DNA of 61,024 nucleotides, counting the filler, from Dugesia japonica (lineage: Eukaryota), in assembly GCA_001938525.1 (NCBI GenBank). It is 6 parts of 6 records of this genome, joined end to end, with 100 filler letters (N's around TTAATTAATTAA, not from the genome) between each part and the next. Parts side by side here need not be neighbours in the genome. Positions count along the whole stretch, not along the records: positions 40,829 to 52,572 come from MQRL01644379.1; 5 more parts are not named here. One strand, given 5' to 3'. The position numbers and the translations under genes were made by a program. Positions within the stretch are counted from its first letter, which is position 1, and every line of letters begins with the position of its first letter. The notes beneath the pieces were generated by a model, which worked only from the letters and a program-made list of their open reading frames with translations, ran no database searches and had not been told where the DNA came from. Below, piece by piece: positions 1 to 61,024 of this stretch.

Positions 1-49
1 GGGGGCTACTGAATGTGTGCGTGGTGCGGTCCGCCACTATCCATCTACT
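1..49 (-). mobile_element. Polinton/Maverick terminal inverted repeat end (contig begins inside the TIR)
   Basis: ...GTGCGTGGTGCGGTCCGCCACTATCCATCTACT matches the ends at 39893 (reverse) and 40902. The reverse complement begins AGTAG, and the 39893 copy lies next to a Polinton ATPase. Confidence 0.7.
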
Positions 50-1533
50 ATTATTTGCGGGCTGAAGTTAATGAGTATATTGAACATTGATGAGACTATT
101 CTTCAACTGTGGGAAAAGTTTCAAGTCTTTTATTATTCATGTTTTTTGGAAATATGCTGCCGTAATTGTGAAGTTTAATATGATTTAATGAGAGTAGTTT
201 TTATAAGGAAATAATTTTAATGTTCACTTTGTAACATTTTCCAACTGGCATACTGACTTCTTCAAACAATCATTGTACTTTGCTAGGACTTTTTCATAAA
301 ACCGCGAGTATCATCAATAATTTTTGTAGTAACTCGCCATTACTTAGGATGGTGATTTATATTTCCAACTGATCTAGTTTTACTAAACTTCTCTACACGT
401 TTGTTGATTGCAGTTCTGTGCGGCACATTATTAATGTAGAGGAAATGAAATACATTTACAAATAAAAGACATACAAAACATATAACATGCAGTATTCGGT
501 GATCGAGAATCAGATAGATTCAGTCAGGAGCAACAATTCAGCGATTTATTTATTTGACAATTTATTTTTGTAATCTGACAATTTATTTCATTTTATTTTA
601 TTTTTTTAATTGTATTTGTAAATAATTTAATGTTAATGGACAATTTATTTCAATGATAAATGAAGACATTTTGTGAAATAAGTTAGCTCCCACCAAGGCC
701 AATAATTAAAGGAAATTGTCCAAATAATAATAAACTGGCAGAAGAAATTAATGTCAGTAAATAATTATTTATTGTAGAAAAATTAATTAATTTAAAATAA
801 AAATAAATTGAAATTGGTCGAAAATTGGTTTTTGGTAATTACCTCTACTCTGCATAATCACAGCAATCTTTGGTAAGAAAATCTGAGAAGAATTGGTGAT
901 GAAGCATTAAGAATTGGGTAATAGAAAATCTTACCACTATCCAGAAGGTTTCCACAGGGATTTGAAGATTTGAAATCTGAAAAAAAAATAAAACAAAGAA
1001 ATGACAATCACATGTAACTCCAAAATAGACACCAATGGCGAATTAGAAAATAGTCAAAAATTTGTAAAAATCCGAGGCTACTCCAATATAATTGAAGAAA
1101 TTATAATTAAAATTAGACAACCAATGGAAACGATACCGAGTTGCATTTAGAAGACTATATAAGCACATGGAAAATTAGTCTAAAAAACAACCAACAACCA
1201 TTTTTTCTTCGATTTAATTACGAGTGTGAAAGACATATTACGCTATAGTATCAGTTTAAAGAAAGAAATAAAAGAAGTAAACTATCGTTATTGGAAAACG
1301 AGTACGAGATCAAAGTAAACTTGAAAAGAAAATTATTTGTGATTAATTACTATATTTAAAAGGAGAACCAAATTAAAATCAATCCATTATTCTCAATTCG
1401 ACATTGCCAATTTGTCAGTATTTAACATGTTGTCAGAATCATAACCCACTCTATAAGTAAGCAATGAGTTTATAATTTTTCTAATAAGAAAATTTTTTTT
1501 TATCGAAACAATTTCATAAATGGTAACTAATAA

Positions 1534-2060
1534 ATGTTCAAAGTGAATGTGTCATTATTATTTTTATAAATATTACGTGCTAAAATCTTTGTTACGACCC
1601 TATTATTCAGTAGCCTAAAAATCTCAGTCTCATAAATAGACATGCTGGTTCTGATCAACGCATTCCAAATTTTCTGCTTTATTGCGACAGCAAAATGAGG
1701 ACATCGTGCCATACATGCCTTTACATCTGTGAATAATTGAATACAGAAACCGGTCGTAAATTTGATAACACAATCTTCGAAATAAAATTTTTATAGGTAT
1801 GTTTACCCGTCTGTTTAGCAATTGTCGTGTTGCATTAACCGTTGCAATGAATGTATGCATCAGTATCAAGCAAAATCGGAGTTACTCAGACTGTCATGCA
1901 TTAATAAGACGTGTATCAAAATGCCGTCGTTGATACACACATGGCTAATTCTCTTGCCCACTTGCATTATCATATTATTATTGTCGATAGGTATGCAGCA
2001 GATTGTTATGTGATAGAAGTTGTGTTGGTTAACTAAGCAACTCTTCAGAGCGGTAAATTA
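1534..2060 (+). pseudogene. Decayed Cys-rich type I membrane protein inside the LTR intron (possibly TNFR-like)
   Basis: Manual translation across stops/frameshifts: hydrophobic N-terminus, YCDSKMRTSCHTCLYICE...VCLPVC...CCINRCNEC, then TM segment WLILLPTCIIILLLSIGM. Confidence 0.35.
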
Positions 2061-2518
2061 AAAATGGAACTAGATATATAATCGTTATTAATTTCGAACA
2101 AATTAACAATTCAATTCACCCTTCTATAACAATTATCACTAGCTGATTCCAACTTTGTTGTTCATCAACCTTAAAGACGACCACAATCGGGTATTTATTA
2201 GTACCGTTAGCAGTGTTATTACGATAAATATTACTATTACAACAAGTGAAACTTTCCTTGCCTAATCCTAAGCTCATATAATTTCTATTAACATTTATTA
2301 ATAGTAATACTATCATCAGTAATGTTTATCATCTTTTGAACCCAAAAGAAGTTATGTTTTTCTATTAGATAATTTTTGTTCAATGAATTGATTTCTTGCA
2401 AGTGATTTAATTTTCAACTAATCCGATCGATAAAATATTCCTCCTACTATACGCTGATTACAATATTATTGACGAAATAGAATAAACCCAATAATAACCC
2501 ACGTCACTGATTTTTATT

Positions 2519-2818
2519 GTGTTTTCGCTAGCTGTACTTAGAATCCAAAAGGGGCAAACTGAAGAGATAATTACTTTTGTTTTAAATGGAGAAAAATGTA
2601 TTTTGATTGCTATATTTATTAGGAAGCCAAGTGGGATGCCCTATCGATTATTAAAAATGCTAAGATTTATTCAAGCCGAAAGGCGTAAAATTCGGAGGAA
2701 GCAGCTTTTAGCACATATCCTTTCTAATGGCATAATTAAACATCCCGACGAAACAGACCTCAGGTGTTTCGCCGAGATGTTCTCGCTACCTTCAAAGGTG
2801 GACATCGATGAGAAGTGA
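2519..2818 (+). CDS. LTR-borne accessory ORF, unknown function (inside the 1523-bp intron)
   Basis: 99-aa open frame, more GC-rich than its flanks. No family recognised. Confidence 0.35.
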   Translation: MFSLAVLRIQKGQTEEIITFVLNGEKCILIAIFIRKPSGMPYRLLKMLRFIQAERRKIRRKQLLAHILSNGIIKHPDETDLRCFAEMFSLPSKVDIDEK

Positions 2819-2980
2819 CAATCGTTTTATCAACGCATTTTGTTTTATTTGTATGAGAATATTAATCTAGATAGATAACTAGTTGTAATTATTTTCACTC
2901 CTATTCCTATTTAATCTATAAATATCATTATTAATAACATAAATTAAACCAAGAAAAAAATTATGTTTATTATTTGCAGA

Positions 2981-3481
2981 ATGGAATATCTTTGGGAAAC
3001 GCTGTTCGATCGTCGAACGAATAGGGTAATTTATAAACGGTATTAGAATCCTCATGATCGTAATGCAGGGGTCCTTACCTATTACTCCAACATGGCTTCC
3101 ATCGACGCGGAAAATGAAAGAGAACAGGCTGCGTCCGAACGCCAAGCCTTTTACGAATGGAGAGGTCCCGACCGAACCCGCGAGGTCACCCATCCGTAAA
3201 CCAGGCGGGTTACGAGCGTGTGGCGTGACAGGCCTGAATTTATCCCTGTATCGGCCGCACACGTGCCACCACGCATGAGATTGAGTAAAGAGATAAGCAA
3301 TACTCTTTGGTACTTGCGGAATAGTGCAAGTGGTGGGTTGGCGGAGAATAATGCTCTTTATTTAGTCGACGAAAATCCATAGTTTCAAATAGACTCTTGT
3401 TCTATTATTGATAATAAATTCTGTGTAAAAATAAACTTAGTTACGTTCTTTTTAAATCTGTTGTTGACGGGAATATTATAA
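2981..3481 (+). pseudogene. LTR accessory ORF A (~170 aa, MEYLWETLFDR...)
   Basis: ATG just after the TTTGCAG acceptor. The same frame is present at 41822-42340, with stops at different positions in the two copies. Confidence 0.6.
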
Positions 3482-3565
3482 ATAATCAAATAAGAATAGA
3501 AATTTTTGAGGATTTTAATGTTTTAGTTTGAAGGTATTTTAACAGTCATAATATCTATATTCCAG

Positions 3566-3926
3566 TGCACTCATCGTTAAATAGACTCTACCAGACTCTA
3601 CCAAGAAAATAAGGGAATTCAGTGAAGACATTGAGATGTCTTGGGAGCTGCACCGATTACCTATACGGCGATTTGAGACAGAGATGGCCACTGCTAATGC
3701 CAAAGTGAAGCGATACCGGGCCAAATGTGTCCACATCCGCAAGGAAATTGAGGCTTCGCACGCTCAAGAGAGAGTTTGGAAGTCGCAGGTGGAATCCTTC
3801 GCAGAAATGACCCGTTTCAACCATGACCGAGAAAATAAACTGGTCAATGACATCTTACTCCTCAAAGAAAAAATGCCTTAAGAGCCTCTCATGATTGATA
3901 AAGGTACCCAAACGACACGTCCATAA
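3566..3926 (+). pseudogene. LTR accessory ORF B, coiled-coil protein ending in DKGTQT
   Basis: RRFETEMATANAKVKRYRAKCVHIRKEIEASHAQERVWK... is conserved at 42426-42785. Preceded by a TTCCAG acceptor. Confidence 0.6.
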
Positions 3927-4094
3927 TTCAGGTTGTTATATCCCATTTTCATAAATAAATATCGTTCAGGTATTGAGAGTTGTCTCTGTTTACTAATCTT
4001 CTTCTAGTTTTGTTATAATGATAAATATTGGATATTAATCCTTACATAGTATATAATGATGATAATTTCTCTTTAAAAGTCACTCCATCATATT

Positions 4095-4342
4095 CTCAGA
4101 GGAATAAGCTGATTAAGAAATTAGACATAAAAGTCAAAAAGCAAAACGACATACCCGAGCCGGCAAAACAACTCCTGCAACACAAGGTCAAATTTTTGAA
4201 ATGGTATATTGCCGACCTGTCCCCCCAGTTAGGCAATGAATTGTATCTCAACTGGGTTGATCAGGATGACCATTTAGTATTCGATTTCATACCCGAAGAG
4301 CGTACCCAGTGGTTAGACCCGGGAGCTCTAGATGAAATATAG
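4095..4342 (+). pseudogene. LTR accessory ORF C (C-terminal part)
   Basis: QRNKLIKKLDI...AKQLLQHKV.FLK.YIA is shared with 42952-43305. Confidence 0.55.
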
Positions 4343-6264
4343 GATAGAAACAATACAAGTTATTAGCAATCTGTGTTTATTTTTCGATACTTTAAAATAA
4401 TAAGGAAATAGCTACTGACCCGAACCAAAGGTGTACGAGTGTGAACTTCGCATGAAGTTGAAGGTCAACTGCTCTACACTCAATATCTAATTTGGGGACA
4501 TTAGATCTAGATTCTTGTCTGGTACACCTGATGGCTGTTTTTCCCAGACCAGTTTTTCTCTCCATTATCAGCTCAGGAGAAACCCTAACATTAATAATCT
4601 TTTGTTTAAATTGTTCAATTTCTTTTGACCCTCAGGGCTTGAAAAATGATATAAATATTTGTATATATAATGTCACTAAGTGTATTAATTAAAATTAATT
4701 AATCCAATTATCAAAATAATAAATAGGCTAAAATCATAATGAAAATTATTTTATGAATTCTTATCATAAATTATCTGAATGTAGCTAATTGAGAACACAA
4801 CAAAGTTTACAAAATGTTATTAAAGATGAAACAGTCTAGATAACAAAAGAAATAAATTGAATGAATCAAGAAAGGAATTAGAAATAATGGGCTCGTGAAC
4901 AAAAATCAATAAAAGAGTCAACCAAAAGGAGATAGTAATCAAATAAATATTACCAAATTATCAATGAATTAATTAAAAATGATTTAATAAATCCTCAAAT
5001 TAAAACTAGAACGAGAAAATGAAAATGAAGAGGTGATTGATATTAAAGGAATCGTATATATTCTTTAAAGAAATAATTATTTCAAATGAAATAAAAGGCT
5101 CATAAATAAAGTCGAATCGATAATAATAACAAACAGAGTTTCAAGAAGTAATTATTAGAATAAACAACCAATTAAATAAATATTGTGTAAAGAAATAATG
5201 ATCAATTAGCAAAAAGAGATCAAATAAAGCCATCAAAAATATGAACAATAAAAGGGACCAAAACAAAAGCTTAATAAATAAAAAAAATTTGTACTAAAAG
5301 AATTAAATGAAAATATTTGAAAAAAAGAATATTTGATCATTGAAATAAAATGATAAAAGAGGAGAGTAAATTGATAATTGAGATATGACGATACTCAATA
5401 AAGTAACAATAATTAACGGTAAATATCAGAAACTTAAATGTGCCTCGCTCAATAAAAAGAAAGTTCGAATTAATAATAATTAAATAATAACTGAATGAAA
5501 TAAATTATACCAGAAAATGGTGAGAAATAATAAACTAAGTAAAAACGAAACTGGAATTGGAATATTTTAAATATTTTTATGTATAATTTATATAAATGCT
5601 ATACCAGCAGAAATATAATGAAATAAGTATTATAATGTAATAGAATAATAAAGTAGAATTAAAACAAAAGTATTATATTAAAATATTGTAATAAAATAAA
5701 GAGAAATGATCAAACTTAAATATGGAATAAATCATTATTATTATTATAATTAATCAAGAAATTATTAAAATCGTTATTATTCAATTANGAAAATCAAATT
5801 ATTATAAGTATGTATTAAAATAAGAAGAATGTAACATTATTATTATTTTGTGATAAATATTATTAATTTTATTATATTCAATAAATATTTTTTATTTATG
5901 AAGAAAAAAATGGAATTATGAGGCCAGAGTTATATGTAATGAAAGATAATAAAAAGTTCAATTAAGATATTAAATTATTTATACTTGTTTATGTAAAGTA
6001 GTAAGACATGTCAGCATGACCGCATTCCCCCCGGAGAGAAATTTTTTTTCGATTTTTTATTTTTTTCTGATTTTTTTTTGAATTTTTTTTTATTTTTGAT
6101 TTTTTTAAGGTCATCAATTTTTTTGTTAGCGTCAGTCAAGGTAATGCGTAGAACTACTGAATAGAGAATTAAAAAATAACAGGAATGTGTAATGAACTTA
6201 TATCGTAAAATAACTCTTTCCCCATTAAAAAGCATTGAAATAATTAATTTGATTACGTAATCAA

Positions 6265-9200
6265 TTTTCAAAAGGTTTCCACAGTTTTTTGTTCGTATTG
6301 TCTAGAATTCTTATCGAATAGCCACCAATTTGATAACCTTAGACGCGCAAAGTAAAGCCACATAATGTTTTTTATTTAAAGGTTTAACCGGGTGGACCAT
6401 TTAAAGGTTATTAAAGATTTTAATTAAAGAATACTACTATTTTGAAAGATATCGACTCAAAATTTTTACAAATCTTTCTAAAATTAAATACTACCTATAC
6501 ATTACCTTAATTACCTGTATTGAAAAATGCTTCAATTCACCACAAAAGTTATGTCAGCATGACCACACCCCCCTGATGAGGTATGATTACAACAAAAGTT
6601 TCGGCATAGATAGAGAAAAATAAAGTAAGATAGGATAAACTTGTATCCTATAATTTATCTTTCCCTGTTAAAATGATATTTGAAAATTTAATTATTTTGA
6701 TTACGTAGTTTACGAATACGTAATAATTAAAATGATTACGTAATTAATTTTCAAAAATTTTGCAGTTTTTTTGTTCGTATTGACTACAATTTTTATCGGA
6801 TTTCGATATGGATTCATTAAAAATCATACGTTTCTTTATGCTTAATTTGATAAAATTATTCGATCTTAATCCTCCAACTGTGGGAAATCAGCTTTATGAA
6901 GAAGATTCAATAAAAGTAGCAAATGGTTTAAACATTGACTAACAAAATAAAAGTCCAGATCAAATAAACAAAATCAGGCTTGATGTACAATTACAATCTC
7001 TATCTTTCGCGTTTGGGAAAGAACACAAATGTCAGATTGAAAGAAAAACAAAAACTGATGGTAATACTATAATTTTTATTAAACAATATTTAATTTAAAT
7101 ATTTAGAATTAATTTGTCATAAAAAATATTCCAAGTATCGCAGAATATCTTATGACTAAAATGAAATTTGACGTTTAAATTTTATTTAATAAATTTTGTT
7201 TAATAAATGTTGTTTTTATTATAGTTATTTTATATAACATTAATTATACATATGCAATTTATTATTACCTTGATTAGTTGATTTAAGTATTTCTCGATTT
7301 TGGTCTGAATAATTGATTTCCACCATTTCTATTAAGTCGTCTATAATTGAATCTAAATTCATCATTATTAATAATAAAAGGAAAAAATTTAATTTTGTTT
7401 ATAACTAATATGTTACTTTATTGCATCGTCTTTGTTGAATTTGACTACGTATTGTCTTTGTTTATTTTGTCTTTGAACTGTATTTCTTTGTTAATCTTGC
7501 GTCTGAATACTTCTTTGTTAATAATGCATTTGTGTTGCATTTCCTTGTTCCATCAATCAATCAATAATTTTGATCCTAAAGAGGACCGGTATACGTTCTC
7601 ATATAAATTTTGTTTTTCATCCGTTCTATATTGTATTTGACTATAAAATTGATAATAAACTAAAAATAAATAAATTACATTAACAAAGTAATTAATATTT
7701 ATAAACTAAATAATGATAATAATACCAATTTTATTCCGTTTCTTATCAGTTTGATTAATCTGGAGTCAGCAATCCCGATACTTTCTTTTTCTCACGGAAA
7801 TAACAATCATTGTTTGGTCCTATAGAGTACCGATATACATTCTCATATGAAAACGTAATTACAATCACAAAATTTGGTCCTAAAAAGGATCGATATACAT
7901 TGTCATATTGGAGAGTTTACTTTTCTATTAATCGAGTTAATTTTGGTTCCATTGTTCTTGACACTTTGTATTTCCACCTGAATCATATATTGTTGGGATT
8001 TTTGGAATACAATCGATTTTTATTCACTGTAATTGATGAAAAATGTATCCTTTATTGTAACCGTTTGTTCAATTCTTTGGAATAATATATTCAAAGTATT
8101 CATGTCTTTGGAACCAATATATCAGATATCAACACACTATACGTAGATTGTTGTATCTTCACAGGTTTCTAAGTGAAAATATTAAATAATAAAATAAATA
8201 AATACAATTACTCAAAACATATATACTATTGATTTCTTGAGGAATTTCATTGAGATTCCGTAGGCTTTCCGTAATCCACAGCGATGGTCCTATCATTATC
8301 TTTTGTTAACTCAATAATTTCTTTCCTATTTAAATAATGAAAATTCATTAAAGTTTTTTGCTTTTATACTCAGTGTTGATAATTATTTAATGTATAATTT
8401 GTATGTATTGAAATTGTATGTATTGAGTATGTTGAAATTGTGTTACTCAGATTATTATCATGTTTTGATTGGCATTTCTTTGTTAAAAGAATTTAAGTAC
8501 AATTTAAATGCAAAACCACTGCAAGTTAAACAAAGCATTACCAAATTTTTGATTTGTTGAATTTAATAAGTCAGGCTGTGTTACATAAAATTGGTATATA
8601 AAGCAATTCATTTCTTAAATAAATACCATTTGAAAATGATTTTAAAAAATGTAGATGAAATAACTGAACAAGGTAAAGTTTTATTATTAATATTATAGTT
8701 AATATTTATTTTCAGGTCTTGCAAGAAGAATAATAAATGAAATGAATCCAGAATGCGAAAGAAAATCAAAACTTTTGGAAGAAGACAAATATTGAGAATG
8801 CGTTTTAGAAAAAGAATTGATCGATATTAAGGAGGTCTTATACTTTTTGGAAAACGAATTCAAAATAGCAAACCTATGTGAAAACGATCCGTGTCCATAC
8901 TAAATAATGGAGAAAATTATTTGGGAAAGATTTCCATGATTTCGCATGTGGTTATAAATTATAGTTTGTTATTAAATAAATGTTAATTTAAAAAGACTTT
9001 ATCTTTTTCTTTATTAGTTAATAATTTTTTGCTGACTAAATTTTATTGAAACAAACTTCTTTTTGATACTAATAATTTATGTAATATTTAAGTAGTTTTT
9101 ATTTCTTTATCAAATTCTACAAGAATAAAATTTTAAAAATTAAAAATGGCGGCATTTATCTAGTTTTTAAAATTTCTTTGTTTAATAACTTGTTATGATG

Positions 9201-9740
9201 ATGTGACATAAAAACATTTTATATACTACATTTACCGTCATTTAATTGCGCGTCGTTTAAAATAACGTTTGGCGCAATATCATGTTTTTACTTGATCCTA
9301 TTTTGATAGAACAAAATTCCTTTGTTTCCATTTTTCGACCAGAAGGAATAATTTTAGGATAAAAGTTCATAAGACATTCCTATAAGATATTCTTATCTTA
9401 CATTTTAATTCTACATCTAACCATATCATAATCAGTTGTCATGGGGGCTGGTGCTGTCATGCTGACATACCTTTTGTGGCGAATTGAAGCATTTTTCGAT
9501 AGAGGTACTTTAAGTAATGTATAGGTAATTTTTAATTTTAGGAAGATTGGTAAAACCTTTGATTTGATATCTATCAAAAGAGTGGTGTTTTTAATTTAAA
9601 TCTTTAATAATCTTTGAAGTGTTTGCCCAACAAAAATTTAAGTAAAGGACATGGCGCGTCTAATAATATAAAATTTGCGACTATCCGATAAGAATTGTAA
9701 ATAATACAAATAAATAACTGCAAAATCTTTGAAATTTTTT
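6265..9740. mobile_element. Element bounded by ~300-bp diverged inverted repeats, containing decayed gene fragments
   Basis: 6265-6580 is an inverted match to 9435-9740 (e.g. TGCTTCAATTCACCACAAAAGTTATGTCAGCATGAC vs GTCATGCTGACATACCTTTTGTGGCGAATTGAAGCA). An extra GTCAGCATGACC copy lies at 6010. Confidence 0.5.
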
Positions 9741-10180
9741 CGTCTCCCGGGTTCAAACCCTTATAAAAATGTTTTTTTCTTCAGATATAAAATTGAAGTA
9801 CCATAATTATGGATATTTTTGCTGCTGTGCATAAATAAGTTTGAAGCTAGTCCGTTATAACTTTTCTATACAGCTTATATTTATAGATTTCCACCCATAT
9901 CAATTTTTATTTAAGAGTGAGTTTACATCAGGTGCCATATTACATTTTTTAAAATCATTTTTAAGACAATAAATTTGTAAAAAAATGTTTTATAATAAGG
10001 TTTGAACCACTCACTCCCCCCCCACCCCAAAAAAGGTAAATGTTACCAGTTTTTCAAATATTTCTTATAATGTTATATTATAAATCGATTTAAGAAAAGT
10101 TATGTTTTATATAAAATATTGACATAAAACAAGTTAAGACATATATTATTATTAAAATAATTAATGTGAACAATGTGCCT

Positions 10181-10280
10181 NNNNNNNNNNNNNNNNNNNN
10201 NNNNNNNNNNNNNNNNNNNNNNNNTTAATTAATTAANNNNNNNNNNNNNNNNNNNNNNNNNNNNNNNNNNNNNNNNNNNN
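10181..10280. other. Artificial contig linker (N44-TTAATTAATTAA-N44)
   Basis: Six-frame stop spacer. Identical linkers at 19616-19715, 29024-29123, 40729-40828 and 52573-52672. Confidence 0.95.
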
Positions 10281-11099
10281 ATTATAATAATGATTATCAG
10301 TATCGCCACCATTATTATTTAATAATGTTATTATAATTATTATTGAGATTTTTTTCGTCAATATCATTACGAATATTATCAAAATTATTATTATTGTTAC
10401 TATTGCTGTTCTCATGGTTATAAAAATTCTTACTATTATTGTGGTGTTCCTTATTATCGTTATTACCTCTTTATATTACAATAAAATTCCCTTGTAAAGA
10501 ACACCTACTACAAAAGGTACAAAAAATGAAAATAAGCCGCGTTTATTTTATTCTTAAGGGGTATTGACTCTTTATTCACGGTAAATCGATATAAAGTATA
10601 CAATTTTATTTATAAATAGGATGTACTTTATATGGAGATTTTACTGCATCTCAATCATTATTGTAACTATTGTTGATGAAATATGATTGATATTAGTAAT
10701 AATTGTTGATCCCATTAAGATAATCCTTATCATTATAAACATCTCGATCTCTGTTTCTCATTATAATGATTTAATAACACGTGCGGTTGAATCTCATATA
10801 GATACGTTCTTTTCGTTGTTACAAAATATCCTCCAGGCTCCTCGAAATTACTAATGTATTTACATTAGATCATGCCAAATATTACACAAGTTTTTATGCT
10901 GATTCGACATGCTCGGATATTGGCTAGGTGTACTGTTGTCCAGTACGAGATGTCCACCCTGGATTCGCAAACGATTAGTATTTGACGCTTTTTAATATTC
11001 AATATTCTATTAATAAACTTTATGGATCATATTTTAAAATTGTTCCCAAACATGTTTAAAATATAAGCCTAAAATTTGACTCGAACAAATATAAGTTAA

Positions 11100-11640
11100 A
11101 GAAATGAAACTATTTCTTTTATTTCCTCAAAGAATTTCTCCAATGGATCTCCAATGACATTGTTACGCCACATAAATTCATAAAGATAACCTTGTAAATA
11201 TTATTTTCTAATTCCTCACATTTTTTTACAAAGGGATTTCTGTTTATTCTCATATGATTTGACATCCTGGGTATGAGCTCCAATTTGAGGTTTAATAAAG
11301 TCCATTTTATGATTAACTGTCAGTTGTTAATCTCCCAGAGTAGCAAGATAACAATAAGTTCTCCACTCATCACTAGCGATAATGCTACCTGGACGCACTA
11401 TCTGAGTAATTATTGACAATAAATTATCAGCTTTTCTATCAGTTACCACCTGCATAAATTCTTTAGCTGAAACATAATAATATCAAATACCCAAATTTGA
11501 GAATCTGAAACTCTACCTCGATAATAATTTTGCTTATGGCAAAATATGCTGCTGGGTGACTGATCTCCGGTCTTAAAAGTCAATTCCTGAAGAAGACTAA
11601 GTCGAAATATCGAATTGCTATCAACTACCAAATTATAAAA
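11100..11640 (-). mobile_element. Merlin (ISXO2/IS1595-like DDE) transposase relic
   Basis: KQNYYRGRV..QIWVFDI, IVRPGSIIASDEWRTY, TVNH..F..P..GAHTQ, LQGYLYEFMWR, with stops and frameshifts. Confidence 0.8.
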
Positions 11641-11750
11641 NNNNNNNNNNNNNNNNNNNNNNNNNNNNNNNNNNNNNNNNNNNNNNNNNNNNNNNNNNNN
11701 NNNNNNNNNNNNNNNNNNNNNNNNNNNNNNNNNNNNNNNNNNNNNNNNNN

Positions 11751-11800
<50 letters not shown>

Positions 11801-12099
11801 GGGAACAATAATGGAAGATTGTTGCAAAACCTATTGTTGCTATTTGTGTTCAATATGCCAATTAAAACGTGACATGGATTATGTCAAAGACACTAACGGA
11901 ACACTGAATTAATTATAAAGTGATATAGTCATCCTCGTTAATTACAAAAGTATATTATTATAAGTATATTCCACTATATTATGTAGATTTACTGATTAAT
12001 TTTGCCTAAATAAAATTGATTGTTTGAGTTTCCAAAATTTGGTTAAAAATCAACCAATAAATAAATAATTTCTAAACTTATATTTCATATAGAAGGCGC

Positions 12100-12375
12100 G
12101 CGTGATAAATTAGCAAAATTTGACTTTCGCAAAGTTTTCTTTTGGCTGCTGTGTCATAAATTAGTCTCTACTTAGAACATACGATCTGTATTTTATATCT
12201 TCAGCAATAATTTTACAATTATTTTTATCAGTCATCTTCAATTTTCTTGTTATGGAGCGCATTGAATTTTTTTTAATTTTCATTGATAAGTTCCTGGATT
12301 ACGTTTACGATATATGGACTTAGCTATCTTCACGTACCTTGTGTTTCCTTGCTCCTGTAAAATGGTGTTTCATTG
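12100..12375 (-). mobile_element. Tc1/mariner transposase N-terminal relic
   Basis: Reverse translation MRSITRKLKM...IIAEDIKYRSYVLSRD*FMTQ resembles the HTH-linker region of Tc1/mariner transposases. Confidence 0.5.
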
Positions 12376-13362
12376 ACTTTCTCAACAATCAAATTAATAT
12401 AAGTTATAGTAGGAATGATTAACTTATCTACTAATTATAGAAAAATAGCCAGACTTAATTTTAAATGAAAAGCGATGGGTTTGCCAGTAAACAGTTCAAA
12501 TATTTTAGTCTTAAATACAATTATAATTTCCATTTAATTTATATCGAGTGAGTAAAGTTATCATAGAGCGGAGTCTGTGAAACGAAATCAATTTTAAAAG
12601 AGTAGTTGAATAAAATAAAATAAATTAGTAAACAATACTACTTATAAAGAATAAATGAAATGCTTAATAAATAAATGCATTTTCAATTGATAATAATCCC
12701 ATTGTTTTCCACAATCTGTACCATGTTACCTTTAGTTAGAATTGTTTCTTGCATAAATTTTTGTATAAATCTTTGTAAACATTTCATAAATAGAGTAACA
12801 CGTTTAATCTAAAACGGTTTAAAGAGAGAATTGAGTAGACATCAAACAATTAAATACTACTATATTGTCACCAAGTAAAGGAAACTTTGGTAAGTGGTTA
12901 GTAGTGGATGCTAGCTCACGGGAACAGTACCCCCAACCGACTGTTTCGGCGTTTTGGTTGTTTTGATGTTTTTTTATTTGTAGCATTTTGATTGGGCATT
13001 CCGAATATATGAAAAATTATTTCAAATTCGGGTCGAAACGGTCAAAGTTTAGCTCAGGGAATGTCAAATTGTGAAAATTTGTATTTTACATTTTTCTGTC
13101 AAATTTTATTGTATAGTTTCGATTTTGATGTTGATCATCACAGAATTGAAAGGTGAACATTTTTTATATAGGGTTTTAGTAGATAGAAAGGAAGACTCGG
13201 GAACAGTTAGGGGTTCCAGCCGTTGCTATAGCAACGAAGACGTAATAATTACGTAATAATTTTGTAGATAGAGTGTAGTCATTACGTAATCATTGGTAAA
13301 AGTTGCGTAATAATTACGTAATCATGACACAGTTGTCCCAAAACAAATTCTGAATTGTGTAA

Positions 13363-13826
13363 TCAATGCCAAATTATTAGATTAACAATCAGATTTTTTA
13401 CATCCGATACTATCAAGTCAATGTGAGGTTGATAATGTAATTTCCTGATTACAACCGTTTCAATGGAAAATATATTTACAGGATTGGATTATATATTGGA
13501 TTATATTTTGTAAGTCGTAATACCGAAAACAATTCTGGTTCATACACACACTTGGTTACTTTGGTTAATTCATACAAATTAATTGTTTGTTTCAAATTGA
13601 CTACAATTGTTAGCGATTGTAATTAAAAGTTCTTGAAATTGTATTGTAAATCTTTTCTTTCCAATGGTTTTCTACAGCTTATGATTCGAATATTTCCTGA
13701 ACTAAAGAATATGATTGTATATTTACTGGATTTTTCAACAACTTGTAATGATTTGCTAATTGGAAAATTAATTTTTTTGTAACTTCTGGTGAAATTGTAC
13801 CTATATAATCAATAATTTGCAATCAT
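13363..13826 (-). pseudogene. Polinton-encoded TATA-binding-protein (TBP)-like gene, frameshifted
   Basis: Manual reverse translation: KYTIIFFSSGNIRIISCRKP (cf. TBP repeat 1 TALIFSSGKMVCTGAK) and FKNF*LQSLTIVVNLKQTINLYELTKVTKCVYEPELFSVLRLTKYNP..VNIFSIETVVI (cf. repeat 2 [24 protein letters not shown]...[30 protein letters not shown]). Confidence 0.78.
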
Positions 13827-13905
13827 TATTTATGAAGATGCTTTTTTATATACATGTATAAATAATACTAGTTTAATTGAAACGTTTAAACAAGCAATAG
13901 TTATA
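13827..13905. promoter_or_regulatory. Putative bidirectional promoter between the TBP-like and ATPase genes
   Basis: 79-bp spacer with TATATAAAAAAG on - and TGTATAAATA on +. AATTGAnACGTTTAAACAAG is also conserved upstream of the second ATPase (40697-40717). Confidence 0.45.
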
Positions 13906-14506
13906 ATGGAATTAAAAAATGATGCTGTATATCAAATTGTTAGTCCAAGTGGTAGTGGAAAAACCTTATTTGTATGTAAATTATTCAAATCAAAATTCCA
14001 TAACATATACTGGCACAGAATAGCAGATGAAGAGCATGGACTAACTAAATCTGAGTTCAGAAATATTAAAATGAAAATTATAAATGTATTTGATGAGAAA
14101 TGGAGCAATAAATTAAGTAAAGGTGATGTCATTATAATTGACGATCTGTATCACGAAGCAAACAAGGACTTTAACAATTTATTTACAAAGATATCAATAC
14201 ATTGTAATGTGACTGTGATATTCATTACTCAAAATCTATTTCACCAAGGGGGGTGTCATAGAATACGAAATTTACATGTGCAATACCTGATTATATTTAA
14301 AAAATCCTCGAGATCAAACAGTTGTTAATTTTCTAGCAAGACAAGCGTATCCGAATAATATTCAATTCCTTATGGATGCATTCAAAGATGCCACCGTAAA
14401 TCCTCATGGATATATTTTTGTAGACTTTACACAAAAATGTCCAGAAGATCTTAGAGTGCGAACTGATATTTTTAATCCAAAAGGTGTTACAGTATATAAA
14501 CAATAA
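13906..14506 (+). pseudogene. Polinton A32/FtsK-like DNA packaging ATPase (frameshift near 14305)
   Basis: Walker A SPSGSGKT, Walker B IIIDDL, VIFITQNLF. Continues in the shifted frame as FLARQAYP...PHGYIFVDFTQ...RVRTDIF. Confidence 0.9.
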
Positions 14507-14531
14507 AAGTAATTTCTTATTTTATTTAAAA

Positions 14532-14803
14532 ATGACGAAACTTACTAAAGCTGTAGTTGATCAAATAAAAAGAAAGAATCTTGAACAAAACAACATTCAA
14601 TCTAATTTTCAAATGTTCATGATATCAAACCAATAAAGACGTCAAGAAAGACTAAGAAACAATCAAAGATTTGTATCAAGAAACGAAGAAAGACTGCTAC
14701 TAAGAAACCATCAAAGAAAAAACAGTTAAGAGAGTTCAAAAAACTATCAAAACGCTTTGGATAGAAACTTTCAAACGTAAATGGAAAGTGGATAAAGCTA
14801 TAA
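14532..14803 (+). pseudogene. Small basic K/R-rich Polinton protein (candidate DNA-condensing core protein)
   Basis: MTKLTKAVVDQIKRK.../KTSRKTKKQSKICIKKRRKTATKKPSKKK, frameshifted. Confidence 0.45.
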
Positions 14804-14845
14804 ACAAATAACATGTGCATATATATATATATGAAAATAAAAATT

Positions 14846-15206
14846 ATGAAATTTCAACAAAGTCTTCCGTTTTTTAATGCGTTGCTTAAGATTTCCAAAG
14901 AGCTGAGAGTGAAAATTTTGCAGTCATTCCCATCTTTTCTAATTAATGATCTACTAGAGATTATTGTAAATGTGGTTCGAGGTATTGTAAGTTTAAGCCA
15001 AGCTAGAAAGCAAGCATTAGAGAAGCATAAAAAGACATTATTATCACTTGTTCATACCAAAAATAAGAGATTAATGAGAAAGGTTTTTCATAAAAAAAGA
15101 AGGCTTTATAGCCGAATTACTGTCAATTGTATTAGCAGCATTGGGATTAGCAAATTTTACATACGAAATGGGTAACTTGGAATCATTATCACAAATTTAT
15201 CTTTAA
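14846..15206 (+). pseudogene. Conserved small Polinton virion protein with C-terminal (G)GF amphipathic helix
   Basis: LLEIIVNVVRG...LEKHKKTLLSL, then frameshifted KEGFIAELLSIVLAALG, like the QxGGF-ending Polinton core proteins. Confidence 0.6.
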
Positions 15207-15229
15207 TTTATATCAAAATTGTTGTAACG

Positions 15230-16217
15230 AACAAAATCGAAGGTATATAGACAGATCCAAAAAATCCAGCAGGGTTTTAAAGATTAGAAAAATTATGGAA
15301 AGCAACAAAAAATTCAAAAAGCGAGACGAAAAATTGGCTATTAAGTCAGCTGGCGTACAGTCTAAACAAACCAATGTTGAAAAGATTTCCAACTAGAGCG
15401 TACAAAACATTTTGTATAAATGATTTATGGCAAATGAATTTGATACAAATGATTCCATATTCAAAGATTAATAAAAGTTACAAGTACATTTTAACATGTG
15501 TTGATATATTAAGCAGATTTGCGAGAGCTATTCCTATCAAATTAAAATCTGCCATTGAAATGAAGTCTGCAATCAAATCAATGTTGAAGGATGAACAGCC
15601 AAATATTTTACAAACTCATTTAGGAAAAGAATTCTACAATTCAAAAGTCAGAAATATTATTTCACATTTCAATATCAATCATTATTCTGTCTTTTCACAA
15701 TACAAAGCAGCATATGTTGAGAGATTTAATCGGACATTGAGAGATAGCTTGAAGAAATACTTTGTGCACACTGGTAGTAAAACATGGATACATGTGATAC
15801 CAAAAAATAATTGATAGTTATAATCATTCAAATCACAATAGATTAAATGGTGCGAGACCTGTTGATGTATCATCTGATAATTCAATGAAATCATAGCTGT
15901 TGAGACAACAACCAAAAGAACTTAAAAAACTAAAATATAAAATTGGTGATCATGTTAGAATATCAAAGATATCAGCATCACCATTCATCAAGAAATTTAA
16001 TAGTAATTGGAGTGATGAAGTGTTTGAAATAAAAAAAATCGATACTAATCAAAATCCAATAATGTATGTAATTAAAGATCATGAAGACAATACCATAGTA
16101 GTAAAAATTATAAAAACAAAGGGAGTTGGAAAAGTTAAAGAATTATATGTAAAGTGGCGCGGATATGAAAAACCTTCTTGGATACTAGCAACTCGATTAG
16201 TCAATTTAAATGAATAA
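15230..16217 (+). pseudogene. Polinton retroviral-like (rve) integrase with C-terminal chromodomain-like region
   Basis: YRDPKNPAGF, DLWQMNL, YILTCVDILSRFA, LQTHLGKEF, KAAYVERFNRTL, YKIGDHVRISK, NWSDEVF, LYVKWRGY. Confidence 0.9.
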
Positions 16218-17205
16218 TTTCTATACAATTTTACCAAGCAATAGTTGTCCACTTATTCATCCAGATAATAAAGCTAGTAATTTCAATGTCGAGTTTCAAG
16301 ATCCTATTAATTTGATTGGACAATAGCAAGTAGCCATGTTGGATTTCACATTTGTATATTCCAAATTTCCATTTTATAGTAAATCAAAGATTAAATATGG
16401 TACAAGTCGAGATGTATCAGAAAAATTGCCAATTACAGTATACAAAAATGAAAATCGTATAACTATCACTGCAAATAGTATTCTTAAAGTAAATGGTCTT
16501 ACCAATTTGAAGATTAATTATATACATGATTCATATTTCATAACGTTTGATACAATTGAAAATGCCAAAAGATTTGGATTTGAAAATCAGAGAAACTGGA
16601 TCAAATATAAACATAATCTCAAACCTCAATCGCTTAAAAACAATCAATTGATAAAACCAATTGTGATTAAAGTAACATATTCTGTAATAGTTAAGAGAAG
16701 AAATACAATTCAAAGATGATAGAATTACTTTATAACAAATTTCTCACAAGTATTTGACTCTTTGGTTTTAAACAAAAACGAGTTATTTATTTTCAAGGTG
16801 CAAGATAATGTTAAATGTATTCGATTTGACAAAATCCTGACAAAAACATTCGGAATAGAAAGACAAGAATATCAAATAATAAATCCAAGAATTACAGAGA
16901 TTAATGGTGTGAGAATTCGAAAAAGTATCAACTATCATCAGCAAATGTTTATCTACAGTAACATTGTTGAACCTATAATTGTCAGGGATGTTAAAGTTTC
17001 TTTGTTGAAATTCGTATCGTTGGAGAAATATAACGATGATGAAATTGTTCAGATTATAGTCAAGAATCCAATGTATTTGCCAATTTTCACTTGATGTATA
17101 AACAATATAGAAATCAATATACGAGATAATTGTGGAAAATTAATCAACTTTGCTCAAGACTCAAAAAAACATTTAACTACTCATTTTCTAAAAATCAATG
17201 TCTAA
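16210..17205 (+). pseudogene. Polinton minor capsid protein (penton)
   Basis: MNNFYTILPSNSCPLIHPDNKASNFNVEFQDPINLIGQ*QVAM at the N-terminus. MFIYSNIVEP...KNPMYLP...INNIEINIRD at the C-terminus. Confidence 0.8.
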
Positions 17206-17585
17206 TCTAGATATCCTTAGCATTATATAGTACAAGTCAAGCTGGTGGAAAACTACCACATTTTGTAGGAAAGCAAAATGAATTTGGTTGGTTACAAACT
17301 ATTGGTAGACTTGCACTTCCTATTTTTAGACGTATTGGTGCAATTGGAATGAAAACAGCATAAGATGTAATATCGAATAATGCAAAAATCTTACCAACAT
17401 TAAACGCAAATGCAATGTCTGAATTCAACAATTTTATAACTTCTCCAGAAGTAACAAAAATAATGCCAAAGGACAATACTAAAAATTATTCAAAACTCAA
17501 TGGTGCTGGAATAAAAAGTAGAATTTGAAGTTTAACAAGTATAAACAACCGAATGAAAGAATATAGAACTATATTTGAAAAATGA
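17198..17585 (+). pseudogene. Polinton core protein with QxGG motif and amphipathic helix
   Basis: SQAGGKLPHFVGKQNEFGWLQTIGRLALPIFRRIGAIGMKTA, in the typical position just upstream of the major capsid gene. Confidence 0.65.
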
Positions 17586-18762
17586 TTTGTGGAAAAACTG
17601 AATTGTGTATTTTTGATCGTCTCCTCAAGCTGTTATTGAATATGGGTAATTTAAAACGTGTTTCTAATGAATTCAATATCTGAATCAAGAAATGATGTAG
17701 AGTTTTTTATAAATGGATCGCAAACAGAATATTTGGATTTAAATGATACTTTATTGTATATCCAAGTAAAAGTAGTTGATAAAAATGGAAAGGATTTGGA
17801 CGAAAAATCAAACGTCATTCCTAGCAATTACATATTTCATACTATGTTCAGAGATACTTGGATTTAATAATATTAAAATTGAAGGTGGAAATGAAACTCA
17901 TATTCAAAAAGCATTGATTGAAAGAAATTTGAATGATAATGGAGATAGTAAGAATATTTGTCTTTCTACAATTGGATATGGAGATAAAGATTATAGAAAA
18001 TTTTCCATTAAATCATCAAAACCATTATCTCTCTGTAGTTCTTTGCAACTTGATTTCATGGATCAACCAAAATATCTAATTCCTACCATTAATGTTTAAA
18101 TTAGAATGAAAAGAGCACCTTCAAAAATGTGTTTAGAATCAATAAATGATGAACCCAAATATGTATTGTTGGTTGCAAAATTGATGGTTAAACGTGTTAG
18201 AGTTGAATCATTGGTATTCTCAGGTCACCAAATTGGATTACAAACTCAAAATGCAGTTTATCCAATAAAAACCAAGGAAATTGTAGCATATGCAATTAGT
18301 AAAGATAGCACATCATTTTATAAAGAACAAATCTTTGGCGATCGTCGATTACCAACTTTATTCTAGTTTCATTTTAAAGTGGAGAACAGTATAATGGTAG
18401 TTATAAAAGCTCTAGTTCCGGATTCAATCATTTCAATGTTAAATCAATAACTCTATCAAAAAGCAGTGATTATCGAAAAATATATTCCCAAGACTTTACA
18501 AATGATAGTTATAGAACAACATATATGCAATCGTTAGTTAGAAAAAAGGGATATCTAAACAAGAATATGAATTATGAAATAACACTTGATGAATTCAAAA
18601 CCAAGTATCCATTCTTTACATTTGTAGTTGCTCTAGATTTTGAAATTAATCAAAGTCAATTGAATCAACAAAGAAATTTAAGATTGGATATCAAGTTTAA
18701 AAGTGCATTGATTGCACCCTCATATGTAGTAATTTATGGGGTATTTGAAAATGAAACTAAAA
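17582..18762 (+). pseudogene. Polinton double-jelly-roll major capsid protein (PY)
   Basis: KTELCIFD, VEFFINGSQTEYLDLNDTLLYIQVKV, LQLDFMDQPKYLIP, AKLMVKRVRV, AVYPI, LRLDIKF...VVIYGVFEN. Confidence 0.88.
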
Positions 18763-19615
18763 TGGGACAACATTGATGAAGAAGAATATGATGAAGCAAA
18801 ACAAGTATGAACACAATATAGTTGCACTAATCTCTTACAGTATATGCTAATATACATAAAACTAGACATATACCTGCTTGCCAATGTTTTTGAAAAATCT
18901 AGAGCACAAGTCAAAGATCAGGGTAGGTTTGAAATAGCAAACCTTATATCAATACCAGCTTTAAGTTGGGCAACAGTGATAAAAACATGTCCTGTCAAGA
19001 TTGAATTGTTACAAGATCCGGAAATGTACTTCTTTTTCCAAGCTGGAATAAGAGGAGAAATGACCTTTGTGAATAAACATATGGTACGTGCAGATGAAAG
19101 CACAAGTCTGCTTTATATTGACATTAACAGTCTGTATGGTTGAGCTTTGAGTGAACCGTTACCATATTGTAATTTTGAATGGATAATTGATGAAGATCAG
19201 CCGAAGACTATGATAGAAATATTGTCATATTTGGATATGGAGAAAAACGAATGTGGATTTGTTTTTGAGGTAGACCTATCAATTTCACTTGAAAAACATA
19301 ACAAATTAGACTAACTGCCACTTGCTCCAATTAATCAATGCCCACCAGGAAGTAAAGTTAAGAAATAACTTTTGACACATGAAGCAAAACAGAATTATGC
19401 TATACATTATCGGCTGCTTTAATTGTTAATGAAACTGGGTGCAAAAGTACATAAAGTTCATCGGGCGGTAGTGTTTTTAAGCGGCTCTGTTTTTAAGTCA
19501 TATATCGACTTTAATTCAGAAAAACGAGCTCAATCTACTAACGTCTTTGAGAAAGACTTTTTTATATTAAAAATGAAAAAATTTGGAAAACCTGTTGAAA
19601 ACTTATTAAAACGTA
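18763..19615 (+). pseudogene. Protein-primed family B DNA polymerase fragment (N-terminus deleted)
   Basis: LDIYLLANVFE, AGIRGE, LLYIDINSLYG*A, GFVFEVDL, LPLAP, KSYIDFNSEKR...FEKDFF..FGK..EN. Confidence 0.9.
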
Positions 19616-20350
19616 NNNNNNNNNNNNNNNNNNNNNNNNNNNNNNNNNNNNNNNNNNNNTTAATTAATTAANNNNNNNNNNNNNNNNNNNNNNNNNNNNN
19701 NNNNNNNNNNNNNNNAATAATATAACAATAGCAATATTACACAATTTTTTAGAAGTAGAAGTAAATTATTTTTACAATTGCAATCATTGCGAGAATAATT
19801 GTTGAAATTAACCAGTGATCACATTGCCAAAGTTTCAATAAATTAAAAAGATTTGATTTAAATTTTGTTTTTTTTTTGTTAATAATCCTTTTTTTACAAT
19901 AGTCTTCAGCAGGGATTTAGTTTTTGATTTATTTTAAAATTTATTTTATTTTGTTGAATTTTTATTTATTGTGAATTACGTTGATTTTAAGTTCATCTTC
20001 TTTAATCAGTAATTCTTCGTGTTTTGTCCTGTGAAGTGTGGAAATATAACCTGTTCCTAGTGTTTCCCATGTTATCGGAAGACTTCACGTTCTTTCTGCT
20101 TGAGATATTCTTTATTTTCACTTATGAAAATTCTTTTTTTTCTTTGATTAATTTGATTAATACAATTTTGCTCTAAATATTTTTTTAATTAATCGATTCT
20201 GTTTCAATTTCACAACACTTTTTTTTATATCAATAAATTTAACTTCAAAACAATACAAATCAATTTAATTTCATTTATGCTGTTAATTAATGGCACTAAA
20301 ATTGCTTATTTATAAATATAATTCTTATATGCATTATATATGTTTAAATA

Positions 20351-20896
20351 CTGTGTTTTTCCATATATAAGGCCGCTCCAAAAATAAGGCCTAGTAGGAT
20401 TTTTTCGTTTATTTTAATATAAGACCTACTTCGAATATAAGGGAAATTTTTAAAAAGTAACAATACAATTAATTTGTCATGTTTTTATGTGATGATAATC
20501 TTTGTAAGAAATATTACCAAATTTTAACGTTGTTGACTTTATTTAAGTTAGAATAGTGAGTCCATTTATTATTATGTTGCANNNNNNNNNNNNNNNNNNN
20601 TGTAAACGAGGGTGCTTAAATATACTCGCATGTCACTTTCATTCGAAACAGCATATACTTTGATATGTATTTGTATGTAAAAATTGGAGAGACAGAATTA
20701 TAAGGTTTAAATTGTCAGAACTAAGTTGATTTATTAGAACGTGATGACATGGTCATATTTGAATAAATTTTTGGTTTTTGCTTATTTATATACTGTTATA
20801 TTTATCTTAAAAAATTTACTCCGATTATATAAGACCACTGGTATATTTTTCATATAACTTAATATAAGTCAGTGCCTTATATATGGACAAACATAG
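20351..20896. mobile_element. MITE with ~24-bp TIRs and TA target duplication
   Basis: TA|CTGTGTTTTTCCATATATAAGGC ... GCCTTATATATGGACAAACATAG|TA. Confidence 0.7.
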
Positions 20897-20964
20897 TAAT
20901 ATGAAACAACTGAATAAATAATTTTATTTAAAATAAAATGTGTTAAAAGCAAACGATCAAAATT

Positions 20965-21300
20965 GTTGTTCTTTTTTTAATATTTATGATATGCCTTCTT
21001 CAGGAACTACTGTTCAGTAAATTTTGATTATAAACTTTGAAATAACAACTGATTAAATTTAATTTTCATTGGTTATTATTTATAATTTTAATTTCACTGA
21101 AAATTTAAAAAAAAGATCTGATAATGTTTGCAAACAATAAACCACGAATATTTTCAATGAATTTAATGTTATAATTATCAACCAATGAAAATTAATTGTA
21201 ATCAGATTACTTTCATTTGGGTTTTTATTTTGAAATTTATAACCAGAATGAATTGAACAATAGTTCCTGAAGAAGGCATAGCCGAAATATTGAACAATCT
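20965..21300. mobile_element. Inverted pair of Penelope-like terminal repeats
   Basis: ATGCCTTCTTCAGGAACTACTGTTCA (20991) is the inverse of TGAACAATAGTTCCTGAAGAAGGCAT (21254). The right arm contains a hammerhead core. Confidence 0.55.
21260..21298 (+). ncRNA. Minimal type I hammerhead ribozyme (Penelope-type)
   Basis: Stem I ATAGTTC/GAACAAT, core CTGAAGA, stem II GGC-ATA-GCC, GAAA, palindromic stem III AATATT. Confidence 0.6.
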
Positions 21301-21571
21301 ATGAAAATAGAAGAACATCTTATTTGATATTTGATATTAAAGATATATTTTAAATTCAAAAAATATTATCTAAAATGTAGCGAATTAAAATAAATTNNNN
21401 NNNNNNNNNNNNNNNNNNNNNNNNNNNNNNNNNNNNNNNNNNNNNNNNNNNNNNNNNNNNNNNNNNNNNNNTTAAGCAAAACCTTTAGTTTACAGATATT
21501 TTTACATAACATGAAAATTGGAAAATGATCTGAGTTGGATAATATATTTTAATATAAAATTATTTATTTAC

Positions 21572-24500
21572 TTTCAACATTTTTGCCGCATCAGTCCATC
21601 GATTTTTCTCTCCTCCAAGTCCTCCGATTAATTGTTCGGCTCTGTCTAATTTCTTGCTACAAAGTTCAATGTTGTCTTCCAAATCTTTTTTACGTTGTTG
21701 AGTTTCATCGAGTTGATCAGTTAAGTCTTGAAGTTTGGCCTCAACTTCATCGAGTTGGGCTTTTTTCTCTGCTAATTGTTTCAACTAATTAATTTTAAAT
21801 AAAATAATTAAAAGAAAAAATTTTTACTGTTATTTCTAATTCTTTTTCTGCAGCTACTAATTTTATTTTTTTAGGAGCAACAATTTTCGAAGCAAAATCA
21901 TATTTATCCATTGCAAGAATCCATTTACAAAGACCTTCACACGCTGTGCTAGCGTTACGTACAATTTTCGGATCGAAATCTGGATCTGGAATGTATTTTT
22001 CTCTTAATTTTTTCATTGCTTGTGGATTCACCATATCAACATTGAAGGTCTTTAATTTTTCAAGGAATTTAAAATCACCAAGTAATTTAACAGAAGAAGT
22101 CCAATAATCTTCAATCATTTTCCCGGTTGCTGTATCTGGTTTTCTTTCTGGTTTTTCTCCGAGCATGATGCAAATAGCTTCCATTACTAATTTTATTAAA
22201 CCTGGTGGGTTTTTCATTGACCTTACTAGAGTGATATCCTGTAAAATAATTGAATAGAAATTTAATCAACAACATTTAATAATAATAATAAAAATAAACA
22301 ATCATTGAAAAGAAAAGTAATACAAAATATTACGAAGAAATTCTCAAATTTGTANGTATTAGAAATGTTTCAAGATGTAAAGGAGAAAGATGTATCATGG
22401 ACTAAAACACATATGGACGAGATCAGCACAATTTAAATAATAAATTTATTAACTAATTCAATAAAGTTTTATAAATAAAATTATTTTTAGAATAATATTT
22501 GGCCTAAACAATTGATAAAATTTCTTTTAAAATTTTTAATAAAAATAATTAGCGAGGTCATGATTTTGTTTGTAAAGTTCATAACTGATAAAGATTTTAT
22601 CTGGGAATAAATTTATTAATAATATATTTTAATTAATTTTGGTGATTTCGCGAATCTTTATATATTCTTAGTATCTTTCAAAAAATCCAATTATAATATC
22701 ATTAGTATTTTAAATTGATCAGTGTGGATTAATCCGTCAAAATATTTTGCATTCAATGAATTAAATTTATCATCATTTTTCCAGTTATAATTTCTAATGT
22801 GTTTTACAAATTTGTGACTTCATTAGATGCGTAGGAAAGAAATATTTATTTCAGTTACTGAAAGTCAGTATGACTATTACAGGCTTGCATAATGTAGTTA
22901 AATGGTTGTGAGAAGCACTGATAAGAGTTTAAATAATATATTTTCATAGAAAAGCATAAATTTAAATTCCATAAATATTTACATTGCAGTCGACTTTTAT
23001 TTCATGGATTCTAAACCACACGAACTTAACAAGCACAATACTACTTTGATCAAAATATACCCGGTCAACCCAATTTAAAATTCACGCAAATGCTATAGAT
23101 GTAATTCTTATTTTTAATAGTCGCTACATATTTGTTTTACTACATCACCAAATTTCAGCTGAACAGATCACGTCAAAACGAAATTAAACGTCCCGATACC
23201 TTGAAAATGCTACAAAAGTGCTATGGCAACAATGCTTTATCAAAATCAACAACTAATGAATGTCTAATAAAATATTTTAGTTGTTTAAGTATAAATAGAA
23301 AATAAAAAAAGTTAAAATTAAAAGAAATCTACTAACGTTTTGTTTTAAAGTATCCAGAGACGCTATTGCTTCTCTTAATATTGGCATAGCTTCTGCTAAA
23401 TCTGCTTCACAATCATCTTTTATTTCTTGACTAGCTGCAGCTTTAACATTAGCTTCTTCTTGTTCCGCTGCCATTATTTCACGCTTTGCCTCTACTTCAA
23501 CCGTATCTTGTTCTACTTTTATCAATAGTTTATCAGTTTGAGCCGATGTGACAATCAGTTCCGGTTGAAGAGCTTTTAGCTCAATTTGCATTTTTCCTAC
23601 TTCTTTAGCAGCAAATTCCAATTTATCTAAACCAGTTAAATATCGATTTCTTAGAGTAATCAATTCGTTTCTTTTGAAATTCAATAACTTTTTAAATGTT
23701 TTAATCAATTCCAAATACGAGGTAGGAGTTACGTAATTATATCGGCGAAGTGTATTTAAAAATCTAAAGAATATTTAAAATACAAGCACTATTTAATAAA
23801 AGAAAATTCTACTTACTCTTCAGATAATTTTATTACGCTTTCATGATAGAATTTACACATTATTACAATAGATTCTCTTGTACTTTCATCCATTTCAATG
23901 TCTTCCAAGAATTTGTTAGCAACCATTTCCAAAGCATCTTCCGGCCACGCCTGTGATTTAAAATAACAATTGGAAATTTAAAAATACTAATTACTTGAAA
24001 CCAATCAATCGTACAACAGTTAATAAGAGATGGAAACATTCTTAACCTATTTCTGAATGCATCTCCAATTGGACTCATCGCTAGAACAATATGGAGATTT
24101 TGTTTTACTCTTTCAATGAAGTAGTTATACATGGCCATTGGTGTTGAATCGATTTTTCTTCCCTGTAATTAAAATTCAAATAATCTAACGAATCAGGGCA
24201 CAAATTAGAAGAGAAGCATATATGATTATAACTGTCCATATAAAGAAGTTAACTTTATTATTGGCATTGGCTTTATTATTTTTATGTTGAATGTATTTTT
24301 ATTAACGTTAATAATAAAAAATTTATTTTACTATTTAATATTGTGTTATTTTATGAAAGAAATTGGTGGCTTTTGAAATCTTTGTATTTTTCATAATGTC
24401 ATATTTACCTTTATTTATTAACTTTATACATTAAAAATTGATTGCTAAAAATAAAATATTCATTAAACATAAAGCACGTATACCAAAAAAATTTTCAATA

Positions 24501-27431
24501 ATTTCATTTCAAATACACAATTTAATCAGAAAATTCTGTGAAACTGTTTGTGTTTATTAATTCAAGAAATCATTGAAAACATTTTCAAAATAAAATATAA
24601 AAGTTGCATAGATGTGAAGCAAATAAACATATTAAGACAAAATATTACAATTATACCATTTATAATAGCAAACTGGAATTATTTTAGTGTTTTATTAATT
24701 GGATTTTTATTCACTTACTAGTTAATATAATAAATCGTTTGAGGCACGGTGGTATTAAAAATGTCCCACCTTTTTGATTCGTAAAAATGCAATAAACTTA
24801 ATTGAATTATTATTATTTCTTTTATATTATGATACTCCTTTATTAATAATAATTTATTAAAATTTATTAATTATTATTTTTTTAAAATTCTGTGCATCAA
24901 CGGGTTAACACGAATACTTTTTAATTGTACGATTACTTAACTATTTAATCTAGATTTTTAACAGTTGTGTAAAACTACATTTCAATACTTATGCATAACA
25001 TGTTATAACATATCACCAACAATCTCAGTCTCTCAACTAAATTTTGTCGATCTAGCATCGTCTCGATTATTATCAACATTTACACAACCAGAATTCAAAA
25101 AGTTTTCCAATCATTAGTTTATGCTTATCATTAGAATAAGTTAATTTAAACGTTAATTTGATTTATGAAATATTATNNNNNNNNNNNNNNNNNNNNNNNN
25201 NNNNNNNNNNNNNNNNNNNNNNNNNNNNNNNNNNNNNNNNNNNNNNNNNNNNNNNNNNNNNNNNNNNNNNNNNNNNNNNNNNNNNNNNNNNNNNNNNNNN
25301 NNNNNNNNNNNNNNNNNNNNNNNATAATAATAATAATGATAATAATAATAATCAAAATAAATAAAGCGACACACATGCAAAAGATATAAAATTATAAATC
25401 AAATGCCGTGTTAGTGATAAAATAATATTGCAAGAATAGCGATATATAGAATAAACTCACAGTTTGTTTTTCCTGGAAAAATAAATAATTAAGTACAATA
25501 ATAACAATAGTATATTACTAAAATGTAATAAAATATTTACTTGGCTTGATTAGCTATATAATAATAATATTTGTAAACCTACGGAAAAATTAATTAATTA
25601 ATGTATAATTAATTAATGTATACTTCAATTAATTTATAATTTGTTATACATTAATCTTTATATTATTATTTGTCATAAATAAAAACAAAGGTGATAAAAA
25701 TCAAAGATTATTCATTTACTCCAATACTTCTATAAAATGACAGCATTTCTCACAGAGAACGCGCTTGTGTCTATCCAAAAATTGGCATTAAATGAAAATA
25801 TTAATAGTGTATGAAAACATTTATTTATTATATAAGAAGTGCAAGATCTAAACATTTTCATATAAAACATTAGATCAGAGATATAAACAAAGTGCTCGTT
25901 ATCGTTGGAAAATACAGTACTATATTATCTATAAAGTGATAACTAATTTTGTTAAAAAACTAATGTTAATAATTTTATAGTAATTCTAGGAGTGAGAAAA
26001 GATATTTTAATGCTAATTTGAATAAATATACCTCGATTCTAGCCGCGTTTTGCATTTTTTCTAAAATTTCAGCTTTTTCGTCTGATGGATATAAATTTGG
26101 AACATCACCTGTATTAAGAAGCATGGAAACATCTTCCATAAATGACTCTTGTTTTATTTGATTGTCAGAGAAAAGAAAAACTAATGGTTTAGCATCACAA
26201 CCTGCTTTAATTAATAATTTCTTTAAGTCATCTCTCCATTCATTTTGTCCATAGTTTCTAGTTATTTCTATAATAAATAATTCATAGTCAGCCATAAAAG
26301 CTGCCATTTTAGTTGCACTTTGTCTGCCACTTCCTCCAATACCTATAAAAATAAATAATTATATTATATTAATTATATATAACTGTTAATATATAAATAT
26401 ATTTGTTTTCCATCAATCAGTCATTTCTCGGTGAACGCAATAGAAAATACTATTCATATTTATTTGTAGATAATATTATTAATTATATACAGGGTGTTTA
26501 TTATGTATGTTAACATATTTCAATTTTAAATATTCTAATAAATAAGAAAGATAAAGTCAGTAATAGTTTATTTTTGAAGAAAATTTATTTTAAAGAAATA
26601 CCATATTTGATTGCATTACACCCGTCTACTGGGGGAGAGGAATTAGGACCATCAAAGAATTAAGGCCGACCACGTATTAATTCTTAATTTTTGGTTGGTC
26701 TTAATTCCTTATCCCTATTATATAAACAATTATCAAAGTCATCTTTGCCGAGTTAAATTATTGTGATCGGTTTAAATGAGTAAAAGTCTGCCTTTTTAAC
26801 GACATTAGAGTAACTGCTAAAATTTTTGTCCGGTTCGAAAGCGCACCCCGAAGGGATAAATTGTCCAATCATTTCTCAAACCTTTTGGATAACTTCCTTT
26901 GTTGCAATCTTAAAAGTTCGGTGTGATTTCATTTCTTCTTCCAAAATGCTGGTTTCCTTGAACTTATCAACGATTTTTTATCGTTTGTCTAATTGGTAGT
27001 GTAGTAATAAAATTATGTTTCCACTTCCTGATCAACTCTGAGAATCCTAAAATTTGGTATTTCAGAAAATAATTTGAATTCTTTCTTCAATAGAAAGTTG
27101 GATANTCATTGTTTTTAAAAAATAACAAAATTTATAATTAATCCATATAAGTAAATTATTAATATCTGATTCTAATTCCTTGCAATTTGAAATGAAAGTA
27201 CGTAAACATATAGTATTATAGTAAACACCATATTACACTAGGATTTATTTTACTCGTGTCCTTTATGACATGTTACGGGATAGTAGTAAATAAAGAAATT
27301 AACTCAATCAAACTATTTAATTGTTAACAAATATATTAATTATAATTTTTAATATTTAATAGATCATTTATGAAATTTTGTTATGTACTTAATTGAGCCT
27401 ATTTTTATGATAGATATATTTAGTGGTTAGC

Positions 27432-27469
<38 letters not shown>

Positions 27470-27903
27470 AAAACAATTCATTTGTATACCATTTCATTCA
27501 GACATAAAAAATAATAATTTAGTTATTTACCAACTAAGAGTGCATGACCATTATCTTGTTTCATTACTCGACAAACTCTTGAAATATGCTCCATCGCAAA
27601 CTGAAACATGACTAAACTCATAGGAGCTTTACTAATTGCATTGTATTCATCAAGATATCCTTCCATTCGTTTTGCAAGATCTTTGATATTTGTAATTTCA
27701 TCATAGATTTTATCATCAGTCATATAATCCCCGAAAATCAATCCTCGAACATCCTCATCTACAACTTTACCACTCAAACTTAAATGGCCAAGAATCTTTT
27801 CTATGTTTGTTTTGAAACAATCTGCAGTTGTTAACTTTACAATATCAAAAAATTTCAAACGATCTTCTTCCATTGTTAAACGATCATAGAAAACCCGATA
27901 AAC
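21572..27903 (-). CDS. DNAH3: Axonemal inner-arm dynein heavy chain, partial (AAA3 end, AAA4, stalk/MTBD). Exons 27903-27531, 26342-26032, 24162-23995, 23950-23817, 23763-23337, 22238-21828, 21784-21572
   Basis: [34 protein letters not shown]|[84 protein letters not shown] boundaries keep the frame. DNAH3 versus DNAH7/12 is judged by resemblance only. Confidence 0.9.
26490..27228 (-). mobile_element. Mariner-like relic in a dynein intron, with a small nested palindromic insert (26632-26716)
   Basis: TA|CAGGGTGTTTA end. Reverse translation [10 protein letters not shown]...IVDKFKETS resembles a mariner HTH. Confidence 0.55.
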
Positions 27904-30559
27904 CTTAATTTAAAGAAAATCAATAATTGTTTTTGAAATAAAAAAAAATTTCCATTAAGATTTGTTGTAAATAAATTTTTATTCATTAATTCAATACTTG
28001 CATATACAACCTTTTATAGTTTAATTAAACATTAATTAAGTGCAGGTGTGTTGTTACAATCCGAGAATTACAGAAAATTTTCTAAAACATAGAATTTCTA
28101 AAAGTTCCGAAAATTAGAAAAAATCTCAAACAACAAAGGATATGATATAGCAATTATGAGTAAGCATCATCTTATTCAATATTTTATTAAAAGAATACAA
28201 ATTAGTAGTGACGATGAAAAATTATTATTTAATAATAATGTGCAATATTTCTTATCAATAATTGTTTAAAATAATTATTTTCTGTAAATTTTCATATTAA
28301 TTTAAATCAAGTTTTAAATCTTAATTTTCAATTTGTGAAAAATAATTTCCAATTAGAGCATGAAGTTTTAATTTGTTTAAATAAACAAATAATGATGGTT
28401 ATAGTTTTTCTTTGAATAAAGATTGTAATGAATTCGAGTTCTGATGTTGATAATCCGACGAGTTTTCCAAACTCATCTAACAGTGTTTAAATAGTTTATT
28501 TTTATGTAAATAATTTATATTGTGTACTTTTTTACAAAAAAAAATTAATGTATTCAGTAGCATAATCAGAACCTTCAGTACCAGGAAAAGTTTATTAATT
28601 TTGATTTTCATGTTTTGGCCAAAATATGTGACTGGACTGATTATTCAATGGTCCAACTTAGCGGCTTTCACTTCAATTTATTATAAACCAGAACCGTTGC
28701 CAAAATGCTTTATAATCTNTTTTTATATTTAAAACTAATAATTCATATTTTCCATTGTTAAGACTTTATCATATTTATTAACTTTTCGGTTTTTGCCGTA
28801 ATCGGCATAATTTTAAATTTCCTACACGTCAGTATTTTGCTTCACAATATGAATTTTCAAAAATTGGATTCCAAAAATTCCGACTCAATTGTAACAAATG
28901 CCTTAAATTTTTCTTACATTCAAGGGGCCACAAAATATTTATATAAAGAAAATTTCATGGATTCATCAATTTTTTACCATTCTCAATTCTATTTTTTTCT
29001 TTTCTTACAAATTATTTGAAGCANNNNNNNNNNNNNNNNNNNNNNNNNNNNNNNNNNNNNNNNNNNNTTAATTAATTAANNNNNNNNNNNNNNNNNNNNN
29101 NNNNNNNNNNNNNNNNNNNNNNNAAAAATCACCAATCTTTATCCTTGATTAAATAAATTGAAAAAGCTATTACTTTAAATTAGTTGGTCCCTGAGAAAAT
29201 TTGTAAGTATGAAATGGATAACATTAAATTTGAAATAAATTAATTGTATGTATGAAACTAATCATGAAAAATTTAATTCATCATTAATTAATAGTCATCA
29301 AGTTAATCGTAAAGGAAACAATAAAATTATAATTAAATTCNNNNNNNNNNNNNNNNNNNNNNNNNNNNNNNNNNNNNNNNNNNNNNNNNNNNNNNNNNNN
29401 NNNNNNNNNNNNNNNNNNNNNNNNNNNNNNNNNNNNNNNNNNNNNNNNNNNNNNNNNNNNNNNNNNNNNNNNNNNNNNNNNNNNNNNNNNNNNNNNNNNN
29501 NNNNNNNNNNNNNNNNNNNNNNNNNNNNNNNNNNTAACTCCTTTATGTGATAATTTATTCACAAATATTGGTTTTCTCACTGTTCACAGGTCTTCAATGA
29601 TCAGTGCTCTGATCACTAGTCCTCAGACATCAAAACTCTGCAAGCTGTGCACTGGTCATAAGAGATCTGACCACTGTACACTAGTTTTCAGTAATCAATA
29701 CTCTGCTCAATGGGCACTGATCTTGAGTTGTCGGTGGTTTTCTCGTTCTTCACAGGTCTTTACTCTTTACTAATTTTCTCACTCTTTGCTAGTCTCGNTT
29801 TTTATTGATCTTAAATGTACTGTTTGGTTAATTTTAAAACTTCATAAATGTTAGATTAATTATTTTACTTTGATTGAATAAAATTTCTATTTCAGGATTT
29901 AATTAATTAATTTGAAATGTTAATAATAGGTTTGTGAATAATTGGTTAGAATTTTAATGATTGAATAAATTTAAATGTTACAAGCAGATATTCAATTGGT
30001 AAGTTAATTAATAAGAAGAAGTTATATATATTAAGTTGAAAATATGTGAACAATTAACCAGTTATTGGTTGTAAGGTGTATATTCAGTGTGAATTATAGG
30101 CATAACTATAAGAATAAGCGATGAATAGATTAAGCCATTAACTGAATAATCAATAGTTTAATGATTACAACGAGTATTGTGTATGGTAACATTTAATTAT
30201 AGCGAGTTTTATGTATTAAGACTTGATAAAAGCGAATATTGTGTATGTTAATACTTACTGATAGTGAGTATTGCGTATGTTAATAAAATATAAAATAGAA
30301 TATCCTCACCAAAAGGATATCAGAAACCCAAAATGAAAATGGAACGGAAACGACCACCAAAGTGGAATCAGCCACCCACCAACCAACAGACTCAACTACC
30401 GTCGCACAGAGGTAAGCAATATAACTCAAACCAAGGTCGTCGAAAAACCACCAGTACACCCATCATGGTAAGAGCCTATTGAATAAGGTTTTAGGAGAGG
30501 GAATCAAGATGGAAGAAGAAAAAAACAACATAATACAAGTCAAATCCCTTCAGATGTAG

Positions 30560-33500
30560 TATGCGCAAGTCTTGGTGGCGGACCATTATTAACGATTATG
30601 GTTAAAATCAACGGTAGACCTACAACGGCCTTGTTAAATACAGGAGCAAGAATTTCGTTATTATCAATAGAGAAAATCGCTATAACGGAATATAAAAACA
30701 TACTGCCCACCAACACTACGGCAGATGTGGCGAACTGTAGTAGTCTTAAAATTTCTGGGGAGCTACCTTGCAAAGTAGAATATTTGGACAATAAAATTAA
30801 ACAAAATATGATAGTAGTCGAGATAGCAGGACAGTGTATTTTGGGCACAGACATTCTTCCAACTCTGATGAAAAATACAAAATATATTGTTGAAAAAATA
30901 AAATATTAAACTTCTCAAAATTATGGTTGCAATCACTGGAGGGATATACTCATGTTAAAGATCACGAGGTATTCACAACAGAAGAAATATTGGTGCCAAG
31001 CCGATGCCACGTATATTGTGTAGTAAGCACCAAAAGTGCATACGAAGGAGATGGCTATTTTGAACCTTATGATGGATTGGCACAACAATATGAGTTGCTC
31101 ACAGCAGGGGGAATAACCACGGTCAACAAAAGTGGAGAGGTACCTGTTAGTTTAATCAACTTCACCGAAAAGAATATCATAATCAAACCGAATTCCAAAA
31201 TGGGTACGCTAACCCTCATCAAACAAGAAACCGACGAGATAGAAGAAATAATCGTCGAACTAGTAATAGATAGGACATTTTAAGTGGAAACCGAAACACT
31301 ATCGGATGACCAAAACCAAGCAATTCTACAGTTGTTAGAAGAATTTCGGGATATTTTCCATGGACTGATGAGGAACTAGGTATGTTTACTGCTACAATGC
31401 ACACAACTCCGTTAACAGACGAAAACCAAAGTAAACAGAAACCATATGCAATGACTGTGAAAAAAAAGGAATTTGCAAACAAGAAAAAAGCTAAGCTGGT
31501 GAAAATTGGGTTGATAGAAGCTAGCTGCTCACCATGGCAGTCACCAGTAGTATTAGTTGATAAGAAAGACGGGACACAACGATTTTGCATTTATTATAGA
31601 AGGCTGAAGGCACAAACTAAACAGGACACGTATCCGTTGCCAGACATCAATGAACTACTACAATTATTGTGTGATACCAAAATATTCACTACACTGGACA
31701 TACGAAGCGGTTATTGGCAAATCCAGATTAAACCAGCAGATAAAGAGAAAACAGCTTTTTCCACAGGCAAGGATTTATACCAATTCATACGCATACCGTT
31801 CAGACTCACTGATGCACCTGCCTCATAACAACGAATGATGAATTATGTAACCTATGGCATATCTCAATGTATGACATATATTGAAGATTTACTGATATAC
31901 TCGCCAACGTTTGAAGGACATCTCAATGATTTGCATAGTGTGTTTATTCGATTACGTAAATGGAATTTGAAAGTGAAACCCACTAAATGTGAATGAGCCA
32001 AGAATAAAGTAAAGTATTTTTGTCACTTAATCTCCGACAAAGGGAAGGAACCGGATCCAAGAAATACCGAGAAAATCAGGAATCTCGCACCTCCAAACTG
32101 TGTGCTCAAAATACAAGAGTTTTTAGGCCTCGCAAATTATTATCGGAAATTTATCAAAGATTTCGCTAAAATTGCTAAACCAATTCAGGAACTGGTCAAA
32201 CAGGATACCGCATTCATATAGGGGCCGGAGCAGCAACAATCATTTGAGACAGTGAGGAACAAATTATTAACTCCACCAATTCTGGTGCATTCGGATATAA
32301 AAAAACCATTAGCCACTGACACTAGTGGTTACGCGATGGGTGCTGTGTTAAACCAATTGGATCAACAAGGTAGAGAAAGAGTGATAGCATATTTTAGTCA
32401 GAAATTTCAAGGGTCAGAGTTAAATTACAGCACTACAGAACGAGAAATAATGGCTATTGTTAAGGTCACTAAGCATTTCCGATCACTCATACATGATCAC
32501 GAGGTGTTAATCTATACGGATCATCTGCCAATCACATTTATGGATCAAAAACCGTTACGATGGAATAGAATGGCGAAATGGCAACTGGCAATGCAAGATT
32601 ATTGCCCATTGTTAAAATTTAAAACCGGTAAAGCAAACGCGAATGCAGATTGCATTTCAAGAATAGGCGGACCGGAAAATGCGGAAACTACATCGGACGA
32701 CACGGAAACTTTCACATTACGCGATTTACTAGAGAAAAAAGTGGGAATGGTATATTTTATATTAGCCGAAGATCAAAATTTCAAGGGATTGAAACAAGCA
32801 CAGTCAGAGGAGGAGGAAATACAGATCATTGCGAAATATATGGAAAATTACAACCTAAAGAAACAGGAATGCGAACCTAAAATGAAGGAGCATTTACAGA
32901 AGAATGGTGGGCGTTATGCTTTCACTAAAGGCTGGTTAACAGCTCAGAATTGGGAAAATACCGTGTTAGTTATTCCAAAATCCAGGCGACATAAATTGCT
33001 GGAACAATATCATAATGGAGTATTGGAGAGACACATGTTACATAAAAAGACTGAGTCAAAATTACTGCAGAAATACTACTGGCCACACATGACAGAATCA
33101 GTAAAAAAATGGATCACCAAATGTCAAATATGTGCTGCCAGGAGAGGAACGGGCAAGCGAGTAAAGGCATTACTAAAACCCATTGCAGTACCAGCAACAC
33201 CTATGTAAATAATAGCCATGGATGTAGTTGGACCATTGCCACCGACACTATGCAGAAATATTTACATACTTACTATCATCCATAAACATACGGACGATTT
33301 AATGAAACATTGATCAATATGCTGTCTAGTTATGCACAAAAGGAACAGAATAATTGTGATAAACATATTCAACTATGTCTTTTTGCATATCGAATGAGTG
33401 GGCATCCAGCTACTAAATACACCCTATTTGAACTTATGTATGGCAGAGAATGCAACATGTCAATCGATTTGGAATTCAAACTTCTTATAACTCAATACAA

Positions 33501-34017
33501 AGATGAAACGGATTTCGCAGCAAATTTCAAAGAAACTATGCAGAAAATCTTGAAACAAGCCAAAGAAAATGTAGGCTTCTACCAAGAAAGTTGCAAAGAT
33601 TTGCATGATAAAACCGCAGTTCAACATGCATATAAGAAGGGCGACATGGTATTAATCAATTTACGGTATATTTACGTCAGTACTACGTCAAAATTAAAGA
33701 AGCCTTGGCAAGGGTCATATGAAGTAATCGAGGTAACTAAAATTAACCTCAAAGTTCGGAAAAAAGGAAATCTCTTAGAGAAACCTAAAATCTACAACGT
33801 CAACTTATGTAAAAAGGTCGCAACAACGGATGAAATTACTCCAGCCACAACTGCTGCACCAACTACGTCAGAACATAGAAGACCAGATAGACCACGTAAG
33901 TCAAAAGATAAGGAAGTAAACACCTCGCACAGTTACCCATTACGATCACAACAAGCTATGATGATACTCGGAAAATTATCAACACCAGTATTCGTACTAG
34001 GTCAGTTAAGTCAGTGA
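30560..34017 (+). pseudogene. Gypsy pol: protease, RT, RNase H, integrase (core largely deleted near 33275)
   Basis: ALLNTGA (PR); SPWQSPVVLVDKKDGTQRFCIYYRRL, LDIRSGYWQI, YIED (RT); TDTSGYAMGAVL, YSTTERE, YTDHLP (RH); H..H..YYWPHM..CQIC (IN zinc finger); KPWQGSY. Confidence 0.92.
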
Positions 34018-37000
34018 GTTAAAGAATTGGACACTACAACGCTGTATCCTATAATTCCAAGAGAAACACAGACAACAGTAGCAGAAAATAATTGTGCCAA
34101 CTTTTCTTGGGTGACATGCCTAATCTCACTAACATTAATCGAAGCGAGTTGTCTTACCTGTATAAGGAAGATGCAAACAGTTCTGAAATCGACATTATGC
34201 AGCGTCTCCGCATGAAGACTGTGGTTGTTACACCAAGATGAATTTAGTAGAAAACGATGTAAGAAAATACATGATGAACTGTCAATTCAAGCACTATTAG
34301 AGCAAGACGTAATTAACTCCTTATGTGAACCCTGCGTTGGAATTTATTGGAAATTAAAAGTGGTTATACAACTAGAAGATGAGGAAATGACAGAAACAGA
34401 ATTGCAGAAGAAAACTAGATTGCTGAAAAATGGTGTTTTAAAATATGCGGATAAACGAAGAAAGCCTAGGAAAGTGAAAGATAGTCCGATTTTATATCAG
34501 GATTTTCATGCCAAAACCGGCAAGGAAAACGCCGAAACCCTAAATACTGCACTATCCACCAAGGAACTAAAACCTTCGAATATTATAGGTATACCTAAAA
34601 TAGCAGAGACACCAAATACTAATCATCTGTCTCAAGCTCAAATGACATTATCTATGATTAATAATAGATCAATCATTGCATTAAAAATAAAACATTAAAA
34701 CTGTATCTTTTGGTTCAGATAATCAAATGCGGCGACCACTTGTAATCAAGGCTATGAACGCCACTATGATCTTTACCATCACATGCCATGGAAGCCGGAA
34801 AACAAGATCCAAAAATGGTTGTATTCATATTACACGCATAACATGTCCCTTCTCAGCATTACAACTGAAGGAGAATTGTCTGCAATGTATTAAGCGAACA
34901 CAAATTATATTTAAAAAAATGCACTAAAGGCCATTTACGAACAACGAGCATGGCTAGTTAGACCAGAAAATTGGTTTAGGAAAGACTGTGAGGGATCACG
35001 AATTAAAATACCAATTCAAGCACCCATTCGTCAATCTGTCATAAAAAATTATGTATGCCATGCACGGATATTTACAGCGATAAATTATTAGCATCCATTC
35101 ATGTATTTCACCGTGCACTGGTGCAATTGAACTGGATAAGAGTTTATGAACCTTTGAAGATTCAATTACCATGGGAAATGGTAGGATCACCCAGTCAAAG
35201 AAAATACAAGCTAAAAAATATGGCGAAATTGGACGTAAAATCAGATAAACTAACTCCCAGAGAACCGTAATTGAACAATATCGAGAACACCCAGGAAGGA
35301 ATACAAAAGCGAGTGAAAATAATAGAAAAGTCATTCAATGAACAATGAAATAAAATGGATGGAAAAGAGAAACAACTAGCCAACATAGCCTTAGGAGAAA
35401 TGGAAAGAATGAATATGACGGTAGTATATAATGAGACAGAACAAGCGGAGGAAGAAACACAAGAAAACAAGAGTATAATTACAATGGAAGTAATAATCAA
35501 AGTGGCTTTGTTGTTATGGGCAGTAATCAACACAAGTTGCGATTTTGGCATATTAATTTGGTTGACCCTGAAACTCATCAAAAATATGGGGAAAGGCTAC
35601 CAAACATCAATTATAATTTATGAAGTAGTGGGAATAATCTTACTATGATTAGCATTACCAGCATTGGCAACTCATCAAATACAGAATTTCAACCAGAATA
35701 AAATCCCTAACGGACAAATTATACTTATAATTTTAATTATGATAACGAAAGGAGGTAAAAGTCAAGACTGTTGGACCAACTTGGCAATATGAACAGAACA
35801 TAGGATATTTGTCGAGGATAGCAAAACAAGAATTAGGACAATGAGTACAGATGGACGAAACCGTAAGGTAAAAGTTCACGAGGGATACGGTCATGAATCA
35901 ATACTCCTAAAGCCCACAATCATGGGAACAAAAGAAATCAGGATATTATTAACCTGGCATAAGTAGACGGCAAGGTTATGGTTCAGAGTAGATATACCAG
36001 TAGAGGGTCAGGAAATGCACAAAACATTGGTGGATGCATTCAGCATAATAATTTCAAGAGAAGTGCCGCAAAGGCTACAGCGAATACGAACAAGAAATAC
36101 AATTCGACATACAAATTGCGCGCAACTTCTTAATCTACTATATAGTGGATAAACAACAACAAAGAGGATGGACTTGGAAAAGGAAAGGGAGATGAGAGCT
36201 TGAAAATTTATCAAAAGAATGAATACATATTTCATATACAATTTTGGAAAAATGTATTTAAGGAAACAACGGGAGAAGATAGAAAACAGAGATTTATGGA
36301 ACAAAAAAGTATAGCTATTAACCGAGAAAAGGATTCAACACAATAACTGAATATTCTTTTGACAAATGGGGATCCCATTGGCAGGAAGAACCAGGACCAG
36401 TACAGATCAGAAAAATGAATAACACTTATCACTTGAGAATTAACGAGAAAATGGAACAATTGACAGCACAGAAATATTACTCGCTCATTCAATGGGCATG
36501 GTGTTACAACGAGGAGGTAGCGAGATTTAAAGAAAATGCGTTGCAAGAGCAAGGAGTAAATATGGGTAGTTTCGGCCCAGAAATGTAGGAATGAAATTCA
36601 CTACAGCCATAAATCGTGATATAATAATAAAATCAAACACCACCAGACCAAAGGTTAAAGAGGTTACGATTACAGAAAAAACCACCACAACAACAGCGGA
36701 AACTCAAAAACCAACTACGTTAGTCAACGAGGAAAGAGAAACAAAAAGAGCAAACTTCTTAAACAATTTAATGATAAACTTGCGGAATTACAAGCCAAAG
36801 GAGGACCATGTGATGGGATGAATGGGCCTACCACAGTAAAGGAATCAATTACTACACTCTAACCGACAAAAAATGGGATAGATTATATAGTAACAATAGG
36901 GAGTGTGTCAATAGTGGTATTTGTATTAATAACGATATATTTGCAATTCTGTAAACGAGCGAAACCCAAACGAAAGAAACATATCCGAAGTAGAAGAAAA

Positions 37001-37117
37001 CGACATCTACCGATAGCCCCACCAATCTACGAAGGATTACCACTTCGGGTGATATCGAACAAATTATCCACATATGTGCCTAGACCCTATCAGGCACCGG
37101 GGGTAATGACTTGCTGA
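33958..37117 (+). pseudogene. Post-integrase env-like membrane/glycoprotein region, decayed
   Basis: Cys-rich segments (34100-35060), hydrophobic helices near 35490-35750, Thr-rich stalk at 36591, and TM VSIVVFVLITIYLQFC followed by a basic tail with PPIY. Confidence 0.5.
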
Positions 37118-37230
37118 ACAAACATTAAATCTGTGTAAATAGTGTAAATTATGATGAAAACAATTACATAATGACTATATAAACATGTAATTATAATGAG
37201 GTATTAATTAAATTTTCACATTCAGACAAA

Positions 37231-37800
37231 ATGAGTGTTATCGAAAATGAAAATGAATATTCAAATATGAGTACAAATGAAGTGATGGATTCGCAAAGTG
37301 ACACAGAAAGCTCAAGTACAACAAGCCATATATGTAGTAGTCATGCAAGAAGCCTTACCCGAATAAGCAATAATTATAATACCCTTTCACAAGTGACGAT
37401 AAATGAAATATGGAAAAATCATAATGAAGAAATGAAAGAACTATGGGATAGGGCTCAAATCCAAACTCATTAGACACAACAACGATTGGAAGTGTTGGAG
37501 CATAGCCAAAATCAATTACTCAAAACTATAATACACACGAAACCTCAAGATTTGAATGAGCTGGAGTTTAAAAACAAAGTCCTACAGTTGCAAAACGAGA
37601 ATCTATATGCAGAAACCCTTATGTGTCGGCAACAAATAGTAGAAAATCGACGAATGTTGGAAACCACTACAGAAAAACAGAATTATGCAATGGAATTATT
37701 AGCCAGACAACATGACCTAATTTCTAATAAGACAAGAGAACTAAAGGAGTAGTAGCCTCACAAAAATGGAAAATCGAGACACTCAACATGGAGTGCTCGC
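37231..37800 (+). pseudogene. Accessory coiled-coil ORF of the Gypsy element
   Basis: Ser-rich N-terminus, then heptad-rich LEFKNKVLQLQNENLYAE.... One in-frame stop. TTCAG acceptor just upstream. Confidence 0.55.
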
Positions 37801-38217
37801 ACTCAAGTCAGCTTTGTCTAAAAATTTAAGAGAGAGTGGAAGTTAAAAAAAATATATATAATAATATATAAAATATATACATAAAATAATAGATACCTAG
37901 TAACTATATACGTATTCGAGTAAATATAGAAACTCACGAAAAATAGTAAATAAACTGAAAATTAAAATAATTGTAAATAAATAGTATTGTATAACCAGAA
38001 ACAATCATGCATATAATTTTAGATAATAGAATTCGATCTGGAACTATCAATAAATGAGGCCAGACTAATAATGAATGATCTGGATATTGAATTATATTGT
38101 ATGAGCCAAGGTCGAGAATAAGTCAAGCAAAGTCCAATAGTGCAAAACGTAATGCACTACTGAAATAGTTTTTGGTCACCAGAAAATTTTATACGACGGA
38201 AAGTGTAGTACAGTGTA

Positions 38218-38703
38218 ATGAAAGTTTTCGACTATAAATATCGAGATGAAGGTATACAAACAAAATCCTTATTCGAGTTACCCAAGTACCTGCATGGACT
38301 CATTGAGGATATAGCCAGATCTGGATTTTATTTCGCCGGTACCTCAGAACGGCCGGATAAAGTAAAATGTATATATTGCCAAGGAAACCTGTACAAATGG
38401 AGCATAAACGATAAACCTAACAGAGATCACAAGAAATGGTTTCCTACATGTCCTTTTCTGTTAAATTTAGATGTAAATAATAAAACAAAACCAAGCAAAG
38501 GCAGAAAATCAGAAATTGAAAAATTAACTTCAGAACCGAAAAAAATATATTTCAAAATCATAAAAAATCGAGCAGAAGTACCATTACCCGATGATATAGA
38601 ATGGAATATCGAAGCTAGAGAAGAAACCTTTCATAAGGCACTGGACTTAATAGAAAAGGCAATGGAAGGATTAAATAAAACGGGGAGTGATTTGTTGGGG
38701 TGA
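38218..38703 (+). CDS. BIR-domain (inhibitor-of-apoptosis-like) protein carried by the retrotransposon
   Basis: IARSGFYFAG...DKVKCIYCQGNLYKWSINDKPNRDHKKWFPTCPFL, the canonical BIR CX2C-X16-H-X6-C pattern. Confidence 0.9.
   Translation: MKVFDYKYRDEGIQTKSLFELPKYLHGLIEDIARSGFYFAGTSERPDKVKCIYCQGNLYKWSINDKPNRDHKKWFPTCPFLLNLDVNNKTKPSKGRKSEIEKLTSEPKKIYFKIIKNRAEVPLPDDIEWNIEAREETFHKALDLIEKAMEGLNKTGSDLLG
38673..38692 (+). promoter_or_regulatory. Polypurine tract
   Basis: AAATAAAACGGGGAGTGATT immediately before the LTR start TGTTGGGG. Confidence 0.65.
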
Positions 38704-39892
38704 AACACGCAGTCTGAAAAGAAAACCAAACGAAGGGCCAGAGAGGAAGAATTAATAAAGAAAAAGGATTAAAAGGAAATTCAATCAGGAACAAAGCACT
38801 TACGATGAAAAAGATAGAATACATACATCAATAAAAGAAATCACAACGAATTAATTATGAATAACTAGTATGGCTAAATTAGAATAAAATTAATTAATAA
38901 ATAAAAGATTAAAATACCGAGAAGAGGGATAAAAAGATCTTGGATGAATAAATCTGGACCACATCGACTATGGTAATCAAAAGAAATTATGAAAATAATA
39001 ATTAAAATCAAGAAAAGCTACGAGTGAAAAATCATTAATTACCAGAAAAAATTAATTAATTTTGAAATAAAATAAAGCAAAATTAGTTAAAAATTCGTTT
39101 TTTACGAATAGCTTTGCTCAGAAGAATCGCAGCAACGCGTGAAAAAAAAATCTGAGAAGATCTCTAAATGAAGTATTAGGAGTTGAATATGAGAAAATCT
39201 TACCACCATCGAGAAGGTTGCCACAGAAATCTGAAAATAAAAATAAAACAAAGAAATGACAATCACATGTCACTCCAAAAATAGACACCAATAGAATGTC
39301 AAAAGACTCTACAAAAATTCTAAAATTTGGCATCAATACTAATAAGAATCAAGAATCCGAGAATAAAAATAACTGGCCAATACAGAACGAGTCGGGGTGT
39401 AACCAAAACGGGTTTATAAACCCCCCAAACTTTAGAAGAAAAACAACTTAAAAAACGAAATTTTCTAACTTTACTTAAGTTATTTGAATTGCTAAAGTTT
39501 TACGGAGGAACACTTACTGCTATTTGTATAATAAATCAAAGTAACACAAATTGCAAACTTACTTGTTAATTATCTTTGAAATTTAAAGGAACAAAGGTTT
39601 ATCGGTAAAATTCAGGACACGGCGAGAAATAATCAAAACTTAAATAGACAAAAATCCGTCGCAGATATTCTAAATAATAAGTAGTTAGTAATTTTGTCTG
39701 GATGAATATTCTGTTTTAAAATGAATTTAATAATAAATATTAAGTGTAACAGAAAATTTGTTTTGATTTTTGTAACTAATTTGAATAGTGCTTTAACCGA
39801 ATAGACAAAAGCAACATGCTCAAGAACTATCACTGATTCCTGCCGTTCAAACAATCGGCATACGAAGTTACAGTCGACCAAGAGATGCCGTG
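38693..39892 (+). repeat. 3' LTR (partial) of the giant Gypsy element
   Basis: Starts TGTTGGGGTGAAACAC, as at 41086. 39040-39295 matches 780-1035 and 41390-41653. Confidence 0.8.
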
Positions 39893-40728
39893 AGTAGATA
39901 GATAGTGGCAGTCCGCACCACGCACACATTCAGTAGTCCCCCCCGCCATGACGTAATGTAATGAAATTTAATCCTAATGTATTTAGTTGGGAATTTAAAA
40001 ACTACATCATTAGGTAATAGTACTTAATTTGGTGTTAAATGCCAGAAAATAATCAACTTACTTTTTATTGTTTATAGACTGTAACATTATTTGGATTGAA
40101 AATATCAGTTCGAACTCTAATATCATCAGGACATTGCTGTGTAAAATCAAGGAAAATATATCCATGAGGCATTACTGTTGCATCCTTAAATGAATCCAAT
40201 AGAAATTGCCGATTATTTGGATAAGCTTGTCTTGCTAGAAAATCAACAATAGTTTGGTCTCTTGGGTTTTTAAATATAACCAAATATTGAACATTTAAAT
40301 TACGTGTTCTATGATAACCACCTTGATGGAATAGATTCTGTGTAATGAATATTACAGTAACACCACAATGTCTTGATATTTTTATGAATAAATTATTAAA
40401 GTCTTTTTCTTTATTGGCTTCTTGATACAGATCATCAACAACAATAATATCACCTGTTTTCAATCTCTTGCTCAAGTTGTCATCAAATCCAATAATTATG
40501 GTNNNNNNNNNNNNNNNNNNNNNNNNNNNAGTCATTCCATGCTCCTCATCTGCACCTTTATGCCAATATATTGTATTGAATTTCGATTTGAATAAGTTTG
40601 ATTTGAATAATTTACACACAAACAAGATTTTTCCACTACCACTTTGTCCAACAGTTTGATATACAGCATCATTTCTTAGTTCCATAATAATTTATACTTG
40701 TTTAAACGTATCAATTGAATTAATATTG
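39893..40728 (-). mobile_element. Second Polinton fragment: AGTAGATAGATAG terminus plus packaging ATPase (40065-40685)
   Basis: ATPase GQSGSGKI/IVVDDL/FITQNLF/FKNPRD is clearly homologous to the 13906 copy. The terminus is shared with 1-49 and 40902. Confidence 0.88.
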
Positions 40729-40828
40729 NNNNNNNNNNNNNNNNNNNNNNNNNNNNNNNNNNNNNNNNNNNNTTAATTAATTAANNNNNNNNNNNNNNNN
40801 NNNNNNNNNNNNNNNNNNNNNNNNNNNN

Positions 40829-40902
40829 TATGTAATAATCCGATTACGAGGGGGGGTTCTACTGAATGTGTGCGTGGTGCCATCCGCTACTATCTATCTA
40901 CT
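40829..40902 (-). mobile_element. Polinton TIR end at contig start
   Basis: ...CTACTGAATGTGTGCGTGGTGCCATCCGCTACTATCTATCTACT. Confidence 0.7.
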
Positions 40903-41085
40903 CACAAAGACTCCCCTCTTTGATTAAATTCTATAATAAAACAAATATCTATGGACTTCACTCTTTGGTTATTTTATAACAAAATAAACAAGGACTTCCT
41001 TATTTGAAACAATATACTGTAACTATGTAAATAATACATAATTTCTTTAAAGTTTATATTATATTCTATTATATTCTTTTATTAT

Positions 41086-43556
41086 TGTTGGGGTGAAACA
41101 CCCGATTAAGAAGAAAGCAAGGCCAAAGGCCCAAATCATAAGCGGAAGGCTACTAGCAAAGAAAACTAATGAAGAACAGTATTCATATTATAATAATAAA
41201 CTACGAATAATCAATCATGGACAGAATATGTTAAAATATCTGATAAAAGGCCAAAAGAAAAAGAAAGTGAGTATGAAGACCTTGGTGAAATAAGTTAGCT
41301 CACACCAAGGCCAATAATTAAAGGGAATTATCAAAATAATAATAAACGGCAGAAGAAATTAATGTCAGTAAATAATTATTTATTGCAGAAAAATTAATTA
41401 ATTTAAAAGAAAAATAAATTGAAATTGATCGAAAACTGGATTTTGGTGATTACCTCTACTCTGCCAAATCACAGCGACCTCTGGTAAACAAATCTGAGAA
41501 GAATTGGTGACAAAACATTAAGAATTGGGTAATAGAAAATCTTATCACAATCCAGAAGGTTTCCACAGGGATTTGAAGATTGGGCCAATAAGAGATCCGA
41601 AAAAAAAATCAAAGGAATGACAATCACATATCATTTCAAAAATAGACGCCAATGGTGTAAACCGAGCACGAGACCAAAGTAAACTTGAAAAGAAAATTAT
41701 TTGTAATTAATTACTATATTTAAAAGGGAGAACCAAATCAAAATCAATTCATTGTTCTCAATTCGGAATTGCCAATTTGTCAGTGTTCAACCCGTTGACA
41801 GAATCATAGCCAATCTATTAAATGGAATATCTTTGGGAAACGCTATTCGATCGTCTTACCAATAGGGTAATTTTTAAACGGTATTGGAATCCTCATGATC
41901 GTAATGCATGGTTCCTTACCGATTAATCCAATATGCCTTCCGTCGACGCAGAAAATGAAATAGAATGGGCTGCATCCAAACGCTAGGCCTTTTACGAATG
42001 GAGAGGTCCCGACCAAACCCACGAGGTTTTACATCGCGTCACCGTCACTGATCCGAAAACCAGGCATATTACAAGCGTGTGGCGTGACGGGCCTGTATTT
42101 ATCTCTATATTGGCCACATACGTGCCACCCCACACGATATTGAGTGGAGAGATAAGCAATACTTTTTGGGACTTGCGGAATAGTGCAAGTAATGGGTTGG
42201 CGGAAAATAATGCTCCTTATCTACTCGAAGAAAATCCATTGTTTCAAATATACTCTTGTTTTATTAATGATAATATATTCTGTGTAAAAAATTAACTTAG
42301 TTACGTTCTTTTTAAATCTGTTGTTGACGGGTATTATTAAAAATAATCAAATAAAAGTTGAAATTTTTGAGGATTTTAATGTTTTAGTTTGAAGGTATTT
42401 TAATAGTCATAATATATTTATTCCAGTGCACTCATCGTTAAATAGACCACCAGCCCCTACCAAGAAAGTAAGGGAATCCAGTGAAGACATTGAGATGTCT
42501 TGGGAGCTGCACCGATTAACCAAACGGCGATTTGAGGCAGAGATGACCACTGCTAATGCCAAAGTGAAGCGGTACCAGGCCAAATGTGTCCACATTCGCA
42601 AGGAAATTGAGGCTTCGCACGCTCAAGAGAGAGTTTGGAAGTTAGAGGTAGAATCCTTCAAAGAAATGATCCGGTCCAACCATGACTGAGAAAATAAACT
42701 GGTCAATGACATCTTACTCCTCAAAGAAAAAATGCCTTTGCAGCCTCTCATGATTGATAAAGGTACCCAAAAGACTTGTACTTAATTATGGTTGTAATAT
42801 TCCATCTTCATAAATAAATATCGTTTATGTATCAAGAGTTGTCTCTGTTTACTAATCTTTTTTTATTTTTGTTATAATGATAAATATTGGATATTAATCC
42901 TTAGGCCTAATAAAATGATGATAATTTCTCCATAATATTCCCATTGTTTCAGTGTCCCGCATCAGGCTTCCAAGTAGGTTAAGTCGTTGCCATCGAATCA
43001 TCCAAAGATTACTTGTGGAAAGAAATCTCAAAAGTCAAACCGAGAGGGCTCTTTTAAAACTTTTGGCTCAAAGGAATAAGCTGATTAAGAAATTAGACAT
43101 AATAGTCAAAATGCAGAACGACATAGCCGAGCAGGCAAAACAACTCCTGCAACACAAGGTCGAATTTTTGAAACGGTATATTGCCAATCTGTCCCGCTAA
43201 TAAGGCCATGAATCGTGTCTCAACTGGGACGATCCAGATGACTTCGATTTCATACCCGAAAAGCTTACCCAGTGGTTAGACCCGGGAGCTCTAGATGAAA
43301 TGTAGTATAGAAACAATTCAATTTATTAGCAATCTGTGTTTATTTTTTGATACTTTAAAATAATAGGGAAATAACTACGGACCCGAACCACAGGTGTACG
43401 AGTGTGAACCTCGCATGAAGTTGAATGGTCAACCGTTCTTCACTGAATATCTAATTTGCGGACATTATATCTAAATTCTTGACGGGGTACACCTGAGGGT
43501 CGTTTTTTTCCCGGCCAGTTTTTCTCTCCATCATCAGCTCAGATGGAACCCCAACA
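41086..43556 (+). mobile_element. Complete solo LTR (2471 bp, spliced form) with 4-bp TSD TTAT
   Basis: TTAT|TGTTGGGG...CCCCAACA|TTAT, with perfect 8-bp terminal inverted repeats. Contains ORFs A, B and C. Confidence 0.88.
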
Positions 43557-44929
43557 TTATTATTACCATAATTTCCATAATTTCCATAATTTCAATTATG
43601 ATAATATGAAATTAATACTATAAATATTTTTGAAATTAAAATGGTGAGTTTATTTTTTGAATGATAAATTTTTTTAAGTTAAATTTTAATAAGATTTTTT
43701 TAATTAGATTTTTTTATAACTTAATTTATTATTAATTGAAATTTAGGTAAATATGTTAAAAGGTTCATTTATTATATGGTCAATGATATTTAAAGGTTTC
43801 TTTAATATAGTCAAAAATGAGACAAAAATGTCTAATATGTGCTAAATAATATAAAATATGCCATGTATTAAATAAGTAACAGTTGCGTTATAATTTCATA
43901 CCATCAAATTATTGATGATGATGACTGATTTTTTTAAAGCAATTGTAGCAGAGTTCAATTTATGACCGGATGTGAACGTCCAAAAGCATTGCTATCAGAG
44001 ATGCACATACCGTAATCGAGCTCAGTCTAGTTAAAACTACCCAAACTGACGGACCTTGATGGATTGGTTCGTCGGTGTGTACATGTTGGAGAAAGTAATG
44101 TAATGGTAGGAAGAAAAACAAGACTGTCACTAAATCAATGCATAAAAATAATTAATAATTATTAATAATTTATGGATTTAAACTTATAGAAAAATTAAAT
44201 TAATGTCTTATTTAATAATTTTCAGCTCATAAAACCTTAGAAATAAAACTGAAACTCATTTTTGGAACACAAACGCTGCATTCATGCTACACACAAATAT
44301 CATGGTTACCTTTGGCAACCTAAAGACATTTTCGATGGCCAACTCAAATATACCATCAAAACCATAAAAATTATCACCCGAAACTTTTTCTGTCGTGACA
44401 CACACACCATCACCTACAAAATACCAAACATTTACACTATCACATATACCCCGTATTTGTTTTTTCTACCAATCACAATTCATCCAAATCCAACAAAAAA
44501 TCACAATACTAGACCTTTTAAACTGAAATCAAATAACACGTCACTGTAACCAACAGAAACACTTTTATAAAAAGTTATCTATAGCATTATATACAGATTT
44601 GCAAACCCTACTCAAAAATATCATCAAAATTTCACAATTCACCAAAATGAAGAATGTAGATATTCGCTGTTATCTCTCAGAAAATCGCCAAGCACAATGA
44701 ATGTCTTTCCAGATTTGAAAAAGGAAACCAAACTGGCTAATATGTTAATAAATTGTGTTAAAATCCCGTATACGATATTTATATCAGGAGCAAAAGGCTC
44801 TATATATTTGGATAGATGAAGTCATCAATAGAAGTCATCATTAGAAGTCATCAATATGAACAAAAGAAGGCACTATTATTGTACTAGAAATGCTAAACAT
44901 CGTAAAACCCCTTGTGACATTTTCGGCAA

Positions 44930-46250
44930 ATGAACCATTATGAATATATAATGTCAATATGAATGATATCCATACATTTAAATCCTTTGTAAGACTGGCG
45001 TTAACAAAGAAACAGGAGGATCGTTTAACTTGTTTTGTTGCAGCACTTTATTATACCCTTCGAAGCAATCTCGCTACAGAAGTAATCGCTGTTACGATTT
45101 TGAACTTTGATGGTGAACTGATTGTAAATTTTCTCATTATCCCAAAAAATTCGGCAAAACCTTAGCATTCCCATGCACATGGTCTCCAGAAGGAGGAAGT
45201 CAGAGGAGGCTGGAATAAAGAAGATGTCAATACAGAAATCAAAATTATATTAGGCAAGCGAATAATTGTTGAACTCACAGTTACAGATTTCTTTGAAGCA
45301 ATAAATATTTCTTTTGCAAGGGTGCTTTGATTTCGTGACTTAGAAGGCGCTAAATATTTTGAAAATTTAAATCTCAAGAAATGTAAAGGAGCCTTTTGCA
45401 TTTTCTCCAGAAACCAAATACCGTTCGACGTTGATTTAAAATCAGAGATTGATGCCTGAATTATCGAATGATATACTAAAAAAATTAAAAATGATTTGGA
45501 TGACCACATTATCTCAAAACTTAAAAGTAGCATTCCCCAATCTATCATTATAAAAAATCAAACAATGATGAACCAGGGGCATCAGTTAATCAATTAGCTT
45601 ACGAAATAGAAAAACCTTTGGAAGATCGCAATGATATCAAACCTAAAGAAGACGAGTTAGACCCACCCGCAACAGAAACGCTGCAGGAGGAAGAAAATAT
45701 GGCAGTAGAATCCAATGAGCCAAGAAAATAAACTAAAGAAACGACAATTAAGAAGATATGAATTGGTATTAAAATCATTAAAGTGATGGAAGCTCCGGCA
45801 GCAGAAGACGATGGAGAACTAGCTACAGTCATTAGAGAAACCAGCGGATGAAAAAACAATGAGAAGAAGCCTACTCCCTCCAGACAAAGAAAGTTTCATG
45901 AAGTACAGCAATTCTTGTATTTAGATGAATATGATCCTATTTACTTCCACAAATCTGGCGAAAGTTGAAAAAACCGCCTTTGAGGTTTAAATGAAAAGAA
46001 AGAACTGCAGTTGTCATAAAAAATCATTGGAAGTTAATGGACAGAGTAAGTAGTGTCCTTAGTAGTATTAGTACACAAACAAACTAGAAATCCTTTAATC
46101 GTCTCCTATAATTTTGCAGCATGACAAATGAATAGTAAAAGACCACATGTCATACCGAATACACAAAGGCTATAGAAGGTTACTCCATCTAAACTCAAAA
46201 AACAAAAACAGCCTCAACCCAGTACAAGCAGTGCAAAACAACAGTAATGA
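44930..46250 (+). pseudogene. Long decayed ORF of unknown (TE/viral?) origin
   Basis: Frame stays largely readable through scattered stops (MNDIHTFKSFVRL...HSHAHGLQKEEVRGGW...acidic tail). No family recognised. Confidence 0.35.
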
Positions 46251-47831
46251 AAACTTCAGTAGTTAGTGCTACTCCCGTTCTACATTATAGTAGTCCTGCC
46301 ATAATAAAAGTCATAACAGTGAGCGCTATGGCCATTCTATATTATCGCAAGCCAATTTCCGGAATGAAATGCATAACAGTTTCGCTTCTTTCGATTTTCA
46401 TCCATCAATCAATCATGTTCTATATCCGAAAAAACAAACTCGAATCTTTGCTCTACCAGCTACTCCGGTTCTTCGTTTACTTCCAATCATCAATTTCATT
46501 CATAACAAACAATTCAATTTATGCAAATGTGATTCTTTTGTTTTGTAAACATTTGTTTATTTCTTATATATGTATATTGACTATGATATCATTCTATTCA
46601 TTGTGAGTTCCATTTTTGGAAATAAAAATATCTTTGTTTCATAGGGTAAAATTTACAGAACTTTATATTGGATTTGTTTTAATAATTAAAGTGAAATATT
46701 GTTAGAATAAAATAAATTATTAATTACTATAAATAAAATAACCATTTTTAATAAAAAAAATTAATAAGTACTAAAATTAGTAGTTGTTTAAATGTTTCAA
46801 TTTAAATTTATACAAGGTCACTAAAATTAGAAAACTTTATTTACTAAATTTAAATTTTAAGTTTAACAATTATAAAGGGCAAACAAAAGTCAACTAGTTT
46901 GAAATAGTATATATACTCATTTGAAAATTCCGAAAAAACTGTAAAGTTTTATCTATCCGAAAGTTTAAATTGCGTAAGCTTATTTTATTGATATGCTTTT
47001 CTCATTATTCCATTTATTATTTATTCATTATTCTATTTTTGGTAATTAATAAATTCTAAGTTCTAACTATTTTTTAAATAGCGATTTACAATAGTTTTTT
47101 ATAATGTTAAATCGTTGTAGTCTAAGTCAATTCTCTTATCTAGCGACTATCAATAGTGATATTGCTTTAGCCGTTGTAGAACTATAATACGTTTATATTG
47201 AGATAATTCAATAGTTTCTATTGTGATATCGTTAATAGTTTTATTATTAAGTAAATTATTAACTGTAGTCAGTTATTTATTTGTTAAATTGTCATAAAAT
47301 TAAGCGGTAAATTTATTTACTTTTTGTTACACGTGGTGAGTTATAAGGCCCACAATTAAATACCTTTGAGAACGGTAGTGTATTACCGGTAAATCTTTCA
47401 TAAAAAAATAAATAGAAGCGGTAACGCTTGGAGACACCAAAAATCACGTAATTTGGAAATCAATTGTAATATTATTTTATTTTAAAATCACATGTTATAT
47501 ATTTGTTTATTATTCAATAAATCTTAGACTAAAATCATGCTTGTGTTTTAATTATCATATTATTATTTATAATCAAATCTATATCTAAACGCGTTATTAT
47601 ATTTTTATTTGCAGTCAGCATTTTATAATTTATTGTTAATTCTTAAATACAAGACCTAACAGTTTCTTCACAATAGAAAAAAACATTTTGTAAGAAAACA
47701 ATTTTATTTATATGCTCAATAAAACTGCCATTGTTTTTAAAACACATTTTGAAGAGTGTTCTTCGCTGCTAATTTTACCTTTAAATTTTAAATATTTAAA
47801 TTTGTAAAATTTTTATTTTATATTTACATTA

Positions 47832-48487
47832 CACCTATCCCCCAATTTACACAGAAGATCAGTTCCTTAGAAAACCGTGTAAATCGAAATGTATGTTTTT
47901 AGTATGTAAAACACTAAAATATGAATAATTTCGACATTTATTTAAGCTTCAAATAAAAAATAATTCATTTATTAAAAGTAAATAAAAAAATATATAAAAA
48001 AATAACAAATTAATTCATGATATTATAAAAATAAAAAGTAATATCNAAGGAACAAAAAGATAATGAAAATTTTGGAATTATTACTTACAATAGCTTAATA
48101 TTTTTCTAAATTTATTATTATAAAAAATCAATAAATATGTATGCACTTTTCATCTAATAAATACATAAATTTAACTCACTAAACCAAGAACAAGTCCAAT
48201 CTCTTAATAATTTATGCAGAATAGGTGAATTNNNNNNNNNNNNNNNNNNNNNNNNNNNNNNNNNNNNNNNNNNNNNNNNNNNNNNNNNNNNNNNNNNNNN
48301 NNNNNNNNNNNNNNNNNNNNNNNNNNNNNNNNNNNNNNNNNNNNNNNNNNNNNNNNNNNNNNNNNNNNNNNNNNNNNNNNNNNNNNNNNNNNNNNNNNNN
48401 NNAAAGCGAAAAGTACCGTGTAAATCGGAGGATATATTTTTTTTAAAACCGTGTAAAAAAGGTACCGTGTAAATCAGGGGATAGGTG
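47832..48487. mobile_element. pogo/Tigger-like MITE with TA TSD
   Basis: TA|CACCTATCCCCCAATTTACAC ... GTGTAAATCAGGGGATAGGTG|TA, with subterminal CCGTGTAAA repeats. Confidence 0.75.
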
Positions 48488-48751
48488 TACTTTATTTTTA
48501 AATATTGCATAAAATTAAATAAAATGATTTTCATAAAAGATGCTAGTTATAGTTATTTCTTTAAAATCTGATTTTGGTAATGAAACCAACATCGATATTT
48601 TCAAACATTTTAAATATAAACCATGATTAAAAATTATTTAAAATTTAGTTATTATTTGTTTATTTAACTTTTCAGTGTAATTATGTCAACTTAAATATTT
48701 CAAATTTTCATTTTCATTATTATATTTATTTTTAATACTTTTTATTATATA

Positions 48752-49587
48752 ATGTGTAAATTAATTTGGATTTTAATGACTGTAATATGTTACATTCCAT
48801 TTTCTATATTAATGGGTAATTCTTAATTATTAAATCTTATAATTGAATGTTTTACATAGAAGTAAATAAAGACAACTGTAAAAATAATCAGGTTTTATTT
48901 TCTAAATGTAATTTTGCTATCAATATTGTGCCACCACTAGATTCAGATTTGCAATGTCAATTAAAATTTACATTTGCAAATAACACTTTAGTTTCATTTA
49001 TTAATAGTCGAACATTCATTAAATCACAAGTAGATAATAAATGTCCTGCTCTAGAATTCATTATTCACAATGGAACTGATAAAAAAGTAAAACAGTAGTG
49101 GGCAATGACAATTTAAAATTTTAGTCTAGATTAGTTCAACATGTGGTGGTAGTTTGGATTATATATCTAAAGTTTTCTCTGGTTTTATTTACGCCAGTTT
49201 TAATTACAAAAATACTGGTTTCAATGATTATGAAACTAATATTAGCATGCAATTATCAGTAATAGCAAATTGCTATGATGCCACTGCTCCACCACCATCA
49301 CCAAGCAAAACAATAATTTGGATATTAATAGCATGCGGCGTTGTTTTGATAATTATCATTGCCATTATAATTGCAATTGATCGCAACAGGAAAGTTCCTC
49401 CGAAGAGTGAGTTTACTTTTTCTTAATGAACTTTATTATTTTCTTTAGAATTCAACGCGCAGTTGATTGTTAAAGAAGAAGTTGATGGTTCCTACTTTTA
49501 TTAAATAAATCTTTTATTAATATTTTTCACATTTTAGAAAATTTTCCACAGGAAATCAAACCAATAATTGAAGAAACGAATTCTTAA
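48752..49587 (+). CDS. Intact 5-exon type I membrane protein (~220 aa, CUB-like ectodomain). Exons 48752-48815, 48860-49086, 49130-49406, 49449-49487, 49538-49587
   Basis: Signal peptide MCKLIWILMTVICYIPFSILM, Cys-spaced beta-rich domain (CQLKF..CPALEF..TCGGS), PPPSP linker, TM IIWILIACGVVLIIIIAIIIAI. Four GT-AG introns preserve the frame to TAA. Confidence 0.75.
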
Positions 49588-52541
49588 AACAATTTGCTTT
49601 ATAATTTAGTTTTGTACGTAATAGTCGGGTGTTTTGATTGGATAAATGTTATTGATGCTTTTATTGATTATAAATATGCATTTGTAAATCGGACATTTGT
49701 AAAACGGTTTTTTCGTTATATTATTTTGTGTGTTGTTTTTTTTATATTATTATAACCATAATTTGTTTATTATTTTATTTATTTGTTTTATTTTATTTTG
49801 AATAATAAAATTAATCAATTCTATGTCATTTTTATTAAAGTTTTTAATGCCTATTTAATTCTCCATATTGTTTATTTTATTTAATATAATTTAGACAATA
49901 TATTATGATTTGGATTTACAATATATTTGTTTCAGTGGAATTTATATTGTTAATGAAATTGAATTTTGTTAATTATTTAGACAAATTATACGAAATATAA
50001 CTGAATATTTTCGAGCTTATAACTACTCAATGATTGTGGATATTAATGAAATGATCGATTGTGTTATTTTAGTCTTTATTAATTAGTCTTTAATTCTCCA
50101 TATTGTTTTGAAAACTAATTATGATCGAAAATTCACTGCAGATCACTGAAATAAATTATTATACTTTTTATCAGTCTAGTTTTAATCTCATAAATCCCAA
50201 TGAACAATCTATTTATTAGAAGTTAAAAATAAGTTTTTGTAAAATGATTGTTTGCAACAAATGTTCAGTTGGAAAATTATCATTTGGCGCTTTTTTTCTA
50301 ATAAAAGCAATTAATCTGCAATTTTTTAAACGCATTGAATTAATTAAAACTCAAATAATAAACTCGATAATATGTAACAAGGTAAAAAAAAATAACAAAA
50401 ATGAAAAATCAAATCAAACTATTTCATGTTTCATTTTATTAGCATTAAAATCGATAAAGCAGATTTTCATGTTGTAGAAAATAGCAGCAAAAATTGTTTT
50501 GTCTTGAACCCAAAATTGACTGAGATTTGTTAAATGAAATCATGAATAGGAACTTAATTCTAAAAAAAGTTTCCCCGTTGAAGAAAGTCAGATTATTTTC
50601 TTTGTGTTCTTAAATGCATTTAAACTTCATCCAATCATCTCTTTCTAGGGATAATATTCAACTAAATCGAATGAATGTGCTTCTTTCAAGGCGTGATCGG
50701 AAAATTGTACACAATACAGATTTTCTCGTGGAAAAGTCTTAAACAAATAAATAACTTTTATAGAAATGAACATCTTGATTTAGCTGCTAATCAAGTAAAG
50801 CCGCGAAAAATTTTTTAAAAGAGAATCATTCATTTATTACTAATTTGTTAATTATTGGTTAATGTGGTTGTAGAAAGAATGCGAGTAGGTAATTAGATCC
50901 GCACTAAACTACCTCTCCGAAAAGAAAAGTTTGGTTTAAAATTTGATTAGCCGCACAAAAGTTTGTAGCAATTTCATTGGTCAAAATTTTAGTTGTTGGT
51001 TACGTAATGATGTCCTATAGTTATGTAACTATTGCATAATCATTAAATAATAGTTCTGTTATAAGTGATTGACTTTATAACTTTGTTTAAGTGAGGTGAA
51101 TTTATTTATTTTAAAATTAAGTGAAATTAATTATTTTTGTTTAAATTAAGCGAAATTAACGATTTTTAGTTTAAATTAAATGAAATTAATTATTTTCGAA
51201 GTAAAAGTCTCCTGAGTAATATTAACTTTAGTTGCGCTGGATAATATTAAGATAAATATTAATGAAGCCGGGAAATATTAAGATTAGTGGCATCAAGTAA
51301 TATTAACATTAGTCGCCCAGGGCAACATTAATATTAGACGCTCACCGGACAATATTGACATCAACACTAGACGGACCCAAGTGACATTAATATTAAAATA
51401 TTTACATGAGATTTTGTTTTGGTTAAGTAAAATTAATGACTTTTTGAGTTTTTTCGTGGAAAATTTGTGAAAAAACATAATTTTTGTTTAAATTAACCCC
51501 AACTTTCAAATNTTTAAATAGTTAAGCTACGTTCCCAATGCGGTTTAAATATTAGATGTTTCAGTGTTCATACTATAGGTGTTCGTTGGAAGCATTAGTT
51601 TTCCAGTGTGCAAACTATGAGACTTCTACAAGTTCGCACTTTTGGCTCTACTCGACATTAGATGCTTCCTGGCTCAATATTAGATACTCACCCGACGAAA
51701 ATCATTGTTAATTGTTATGTTTAAGAAAAATTATTCATTGTCTTAATATAATTAATGAAATCAGAATATTATTTGTATTCTAAGTAAAATTATTATTAAT
51801 AATATCAATAAAAATTATTTTCATACATTGTTCCGAGAACAGTTCTGTTTTCATTCCATACCATTATGTTGAGGTGGTAAGTGTGTAAGAAAGCAATAGT
51901 AATTGCTCATGTGAGTCCTATAATGAATTTTGATACACTTATAGTGACCACACCCAACAATATTTTTGGCAATATTAAATTCCTTTTATTTTTAATTAAC
52001 CTATAGGCTTTCGCGATAGATATTTATTTACGGAAAAATAACACCCTTTAGTAATGCTAGTGGACTCAAAAATAATGATTTTCCCGCTATTTTAATTAAT
52101 TAATTAATTAAATAAATAATTACCAAATAATATCCAAAAATCTGAAATCCAAAATAAAATATTTATTGTATTTTTTTTTAAAGCTATCACCTTAAAAAAT
52201 AATTTAACAACATTTATACAATAGGCTAATCACCTAAAAAATTGTGTTTAATAACATTATGTTAACTGCTTTTTTCAAAATCGATGATAATGCCTGTCAA
52301 ATAAAAATAATAAAATAATGGATTAAATTGATCCATTTTTAAACCAACAATAATAATGATAATATTGTCATCATTTCTATAACAATGAATCACATTAATC
52401 CAATTTTCGCCAATCAAAATAATAACAAAATAAAATTAAAAAAAATAATAAATAACAAATGGATCAATTTGATCAATTAGCAAATTCATTAGCACAGTTT
52501 TTTTGCTAATTTAATAAACATTCAAAATTATAATGATAATG

Positions 52542-52572
<31 letters not shown>

Positions 52573-52672
52573 NNNNNNNNNNNNNNNNNNNNNNNNNNNN
52601 NNNNNNNNNNNNNNNNTTAATTAATTAANNNNNNNNNNNNNNNNNNNNNNNNNNNNNNNNNNNNNNNNNNNN

Positions 52673-52950
52673 ACAGAAAATTATAAGTGGATAATTGTGA
52701 AGGCTAATTGTGATTATAAAATTAAGTGAGTATCAGGTAAAAGGAACCCGAACCAAAGGAGTGCAAGTCTGTACTCGGGTTACGAGTCAATGGCTTCATT
52801 CCGAAGATCTGGATATTTTGGGGCACACCAAATTCAAATTCATCGCGGGTTTTAACTGGTCAATTACCCTAGATTAAATTTCATATAAAGTTCGACCCCC
52901 TTAGATGTAATCATATAATAAATCAACCCACCTACGGTAAAACCCCAACA
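52673..52950 (+). repeat. 3' end of a diverged related LTR
   Basis: ACCCGAACCAAAGG motif (as at 4418 and 43381) and terminal AAACCCCAACA. Confidence 0.55.
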
Positions 52951-53699
52951 CTGATATTATTTTGGAGCCTCTTCAAAACTTTTTTTGATATTACGTTGCA
53001 AACAAATAAATAGCTGTTTTTTGACATTTTTGTTATTGACGATAATTTTTAAAATATAATTTTGTTTTATTATTCTAAAGAAAGTCATTATTTTGAAGCA
53101 CGTTTTACGATTTAATAATAACAATGTATTCAAGGTCATTATTGAAAATATTCCTGGCTGTTAGGTAAATCTTCATGTAGGATGAATCTGTCACATTTAT
53201 CTTTGCATTTATAAATTAAATACTTTTCATTTTAAGATTTATTTAAGTTTTATAAGTTTTATTAATAATAAATTTCACAAATGTTTTATGAGTTAATAAA
53301 AAATATTTAATTAAATAATTTTAATAATTTCGTCTCAATATACAAAAATTTAAAACTGCTTTTAAAACTACTTTAAACTTCAAATGATAAATTTTTTTAA
53401 AAATCAGAACTATTACTTTTAAACATATTTTAATTTCACTATTAACTCAAATAACTTTTTTGAATAAATATAAGGTAAATGGAAATAATTAATGTTAATT
53501 TTGGGAAACACCACATGCAAAATATTACATGCAAACATCACATGCAAGTCTCAAATAAACATCCAAAGTACGTATACACAAAAAAACAACAAATAAATAA
53601 TAAATCTCAAACAGTGAGGCCTATCACCGACAATCTAATCAATCAATACAATCCAGCATCCAAGCTATTTGAGCCAATTTAAGATTTGCATTATTTTGT

Positions 53700-54640
53700 T
53701 TGACAAATCCTAACTATTTTATATCTGTTAGACAATTTTATCTTTGTGTTGAGGGTGTGAGTATAATATTTGACAATAACAATTCTTATTATTCTATTTG
53801 GTTTGGCAATTGTATCTTTTATTTTTGTTTGGCAATTCTCTTTTATTTTATATGTATTTAATAATCATTTATCTTGAAATCTCGCATTAATTAAATCTTG
53901 AATTATGTTGAACTGTTTTTCGATTTGTCCATTTGCAGTGTGATGATAAGGACTCGAAAAGCAAATTTTAGTATCTAGCTTTTGTGCCAACCCTCTCATA
54001 ACTCTGGATTCAAAGGCTTTTCCACAATCTAGTTTCATCTCTCTTAGTCTTATCTCTCAATATTCACTTCTCACAAATAGTTTTTCGTATTGTTTCCTCG
54101 TCTTGTTTATGCAATGCTATAAGAACTAGATATTTATTATACTTATTTATTATTCCAAGAATGTATTTCTTCAGTCCACTTGTTTCCCTCATTATCCACA
54201 TATAACTGTAAATATGACTTCAAACAAATTTGTAGCTTCTTAACTTTTAGTCAAATCTTTAGTTGCTGTCGTTTCTACTTTAGTTTTCTGGTTAATTTTA
54301 TAGTTACAAATTATCTTCTGTATTTGTCTCCACAAATTTTTCACAATTTATTTGTCTCTCATATATTCGTACACCTTTTAACTTCTGTATGTCATAATAG
54401 TTTGTGTATTTTTTCTATTATTTACGCATTTTGTCAAATAGAATTTTTGTTTTCTTGATTAAATATTTTTCTTCAAAAATATTCTAGGTAGCCTTCTTTT
54501 TCTTTTCAATTGTGTTCAATATTCTTATTTTAATTTTCCCTTTCTTAGCATTTTCATGTAACATTTGAGACTGCACACATACCTCACATCTTAGTCTAGA
54601 TAACACATCCACATATCATTTTGAATTCCTTTCTTTAATC
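53700..54640 (-). pseudogene. Gypsy-type integrase relic
   Basis: Reverse translation LDCGKAFESRVMRGLAQKLDTKICFSSPYHHTANGQIEKQFNIIQDLI. Confidence 0.7.
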
Positions 54641-54645
54641 TAATA

Positions 54646-56570
54646 CAGTGTTTCTCCAACTTTTCTGGACCACGAACCACTTTTTGAAGATTTGAATTTT
54701 CCATGGACCCCTTATTATATTTGAAACTTTTATCAACCAAAGAAACGTATTTAATACATATCAAAATCTTTATTAATTCAAAATTAAATGTTCATGTGTT
54801 CTATTTTCGTTATTGTTTAAGTTGGTGACTCATATGTTTTTTAATAATATCAAATTATAACGCCAATAATGCTTAATTTGGTTTCAAAGTAGAATATAAT
54901 AATCTTAATTTTCATTGCAAAACACGGAAACAAAATTGTTAAAAAACTAAATTTATTAATTAGTGAATTTTATTTTATAACATTAAAAATTTAATGTGAT
55001 GGATGTATCTCATGAGGTTTCATTTTTGTCAGTAAAAGTCTTAAATCTCCACGATGGAATATTTGAAGTCTATTAATTTTGTTTGTTAAAAGATTTGTAA
55101 CCACACTAAAACCTACTTCAACTAAATATGATGAAGGAAATGAGATTAAAAGATTTCTGACTATTCTCCATAATTTGGGATAGGTCTTTGAAATTTATTA
55201 TTGTAACCAGAATTATTGATATCCATTTTTGAATTTAAATTTCAACTCAAATTTGGTGTGTAACTCTAGTAATTCTTCTTGTATTTAAAAAGATTATTCA
55301 GTAATTACACCTTCAAATTGGTCTGAAACCCAATCAGGTATTTTCATTTTAAAATATGCGCAAATTGATAATTAAAATCAGAATATAAAAGTTCAAGGTG
55401 ATTACAATAGGCAAGAATGTAATCTTCATTAGTACTTGCGGCAGCTAAATTTGAAAATTGAATAATTTCACCTCGTTCTAGATTCTGTTTATAAAGAAAA
55501 GTCTTTTCAACAAATCCAGATAAAAGTGATTTGACTTTTATAAAGTTTAAATCATCACCTTTAAATTTCAGATTCATATTGTTAAATTTACCAAATAAAT
55601 CAGTCAAGTATGCAATATCATTTCTTAATTAAATAAATTTCTGTTGAAACTAATAATTTATTTTGCAGAAATTCTTTACCAGAATTATAAAAACAATAAA
55701 ACCTATCAAAACAAGAACCTTTTGAGAGCCAGCGAATTTCATTATGTAGCAATAAATGATTAAACTCTTCGTCATTTTTGATACAAAGTTGACTGACCAA
55801 TTTTGAATTAAGTGAGTTACTTTTAATTTTATTTATAACTTTTATGACACAATTCAGTGATTCATGTAATCGCGTACTTAAGTTTTTAGCAACAAGATGT
55901 TGTCGGCGAATGACACAATGTATAGCTATAATGTTTGGAAGAAATTTTCTGAGATAAGCTATAAACCCTTTATGATGACCTTTCATCGCCATAGCTCCGT
56001 CTGTATCGACTGTTTAAATATTATTTAACGGTATTTCTTTCTTGTCAAAAAATTCCTTCAATACAAGAAATAAAGATTCACCTTTAGTGTCAGTTTCCAA
56101 ATTTTTGGAACAAAGTAATTTCTGATATATTATTTTATCTTTTATGTATCGAACATATGCCAAAAGTAATGCATCATTACCAGGTAGTGTTGACTCATCT
56201 AATTGTAAACAAAAAAATATTTTTGTAAATATTCATCATAGAGAAAATCAACATCCTGAGCCATCTCATCAATTCTCCTTTGACCTGTACTATTGCTCAG
56301 AAGTATTTTCATGAAGCCGGCTTGTGCATCACTGTATTAATTACTGCACAAATCGCAGGAAGAATAAATTCTTCATTGATACTATGAGGCTTTCCAGTTT
56401 TAGAAATCAATAACGATATGTTATATGATCCACTTAATCCATCATTATCTTGTTTTGACCCAGTTTAAAATAGATCTTTCAATTAAGGTGGGTTAACATA
56501 TTTTCTTTTAAGTTCTTGAAAATAAGAAACATCTTTATCTTTTAAATTACTGTGAATTTCATTAAATACT
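54646..56570 (-). mobile_element. hAT (Buster/Charlie, ZBED8/SCAND3-like) transposon, 5'-truncated, transposase decayed (54992-56570)
   Basis: TIR CAGTGTTTCTCCAAC; LQLDEST, AIHCVIRRQHLVAK, LLLHNEIRWLSKG, YLTDLFGKFN, FPSSYLVEVGFS, terminal HPSH*. Confidence 0.9.
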
Positions 56571-58221
56571 GTAGAGTAGGAGGATAATAGTCACAATTTA
56601 AAATTTAAAATGGTCACAATTTTTTAAAGCAGTTATCGCGCCCTGGAGTGGGGGGTCGACAACTGCTTACGATTGTGACTGAATTTTTGTGACCATATTT
56701 TTGTGATGGCGTTTTTTTCAAAGATTTTTGAGATCAAATTTTTTTGTTTGGATCAGATTTTTGATCCTGGAAATGTGTGTGTAATTTAAATTTTTAAAAT
56801 TTGTGTGTTTGGGTTGCTAAGGGGGTTTTTAAAAAGTTGGTCAAATTGAGTTTGTGTGTATGTGAGTGTGTGTGTGAAAAAGGAATTTGGAAGATCTTGC
56901 CAATAATTTTTCTAAACTTTTTAAGATTTGGTTTTTTTTGGATAAAATTTCGGTCTATACATTGTTAAAAGGACTTATAGGGTAGGATGGATGGTTTTTC
57001 ATAGAAGGGTAGTGGCGCACGGGCAGAATTTTATGAGTAATCGTGCGTGACTTTTGAGAGGGTGTAGGTTTGTATGAGGTTAGTTAGATTTTGTTGGTTG
57101 ATGGGTTGTTGGAAAGGTAATGTGATGGGGAAGATGGTGATTGTCAAATCTCCTTTGATTTTTGATTTAAAGGGCTTGAATTTCATTGTTTAATATTTGC
57201 AAGTGTTAAAAAAATTTCGGGCGGTGTAGAGTGGTTTGGGTGTAAAGAGAATTAATTTTCAGATTTTTTAAGAATTATTTGAAATTTTTCGGTTGAGAGT
57301 GTGTGACGTAATAATGTTTTGAAATCTTCATTTTTGGTTAAAATGCTATATTTTGCAACTATAAAAACAATGCAGATAATATTGTTGCGCAGTTTATGTT
57401 ACCGACTCTGCCCGTTATTAATAGCTGAGTAGTGAGTAAAATAAATAACGCAGCGCATATATAATAAAAAATTTGGGGGGCTCGGTATTCTATAACGCGT
57501 AAATGCGTAAAATATTAAAAAAATTATTAAATAAGTGAAAAAATAACAAAATTTTTTTTTGTTCTAATTAACAAATAATTTTTTTTGTTTTAAATAACAA
57601 ATAAATTAAGTGGAAAATTCAAATTTCAAAAAATTTTTGTAGGGAAATTAAAAAAAAAAATTTTTTTGGCAAGAAATTCAAAAAAAACTTTTATGGTGGG
57701 AAATTCAAAGAATATTTTTTGGCTGGAAATTTAAAAAACTCTATATTTTGCATGAGATGGGGCGGAGTCTCTATATTTTACATGAGATGGGCAGTCTAAA
57801 ATTCATAGGGTGATTTTTAGTGTATATGTGTTTCATCTGAGTTGAATCTAAATTGCATACTTATTGCATTTATTAAACAAATCAGTAAAAATTCAAAATT
57901 GTGGCTATTTTGAGTTTTAAAAAATTAAATTGGCGGCTATATTGAGTTTTAAAAATTTCTTTTTGGTGGGAAATTTTGTAAAAATTCTCAGGCGCATGAT
58001 TTTCAGTGTATGTGTGTTGAATTTTTGTTGCATCTGAGTTGCATAACTATTGCATTTATTAATTAAAATTTCCAGGCTCGTGATTTTCAGTAAATTAAAA
58101 ATATCCAAAGAGGAGAGTCTTTGCAATATTTTTGTGATAAAATACATCCATTAAAAAACTTCAAAGAAGGAAGTCTTTGAAATATTTGCATTATAAAAAT
58201 TTTCCTTTACAAGATGATGAA

Positions 58222-58621
58222 AGTAGATAGATAGTAGCGCACTGTACCACCCTCCCTCAAGGTCAAATTTTTTTAAGGTCACTGGTACAGTATATTCAAT
58301 TCTGATTGGTCAGTGGTATAGTAAAACTCGATTCTGATTGGTCGAAATTTTCAAGGTAATTTTAGTTCAAGCTCACTGGTACATAGTATACTAGATTTTG
58401 ATTAGATAAAATTTTCAAGGTCATAATTTCAAGGTCATTGGTATAGTATACTGGATTCTGAATGGTCGAAATTTTCAAGGTCATATTAGTTCAAGGTCAC
58501 TGGTACATAGTATACTCAATTCTGATTGGCGGGCCATTTTAAGGTCAAAGTTGCTCATTTTACACTATTTTGATTGATCGAAATTTTCAAGGTCATATAG
58601 GTCCAAGGTCACTGGTACATA
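58222..58621 (+). mobile_element. Polinton-type TIR start with ~60-bp tandem subrepeats
   Basis: AGTAGATAGATAGTAGCGC start, then repeated TCAAGGTCA / CTGGTACATAGTATACT / CTGATTGGTCGAAATTT units. Confidence 0.65.
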
Positions 58622-59487
58622 TGTTGAGATCTGAGATCTTTATAGTACAACACAGCATACAGACAAAACAAACATAATAAAAAACAATGACATGAGATTC
58701 GAACCACACCTGATAAATTCAAATGAACAGCAATCCTGGTTCAACATTCGATACAAACCAATTCAAAATCTGATCATTCTGTTACTTTGTCTATATTTAT
58801 GTGAAGAACTACCTTGTATATATTTATGTGAAGAATACTTTTATGTTATCTTGAACAATTATTTTATTTATGATTAAAATTTTATTTTAAACATTATTTC
58901 ATTTTTTGGAACATTTGAACAATGAATTTTATTTGTGATCAATTTTTATTTTTGAACATTTATTTTGGTTTTTAAACATTTATATTATAAATAATAATTT
59001 TATTTTATTTTGAACAATTAATTTTGTTTTAATGGTCTATTTTATTATAAAAAAATATCTATTAGCGACAATTATATTTTGATCAATTTAGTGGTGTGTG
59101 TATAGGCCTATGTATGTAAAATCAGGATAAATACTGATCAGTTTTAGTTATTTTTCAGTAACTTTTAATTCAGCTAGAATCCAACCTCTCTGGGCGGCAT
59201 CTCTAGTTCGTTTCTAAAATACTGCCGATAAGACATAAGGTGTTTATAGTCTATATTGTGTATACATAAAAAAAAAATACTTTTAAAAGGTATTTACTAG
59301 TTATTTATATAAGGCGTATACATTATATCACTCTATTTATAAATTTTGGTAAATATTGTTTATATAATATCGTACTAACATACAAAGCGTAAAATACAAC
59401 ACCCATAAAATCTATAAACATATTATTGAAGAATAATTATAAAGTAATCAAACCATAAAATAACTGGTTGAGTAAAAATACACAACA
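58622..59487 (+). repeat. Putative 5' LTR of a second Gypsy family
   Basis: TGTTGAGAT...ATACACAACA interrupts a Polinton subrepeat and is followed by a PBS and gag. Confidence 0.55.
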
Positions 59488-59491
59488 AATT

Positions 59492-59510
59492 TAGTGCCGC
59501 AAACCGGGAC
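59492..59510 (+). promoter_or_regulatory. Primer-binding site (tRNA-Phe-like)
   Basis: TAGTGCCGCAAACCGGGAC resembles TGGTGCCGAAACCCGGGA, the complement of the tRNA-Phe 3' end. It lies 4 nt after ...CAACA. Confidence 0.6.
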
Positions 59511-59800
59511 TCAAAATAATAAAAATTATTAAAATTAGTTTAAAATCAAGCGGGTGTTCAGACCTTCATTAAAATATACCGTGTATTGATCAGTTTGATA
59601 TCAGATATTGGAGAAAATCCTACTACNNNNNNNNNNNAAAGTTGATTAATTTGATTATCCTAAGTTTGGTATTACATTTGGATTGAATTCCTGTCGCAAT
59701 CTCTTGCCAAAGTTCTGATAATATAAAATCAGTTCCCTTTAAGTAATAAAGTTAAAAGTGATACAAAGTTTACCGGTTGAAACGATACCGAAGAAAATAA

Positions 59801-61024
59801 TTGTCAGTATTCCAGTTGAAAGAAACTGAAGGAATAATTATTGAAGAGAATATAGTATATAATTTGAGAAACAGAGAGATCAGAAAGGTGGCTGCAGCAA
59901 ATAATACTAATGAAAATATGCCACTAAAGAATTTAATAATTAATGAGCAAGTAGGTGGTGGATTTGGATACCGTGATAACTTGAATATATTACCTATACA
60001 GTTCTATGCAGGGAAACCTGAGGAGTTCGACGAGTACTTTGAGCATATGCAGGTTTGTGCCACAGCCAGTGGATGGACAGAAGCAGAATTAATTAAAAGA
60101 TTGCCACTTTATCTAAAGGAATATGCATTAAAATGTTATAAAAATTTGGATGTCAAACCTGATAAATGGAATGAATTAATAGCAAAATTGAGAAAAAAGG
60201 TAATAGTTCGAAGTGAATTAGAAAGAATTTGTATATAAAAGTTTAGAGATAGAACACTATTAGCAAATGAAACAGTGGGCGAATATATATACGGATTAAC
60301 AATATTAGCAGAACAGGCTTTTGGAAAAGGAGATAATACGGGTCATATTATAGAGTTTCAATTCCTAAATGAGACACATAAACATATTCGCGATGCTCTA
60401 ATTGCAGCAGAGTATAAAAATTTAGAAGAACTAACAACAAAAGCGAGACGAATTGAGGCAAATACAAAACATCAAGAGAAAACCAGACAAATATATGCAA
60501 TTGAAAGAAATAACGAAGAATTGTCATGGAACGAGATGAGAAAAGCATATCAGAATCGTCAATATAGTAGAAAAGAGCAAGATGTAAAATTTAAAACGGA
60601 TTACTACCAAAGAAATGATAGCAACTACAACAGAAACTCAAGTCCTGGAAGAAATTACAATAACTATAATAGAAATTCAAGCCCTGGAAGGAGTTATAAC
60701 AACTATAATAGAAATTTCAGCCCAGGTAAAAATTATGACAGAAACGCAAGTCCAGCGAAAGGATATAATCGAGATAATCGAGGATATAGTCCAAAGAGAT
60801 ATGANNNNNNNNNNNNNNNNNNNNNNNNNNNNNNNNNNNNNNNNNNNNNNNNNNNNNNNNNNNNNNNNNNNNNNNNNNNNNNNNNNNNNNNNNNNNNNNN
60901 NNNNNNNNNNNNNNNNNNTAGAAATAAACCAAAGGATTCCAGAAGTATTTTAAAGAAAAATGTATCATTCAGCCAAGAAACAAGAGAAGCTAATGCTATT
61001 GAAGTAATTGATAATAAAACTTAT
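59801..61024 (+). pseudogene. Gypsy gag, decayed, with RNxSPG repeats
   Basis: FYAGKPEEFDEYFEHMQVCATASGW..LPLYLKEYALKCY..W..L, ETVGEYIYGL..LAEQAF, then RNSSPGRNYNNYN repeats. Confidence 0.85.

Follow-up and report, generated by a model that had tools for sequence, protein, structure and literature searches.

The window analyzed here, a stretch of 61,024 nucleotides from Dugesia japonica (GCA_001938525.1), is joined from six parts by five N44-12 bp-N44 spacers (10181-10280, 19616-19715, 29024-29123, 40729-40828 and 52573-52672), across which contiguity is not assured. It contains three copies of a long terminal repeat (LTR), whose features are listed in Table 1. Copy 1 has the long form; it is 5'-truncated near position 655 with approximately 190 bp lost, the full long form being about 4.1 kb. 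Copy 2 is a solo LTR with TG...CA ends and a short inverted repeat (TGTTGGGG at 41086 and CCCCAACA up to 43556). Its flanking 4-bp TTAT repeat sits within a TTA tract and is, therefore, weak as a target-site duplication. Copy 3 is 68-73% identical to the family LTR over approximately 340 bp and thus belongs to a sister subfamily; it serves as the 3' LTR of a degraded Gypsy-type element, and a Polinton-like insert of approximately 1 kb interrupts it at about 39888. According to Pfam, the internal region of this element shows the Ty3/Gypsy (Metaviridae) domain order PR-RT-RH-IN at 30487-33208, and a pol search with the element returned one match. The assignment of copies 1 and 2 as LTRs of a Gypsy-type family is supported.

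Table 1. Coordinates of the LTR copies and associated features in the window.
Feature	Position	Strand	Remarks
LTR copy 1, long form	660..4590	+	3' end CCCTAACA; followed by AT-rich flank, without PBS-like sequence
Stretch not in copy 2	1039..1291	+	253 bp, ends not GT-AG; holds TATA-like box TATATAAG at 1156
Shared stretch before donor	1292..1456	+	Putative non-coding leader exon; only short upstream ATG frames
Intron-like block	1457..2979	+	1523 bp, GTAAG donor, T-rich CAG acceptor; not in copy 2
Candidate Cys-rich micro-ORFs	1799..2013 (1799-1933, 1855-2013)	+	GC-richer patch in the block
Micro-ORF with HPDETD motif	2636..2818	+	60 aa, inside the block; YAG at 2622, 14 nt before ATG
ORF A	2981..3454	+	~158 codons, three internal stops in copy 1; ATG one base past acceptor
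ORF B	3636..3881	+	81 aa, open in copy 1; YAG at 3565, 71 nt before ATG
Predicted poly(A) signal AATAAA	3954..3959	+	Followed by T/GT-rich tract; kept in both copies (copy 2: 42813)
Degraded Gypsy-type internal region of copy 3's element	30487..38703	+	Protease, dUTPase, RT, RNase H, integrase zinc finger, broken ORFs, BIR-domain ORF
LTR copy 3	38693..39887	+	Starts with TGTTGGGG behind polypurine tract; diverged sister subfamily
LTR copy 2, solo LTR	41086..43556	+	2471 bp, TGTTGGGG...CCCCAACA; TTAT/TTAT flanks in low-complexity TTA tract
Joined junction of copy 2	41815..41831	+	Join 41820/41821; CTATTA/AATGG at 41815-41825

Several other features accompany these copies. Downstream of the integrase of the copy 3 element, a long region of broken ORFs (34000-37752) includes a coiled-coil-like frame and hydrophobic stretches followed by basic residues at approximately 36863-37000; it is possibly a surface-protein remnant, and three frames of 33900-37200 had no Pfam family. 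The BIR-domain ORF (38209-38703, Pfam E 9e-17) ends in a stop codon that overlaps the start of the 3' LTR. The Polinton-like insert in copy 3 (39888-40905) has 55-bp inverted ends (87%) and an A32-type ATPase frame, lacks a clear target duplication and spans assembly gaps. A further end of the Polinton-like inverted repeat occupies the window start (1-49) and, together with a second A32-like ATPase with an rve integrase nearby (13864-16719), was read as Polinton remnants; copies 1 and 2 each lie within 0.2-0.6 kb of such an inverted-repeat end. Between copies 1 and 2, the minus strand carries part of a gene of the host, an AT-rich animal, namely a stalk fragment of an axonemal-type dynein heavy chain (21795-22217). 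The intervals 58277-58621 and 60536-61024 contain tandem arrays of 64/124-bp units and an open frame of RNSSPG-type repeats, which runs off the window end and is possibly a gag start.

Within the LTR, GC-richer ORF patches (0.37-0.47) alternate with AT-rich spacers (0.20-0.30) in an exon/intron-like pattern. A single homologue of ORF A (P0004) was recovered with HMMER among 1.84 billion representatives (E 5.5e-11, 30/65 identical residues, 46%), while two word-indexed searches gave no match, and neither ORF A nor the ORFs of the block had a Pfam family. Since the P0004 alignment starts at residue 1, the start of ORF A is real, and the acceptor, therefore, precedes a real start. The ORF is broken in both copies, with two internal stops in copy 2 at codons other than those of copy 1. 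The dN/dS ratios between copies 1 and 2 were 0.97 for ORF A (no selection seen), 0.48 for ORF B (17 differences) and 0.78 for ORF C, the latter being a frame of 80 codons without ATG (4097-4345). ORF C opens at a YAG site (4099) located past the predicted poly(A) signal, and a donor-like site within ORF A (3026) would join it in phase. ORF B gave only Atlas leads below 0.9 and a sub-threshold Pfam match. The HPDETD micro-ORF is strongly covered by contigs of the family. A family copy in public runs X10 and X14 carries a deletion of 2633-2930, which removes this micro-ORF and is not splice-like.

The ATG is preceded by a YAG triplet at 2 nt in ORF A, at 14 nt in the 2636 ORF and at 71 nt in ORF B, the triplets being chosen post hoc from 46 YAG in 3.9 kb; this spacing is only suggestive of one leader that might be joined to several acceptors. 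A TATA-like box is also found in copy 3 (39415), at a distance from the LTR start similar to that of the box at 1156. Both the transcription start site and the poly(A) site are predictions, and the box at 1156 and the AATAAA at 3954 are as compatible with a long R or an internal promoter as with an intron in U3.

The difference between copies 1 and 2 on which the original prediction was built was confirmed. Copy 1 reads CTATAA (1451-1456) followed by GTAAGC from 1457, the block ends at 2979 with TATTTGCAG, and AATGG follows from 2980; copy 2 passes directly from CTATTA into AATGG. The two copies are 87-88% identical on either side of the junction and align in four colinear blocks (self-BLAST). 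The claim that the block is bounded by a GT donor and an AG acceptor was likewise borne out, as the exact placement had the top score among 25 placements (81 vs ≤79), and both block ends match the donor and acceptor consensus of a spliceosomal GT-AG intron precisely at those positions. The acceptor at 2979 is the richest in T (10/14) among the 25 YAG sites listed out of 46. Removal of the block does place the ATG of ORF A at the junction (2981; 41822 in copy 2), one base past the join.

Sequence comparison indicates that the long form, with the block present, is ancestral. Contigs of X1, X10 and X14 with 17-38 differences from copy 1 fall inside the block. The donor is bridged unspliced by an X10 contig (1194-1532), and the acceptor by contigs of X1 (2903-3186), X10 (2839-3094) and X14 (2743-3186), with the pyrimidine at 2977 kept in the X10 and X14 family contigs. 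Moreover, the tail of copy 3 and the block's initial 110 bp align colinearly (score 34, z 4.7, 1/300 shuffles), albeit in AT-rich sequence, whereas this tail does not align with ORF A (z -0.5). The stretch of copy 3 just upstream of this tail resembles copy 1 weakly (z 0.6 and 2.1), and the support that copy 3 lends to an ancestral long form is, therefore, moderate; the window past copy 2 did not reveal any continuation of copy 3. The opposite polarity, whereby copy 1 would have received the block as a mobile insertion of independent origin and copy 2 would represent the empty site, is largely refuted and extremely improbable. The block is indeed flanked by a 2-letter repeat, AA. However, if AA were a 2-bp duplication, the empty site should be 2 nt shorter than copy 2 shows, no duplication longer than AA is present, and terminal inverted repeats are absent (7/20 matches). 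A fitting target-site duplication, which was named at the outset as evidence for an insertion, was thus not found. There is also no second copy of the block in the window; it is colinear in other family copies and in the diverged copy 3, and the motif of its micro-ORF is the LTR family's own.

The original prediction went further, to a family that routinely splices in its U3 region, packages spliced genomes and maintains stable long and short LTR isoforms with different gene cargo. In its favor, the junction is precise and the cargo real, the block carrying at least one micro-ORF; the isoforms as a family trait were not sustained. Among the joints listed, the joined form was seen as one contig in one of eight public runs. 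In this run (X1), one of 10 listed joints was 1456/2980, in a single contig with a depth of 8.5 (other single contigs 5.5-8.9) and with the letters of copy 2 itself; X1 is DNA-like and may be the source sample of the window. None of the nine joints listed in X10, X14, X9 and X13 was at 1456/2980. Overall, 19 joints were checked, consisting of the 10 from X1, eight skips from X10, X14, X9 and X13, and the 1039-1291 deletion of copy 2, with one joint that goes back excluded. GT..AG ends occurred in two of them, exactly at 1456/2980 and, at slide 2, at 2632/2956. The latter was rejected as a splice, its 19 intervening letters resembling 2932-2949 by eye. Among the skips listed for family copies, the remaining 17 end at heterogeneous positions. 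The summed contig depth in X1, which is not a copy number, reached 149-228 across ORF A, exceeding the 22-96 seen across most of the block, and further joined copies are, therefore, possible; against this, the non-coding spacer 3340-3481, common to both forms, had a depth of 90, similar to that of the block. Contigs drop rare variants and show presence, not absence. Taken together, routine isoforms are decidedly unlikely, and what emerges is a family of long forms in which deletions are scattered and a single copy is precisely joined.

The RNA runs barely cover the family. The RNA status of the contig runs X9, X10, X13 and X14 is a guess; none of the four showed the 1456/2980 join, and in X9 and X13 the coverage was almost only of A-rich patches. 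The raw RNA runs X2, X3 and X6 (approximately 6, 25 and 25% read) yielded 4, 16 and 14 partial reads, respectively, with zero depth over 2914-3481 and thus no power to reveal the join, and no pile-ups of read starts or ends were seen in the mapped public runs. Since no run showed spliced RNA, with the family barely covered, the case for splicing rests on one DNA copy. Viral contigs gave no match to the junction and no relative of the block's micro-ORF. A metagenome-contig locus (L001) found with a 20-letter pattern was discarded as a chance match, having no BLAST match to the window.

Since the block has precise ends, is ancestral and bears a micro-ORF, and since the ATG stands next to the junction, a spliced RNA is the likely template of the joined form. 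Copy 2 thus probably descends from reverse transcription of such an RNA during the element's replication, a rare accident fixed once. From the original prediction, the true intron ends, the non-insertion and, as the best explanation, the passage through an RNA intermediate stand, without the generalization to the family. The 4.1-kb LTR would be transcribed as a small unit, its promoter lying close to the TATA-like box at 1156. A short leader would end at the donor (1456), and the acceptor at 2979 would bring ORF A beside it. In the particle, reverse transcriptase might either copy genomic RNA spliced in its LTR part or switch templates to a co-packaged spliced LTR mRNA; the new LTR would then be copied onto either end before integration, and later recombination would leave a solo LTR. 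The 1039-1291 deletion takes the predicted promoter and start site and might, speculatively, reflect an imprecise return of the reverse transcriptase once it had reached the mRNA's 5' end. An X1 contig with the same deletion as copy 2 has a depth of 14.4 vs 8.5 for the contig with the joined junction, and the deletion and the junction may accordingly be separate events. In one solo LTR, the packaging of whole spliced genomes would look no different from template switching or cDNA gene conversion.

Gene conversion would need no new integration: a reverse-transcribed spliced LTR transcript would have recombined in place with a chromosomal LTR. It predicts the same precise junction, is compatible with a single copy, and is among the routes listed for spliced copies of endogenous mouse mammary tumor virus, having been shown for Ty in yeast (PMC11998498, in part). 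Nevertheless, divergence between copies 1 and 2 is even on either side of the junction, all five segments compared differing at 9-12% of aligned bases, and nothing points to a conversion tract, although this comparison of two copies has little power, and conversion leaves the neighboring 253-bp deletion unexplained; it is considered unlikely. An ordinary DNA deletion, by end joining or replication slippage, could also have landed on splice-like signals. The family's 17 other heterogeneous skips, the second, non-GT-AG deletion in copy 2 and the lack of spliced RNA in runs barely covering the family all fit such an event. However, from the LTR's own composition, the chance of a random deletion with GT..AG ends is 2.7e-3 and that with GTRAG..YAG ends is 1.3e-5 per deletion, the latter staying below 1e-3 even when 19 joints and some sliding are allowed for. 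Furthermore, the junction has zero microhomology on both sides and no filler letters, and the deletion would have to end one base ahead of a conserved start codon, which makes this origin highly unlikely. A LINE-made processed pseudogene was excluded because the LTR ends of copy 2 are intact; both are present, the copy continues for approximately 740 bp past AATAAA, and there is no poly(A) tail.

Descent from a spliced RNA has parallels in other retroelements, where, as in HERV-H and intron-marked Ty, precise intron loss marks RNA passage; introns in these systems are internal or engineered, as opposed to the LTR-internal intron here, which skips small genes. Spliced HERV-H proviruses were reportedly described by Goodchild in 1995, and rare spliced genomic copies of the plant element Ogre are said to have been found by Steinbauerova in 2008. 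Copy 2 combines the precise intron loss, integration and intact LTR termini of the Mtv rem/HERV-H type; recurrent or amplified spliced copies of that type were not found, the joined form being listed in the one contig mentioned above. The closest case is that of Mtv (endogenous MMTV) copies without the rem intron, which are rare and, according to the consulted part of PMC11998498, may arise by recombination of co-packaged genomes, gene conversion or LINE1; HERV-H and Ty are cited there as precedents. In either case, exactly one intron is missing from an integrated retroelement whose LTRs remain provirus-like. The Mtv intron, however, lies in env, its splicing is proven, the loss recurs (14 mice) and the ORF is open (same part of PMC11998498), whereas the intron missing from copy 2 lies wholly within an invertebrate Gypsy LTR, with one copy, a broken ORF A and splicing that is deduced.

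Among Gypsy-type relatives, the planarian giant Burro/GYPSM1 shares a dUTPase between protease and RT, a BIR domain, multi-kb LTRs and accessory ORFs (PMC6431247, in part). It differs in that the BIR domain of the element described here forms a separate ORF after pol, adjoining the 3' LTR. Compared to the giant gag-env-pol of Burro/GYPSM1 (>30 kb), the 5' part of the present element, its gag and any env-before-pol region are absent from the window. LTR splicing goes unmentioned in section 7 of PMC6431247, which gives the Burro/GYPSM1 account. Ogre is likewise a Gypsy element with 1.9-6.5-kb LTRs and a spliced transcript (parts of PMC6431247 and PMC3735527), but its intron separates the gag-pro from the RT ORFs and is not part of the LTR. 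In all cases covered by the relevant part of PMC3735527, namely Ogre, CRR, Bagy2 and BARE, splicing is internal. The sORF1/sORF2 of the Drosophila MDG1 group resemble the present ORFs as small accessory ORFs of a Gypsy-type element with a short polyadenylated transcript, yet they lie between the 5' LTR and gag, and the excerpted text of PMC11952523 reports no evidence of their splicing. Splice terms are absent from the available portions of PMC8532177 and PMC13524379, and exact-phrase searches of open papers turned up no intron contained entirely within a Gypsy LTR, nor the precise loss of one, the papers they did return looking unrelated.

A wider, tentative and rather doubtful reading is that the 4-kb LTR could be a multi-gene unit, in which one promoter and leader exon would serve alternative acceptors before four or five micro-genes, much like the accessory genes of complex retroviruses; spliced LTRs would then be heritable, and splicing plus reverse transcription would edit their cargo. 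For now, the finding amounts to a single decayed example of a process for which MMTV, HERV-H and Ty offer earlier descriptions. Natural and precise loss of an intron within an LTR is, at the same time, a fossil transcript, from which the exons of an otherwise unannotated accessory-gene unit can be read, here in an invertebrate Gypsy element. If the shared-leader model is true, regulation in the style of complex retroviruses would extend to a Gypsy LTR, and LTR length could shrink by splicing.

Follow-up and report, generated by a model that had tools for sequence, protein, structure and literature searches.

The window analysed here, a stretch of 61,024 nucleotides joined from six parts of the Dugesia japonica assembly GCA_001938525.1, contains the remains of a Polinton in the contig at 10281-19615. 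The left end and subterminal region of the element lie at 12900..13330 on the plus strand and start with AGTAGT, AG/AGT ends being a Polinton feature; this end is supported by a step in the summed contig depth of three DNA runs, which climbs from 12-31 to about 400 at 12892-12955. Just within the left end are three perfect palindromes, TTACGTAA, at 13249, 13282 and 13314 (all inside the 73 bp of 13249-13321), and the whole window holds 8 of them against 1.3 expected; we take them to resemble PAR/ATF-type bZIP sites. There follow a broken gene for a small TATA-binding protein (TBP) at 13363..13826 on the minus strand, a spacer of 79 bp at 13827..13905, and an A32-like packaging ATPase at 13906..14506 on the plus strand (Pox_A32, E 3e-4), whose frame is broken near 14300 and which is 62-70% identical to the ATPases of the closest related loci.

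The remaining genes of the element are all on the plus strand: a small conserved ORF of cluster C3 at 14813..15175 (34-49% identical to the C3 ORFs of related loci), which from its position likely encodes a virion core protein; a broken retroviral-type integrase at approximately 15167..16217 (rve, E 7.4e-6); a broken minor capsid (penton) candidate at approximately 16211..17205, matched by tblastn to cluster C13; a broken small conserved ORF of cluster C18 at approximately 17198..17530, recognized from the C18 of relatives and likely another core protein; a broken candidate at approximately 17582..18776 that is likely the major capsid protein gene (tblastn, 41-54% to C8 of the closest loci); and an internal fragment of a protein-primed PolB at 18811..19615 (DNA_pol_B_2, E 1.5e-7), cut by the contig end; the right terminus of the element falls outside the contig. 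The capsid and penton candidates are syntenic conserved ORFs with zero Pfam matches, and the likely name of the latter is taken from synteny and from known motifs. All genes of this Polinton are decayed: the pPolB and the rve integrase are both present as broken fragments, the packaging ATPase is present, and an adenovirus-type cysteine protease, found in relatives (Peptidase_C5, E 8e-4), was not found in the window's partial element. The PolB starts abruptly after the capsid gene on the same strand (18776-18811) but is convergent in loci L003 and L012, so the window copy has been deleted or rearranged.

Elsewhere in the window there are a Gypsy-type retrotransposon (protease, RT, RNase H and integrase zinc finger) within 30598-38703, followed in an A-rich stretch by an ORF with a BIR (inhibitor of apoptosis) domain (38218-38703, E 9e-17) that may be retroelement cargo; intron-split exons of a host dynein heavy chain gene at 21795-27873 on the minus strand; an ISXO2/IS1595-like transposase fragment at 11300-11560, also on the minus strand (E 2.6e-8); and a dispersed repeat of several kb at 670-4462 and 41282-43425 (86-93% identity), of which a third copy, incomplete, lies near 39000.

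The TBP gene is a pseudogene copy with three frame breaks and one stop. Its segment 13479-13826, with stops written as X, matches the Pfam TBP family PF00352 (E 4.8e-6, 26.8 bits against a gathering cut-off of 22.9), and frameshift-aware alignment to eight intact homologues scores 347-409 (74-88 identical positions among 142-145 codons), compared with control scores of 10 for the plus strand and 20 for the reversed sequence. The start is the ATG at 13826 and the breaks fall near 13813, at 13767-13779 and at 13479-13488 in all eight alignments, while the stop at 13625 is seen in seven, the eighth passing the position by means of a gap; a 3-codon in-frame gap near 13446 also appears in seven of the eight. 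The initial annotation had read both TBP pseudo-repeats on the minus strand as an intronless gene, and this reading holds: the peptides on which it relied share one minus-strand frame at that place, and the alignments require no intron. It had also counted three frameshifts, a stop and a small duplication; the first two stand, but the third break sits at a short tandem duplication, so that the duplication is one of the three breaks and there is no fourth lesion. Contigs from two DNA runs, one possibly the source sample, match 13642-13899 with 0 differences and 13649-13905 with 1 difference, both with no gaps, so the two upstream breaks are real in DNA and are not assembly errors. The window gene is 53-68% identical to seven intact proteins of 147-170 aa, against about 20% to cellular TBP. 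We read it as a defunct member of a conserved Polinton gene family that encodes a shortened protein of the TBP fold.

Related copies are abundant in the host. Contigs of the host species that match 1.9 kb of the element number 4,103-5,093 per run, mostly 80-95% alike and spanning the TBP region, and a run labelled as a second species yields 318 such contigs. In four RNA runs with the same species label, 71-2,268 reads align to the element, most of them less than 90% alike; the TBP region is thinly covered, chiefly by reads from diverged copies, with a depth over its 3' half of about 12 in one run and 1 or less in the others, and with inconsistent strand.

A profile built from seven intact relatives retrieved 523 homologous proteins, of which the best 120 are nearly all of 144-170 aa with PF00352 and the lower-ranked may include canonical TBPs; an index-free (HMMER) search gave 55 matches among 50%-identity representatives. 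The intact relatives score 56.7-63.1 bits against PF00352. An AlphaFold model of the natural homologue P0001 (111 sequences, pLDDT 95.9) predicts a two-lobed, pseudo-symmetric saddle, for which the best VIA-align match has Z 13.1 and an rmsd of 2.6 Å over 148 residues; the top five of 48,161 chains are TBPs (Z 10.9-13.1), with the next match at 6.7. Foldseek on an earlier model gave the same TBP-fold result, and a search of the ESM Atlas returned TBP clusters only. A match to the TBP fold, which the initial annotation had set as a test of its reading, is borne out by Pfam, Foldseek and structural alignment. The family is under purifying selection: dN/dS has a median of 0.26 over 26 disjoint pairs (0.11 for the ATPase), and 357 of 362 pairs lie below 0.5.

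In a tree of 53 of 91 rows, which contains no TRF2/TBPL1 sequences, the 24 Polinton TBPs group as a single clade (100/97) whose long branch stands apart from the animal TBPs. Relative to archaeal TBPs the clade lies on the eukaryotic/viral side (97/98), yet it groups with other long branches; in AU tests, joining it to a flatworm TBP has p 0.058, to four animal TBPs p 0.049 and to archaea p 0.23. It splits into a long-form and a short-form subclade, and the sister relation of the two suggests a stepwise shrinking of the protein. The long form (165-173 aa; L049, L053-L059, L062 and L067) keeps helix 2 of lobe 1, and the elements that encode it carry PLA2X, KilA-N and zinc-finger genes together with a weak Tet/JBP match.

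Linkage to Polintons was assessed on 74 metagenome loci, six of an original 80 (L075-L080, low-scoring, with full two-lobe cellular-type TBPs) having been set aside; L131, a duplicate of L129, was dropped. Taking the ATPase, integrase, capsid, penton, PolB or protease as a core Polinton ORF, such an ORF occurs on 34 of the 74 TBP loci, on 24 of the 32 of 3 kb or more, and on 18 of the 21 of 4 kb or more; a core or shared accessory ORF is present on 32/32 loci of 3 kb or more. Linkage of the homologues to Polintons was the second test named in the initial annotation, and it too came out in favour. The head-to-head arrangement of TBP and ATPase to which the initial annotation had drawn attention is not a feature of the family: among 24 loci with both ORFs, TBP lies upstream on the same strand in 21, head-to-head in 2 and downstream in 1, and a conserved bidirectional promoter was accordingly rejected. 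In other loci the TBP gene follows the capsid and protease block, and gene order varies. Distances of TBP and ATPase correlate (rho 0.66 over 22 loci), driven largely by one deep split common to the two trees. TBP is carried both by loci with PLA2X and by loci without it, PLA2X being described as an Alpha-type module in the accessible text of PMC8502044.

Accessory ORFs (C2, C9, C12, C7 and C11) often flank the TBP gene, and no accessory cluster is common to all sublineages. In L005-L028, GT...AG-like signals lie between the C9 and C2 ORFs, and the two may be exons of one spliced gene adjoining TBP. A ubiquitin-conjugating enzyme and RING fingers also occur as cargo (L012:225-719, L046:1710-2168, L053:13315-13893). 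None of the 92 scanned ORFs matches the TFIIB family, though one of those left unassigned might encode a viral TFIIB that has diverged strongly. Scans of the viral_contigs set with narrow TBP, ATPase, PolB and capsid alignments gave no matches, and other TBP matches in that set are on giant-virus-like or cellular-like contigs, which were excluded from the linkage and motif counts. One of its entries, L081, is filed as giant-virus-derived and is AT-rich with a near-canonical eukaryotic TBP (199 bits); it may be a reduced eukaryotic genome and not a virus.

Residues were counted over 42 family rows, by alignment, with yeast-type numbers transferred from the Hanseniaspora TBP, and the numbered residues are given the roles that we presume for them. 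These roles are supported in general terms by the available parts of PMC12529657 and PMC7221094. The TFIIB-contact glutamates E186 and E188 are kept in 42/42 rows (44 and 45 of 46 in the HMMER-only set), as are the intercalating phenylalanines F116, F190 and F207, while the fourth, F99, is replaced by Pro in 40/42. On the DNA-facing side, V122 is Arg, T124 is Met and I194 is Arg in 42/42 each, L205 is Asn in 41/42, and V71N, N159S, V161T and V203C/S are further nearly invariant minor-groove replacements; this invariance is inflated, since the loci and proteins were fetched with motifs that include conserved residues, and the index-free set shows nearly the same picture. Helix 2 of lobe 1, a basic, regulator-binding surface, is largely deleted in the short form, and in the long form is present with its conserved lysines missing, in agreement with an earlier description of repeat 1 as shortened and divergent. 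The YEPELFP stirrup, the TFIIB-contact site, is among the most conserved segments. Such a pattern is what would be expected if a TBP had altered its DNA specificity and shed a regulatory surface while holding on to its TFIIB dock.

The genes around these TBPs share a promoter-like motif. An unguided k-mer count over 188 de-duplicated upstream regions ranks ATAAAC first (81 occurrences against 12.5 expected), and this core lies upstream of 18/18 ATPases against 1.5 expected from shuffles. The fuller box [TC]ATAAAC[AG] (YATAAACR) is found no more than 120 nt ahead of 67 of 78 genes for virion proteins, the ATPase or the integrase, a count in which gene starts are first-Met calls, some of them wrong, and many loci are close relatives and so not independent. 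By gene, it precedes the ATPase in 17/18 cases, C3 in 10/12, the integrase in 9/11, the capsid in 9/9, pentons in 9/12, C18 in 5/5, the protease in 3/4 and PLA2X in 5/7; two tandem penton-like genes at L012:5616-7684 have a box upstream of each. By contrast, it is upstream of 0/46 TBP genes, which instead have a canonical TATA (19/46) or CCAAT (11/46), and it is mostly missing at other accessory genes (C9 0/5, C16 0/4, C11 0/6, KilA 0/4, C2 2/16, C12 1/7). The box is also seen at non-virion genes, namely C4 (6/9), PolB (1/3) and a cargo gene for an LRR protein (5/5 loci; for example L029:1918-3327). In 12/17 ATPase cases it starts 32-38 nt before the ATG. Inside ORFs it occurs 111 times on the sense strand and 7 times on the other, in all three frames, a bias to which A-rich coding strands contribute; within the end of the ATPase gene it forms NAT-AAA codons in 22/22 complete ends (0.45 expected per copy), where the protein varies (YKQ or HKR) and the DNA box is constant.

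The window element bears five boxes on the plus strand and none on the minus strand, about 1.1 being expected per strand, and four of the five stand at distances known from relatives; across the whole window the box is not enriched (23 against 20.7). They lie at 14495..14502, in the last ATPase codons and 37 nt ahead of the start codon of a short frame rich in lysine; at 14799..14806, upstream of C3; at 16606, inside the penton candidate; at 17097..17104, 101 nt before the C18 start (98-107 nt in 4/5 relatives); and at 17540..17547, 42 nt before the likely major capsid ATG. No exact box is present upstream of the window integrase or penton, and the window ATPase has a one-mismatch variant, TTTAAACA, at 13885 on the plus strand, 21 nt before its ATG. 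The same variant is borne by a second Polinton ATPase copy in the window (40065..40728, minus strand, 75% DNA identity, with a box at 40069-40076), whose contig ends where the TBP gene would be expected. As the initial annotation claimed, the spacer between TBP and ATPase has TATA-like matches on both strands (TATAWAW: 1 plus and 2 overlapping minus, against about 0.35 expected per 79 bp), but in DNA of 28% G+C these are weak evidence, and it is the [TC]ATAAAC[AG] box ahead of virion genes that is informative.

Seven partial Polinton contigs from viral_contigs in which profile search finds no TBP provide a comparison. There the box is upstream of 0/18 genes and 0/24 listed ORFs, and 7/7 ATPases have a canonical TATA; these contigs are incomplete, their ATPases are 24-26% identical to those of the TBP group, and they come from about two distant lineages, so that lineage alone could explain the contrast. 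The contrast is therefore no more than suggestive, and a TBP gene could lie outside those contigs.

From these observations we hypothesize, with a probability of about 0.6, that the viral TBP reads the [TC]ATAAAC[AG] box and drives late genes through host TFIIB and Pol II. An intact TBP gene would be expressed early from a host-type promoter; its altered saddle would prefer the variant box; it would dock host TFIIB through the C-lobe stirrup, and its shrunken N-lobe would escape regulators of the TFIID/Mot1 type; and virion, packaging and integrase genes would be switched on, which would make for a one-protein early-to-late switch. Of the two roles first proposed, redirecting or competing for host Pol II, redirection is tentatively favoured. 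A consideration against this reading is that most viral TBPs pair with a TFIIB of their own, according to the accessible part of PMC7221094. The wider proposition, that a broad clade of animal Polintons uses the smallest known viral early/late switch, is one to which we would give slightly less than even odds. In it a TBP of ~150 residues with re-engineered specificity, expressed from a host-type promoter, would read a YATAAACR box of its own and work directly with host TFIIB, needing neither a viral TFIIB nor a viral polymerase or activator complex.

The strongest competitor, itself unlikely, is that a host factor, be it TBP, a TBP paralogue or a forkhead protein, reads the box, and that the viral TBP is a competitor or decoy tying up TFIIB or Brf1 and thereby dampening host transcription. 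The form TATAAACA is near a canonical TATA box and might be readable by host TBP; the form CATAAAC, which makes up 41 of 120 boxes, is harder to explain in this way. Forkhead proteins have the consensus RYAAAYA, which ATAAACA fits, but the common forkhead form, with G at the second position, is rare (2 occurrences, against 112 with A), and in 20 of 120 cores the last letter is G, which breaks the consensus. The spacing of the box is TATA-like and the box is missing from the TBP-negative controls, both of which argue against reading by a host factor. For a decoy speak the kept TFIIB/Brf1-contact glutamates, of which Brf1/2 use the same one (PMC7221094, as far as its text is accessible), and the loss of one intercalating Phe; against it, the new DNA-facing residues are nearly invariant and not drifting.

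Less probable again is that the viral TBP binds the box as a repressor or latency factor, or that, like herpesvirus vTBP, it depends on further viral partners. Whether regulation is positive or negative cannot be told from a motif being there, and the accessory ORFs that often flank the TBP gene could supply partners; but none of their clusters is common to all sublineages, and a pure blocker would have no need of the TFIIB stirrup that is retained. It is improbable that the TBP fold was co-opted outside transcription, for binding of the termini in replication or packaging, with the box unrelated: TBP-like folds do occur in replication initiators (4cwc, Z 6.7) and the TBP gene often adjoins the ATPase or PolB, but the TFIIB-contact stirrup is among the best-conserved segments, and the TBP gene and the promoter-like box go together. 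A one-off host TBP retrocopy, to which an intronless and broken gene might point, is ruled out by homologues that are Polinton-linked in independent loci and under purifying selection, by their single long-branched clade apart from animal TBPs, by the much closer identity to intact short proteins of other samples than to cellular TBP, and by the related copies in thousands of same-species contigs and in a second species.

The control of Polinton capsid genes and the existence of a true viral cycle are open questions, for which a viral TBP with a matching box offers a concrete, testable switch. What is new is the pairing of a viral TBP with a putative late promoter of its own in these elements, for which the literature searched gives no characterisation. 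If the preferred reading is true, TBP and box would form a natural altered-specificity TBP-promoter pair and direct evidence of a regulated virion-making phase in such "transposons"; the protein would be a compact natural TBP of altered DNA specificity in which the host TFIIB contact is apparently retained, as it is not in herpesvirus TBPs and most of those of giant viruses. The YATAAACR box could also help to annotate late genes of TBP-carrying Polintons.

TBP carriers share with Polintons, Mavericks and adintoviruses the pPolB, the rve integrase, the A32-like ATPase and likely the penton and capsid, and differ from the seven other partial Polinton contigs, in which neither TBP nor box was found. 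The initial annotation placed TBP outside the canonical Polinton genes, which needs one amendment: the Fig. 5 legend of Starrett et al. 2021 (PMC8502044, 10.1101/697771) already labels a TBP gene on the map of a MELD virus, a related element with adintovirus-like PolB. That gene is a legend entry in the section on non-animal datasets, and the accessible text of PMC8502044 holds no analysis of the TBP family, its residues or promoters. In the portions available of the literature on Polinton-like elements this is the only occurrence, so that the family is otherwise uncharacterised there, and supplementary annotation tables may bear on novelty: the main texts of PMC11071296, 10.64898/2026.10.13.758929, PMC11161782 and PMC10748475, as far as accessible, have zero mentions of TBP or TATA, the string TATAAAC has 0 occurrences among the literature matches listed, and 10.64898/2026.06.19.733378 and PMC11131425 name, in the parts available, only VLTF-type factors.

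Compared with cellular TBP (PF00352; yeast 7o4i_O, human 5fur_A and Sulfolobus 1mp9_B), the modelled Polinton protein has the same two-lobed saddle over its full length (Z 12.8-13.1) and shares N69, F116, F190, P191, F207 and the E186/E188/L189 stirrup. It differs in its length of 145-170 aa with no N-terminal extension, in having three of the canonical four intercalating Phe, with F99 replaced by Pro, and at V71, V122, T124, N159, V161, V203, L205 and T215, where the substitutes are for the most part polar; from N69 to F116 it mostly spans 34-46 residues instead of 47, and the lobe-1 helix-2 linker is 15-27 (short form) or 28-32 (long form) instead of 33.

Herpesviruses and large dsDNA viruses are known to encode TBPs (PMC12529657, PMC7221094, in their accessible parts). 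The TBPs of large dsDNA viruses (PMC7221094 and BFVD matches) have, like that of Polintons, a diverged regulatory surface on the N-lobe, but as far as that text is available they mostly vary at the TFIIB glutamates and are accompanied by a viral TFIIB, whereas Polinton TBPs conserve these glutamates and the 92 ORFs scanned yielded no TFIIB. An analogy is offered by the vTBP of beta- and gammaherpesviruses (KSHV ORF24, PMC12529657), which, according to the sections accessible, is likewise encoded by the virus, mimics TBP with a DNA face that is more polar, and reads TATTWAA late promoters via host Pol II. Both systems have a non-canonical TATA variant at structural genes, in Polintons as an association only (67/78 against 0/46). 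In the same source ORF24 is a multidomain protein of a six-member complex that contacts Pol II directly and retains the four Phe but not the TFIIB glutamates, whereas the Polinton TBP is a bare single saddle of 145-170 aa that has kept these glutamates.

Follow-up and report, generated by a model that had tools for sequence, protein, structure and literature searches.

The closest described systems are the Burro elements of planarians. In the accessible portion of PMC6431247, a BIR is recorded in Burro1/GYPSM1 since 2007, and also in Burro-2, -3, and -4. The dUTPase of Burro is located between the protease (PR) and the reverse transcriptase (RT), env is located between gag and pol, the internal regions extend up to 25 kb, and the totals exceed 30 kb; these stated sizes imply LTRs of ~2.5 kb or more. 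The same text has the modules alternating between polyprotein subdomains and accessory ORFs, its wording puts the Burro motifs inside a 4,873-aa ORF1, and in Burro-like elements a giant ORF1 encodes gag, MATH, BCL2, and env ahead of PR. According to Lee et al. (2026, Dev Cell), as cited in the available part of PMC13465017, stem cells are shielded from caspase-mediated apoptosis by a region of Burro1 with RING and BIR. To the extent of these two texts, BIR-bearing giant Gypsy elements and an anti-apoptotic role for them are already in print, and the planarian precedent suspected in a first-pass annotation of the locus described here is found in the BIR-bearing Burro elements. The accessible portions of PMC8532177, PMC11410931, and PMC13238120 contain no domain map of Burro.

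Two further groups are similar in part. The Platyhelminthes env elements in the available part of PMC13524379 are all gB-type errantiviruses of the order GAG-ENV-POL; they have a Ty3/Gypsy pol in common with the present element, and the term BIR occurs 0 times in the main text as available. The bdelloid rotifer LTR elements in the accessible text of PMC5408684 likewise bear a dUTPase and acquired 3' ORFs, but their ORF3 cargo is env-like, a GDSL esterase, or a DEDDy nuclease, and not a BIR. A 3'-terminal RING-less BIR ORF was not found described in the literature consulted, and the primary Burro papers and their supplements may cover it. Few retrotransposons carry anti-apoptotic genes, and a benefit of Burro1 to planarian stem cells is reported. 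Whether the strategy recurs, and whether it depends on the RING, could be examined in a related or parallel lineage whose BIR lacks one.

The window (the whole stretch of DNA that was analysed) comprises 61,024 nucleotides from Dugesia japonica and is AT-rich with runs of N. The BIR-bearing element is on the + strand from ~30300 to beyond 39290 and is incomplete at both ends. Its parts are, in order, protease, dUTPase, RT, RNase H, integrase, a post-integrase region, a 173-codon ORF, the BIR gene, a polypurine tract (PPT), and an LTR; the coordinates are collected in Table 1. We think it probable that this locus is a decayed, 5'-incomplete Ty3/Gypsy copy, likely Burro-like, whose last gene is a RING-less single-BIR IAP homologue that is multicopy in the family and broken here. 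Since the concept is in print and the copy is dead, the locus is of use chiefly for directing attention to a family that deserves to be mapped.

Table 1. Coordinates of the BIR-bearing element and of the solo LTR in the window
Feature	Position	Strand	Basis
Aspartic protease region of pol	30487..30906	+	Pfam RVP 7.6e-6
dUTPase, between protease and RT	30894..31280	+	Pfam PF00692 7.4e-5, 23 bits vs cut-off 22
RT, RNase H, and integrase zinc finger (649-codon frame, 4 stops)	31310..33256	+	RVT_1 6.5e-21, RT_RNaseH 1.4e-29, Integrase_H2C2 1.3e-14
Remainder of integrase core and C-terminal part, different frame	33229..33957	+	Atlas features, frames
Coding sequence past the integrase, interrupted by stops and changes of frame	33958..37117	+	Hydropathy, frames
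Accessory ORF, 173 codons, one stop	37231..37752	+	Frame reading
Possible 3' acceptor, closing a 273-nt spacer (25% GC)	38020..38022	+	Sequence
Single-BIR IAP-like gene, ~225 codons, RING-less	38026..38703	+	Frame reading; family differences at broken sites
BIR domain, intact zinc ligands	38236..38460	+	Profile of 445 BIR cores, E 9.8e-19; Pfam; PDB
PPT region, common to lineages differing upstream	38671..38692	+	Loose ends, depth jump, purine count
3' LTR start	38693..39292	+	68-73% identity over 38974-39292 to 41315-41653 and 703-1036
Solo LTR, sister lineage, 2471 bp, defines LTR type	41086..43556	+	8-bp inverted termini, 4-bp matching flanks

The PR-RT-RH-IN order of a Ty3/Gypsy LTR retrotransposon is present by Pfam, and the 3' end has a PPT followed by an LTR that starts with TG. 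The Atlas features of 33286-34014 score 0.94 to clusters bearing Integrase_p58_C. No gag, PBS, or matching 5' LTR was recognized in the window, and runs of N are located upstream of the element. The nearest near-full-length pol sequences are 33-37% identical (best 292 of 5686 pol matches), and none of 2089 longer candidates in the protein search was a close relative of RH-IN at 1e-30. A metagenome scan returned 7 distant loci, 0 of them with a BIR, and a scan of viral contigs returned no locus related to the element.

The post-integrase region comprises ~1,050 codons with Cys-rich patches, three hydrophobic segments, and a Thr-rich stretch, and it ends in a membrane helix at 36887-36943 followed by a basic tail. 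A PPxY motif was noticed by eye in this tail. Pfam (searched to E 0.1 with whole frames and to E 5 with segments), PHROGs, and the PDB gave no family match for the region, and nothing env-related, including F- or gB-type fusion glycoproteins, was found in the sequence as split into frames by stops. The lack of an env match after the integrase fits the flatworm GAG-ENV-POL order (PMC13524379, accessible part), in which env would lie upstream of pol. Pol and an "env-like" region had been described as full of stops; pol retains an open run of 328 codons, and no database match supports the env identity. The accessory ORF is preceded by a 113-nt spacer of 20% GC and has its own ATG a few bases past an AG, a Ser/Thr-rich start, and, by eye, a coiled-coil-like end; Pfam gives nothing for it below E 0.09.

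By description, and within the accessible text on Burro/GYPSM1, the element resembles Burro in its PR-dUTPase-RT-RH-IN order, BIR cargo, accessory ORFs, coiled coil (Smc-like, by eye), and, as judged from the sister lineage, putative LTRs of ~2.5 kb. Its dUTPase was found between PR and RT, and the solo LTR of the sister lineage is 2471 bp long. The element is probably Burro-like, an assignment made from features and not from a Burro sequence alignment or a tree. It differs from Burro in that the BIR has an ORF of its own at the 3' end, in contact with the LTR, and no ankyrin was matched by Pfam in the scanned frames of the part present. The 5' half, where gag, MATH, BCL2, and env would be expected, is absent from the window, which weakens the assignment. 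An alternative is that a different giant Gypsy lineage, unlike Burro1, captured an IAP a second time and independently, with a stand-alone RING-less 3' BIR gene. Such a capture is favored by the location of the BIR in its own ORF past the integrase, whereas PMC6431247, in the accessible portion, words the Burro motifs as lying within ORF1; by the missing RING and ankyrin; and by a long post-integrase membrane-protein region that is absent from the Burro description in that portion. However, the dUTPase position and the LTR size agree with Burro, and the same text reports BIRs in Burro-2, -3, and -4 and modules that may be either accessory ORFs or subdomains. We consider a second capture unlikely, although it is the alternative that survives best. 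Slightly less likely again is its extended form, in which a second planarian giant-Gypsy lineage would have captured its IAP independently, the RING-less BIR would be one of several consecutive 3' accessory genes, each with its own start and served by alternative acceptors as in complex retroviruses, a diverged relative would still transcribe it, and death would be blocked by soaking up IAP antagonists or caspases and not by ubiquitination.

The canonical BIR that the first-pass annotation had recognized was confirmed by PF00653 in the 38209-38703 frame (E 9.4e-17, 61.7 bits vs a cut-off of 22.9). The Cx2Cx16Hx6C zinc ligands of this single BIR are intact, and the core residues W, D, P, H, W, F, and P agree with those most often present among 445 BIR cores; the Arg that BIRs typically have in their first helix is substituted in this copy. 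The peptide groove of type II BIRs is defined by an acidic residue and a Trp (E314 and W323 in XIAP BIR3). The D and W of the present core are at matching positions, which we take to be a putative groove for IAP-binding motifs. The Atlas features of the frame return "BIR" alone. The best single-domain PDB matches are ML-IAP and cIAP/XIAP domains, and the best named single-domain matches in the protein search are gastropod IAPs with a common 3-residue insertion. This insertion, a similarity and not a phylogeny, is compatible with a lophotrochozoan host as the source of the captured gene. The zinc ligands and the residues of the core are the same as in the BIRs of cellular IAPs (molluscan and nemertean BIRC2/3/7-like proteins; human cIAP, ML-IAP, and XIAP BIR3). 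The present gene differs from them in having one BIR and no UBA or RING, and it is at most about 50% identical to them over the domain. Representative matches of the frame are generic IAPs at ≤49% identity (best 150 of 4194), and none of 29 candidates in the protein search was a close relative. A profile built from 109 IAP RINGs found no RING at the BIR gene, the best i-E in the whole window being 0.54. A single-sequence AlphaFold model of the protein had a pLDDT of 32.7 and was left out of the reading.

Copies elsewhere in the family were examined by aligning 4 of 24 runs, two as DNA contig sets and two of RNA, to 37900-38870; depth is given as summed depth, which is distinct from copy number. 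The two sets gave 544 and 594 matching contigs, of which 477 and 513 were below 95% identity, mostly at 80-95%. The proposal that the BIR gene is inside a Gypsy LTR element and is common to the family is upheld by these contigs. The frame extends upstream from the BIR to about 38026 and is crossed by three stops, at 38119, 38161, and 38206. A non-reference letter that removes the stop accounts for 87-88%, 93-100%, and 100% of depth at the three sites (17-25 contigs each), and 98-99% of depth differs at the likely start codon (38026-38028). There is no majority indel within the frame across the contigs. Because the stops and the start differ elsewhere and the frame is uninterrupted by such indels, we infer that the family has a colinear gene of ~225 codons that was lost in this copy, and that the BIR gene is multicopy cargo with copy-private stops.

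Depth along the gene is uneven. It reaches 6,239 and 21,846 in the two sets on the zinc-binding core (bin 38362-38394; 9-25 contigs at the listed places), compared with 263-567 and 704-1,763 over bins 37999-38295, which is a rise of about 10-20 fold. At the PPT and LTR start it is far above the BIR core, at 16,000-26,000. This pattern fits abundant diverged lineages in which 80% similarity is retained nowhere but in the BIR core and the PPT, and the peak on the core suggests past selection across lineages.

The copy itself shows no trace of that selection. A frame of 161 aa that ends inside the LTR had been described, and it is present: the open frame is 164 codons from stop to stop at 38209-38703, or 161 aa from the ATG at 38218, with the whole BIR inside. 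It had also been proposed that the BIR stayed intact while pol decayed. The rate of stops per 100 codons was determined to be 1.33 for the BIR gene (3/225), 0.62 for the RT-RH-IN frame (4/649), 1.29 for the integrase C-part and post-integrase frame (8/622), and 0.58 for the accessory ORF (1/173). Sparing of the 161-aa BIR relative to pol is rejected because the stop rate of the gene equals or exceeds those of the pol frames, and the slower decay that had been expected of the BIR is contradicted by the same counts. The codons that are still open, with the whole BIR among them, speak against decay, although a stop-free run of 164 codons has P ~0.36 at the stop rate of pol. The 24 majority differences in the gene are distributed 7/9/8 over the codon positions (chi-square p 0.88). 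They come from the 40 listed of 231 difference rows, 32 of the 40 being inside the gene; 6 mainly RNA-supported and 2 mixed-share rows were dropped, and restoring the latter 2 gives 7/9/10. With no stop deficit versus pol, no third-position excess, and no transcripts of its own in the two RNA runs, the BIR gene is decaying without selection in this copy. The copy is dead, and its BIR gene is as decayed as the rest of the element.

The expected sign of expression was not obtained. RNA reads at least 95% identical to this copy numbered 0 over 37900-38870 in the two runs (X13 and X16), and this copy may be absent from the sampled animals because some of its private letters are missing in both DNA runs. 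Run X16 had 0 reads on the region and hence is no test of expression. Run X13 had 22 partial reads, all below 95% and from diverged relatives, which have 5 starts and a depth of 16 at 38185-38230, and a depth of 1-2 over the C-terminal parts. From these partial reads, the BIR gene region of a relative appears to be weakly transcribed; the first mates are on the minus strand, which would be the sense orientation for a library made by the usual stranded protocol. No X13 read was found on the BIR core and no splice joint was seen in that run. Both 3' ORFs follow AT-rich spacers that end in AG near the start, an arrangement of the sequence that suggests alternative acceptors or trans-splicing. The TTTTAG acceptor that had been placed at ~38022 is there as an AG at 38021-38022, but it is weak evidence for an acceptor: the window has 0.84 TTTYAG motifs per kb, the RNA reads show no joint, and base 38019, just before it, differs in 90-96% of depth. 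The acceptor at 38022 is unproven because the motif is common and the preceding base is mostly different in the family.

If the preferred reading is correct, an ancestor of the element would have captured a fragment of a host IAP, and active copies would express the BIR gene from its own start, probably as a spliced sub-genomic or trans-spliced message formed via the acceptor-like site with which the AT-rich spacer ends. The frame would run across the PPT to the first stop, which is given by the terminal motif of the LTR. The BIR may then bind IAP-binding-motif peptides of caspases or IAP antagonists, and the death threshold would be raised in the cell where the element is active. The gene is not the B-IAP of Burro1, since the RING is absent. 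As far as the available text on Burro1 goes, both are retrotransposon-borne BIRs in a planarian host, but B-IAP has a RING plus a BIR and a tested function, whereas this gene is RING-less and broken here. By analogy, a putative function like that of the captured IAP of Burro1 may be assigned to it. The protection from cell death that the first-pass annotation had inferred is plausible for active relatives and hypothetical for this copy.

The BIR gene could also be a passenger that brought no benefit while it was copied after a single capture, or it could act only as a binding module that has nothing to do with cell death. The absence of a RING, the lack of transcripts on the BIR core, and the unenriched third positions among the listed differences all agree with this. 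Those differences, however, are mostly private to this dead copy, and the depth peak on the BIR core over lineages, the colinear frame in the family, and the reads of a diverged relative on the N- and C-terminal parts of the gene argue against a passenger, which we regard as improbable.

Far less credible is a domesticated, still functional 161-codon gene, which the first-pass annotation implied. That the frame is open from ATG 38218 with the whole BIR and its zinc ligands speaks for it, but three upstream stops, a likely lost start, evenly distributed codon-position differences, and the P of ~0.36 for such an open run by chance make it very unlikely; the null RNA result points the same way, though the copy may be absent from those animals.

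At the 3' end, 18 of the 25 nt before 38693 are purines, compared with 7 of 25 before the solo LTR, and the first 16 nt of the LTR at 38693 are identical to the start of the solo LTR. Loose contig ends before 38671 (17 and 28 contigs) coincide with a jump in depth, so many elements with a common PPT differ upstream; contigs unlike this copy before 38693 number 13 and 19, with an agreement of 0.54 and 0.53. The common LTR start ties long, micro-gene-bearing LTRs to a pol- and BIR-bearing internal region. Similarity to the sister LTRs stops at ~39292, and the 3' LTR is therefore truncated or diverged past this point. Since the LTR starts at 38693, the BIR stop at 38701-38703 is inside it by 11 nt and is part of the terminal motif of the LTR. 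In HIV, nef is the last ORF, crosses the PPT, and reaches far into U3. The present frame also crosses the PPT into the LTR, but an overlap of 11 nt with a stop supplied by the LTR motif makes "nef-like" an overstatement, and the overlap is likely incidental.

Hundreds of contigs cover the BIR gene without a break into the PPT side, and deletion joints connect the gene body to 38647-38651; among the pieces listed, none reaches from the BIR core to the LTR. An origin of the BIR segment in another insertion outside the LTR element, either a host retrocopy (intronless IAP retrocopies are common in bivalves) or the neighboring Polinton-like element with its A32 ATPase at 40046-40727, is the least credible alternative given these contigs and joints and a gene that has the same strand as pol and immediately adjoins the PPT.

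A second purine run near 39391-39398, followed by a TG start near 39398, is possibly the end of another element. It is a candidate for the true PPT and 3' LTR, against which the start at 38693 is backed by the solo LTR and the loose contig ends. A copy 87% like the solo LTR, with inserts, is located at about 660-4596, and coiled-coil-like frames of ~98 codons are present in the solo LTR (42393-42689) and in its copy (3585-3881). A ~50-bp motif at 39890-39944 is repeated inverted at 40851-40905 and 1-49. Elsewhere in the window, the Polinton-like A32 ATPase is present in two copies that are 75% alike, together with an rve integrase, at 13816-15811 (+) and 40046-40727 (-); DNAH3-like exons, of an axonemal dynein heavy chain, are found at 21795-24168 (-), and tandem-like repeats of ~60-120 bp at 58257-58639.

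Follow-up and report, generated by a model that had tools for sequence, protein, structure and literature searches.

The DNA analysed here, referred to as the window, is a stretch of 61,024 nucleotides from Dugesia japonica (assembly GCA_001938525.1), composed of six parts joined end to end with filler letters between them. On its plus strand, positions 41086-43556 hold a repeat of 2,471 bp with the TG...CA inverted termini of an LTR, beginning at 41086 with TGTTGGGG and ending, with 43556 as the last base, in CCCCAACA. The sequence TTAT flanks it on the left (41082-41085) and on the right (43557-43560) as a putative target-site duplication, a 4-bp match that would arise by chance in 2-4% of cases in such AT-rich flanks and is therefore weak by itself. 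Neither a PPT ahead of the repeat nor a PBS-like TGG after it was found when the flanks were read. In run X2, eight single-contig joints, none of them base-exact at the site (0/8), jump from 41035-41082 to 43562-43586 and thereby skip the whole repeat, indicating that related flank sequences without the LTR exist. The TG...CA ends, together with a related LTR in the window that is attached to a gypsy pol, indicate that the repeat is a Ty3/gypsy-family solo LTR; from its sequence it is read as an internally deleted and dead member of its family, left by a large Ty3/gypsy retrotransposon. A first-pass annotation had described it as a complete solo LTR with a TTAT duplication, and this holds for the termini and the flanking TTAT but not for the interior, from which two segments present in a second family member (1039-1291 and 1457-2979 in that copy) are missing. 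Origin as a LINE-made processed retrocopy was rejected, since both LTR termini are present and a poly(A) tail is lacking. The putative U3-like part lies upstream (41086-41655, plus strand) and is ~65% identical to the LTR at 38693. Within it, at 41573-41608, RNA reads from two runs match a short piece at <95% identity and continue into unlike sequence, suggesting that more distant, transcribed LTR families exist. In the right flank (43660-43692), RNA reads of all three runs match a short piece with three shared differences, which suggests that this flank is part of a repeat with a transcribed relative.

The comparison took in three family members within the window: the solo LTR, a 5'-truncated LTR of the same family on the plus strand at 660-4590 (copy 1), and the LTR that begins at 38693. 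Copy 1 is 87% identical to the solo LTR, with which it aligns in four blocks (87.0-88.4% identity); its 5' end has been cut off near 660, and, judged by this copy, the LTR of the family is at least 3.9 kb long. One of the two segments missing from the solo, copy-1 1039-1291, corresponds to a 253-nt deletion with its junction at 41655-41656 (plus strand) and with ends that are not GT-AG; it took with it a CCAAT box, the TATA box, and the predicted start site. A microhomology model for this deletion was rejected, as the aligned ends have none in common. Copy 1, for its part, has no equivalent of solo positions 42941-43066 (126 nt), which include the splice acceptor of frame C, one of three reading frames discussed below.

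The third family member (38693-39890, plus strand) is the start of a 3' LTR that has the same first 16 bases as the solo LTR and is cut by a Polinton-like insertion. It is about 65-67% identical to the solo family, belongs to a different subfamily, and is attached via a preceding purine tract to a PR-RT-RH-IN pol. The decayed internal region of this related element (30487-38703, plus strand) contains protease, dUTPase, RT, RNase H, integrase, membrane-protein-like, coiled-coil-like, and BIR frames, with the dUTPase located between protease and RT and the BIR as a separate 3' frame; the part of the element upstream of the protease is not in the window. The BIR-domain frame (38209-38703; E 9e-17) has an AG ahead of it and reaches its stop codon within the first bases of the 3' LTR. 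Between it and the membrane-protein-like region lies an acceptor-led, coiled-coil-like frame of ~173 codons with one stop (37231-37750), for which no Pfam family was above the cut-off. The region past the integrase (34018-37117) is frameshifted, and its end is made up of a hydrophobic segment, a basic stretch, and a PPxY-like motif; frames at 34018-37121 gave no Pfam match, including Env and FN3 families. The insertion that interrupts the 3' LTR is a ~1-kb element (39891-40904) that is bounded by inverted ends, contains the remnant of an A32-like ATPase, and is 75% similar to 13864-14523; part of the same inverted end recurs at 1-50. A decayed Polinton-like element with A32 ATPase, rve integrase, and DNA polymerase B remnants occupies 13816-19143. 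On the minus strand, 21795-23774 contains dynein heavy chain exons (stalk and AAA_8 matches); this host gene may contain or adjoin the LTR copies.

The other segment missing from the solo LTR has the form of an intron. In copy 1 it occupies 1457-2979 (1,523 nt, plus strand), begins with GTAAGC and ends with TTTGCAG, a T-rich tract preceding the terminal GCAG, and the last base of the donor exon is A (1456). In the solo, the base preceding this segment is joined directly to the base succeeding it at 41820-41821 (plus strand), that is, the end of the leader exon is joined to the first base past the acceptor of frame A. The junction cannot slide in the alignment, and a 1-nt length difference in its vicinity lies ~10 nt upstream and not on it. 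Of the 2408 possible segments of this length in copy 1, only six have GT at the start and AG at the end, and multiplying the GTRAG frequency by the YAG frequency gives 1.3e-5. The missing 1,523 nt are very probably a true splice fossil, and this is the firmest result of the analysis. As judged from the two copies, the solo LTR was likely reverse-transcribed from an RNA spliced at the 1457 donor and the A acceptor, and the intact LTR ends together with the lack of poly(A) suggest that the copy was made by the element's own replication. AG acceptors had been reported before B and C in the solo and before A in copy 1; all were found, and the exact intron loss explains why the acceptor of A is seen only in copy 1. 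That exact loss, like the splice-built start codons described below, had been missed in the first reading of the DNA.

Two other origins of the 1,523-nt difference were weighed. One is that the solo underwent an ordinary DNA deletion, or copy 1 an insertion, the splice-like ends being due to chance; large deletions do occur in these copies (a second one in the solo, without GT-AG ends, and a 126-nt one in copy 1), and the intron loss is a single event (n=1). The probability of such ends (1e-5 to 2.5e-3), the lack of a target duplication around the segment, and the similarly placed donor-like site and downstream AG of the related LTR make this extremely improbable. Loss of the intron after insertion, through gene conversion with a cDNA of a short spliced LTR transcript, would leave the same exact junction; it requires a second rare event, whereas replication through RNA would give the loss directly, and it is considered very improbable. 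Reverse transcription of a spliced RNA during the element's replication is the preferred origin.

Downstream of the junction the solo LTR carries three frames on the plus strand. Frame A (41822-42295, ~157 codons) starts at its own ATG at 41822, contains stops at 41924 and 41984, and differs in length by 1 nt near 42286. Frame B (42425-42785, ~119 codons) is led by an acceptor AG at 42425-42426 followed by an in-frame TG and is interrupted by a stop at 42687; it is coiled-coil-like. Frame C (42951-43305, ~117 codons) likewise begins with an acceptor AG (42951-42952) and an in-frame TG, has stops at 43198 and 43201, and is helical with an acidic tail. That all three begin at these positions had been proposed at the outset and is confirmed; their recurrence in copy 1, also proposed, is borne out for A and B and only in part for C. 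Stops had also been claimed to fall at different positions in the two copies, and they do: over 346 aligned codons of A, B, and C, internal stops are present in one copy at 9 and in both copies at none. In the five remaining reading frames of this DNA, 69 of 1706 codons carry shared stops (P about 6e-7 for in-frame versus off-frame, with the frames chosen after looking), and 1 of 15 off-frames is likewise free of them. When alignment columns were shuffled, three such open runs were never obtained in 5000 trials and a single run of at least 150 in 56 of 5000. Further, GC content is 0.41-0.45 in the three frames and 0.22-0.23 in the spacers. On the strength of these patterns, A, B, and C are taken to be real reading frames that are broken in the solo.

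Purifying selection on the frames, which the first-pass annotation had looked to as a check, was not found between the solo and copy 1, and for these two copies the check came out against the cassette claim. The dN/dS values are 0.98 for A, 0.67 for B, and 0.73 for C, and the pooled value is 0.82, as compared with 0.79 for the null (P=0.66). Differing sites number 111 of 1040 in coding and 104 of 1077 in non-coding DNA, and the divergence of the two LTRs fits neutral decay after insertion. A neutral dN/dS is also expected from two dead copies of once-functional genes and is therefore no case against function in an active lineage. In the contigs of run X2, depth (which is not a copy number) ranges from 47 to 185 across A, reaches 37,479 and 16,106 in the bins that cover 42606-42789 (the 3' part of B), and is 24,481 and 62,769 at the LTR ends. 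The 3' part of B being as deep as the LTR ends suggests that it is common to very abundant related families; some RNA reads of relatives also fit this part of B.

Searches for relatives of the encoded proteins yielded a single credible case. A profile search with A (stops replaced by X) against 1.84 billion proteins returned 4 matches at E up to 0.001. The best of these, P0007, matches A with E 1.7e-11 and 44% over residues 1-78; the first Met of the two proteins is aligned, the conserved portion comprises the first ~65 residues of A, and 30 of 65 positions are identical to copy 1 with no gaps. P0007 is a singleton on a 512-bp ENA contig. It contains no stops, an observation biased by a library that holds called ORFs only, and a test for conservative substitution gave weak values (P=0.03 versus copy 1 and 0.12 versus the solo). 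The other matches, P0008-P0010 (E 2e-5 to 9e-4), were set aside as chance, being short matches to repeat-rich proteins. Word-indexed homolog searches with B, A, and the RNase H-integrase frame, which covered near lengths only and, for pol, E 1e-20, found nothing. Pattern matches to copy-1 B in viral contigs (11) and metagenome contigs (450) and to P0007 in metagenome contigs (599) included none that could be confirmed. For the six window proteins and P0007, no Pfam family was above the cut-off, B and C giving weak coiled-coil matches only, and the PDB sequence search returned no relative (best E 0.011 for A and 0.59 for P0007). A single-sequence model of P0007 was of low confidence (pLDDT 53), and the best hit of a fold search with it was not meaningful (Z 5.5, rmsd 3.2, 84 aligned); a WW-like reading, made by eye, gained no support. 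For copy-1 B, the best Atlas match scored 0.89 (recognition 1366), with none of 0.9 or more, and Rfam had no match in the window. The initial statement that no family could be recognised for these proteins thus agrees with the Pfam, PDB, Atlas, and fold searches.

The arrangement of signals in copy 1 suggests how such frames could be expressed. A TATA box at 1156-1162 (plus strand) aligns with a TATA-like box at about 39414 in the 67%-identical LTR at 38693, and two CCAAT boxes also align between these LTRs. About 300 nt past the TATA box comes the donor, with A as the last base of its exon; comparable positions in the related LTR are occupied by a donor-like site and, further downstream, an AG. 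Directly past the acceptor there is an in-frame TG for B in both copies and for C in the solo, such that the A of the donor exon and the TG past the acceptor form, in the DNA, an in-frame ATG. This applies to two of four frames, B and C, and not to A, whose own ATG stands one base past its acceptor, or to a fourth frame, Z (2532-2818, plus strand), which comprises 95 open codons inside the copy-1 intron after an AG at 2530-2531, in the phase of B and C, and lacks the TG. Frame Z has a basic stretch, and its Pfam match to Tat (E 0.18) is not significant. Elsewhere in the intron, 1590-2100 is a GC-richer, decayed stretch past an AG near 1640, without a Pfam match in three frames, and possibly represents one or two further gene modules; an AG at about 39805 in the related LTR is placed like the one near 1640. 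With seven AATAAA motifs in the solo and 12 in copy 1, none could be singled out as the poly(A) signal. No joints or spliced reads were seen among 88 RNA reads from three runs (62, 15, and 11), which is weak evidence at a depth corresponding to 25%, 25%, and 6% of the three runs; one of the 88 reads matches at >=99% identity and 87 lie only partly on the stretch.

An LTR with one promoter, one donor, and several alternative acceptors, i.e., a multi-acceptor gene array, is a probable reading of this arrangement. Its combination with the fossil, in which an exact intron loss through reverse-transcribed spliced RNA took place in an LTR that is a small multi-gene unit, is favoured with reasonable confidence. 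Transcription is predicted to begin ~25-30 nt past the TATA box, which would put the genes in R/U5 and not in U3. A short non-coding leader would be spliced to one acceptor per transcript, resulting in one small protein per mRNA. With the AUG of B and C built by the splice, unspliced RNA would not yield these proteins from that start, and RNA that is to be copied at full length would have to evade splicing. Packaging and copying of a molecule with the splice to acceptor A would give an LTR without the upstream modules and the donor, and later LTR-LTR recombination would have left the solo.

Whether the frames were ever genes, and whether a solo LTR could put them to use, are separate questions. 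The splice could be real and the LTR RNA non-coding, with the frames being captured or chance open stretches in GC-richer DNA, comparable to the spliced LTR lncRNAs in maize. The dN/dS equal to its null and the blank record of the searches (no Pfam family above the cut-off, no PDB relative, no Atlas match of 0.9 or more for B, and no homologs of A or B) would fit this, but the 0 of 346 shared stops as opposed to 4% off-frame in the same DNA, the in-frame TG past two acceptors, and a relative of A that is aligned with it from the first Met would not, making it decidedly improbable. As to use by solo copies, the first-pass annotation had seen in the LTR a gene cassette that spreads accessory genes independently of gag-pol. 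The portion of this claim that stands is that the LTR family carries acceptor-led small frames without a known family. In the solo, there is no TATA match, the donor before B and C was lost with the intron, and stops interrupt A, B, and C; the claim of a working cassette fails for this copy, and the spread of working genes by solo LTRs is unsupported. A solo LTR is a product of recombination and, without a PBS, is not copied and does not spread by itself. For solo LTRs of the family at large, the neutral divergence seen here adds to these points, whereas copy 1 has promoter, donor, acceptors, and frames within one LTR, such that a young solo could in principle express them, and spliced transcripts contained in LTRs are described as common in maize in the portion of PMC13192763 available. 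Self-standing, working cassettes that spread accessory genes without gag-pol are on this evidence improbable.

What the proteins of a coding array might do can be approached by analogy. A genomic RNA whose 5' end bears a strong donor together with several acceptors faces the difficulty that Cer1 overcomes by means of CERV, and in the spliced solo the splicing would seem to have prevailed over full-length RNA. The BIR frame that adjoins the related LTR would suggest modulation of the host as a second role. Tentatively, then, the proteins could be trans-acting helpers of the element, such as a Rev- or CERV-like export factor for unspliced RNA and modulators of host defence. A more far-reaching scheme, and a doubtful one, would have one promoter and donor serve at least four acceptors and splice-built start codons couple translation to splicing, with reverse transcription of spliced RNAs deleting modules in exact steps from donor to acceptor, so that the choice of splice site drives gene content, one product being Rev-like and young solos supplying products in trans.

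LTRs are usually regarded as non-coding control DNA. Here, a genomic copy records a splice inside an LTR whose exons look protein-coding. Such a DNA-level record of donor and acceptor use, with the genes predicted to lie in R/U5 and not in U3, can be counted genome-wide without RNA. If true, the accessory-gene system of large invertebrate gypsy elements would be as elaborate as that of complex retroviruses and would include several new small protein families.

In the open-access literature, to the extent of the text available, no published account of an LTR gene array combined with an intron and splice-built starts was found, and genes within LTRs are not described in the accessible portions of PMC8532177 or PMC11410931. 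Likely relatives are the giant gypsy-like planarian elements Burro and GYPSM1, in the case of Burro by domain set, and six errantiviruses of S. mediterranea (PMC13524379); the supplement rows for the latter give no tRNA type or LTR coordinates. In the parts of PMC6431247 available, Burro/GYPSM1 elements have multi-kb LTRs, the order protease-dUTPase-RT, a BIR, and accessory ORFs, and the related element at 30487-38703 resembles them in having protease, dUTPase, RT, RNase H, integrase, and BIR. It differs in that its BIR stands alone as a frame that ends at the 3' LTR, whereas theirs is described within a giant Gag-Env-Pol polyprotein, and those parts mention no LTR genes, introns, or split start codons.

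Individual traits of the proposed array have counterparts in other elements, each considered here on the basis of the available portions of the sources cited. MMTV sag is alike in that the LTR is long through encoding an accessory protein reached via a splice acceptor, but sag is a single ORF in the 3' LTR, expressed from transcripts initiated further upstream (PMC3026287); in the D. japonica family, several frames lie downstream of the LTR's own conserved TATA box, predicted promoter, and donor, an order that points away from the sag type. The env gene of the Drosophila gypsy/springer subclade also has a start codon built by splicing, with a donor that gives AT and a single internal env gene (PMC2585583; bioRxiv 10.1101/2023.08.03.551782), whereas the donor described here would give A only, would serve at least two small frames in the LTR, and is known from DNA alone; in the LTR frames, of about 120 codons, Pfam found no match to an Env family. 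Other gypsy elements also have accessory proteins that are small or spliced and belong to no known family; examples are Cer1 of C. elegans, where CERV exports the unspliced genomic RNA (PMC10309623), and the MDG1 group with sORF1 and sORF2, in which full-length RNAs show no splicing (PMC11952523). CERV and the MDG1 sORFs are encoded outside the LTR, unlike A, B, and C, and the latter are set beside them by description, no search having returned those proteins. Introns inside an LTR are reported for maize LTR retrotransposons in a 2026 preprint, which its authors call the first evidence (PMC13192763); the RNA in maize is described as non-coding, whereas the exons of the family examined here carry frames, and a genomic copy preserves the splice.
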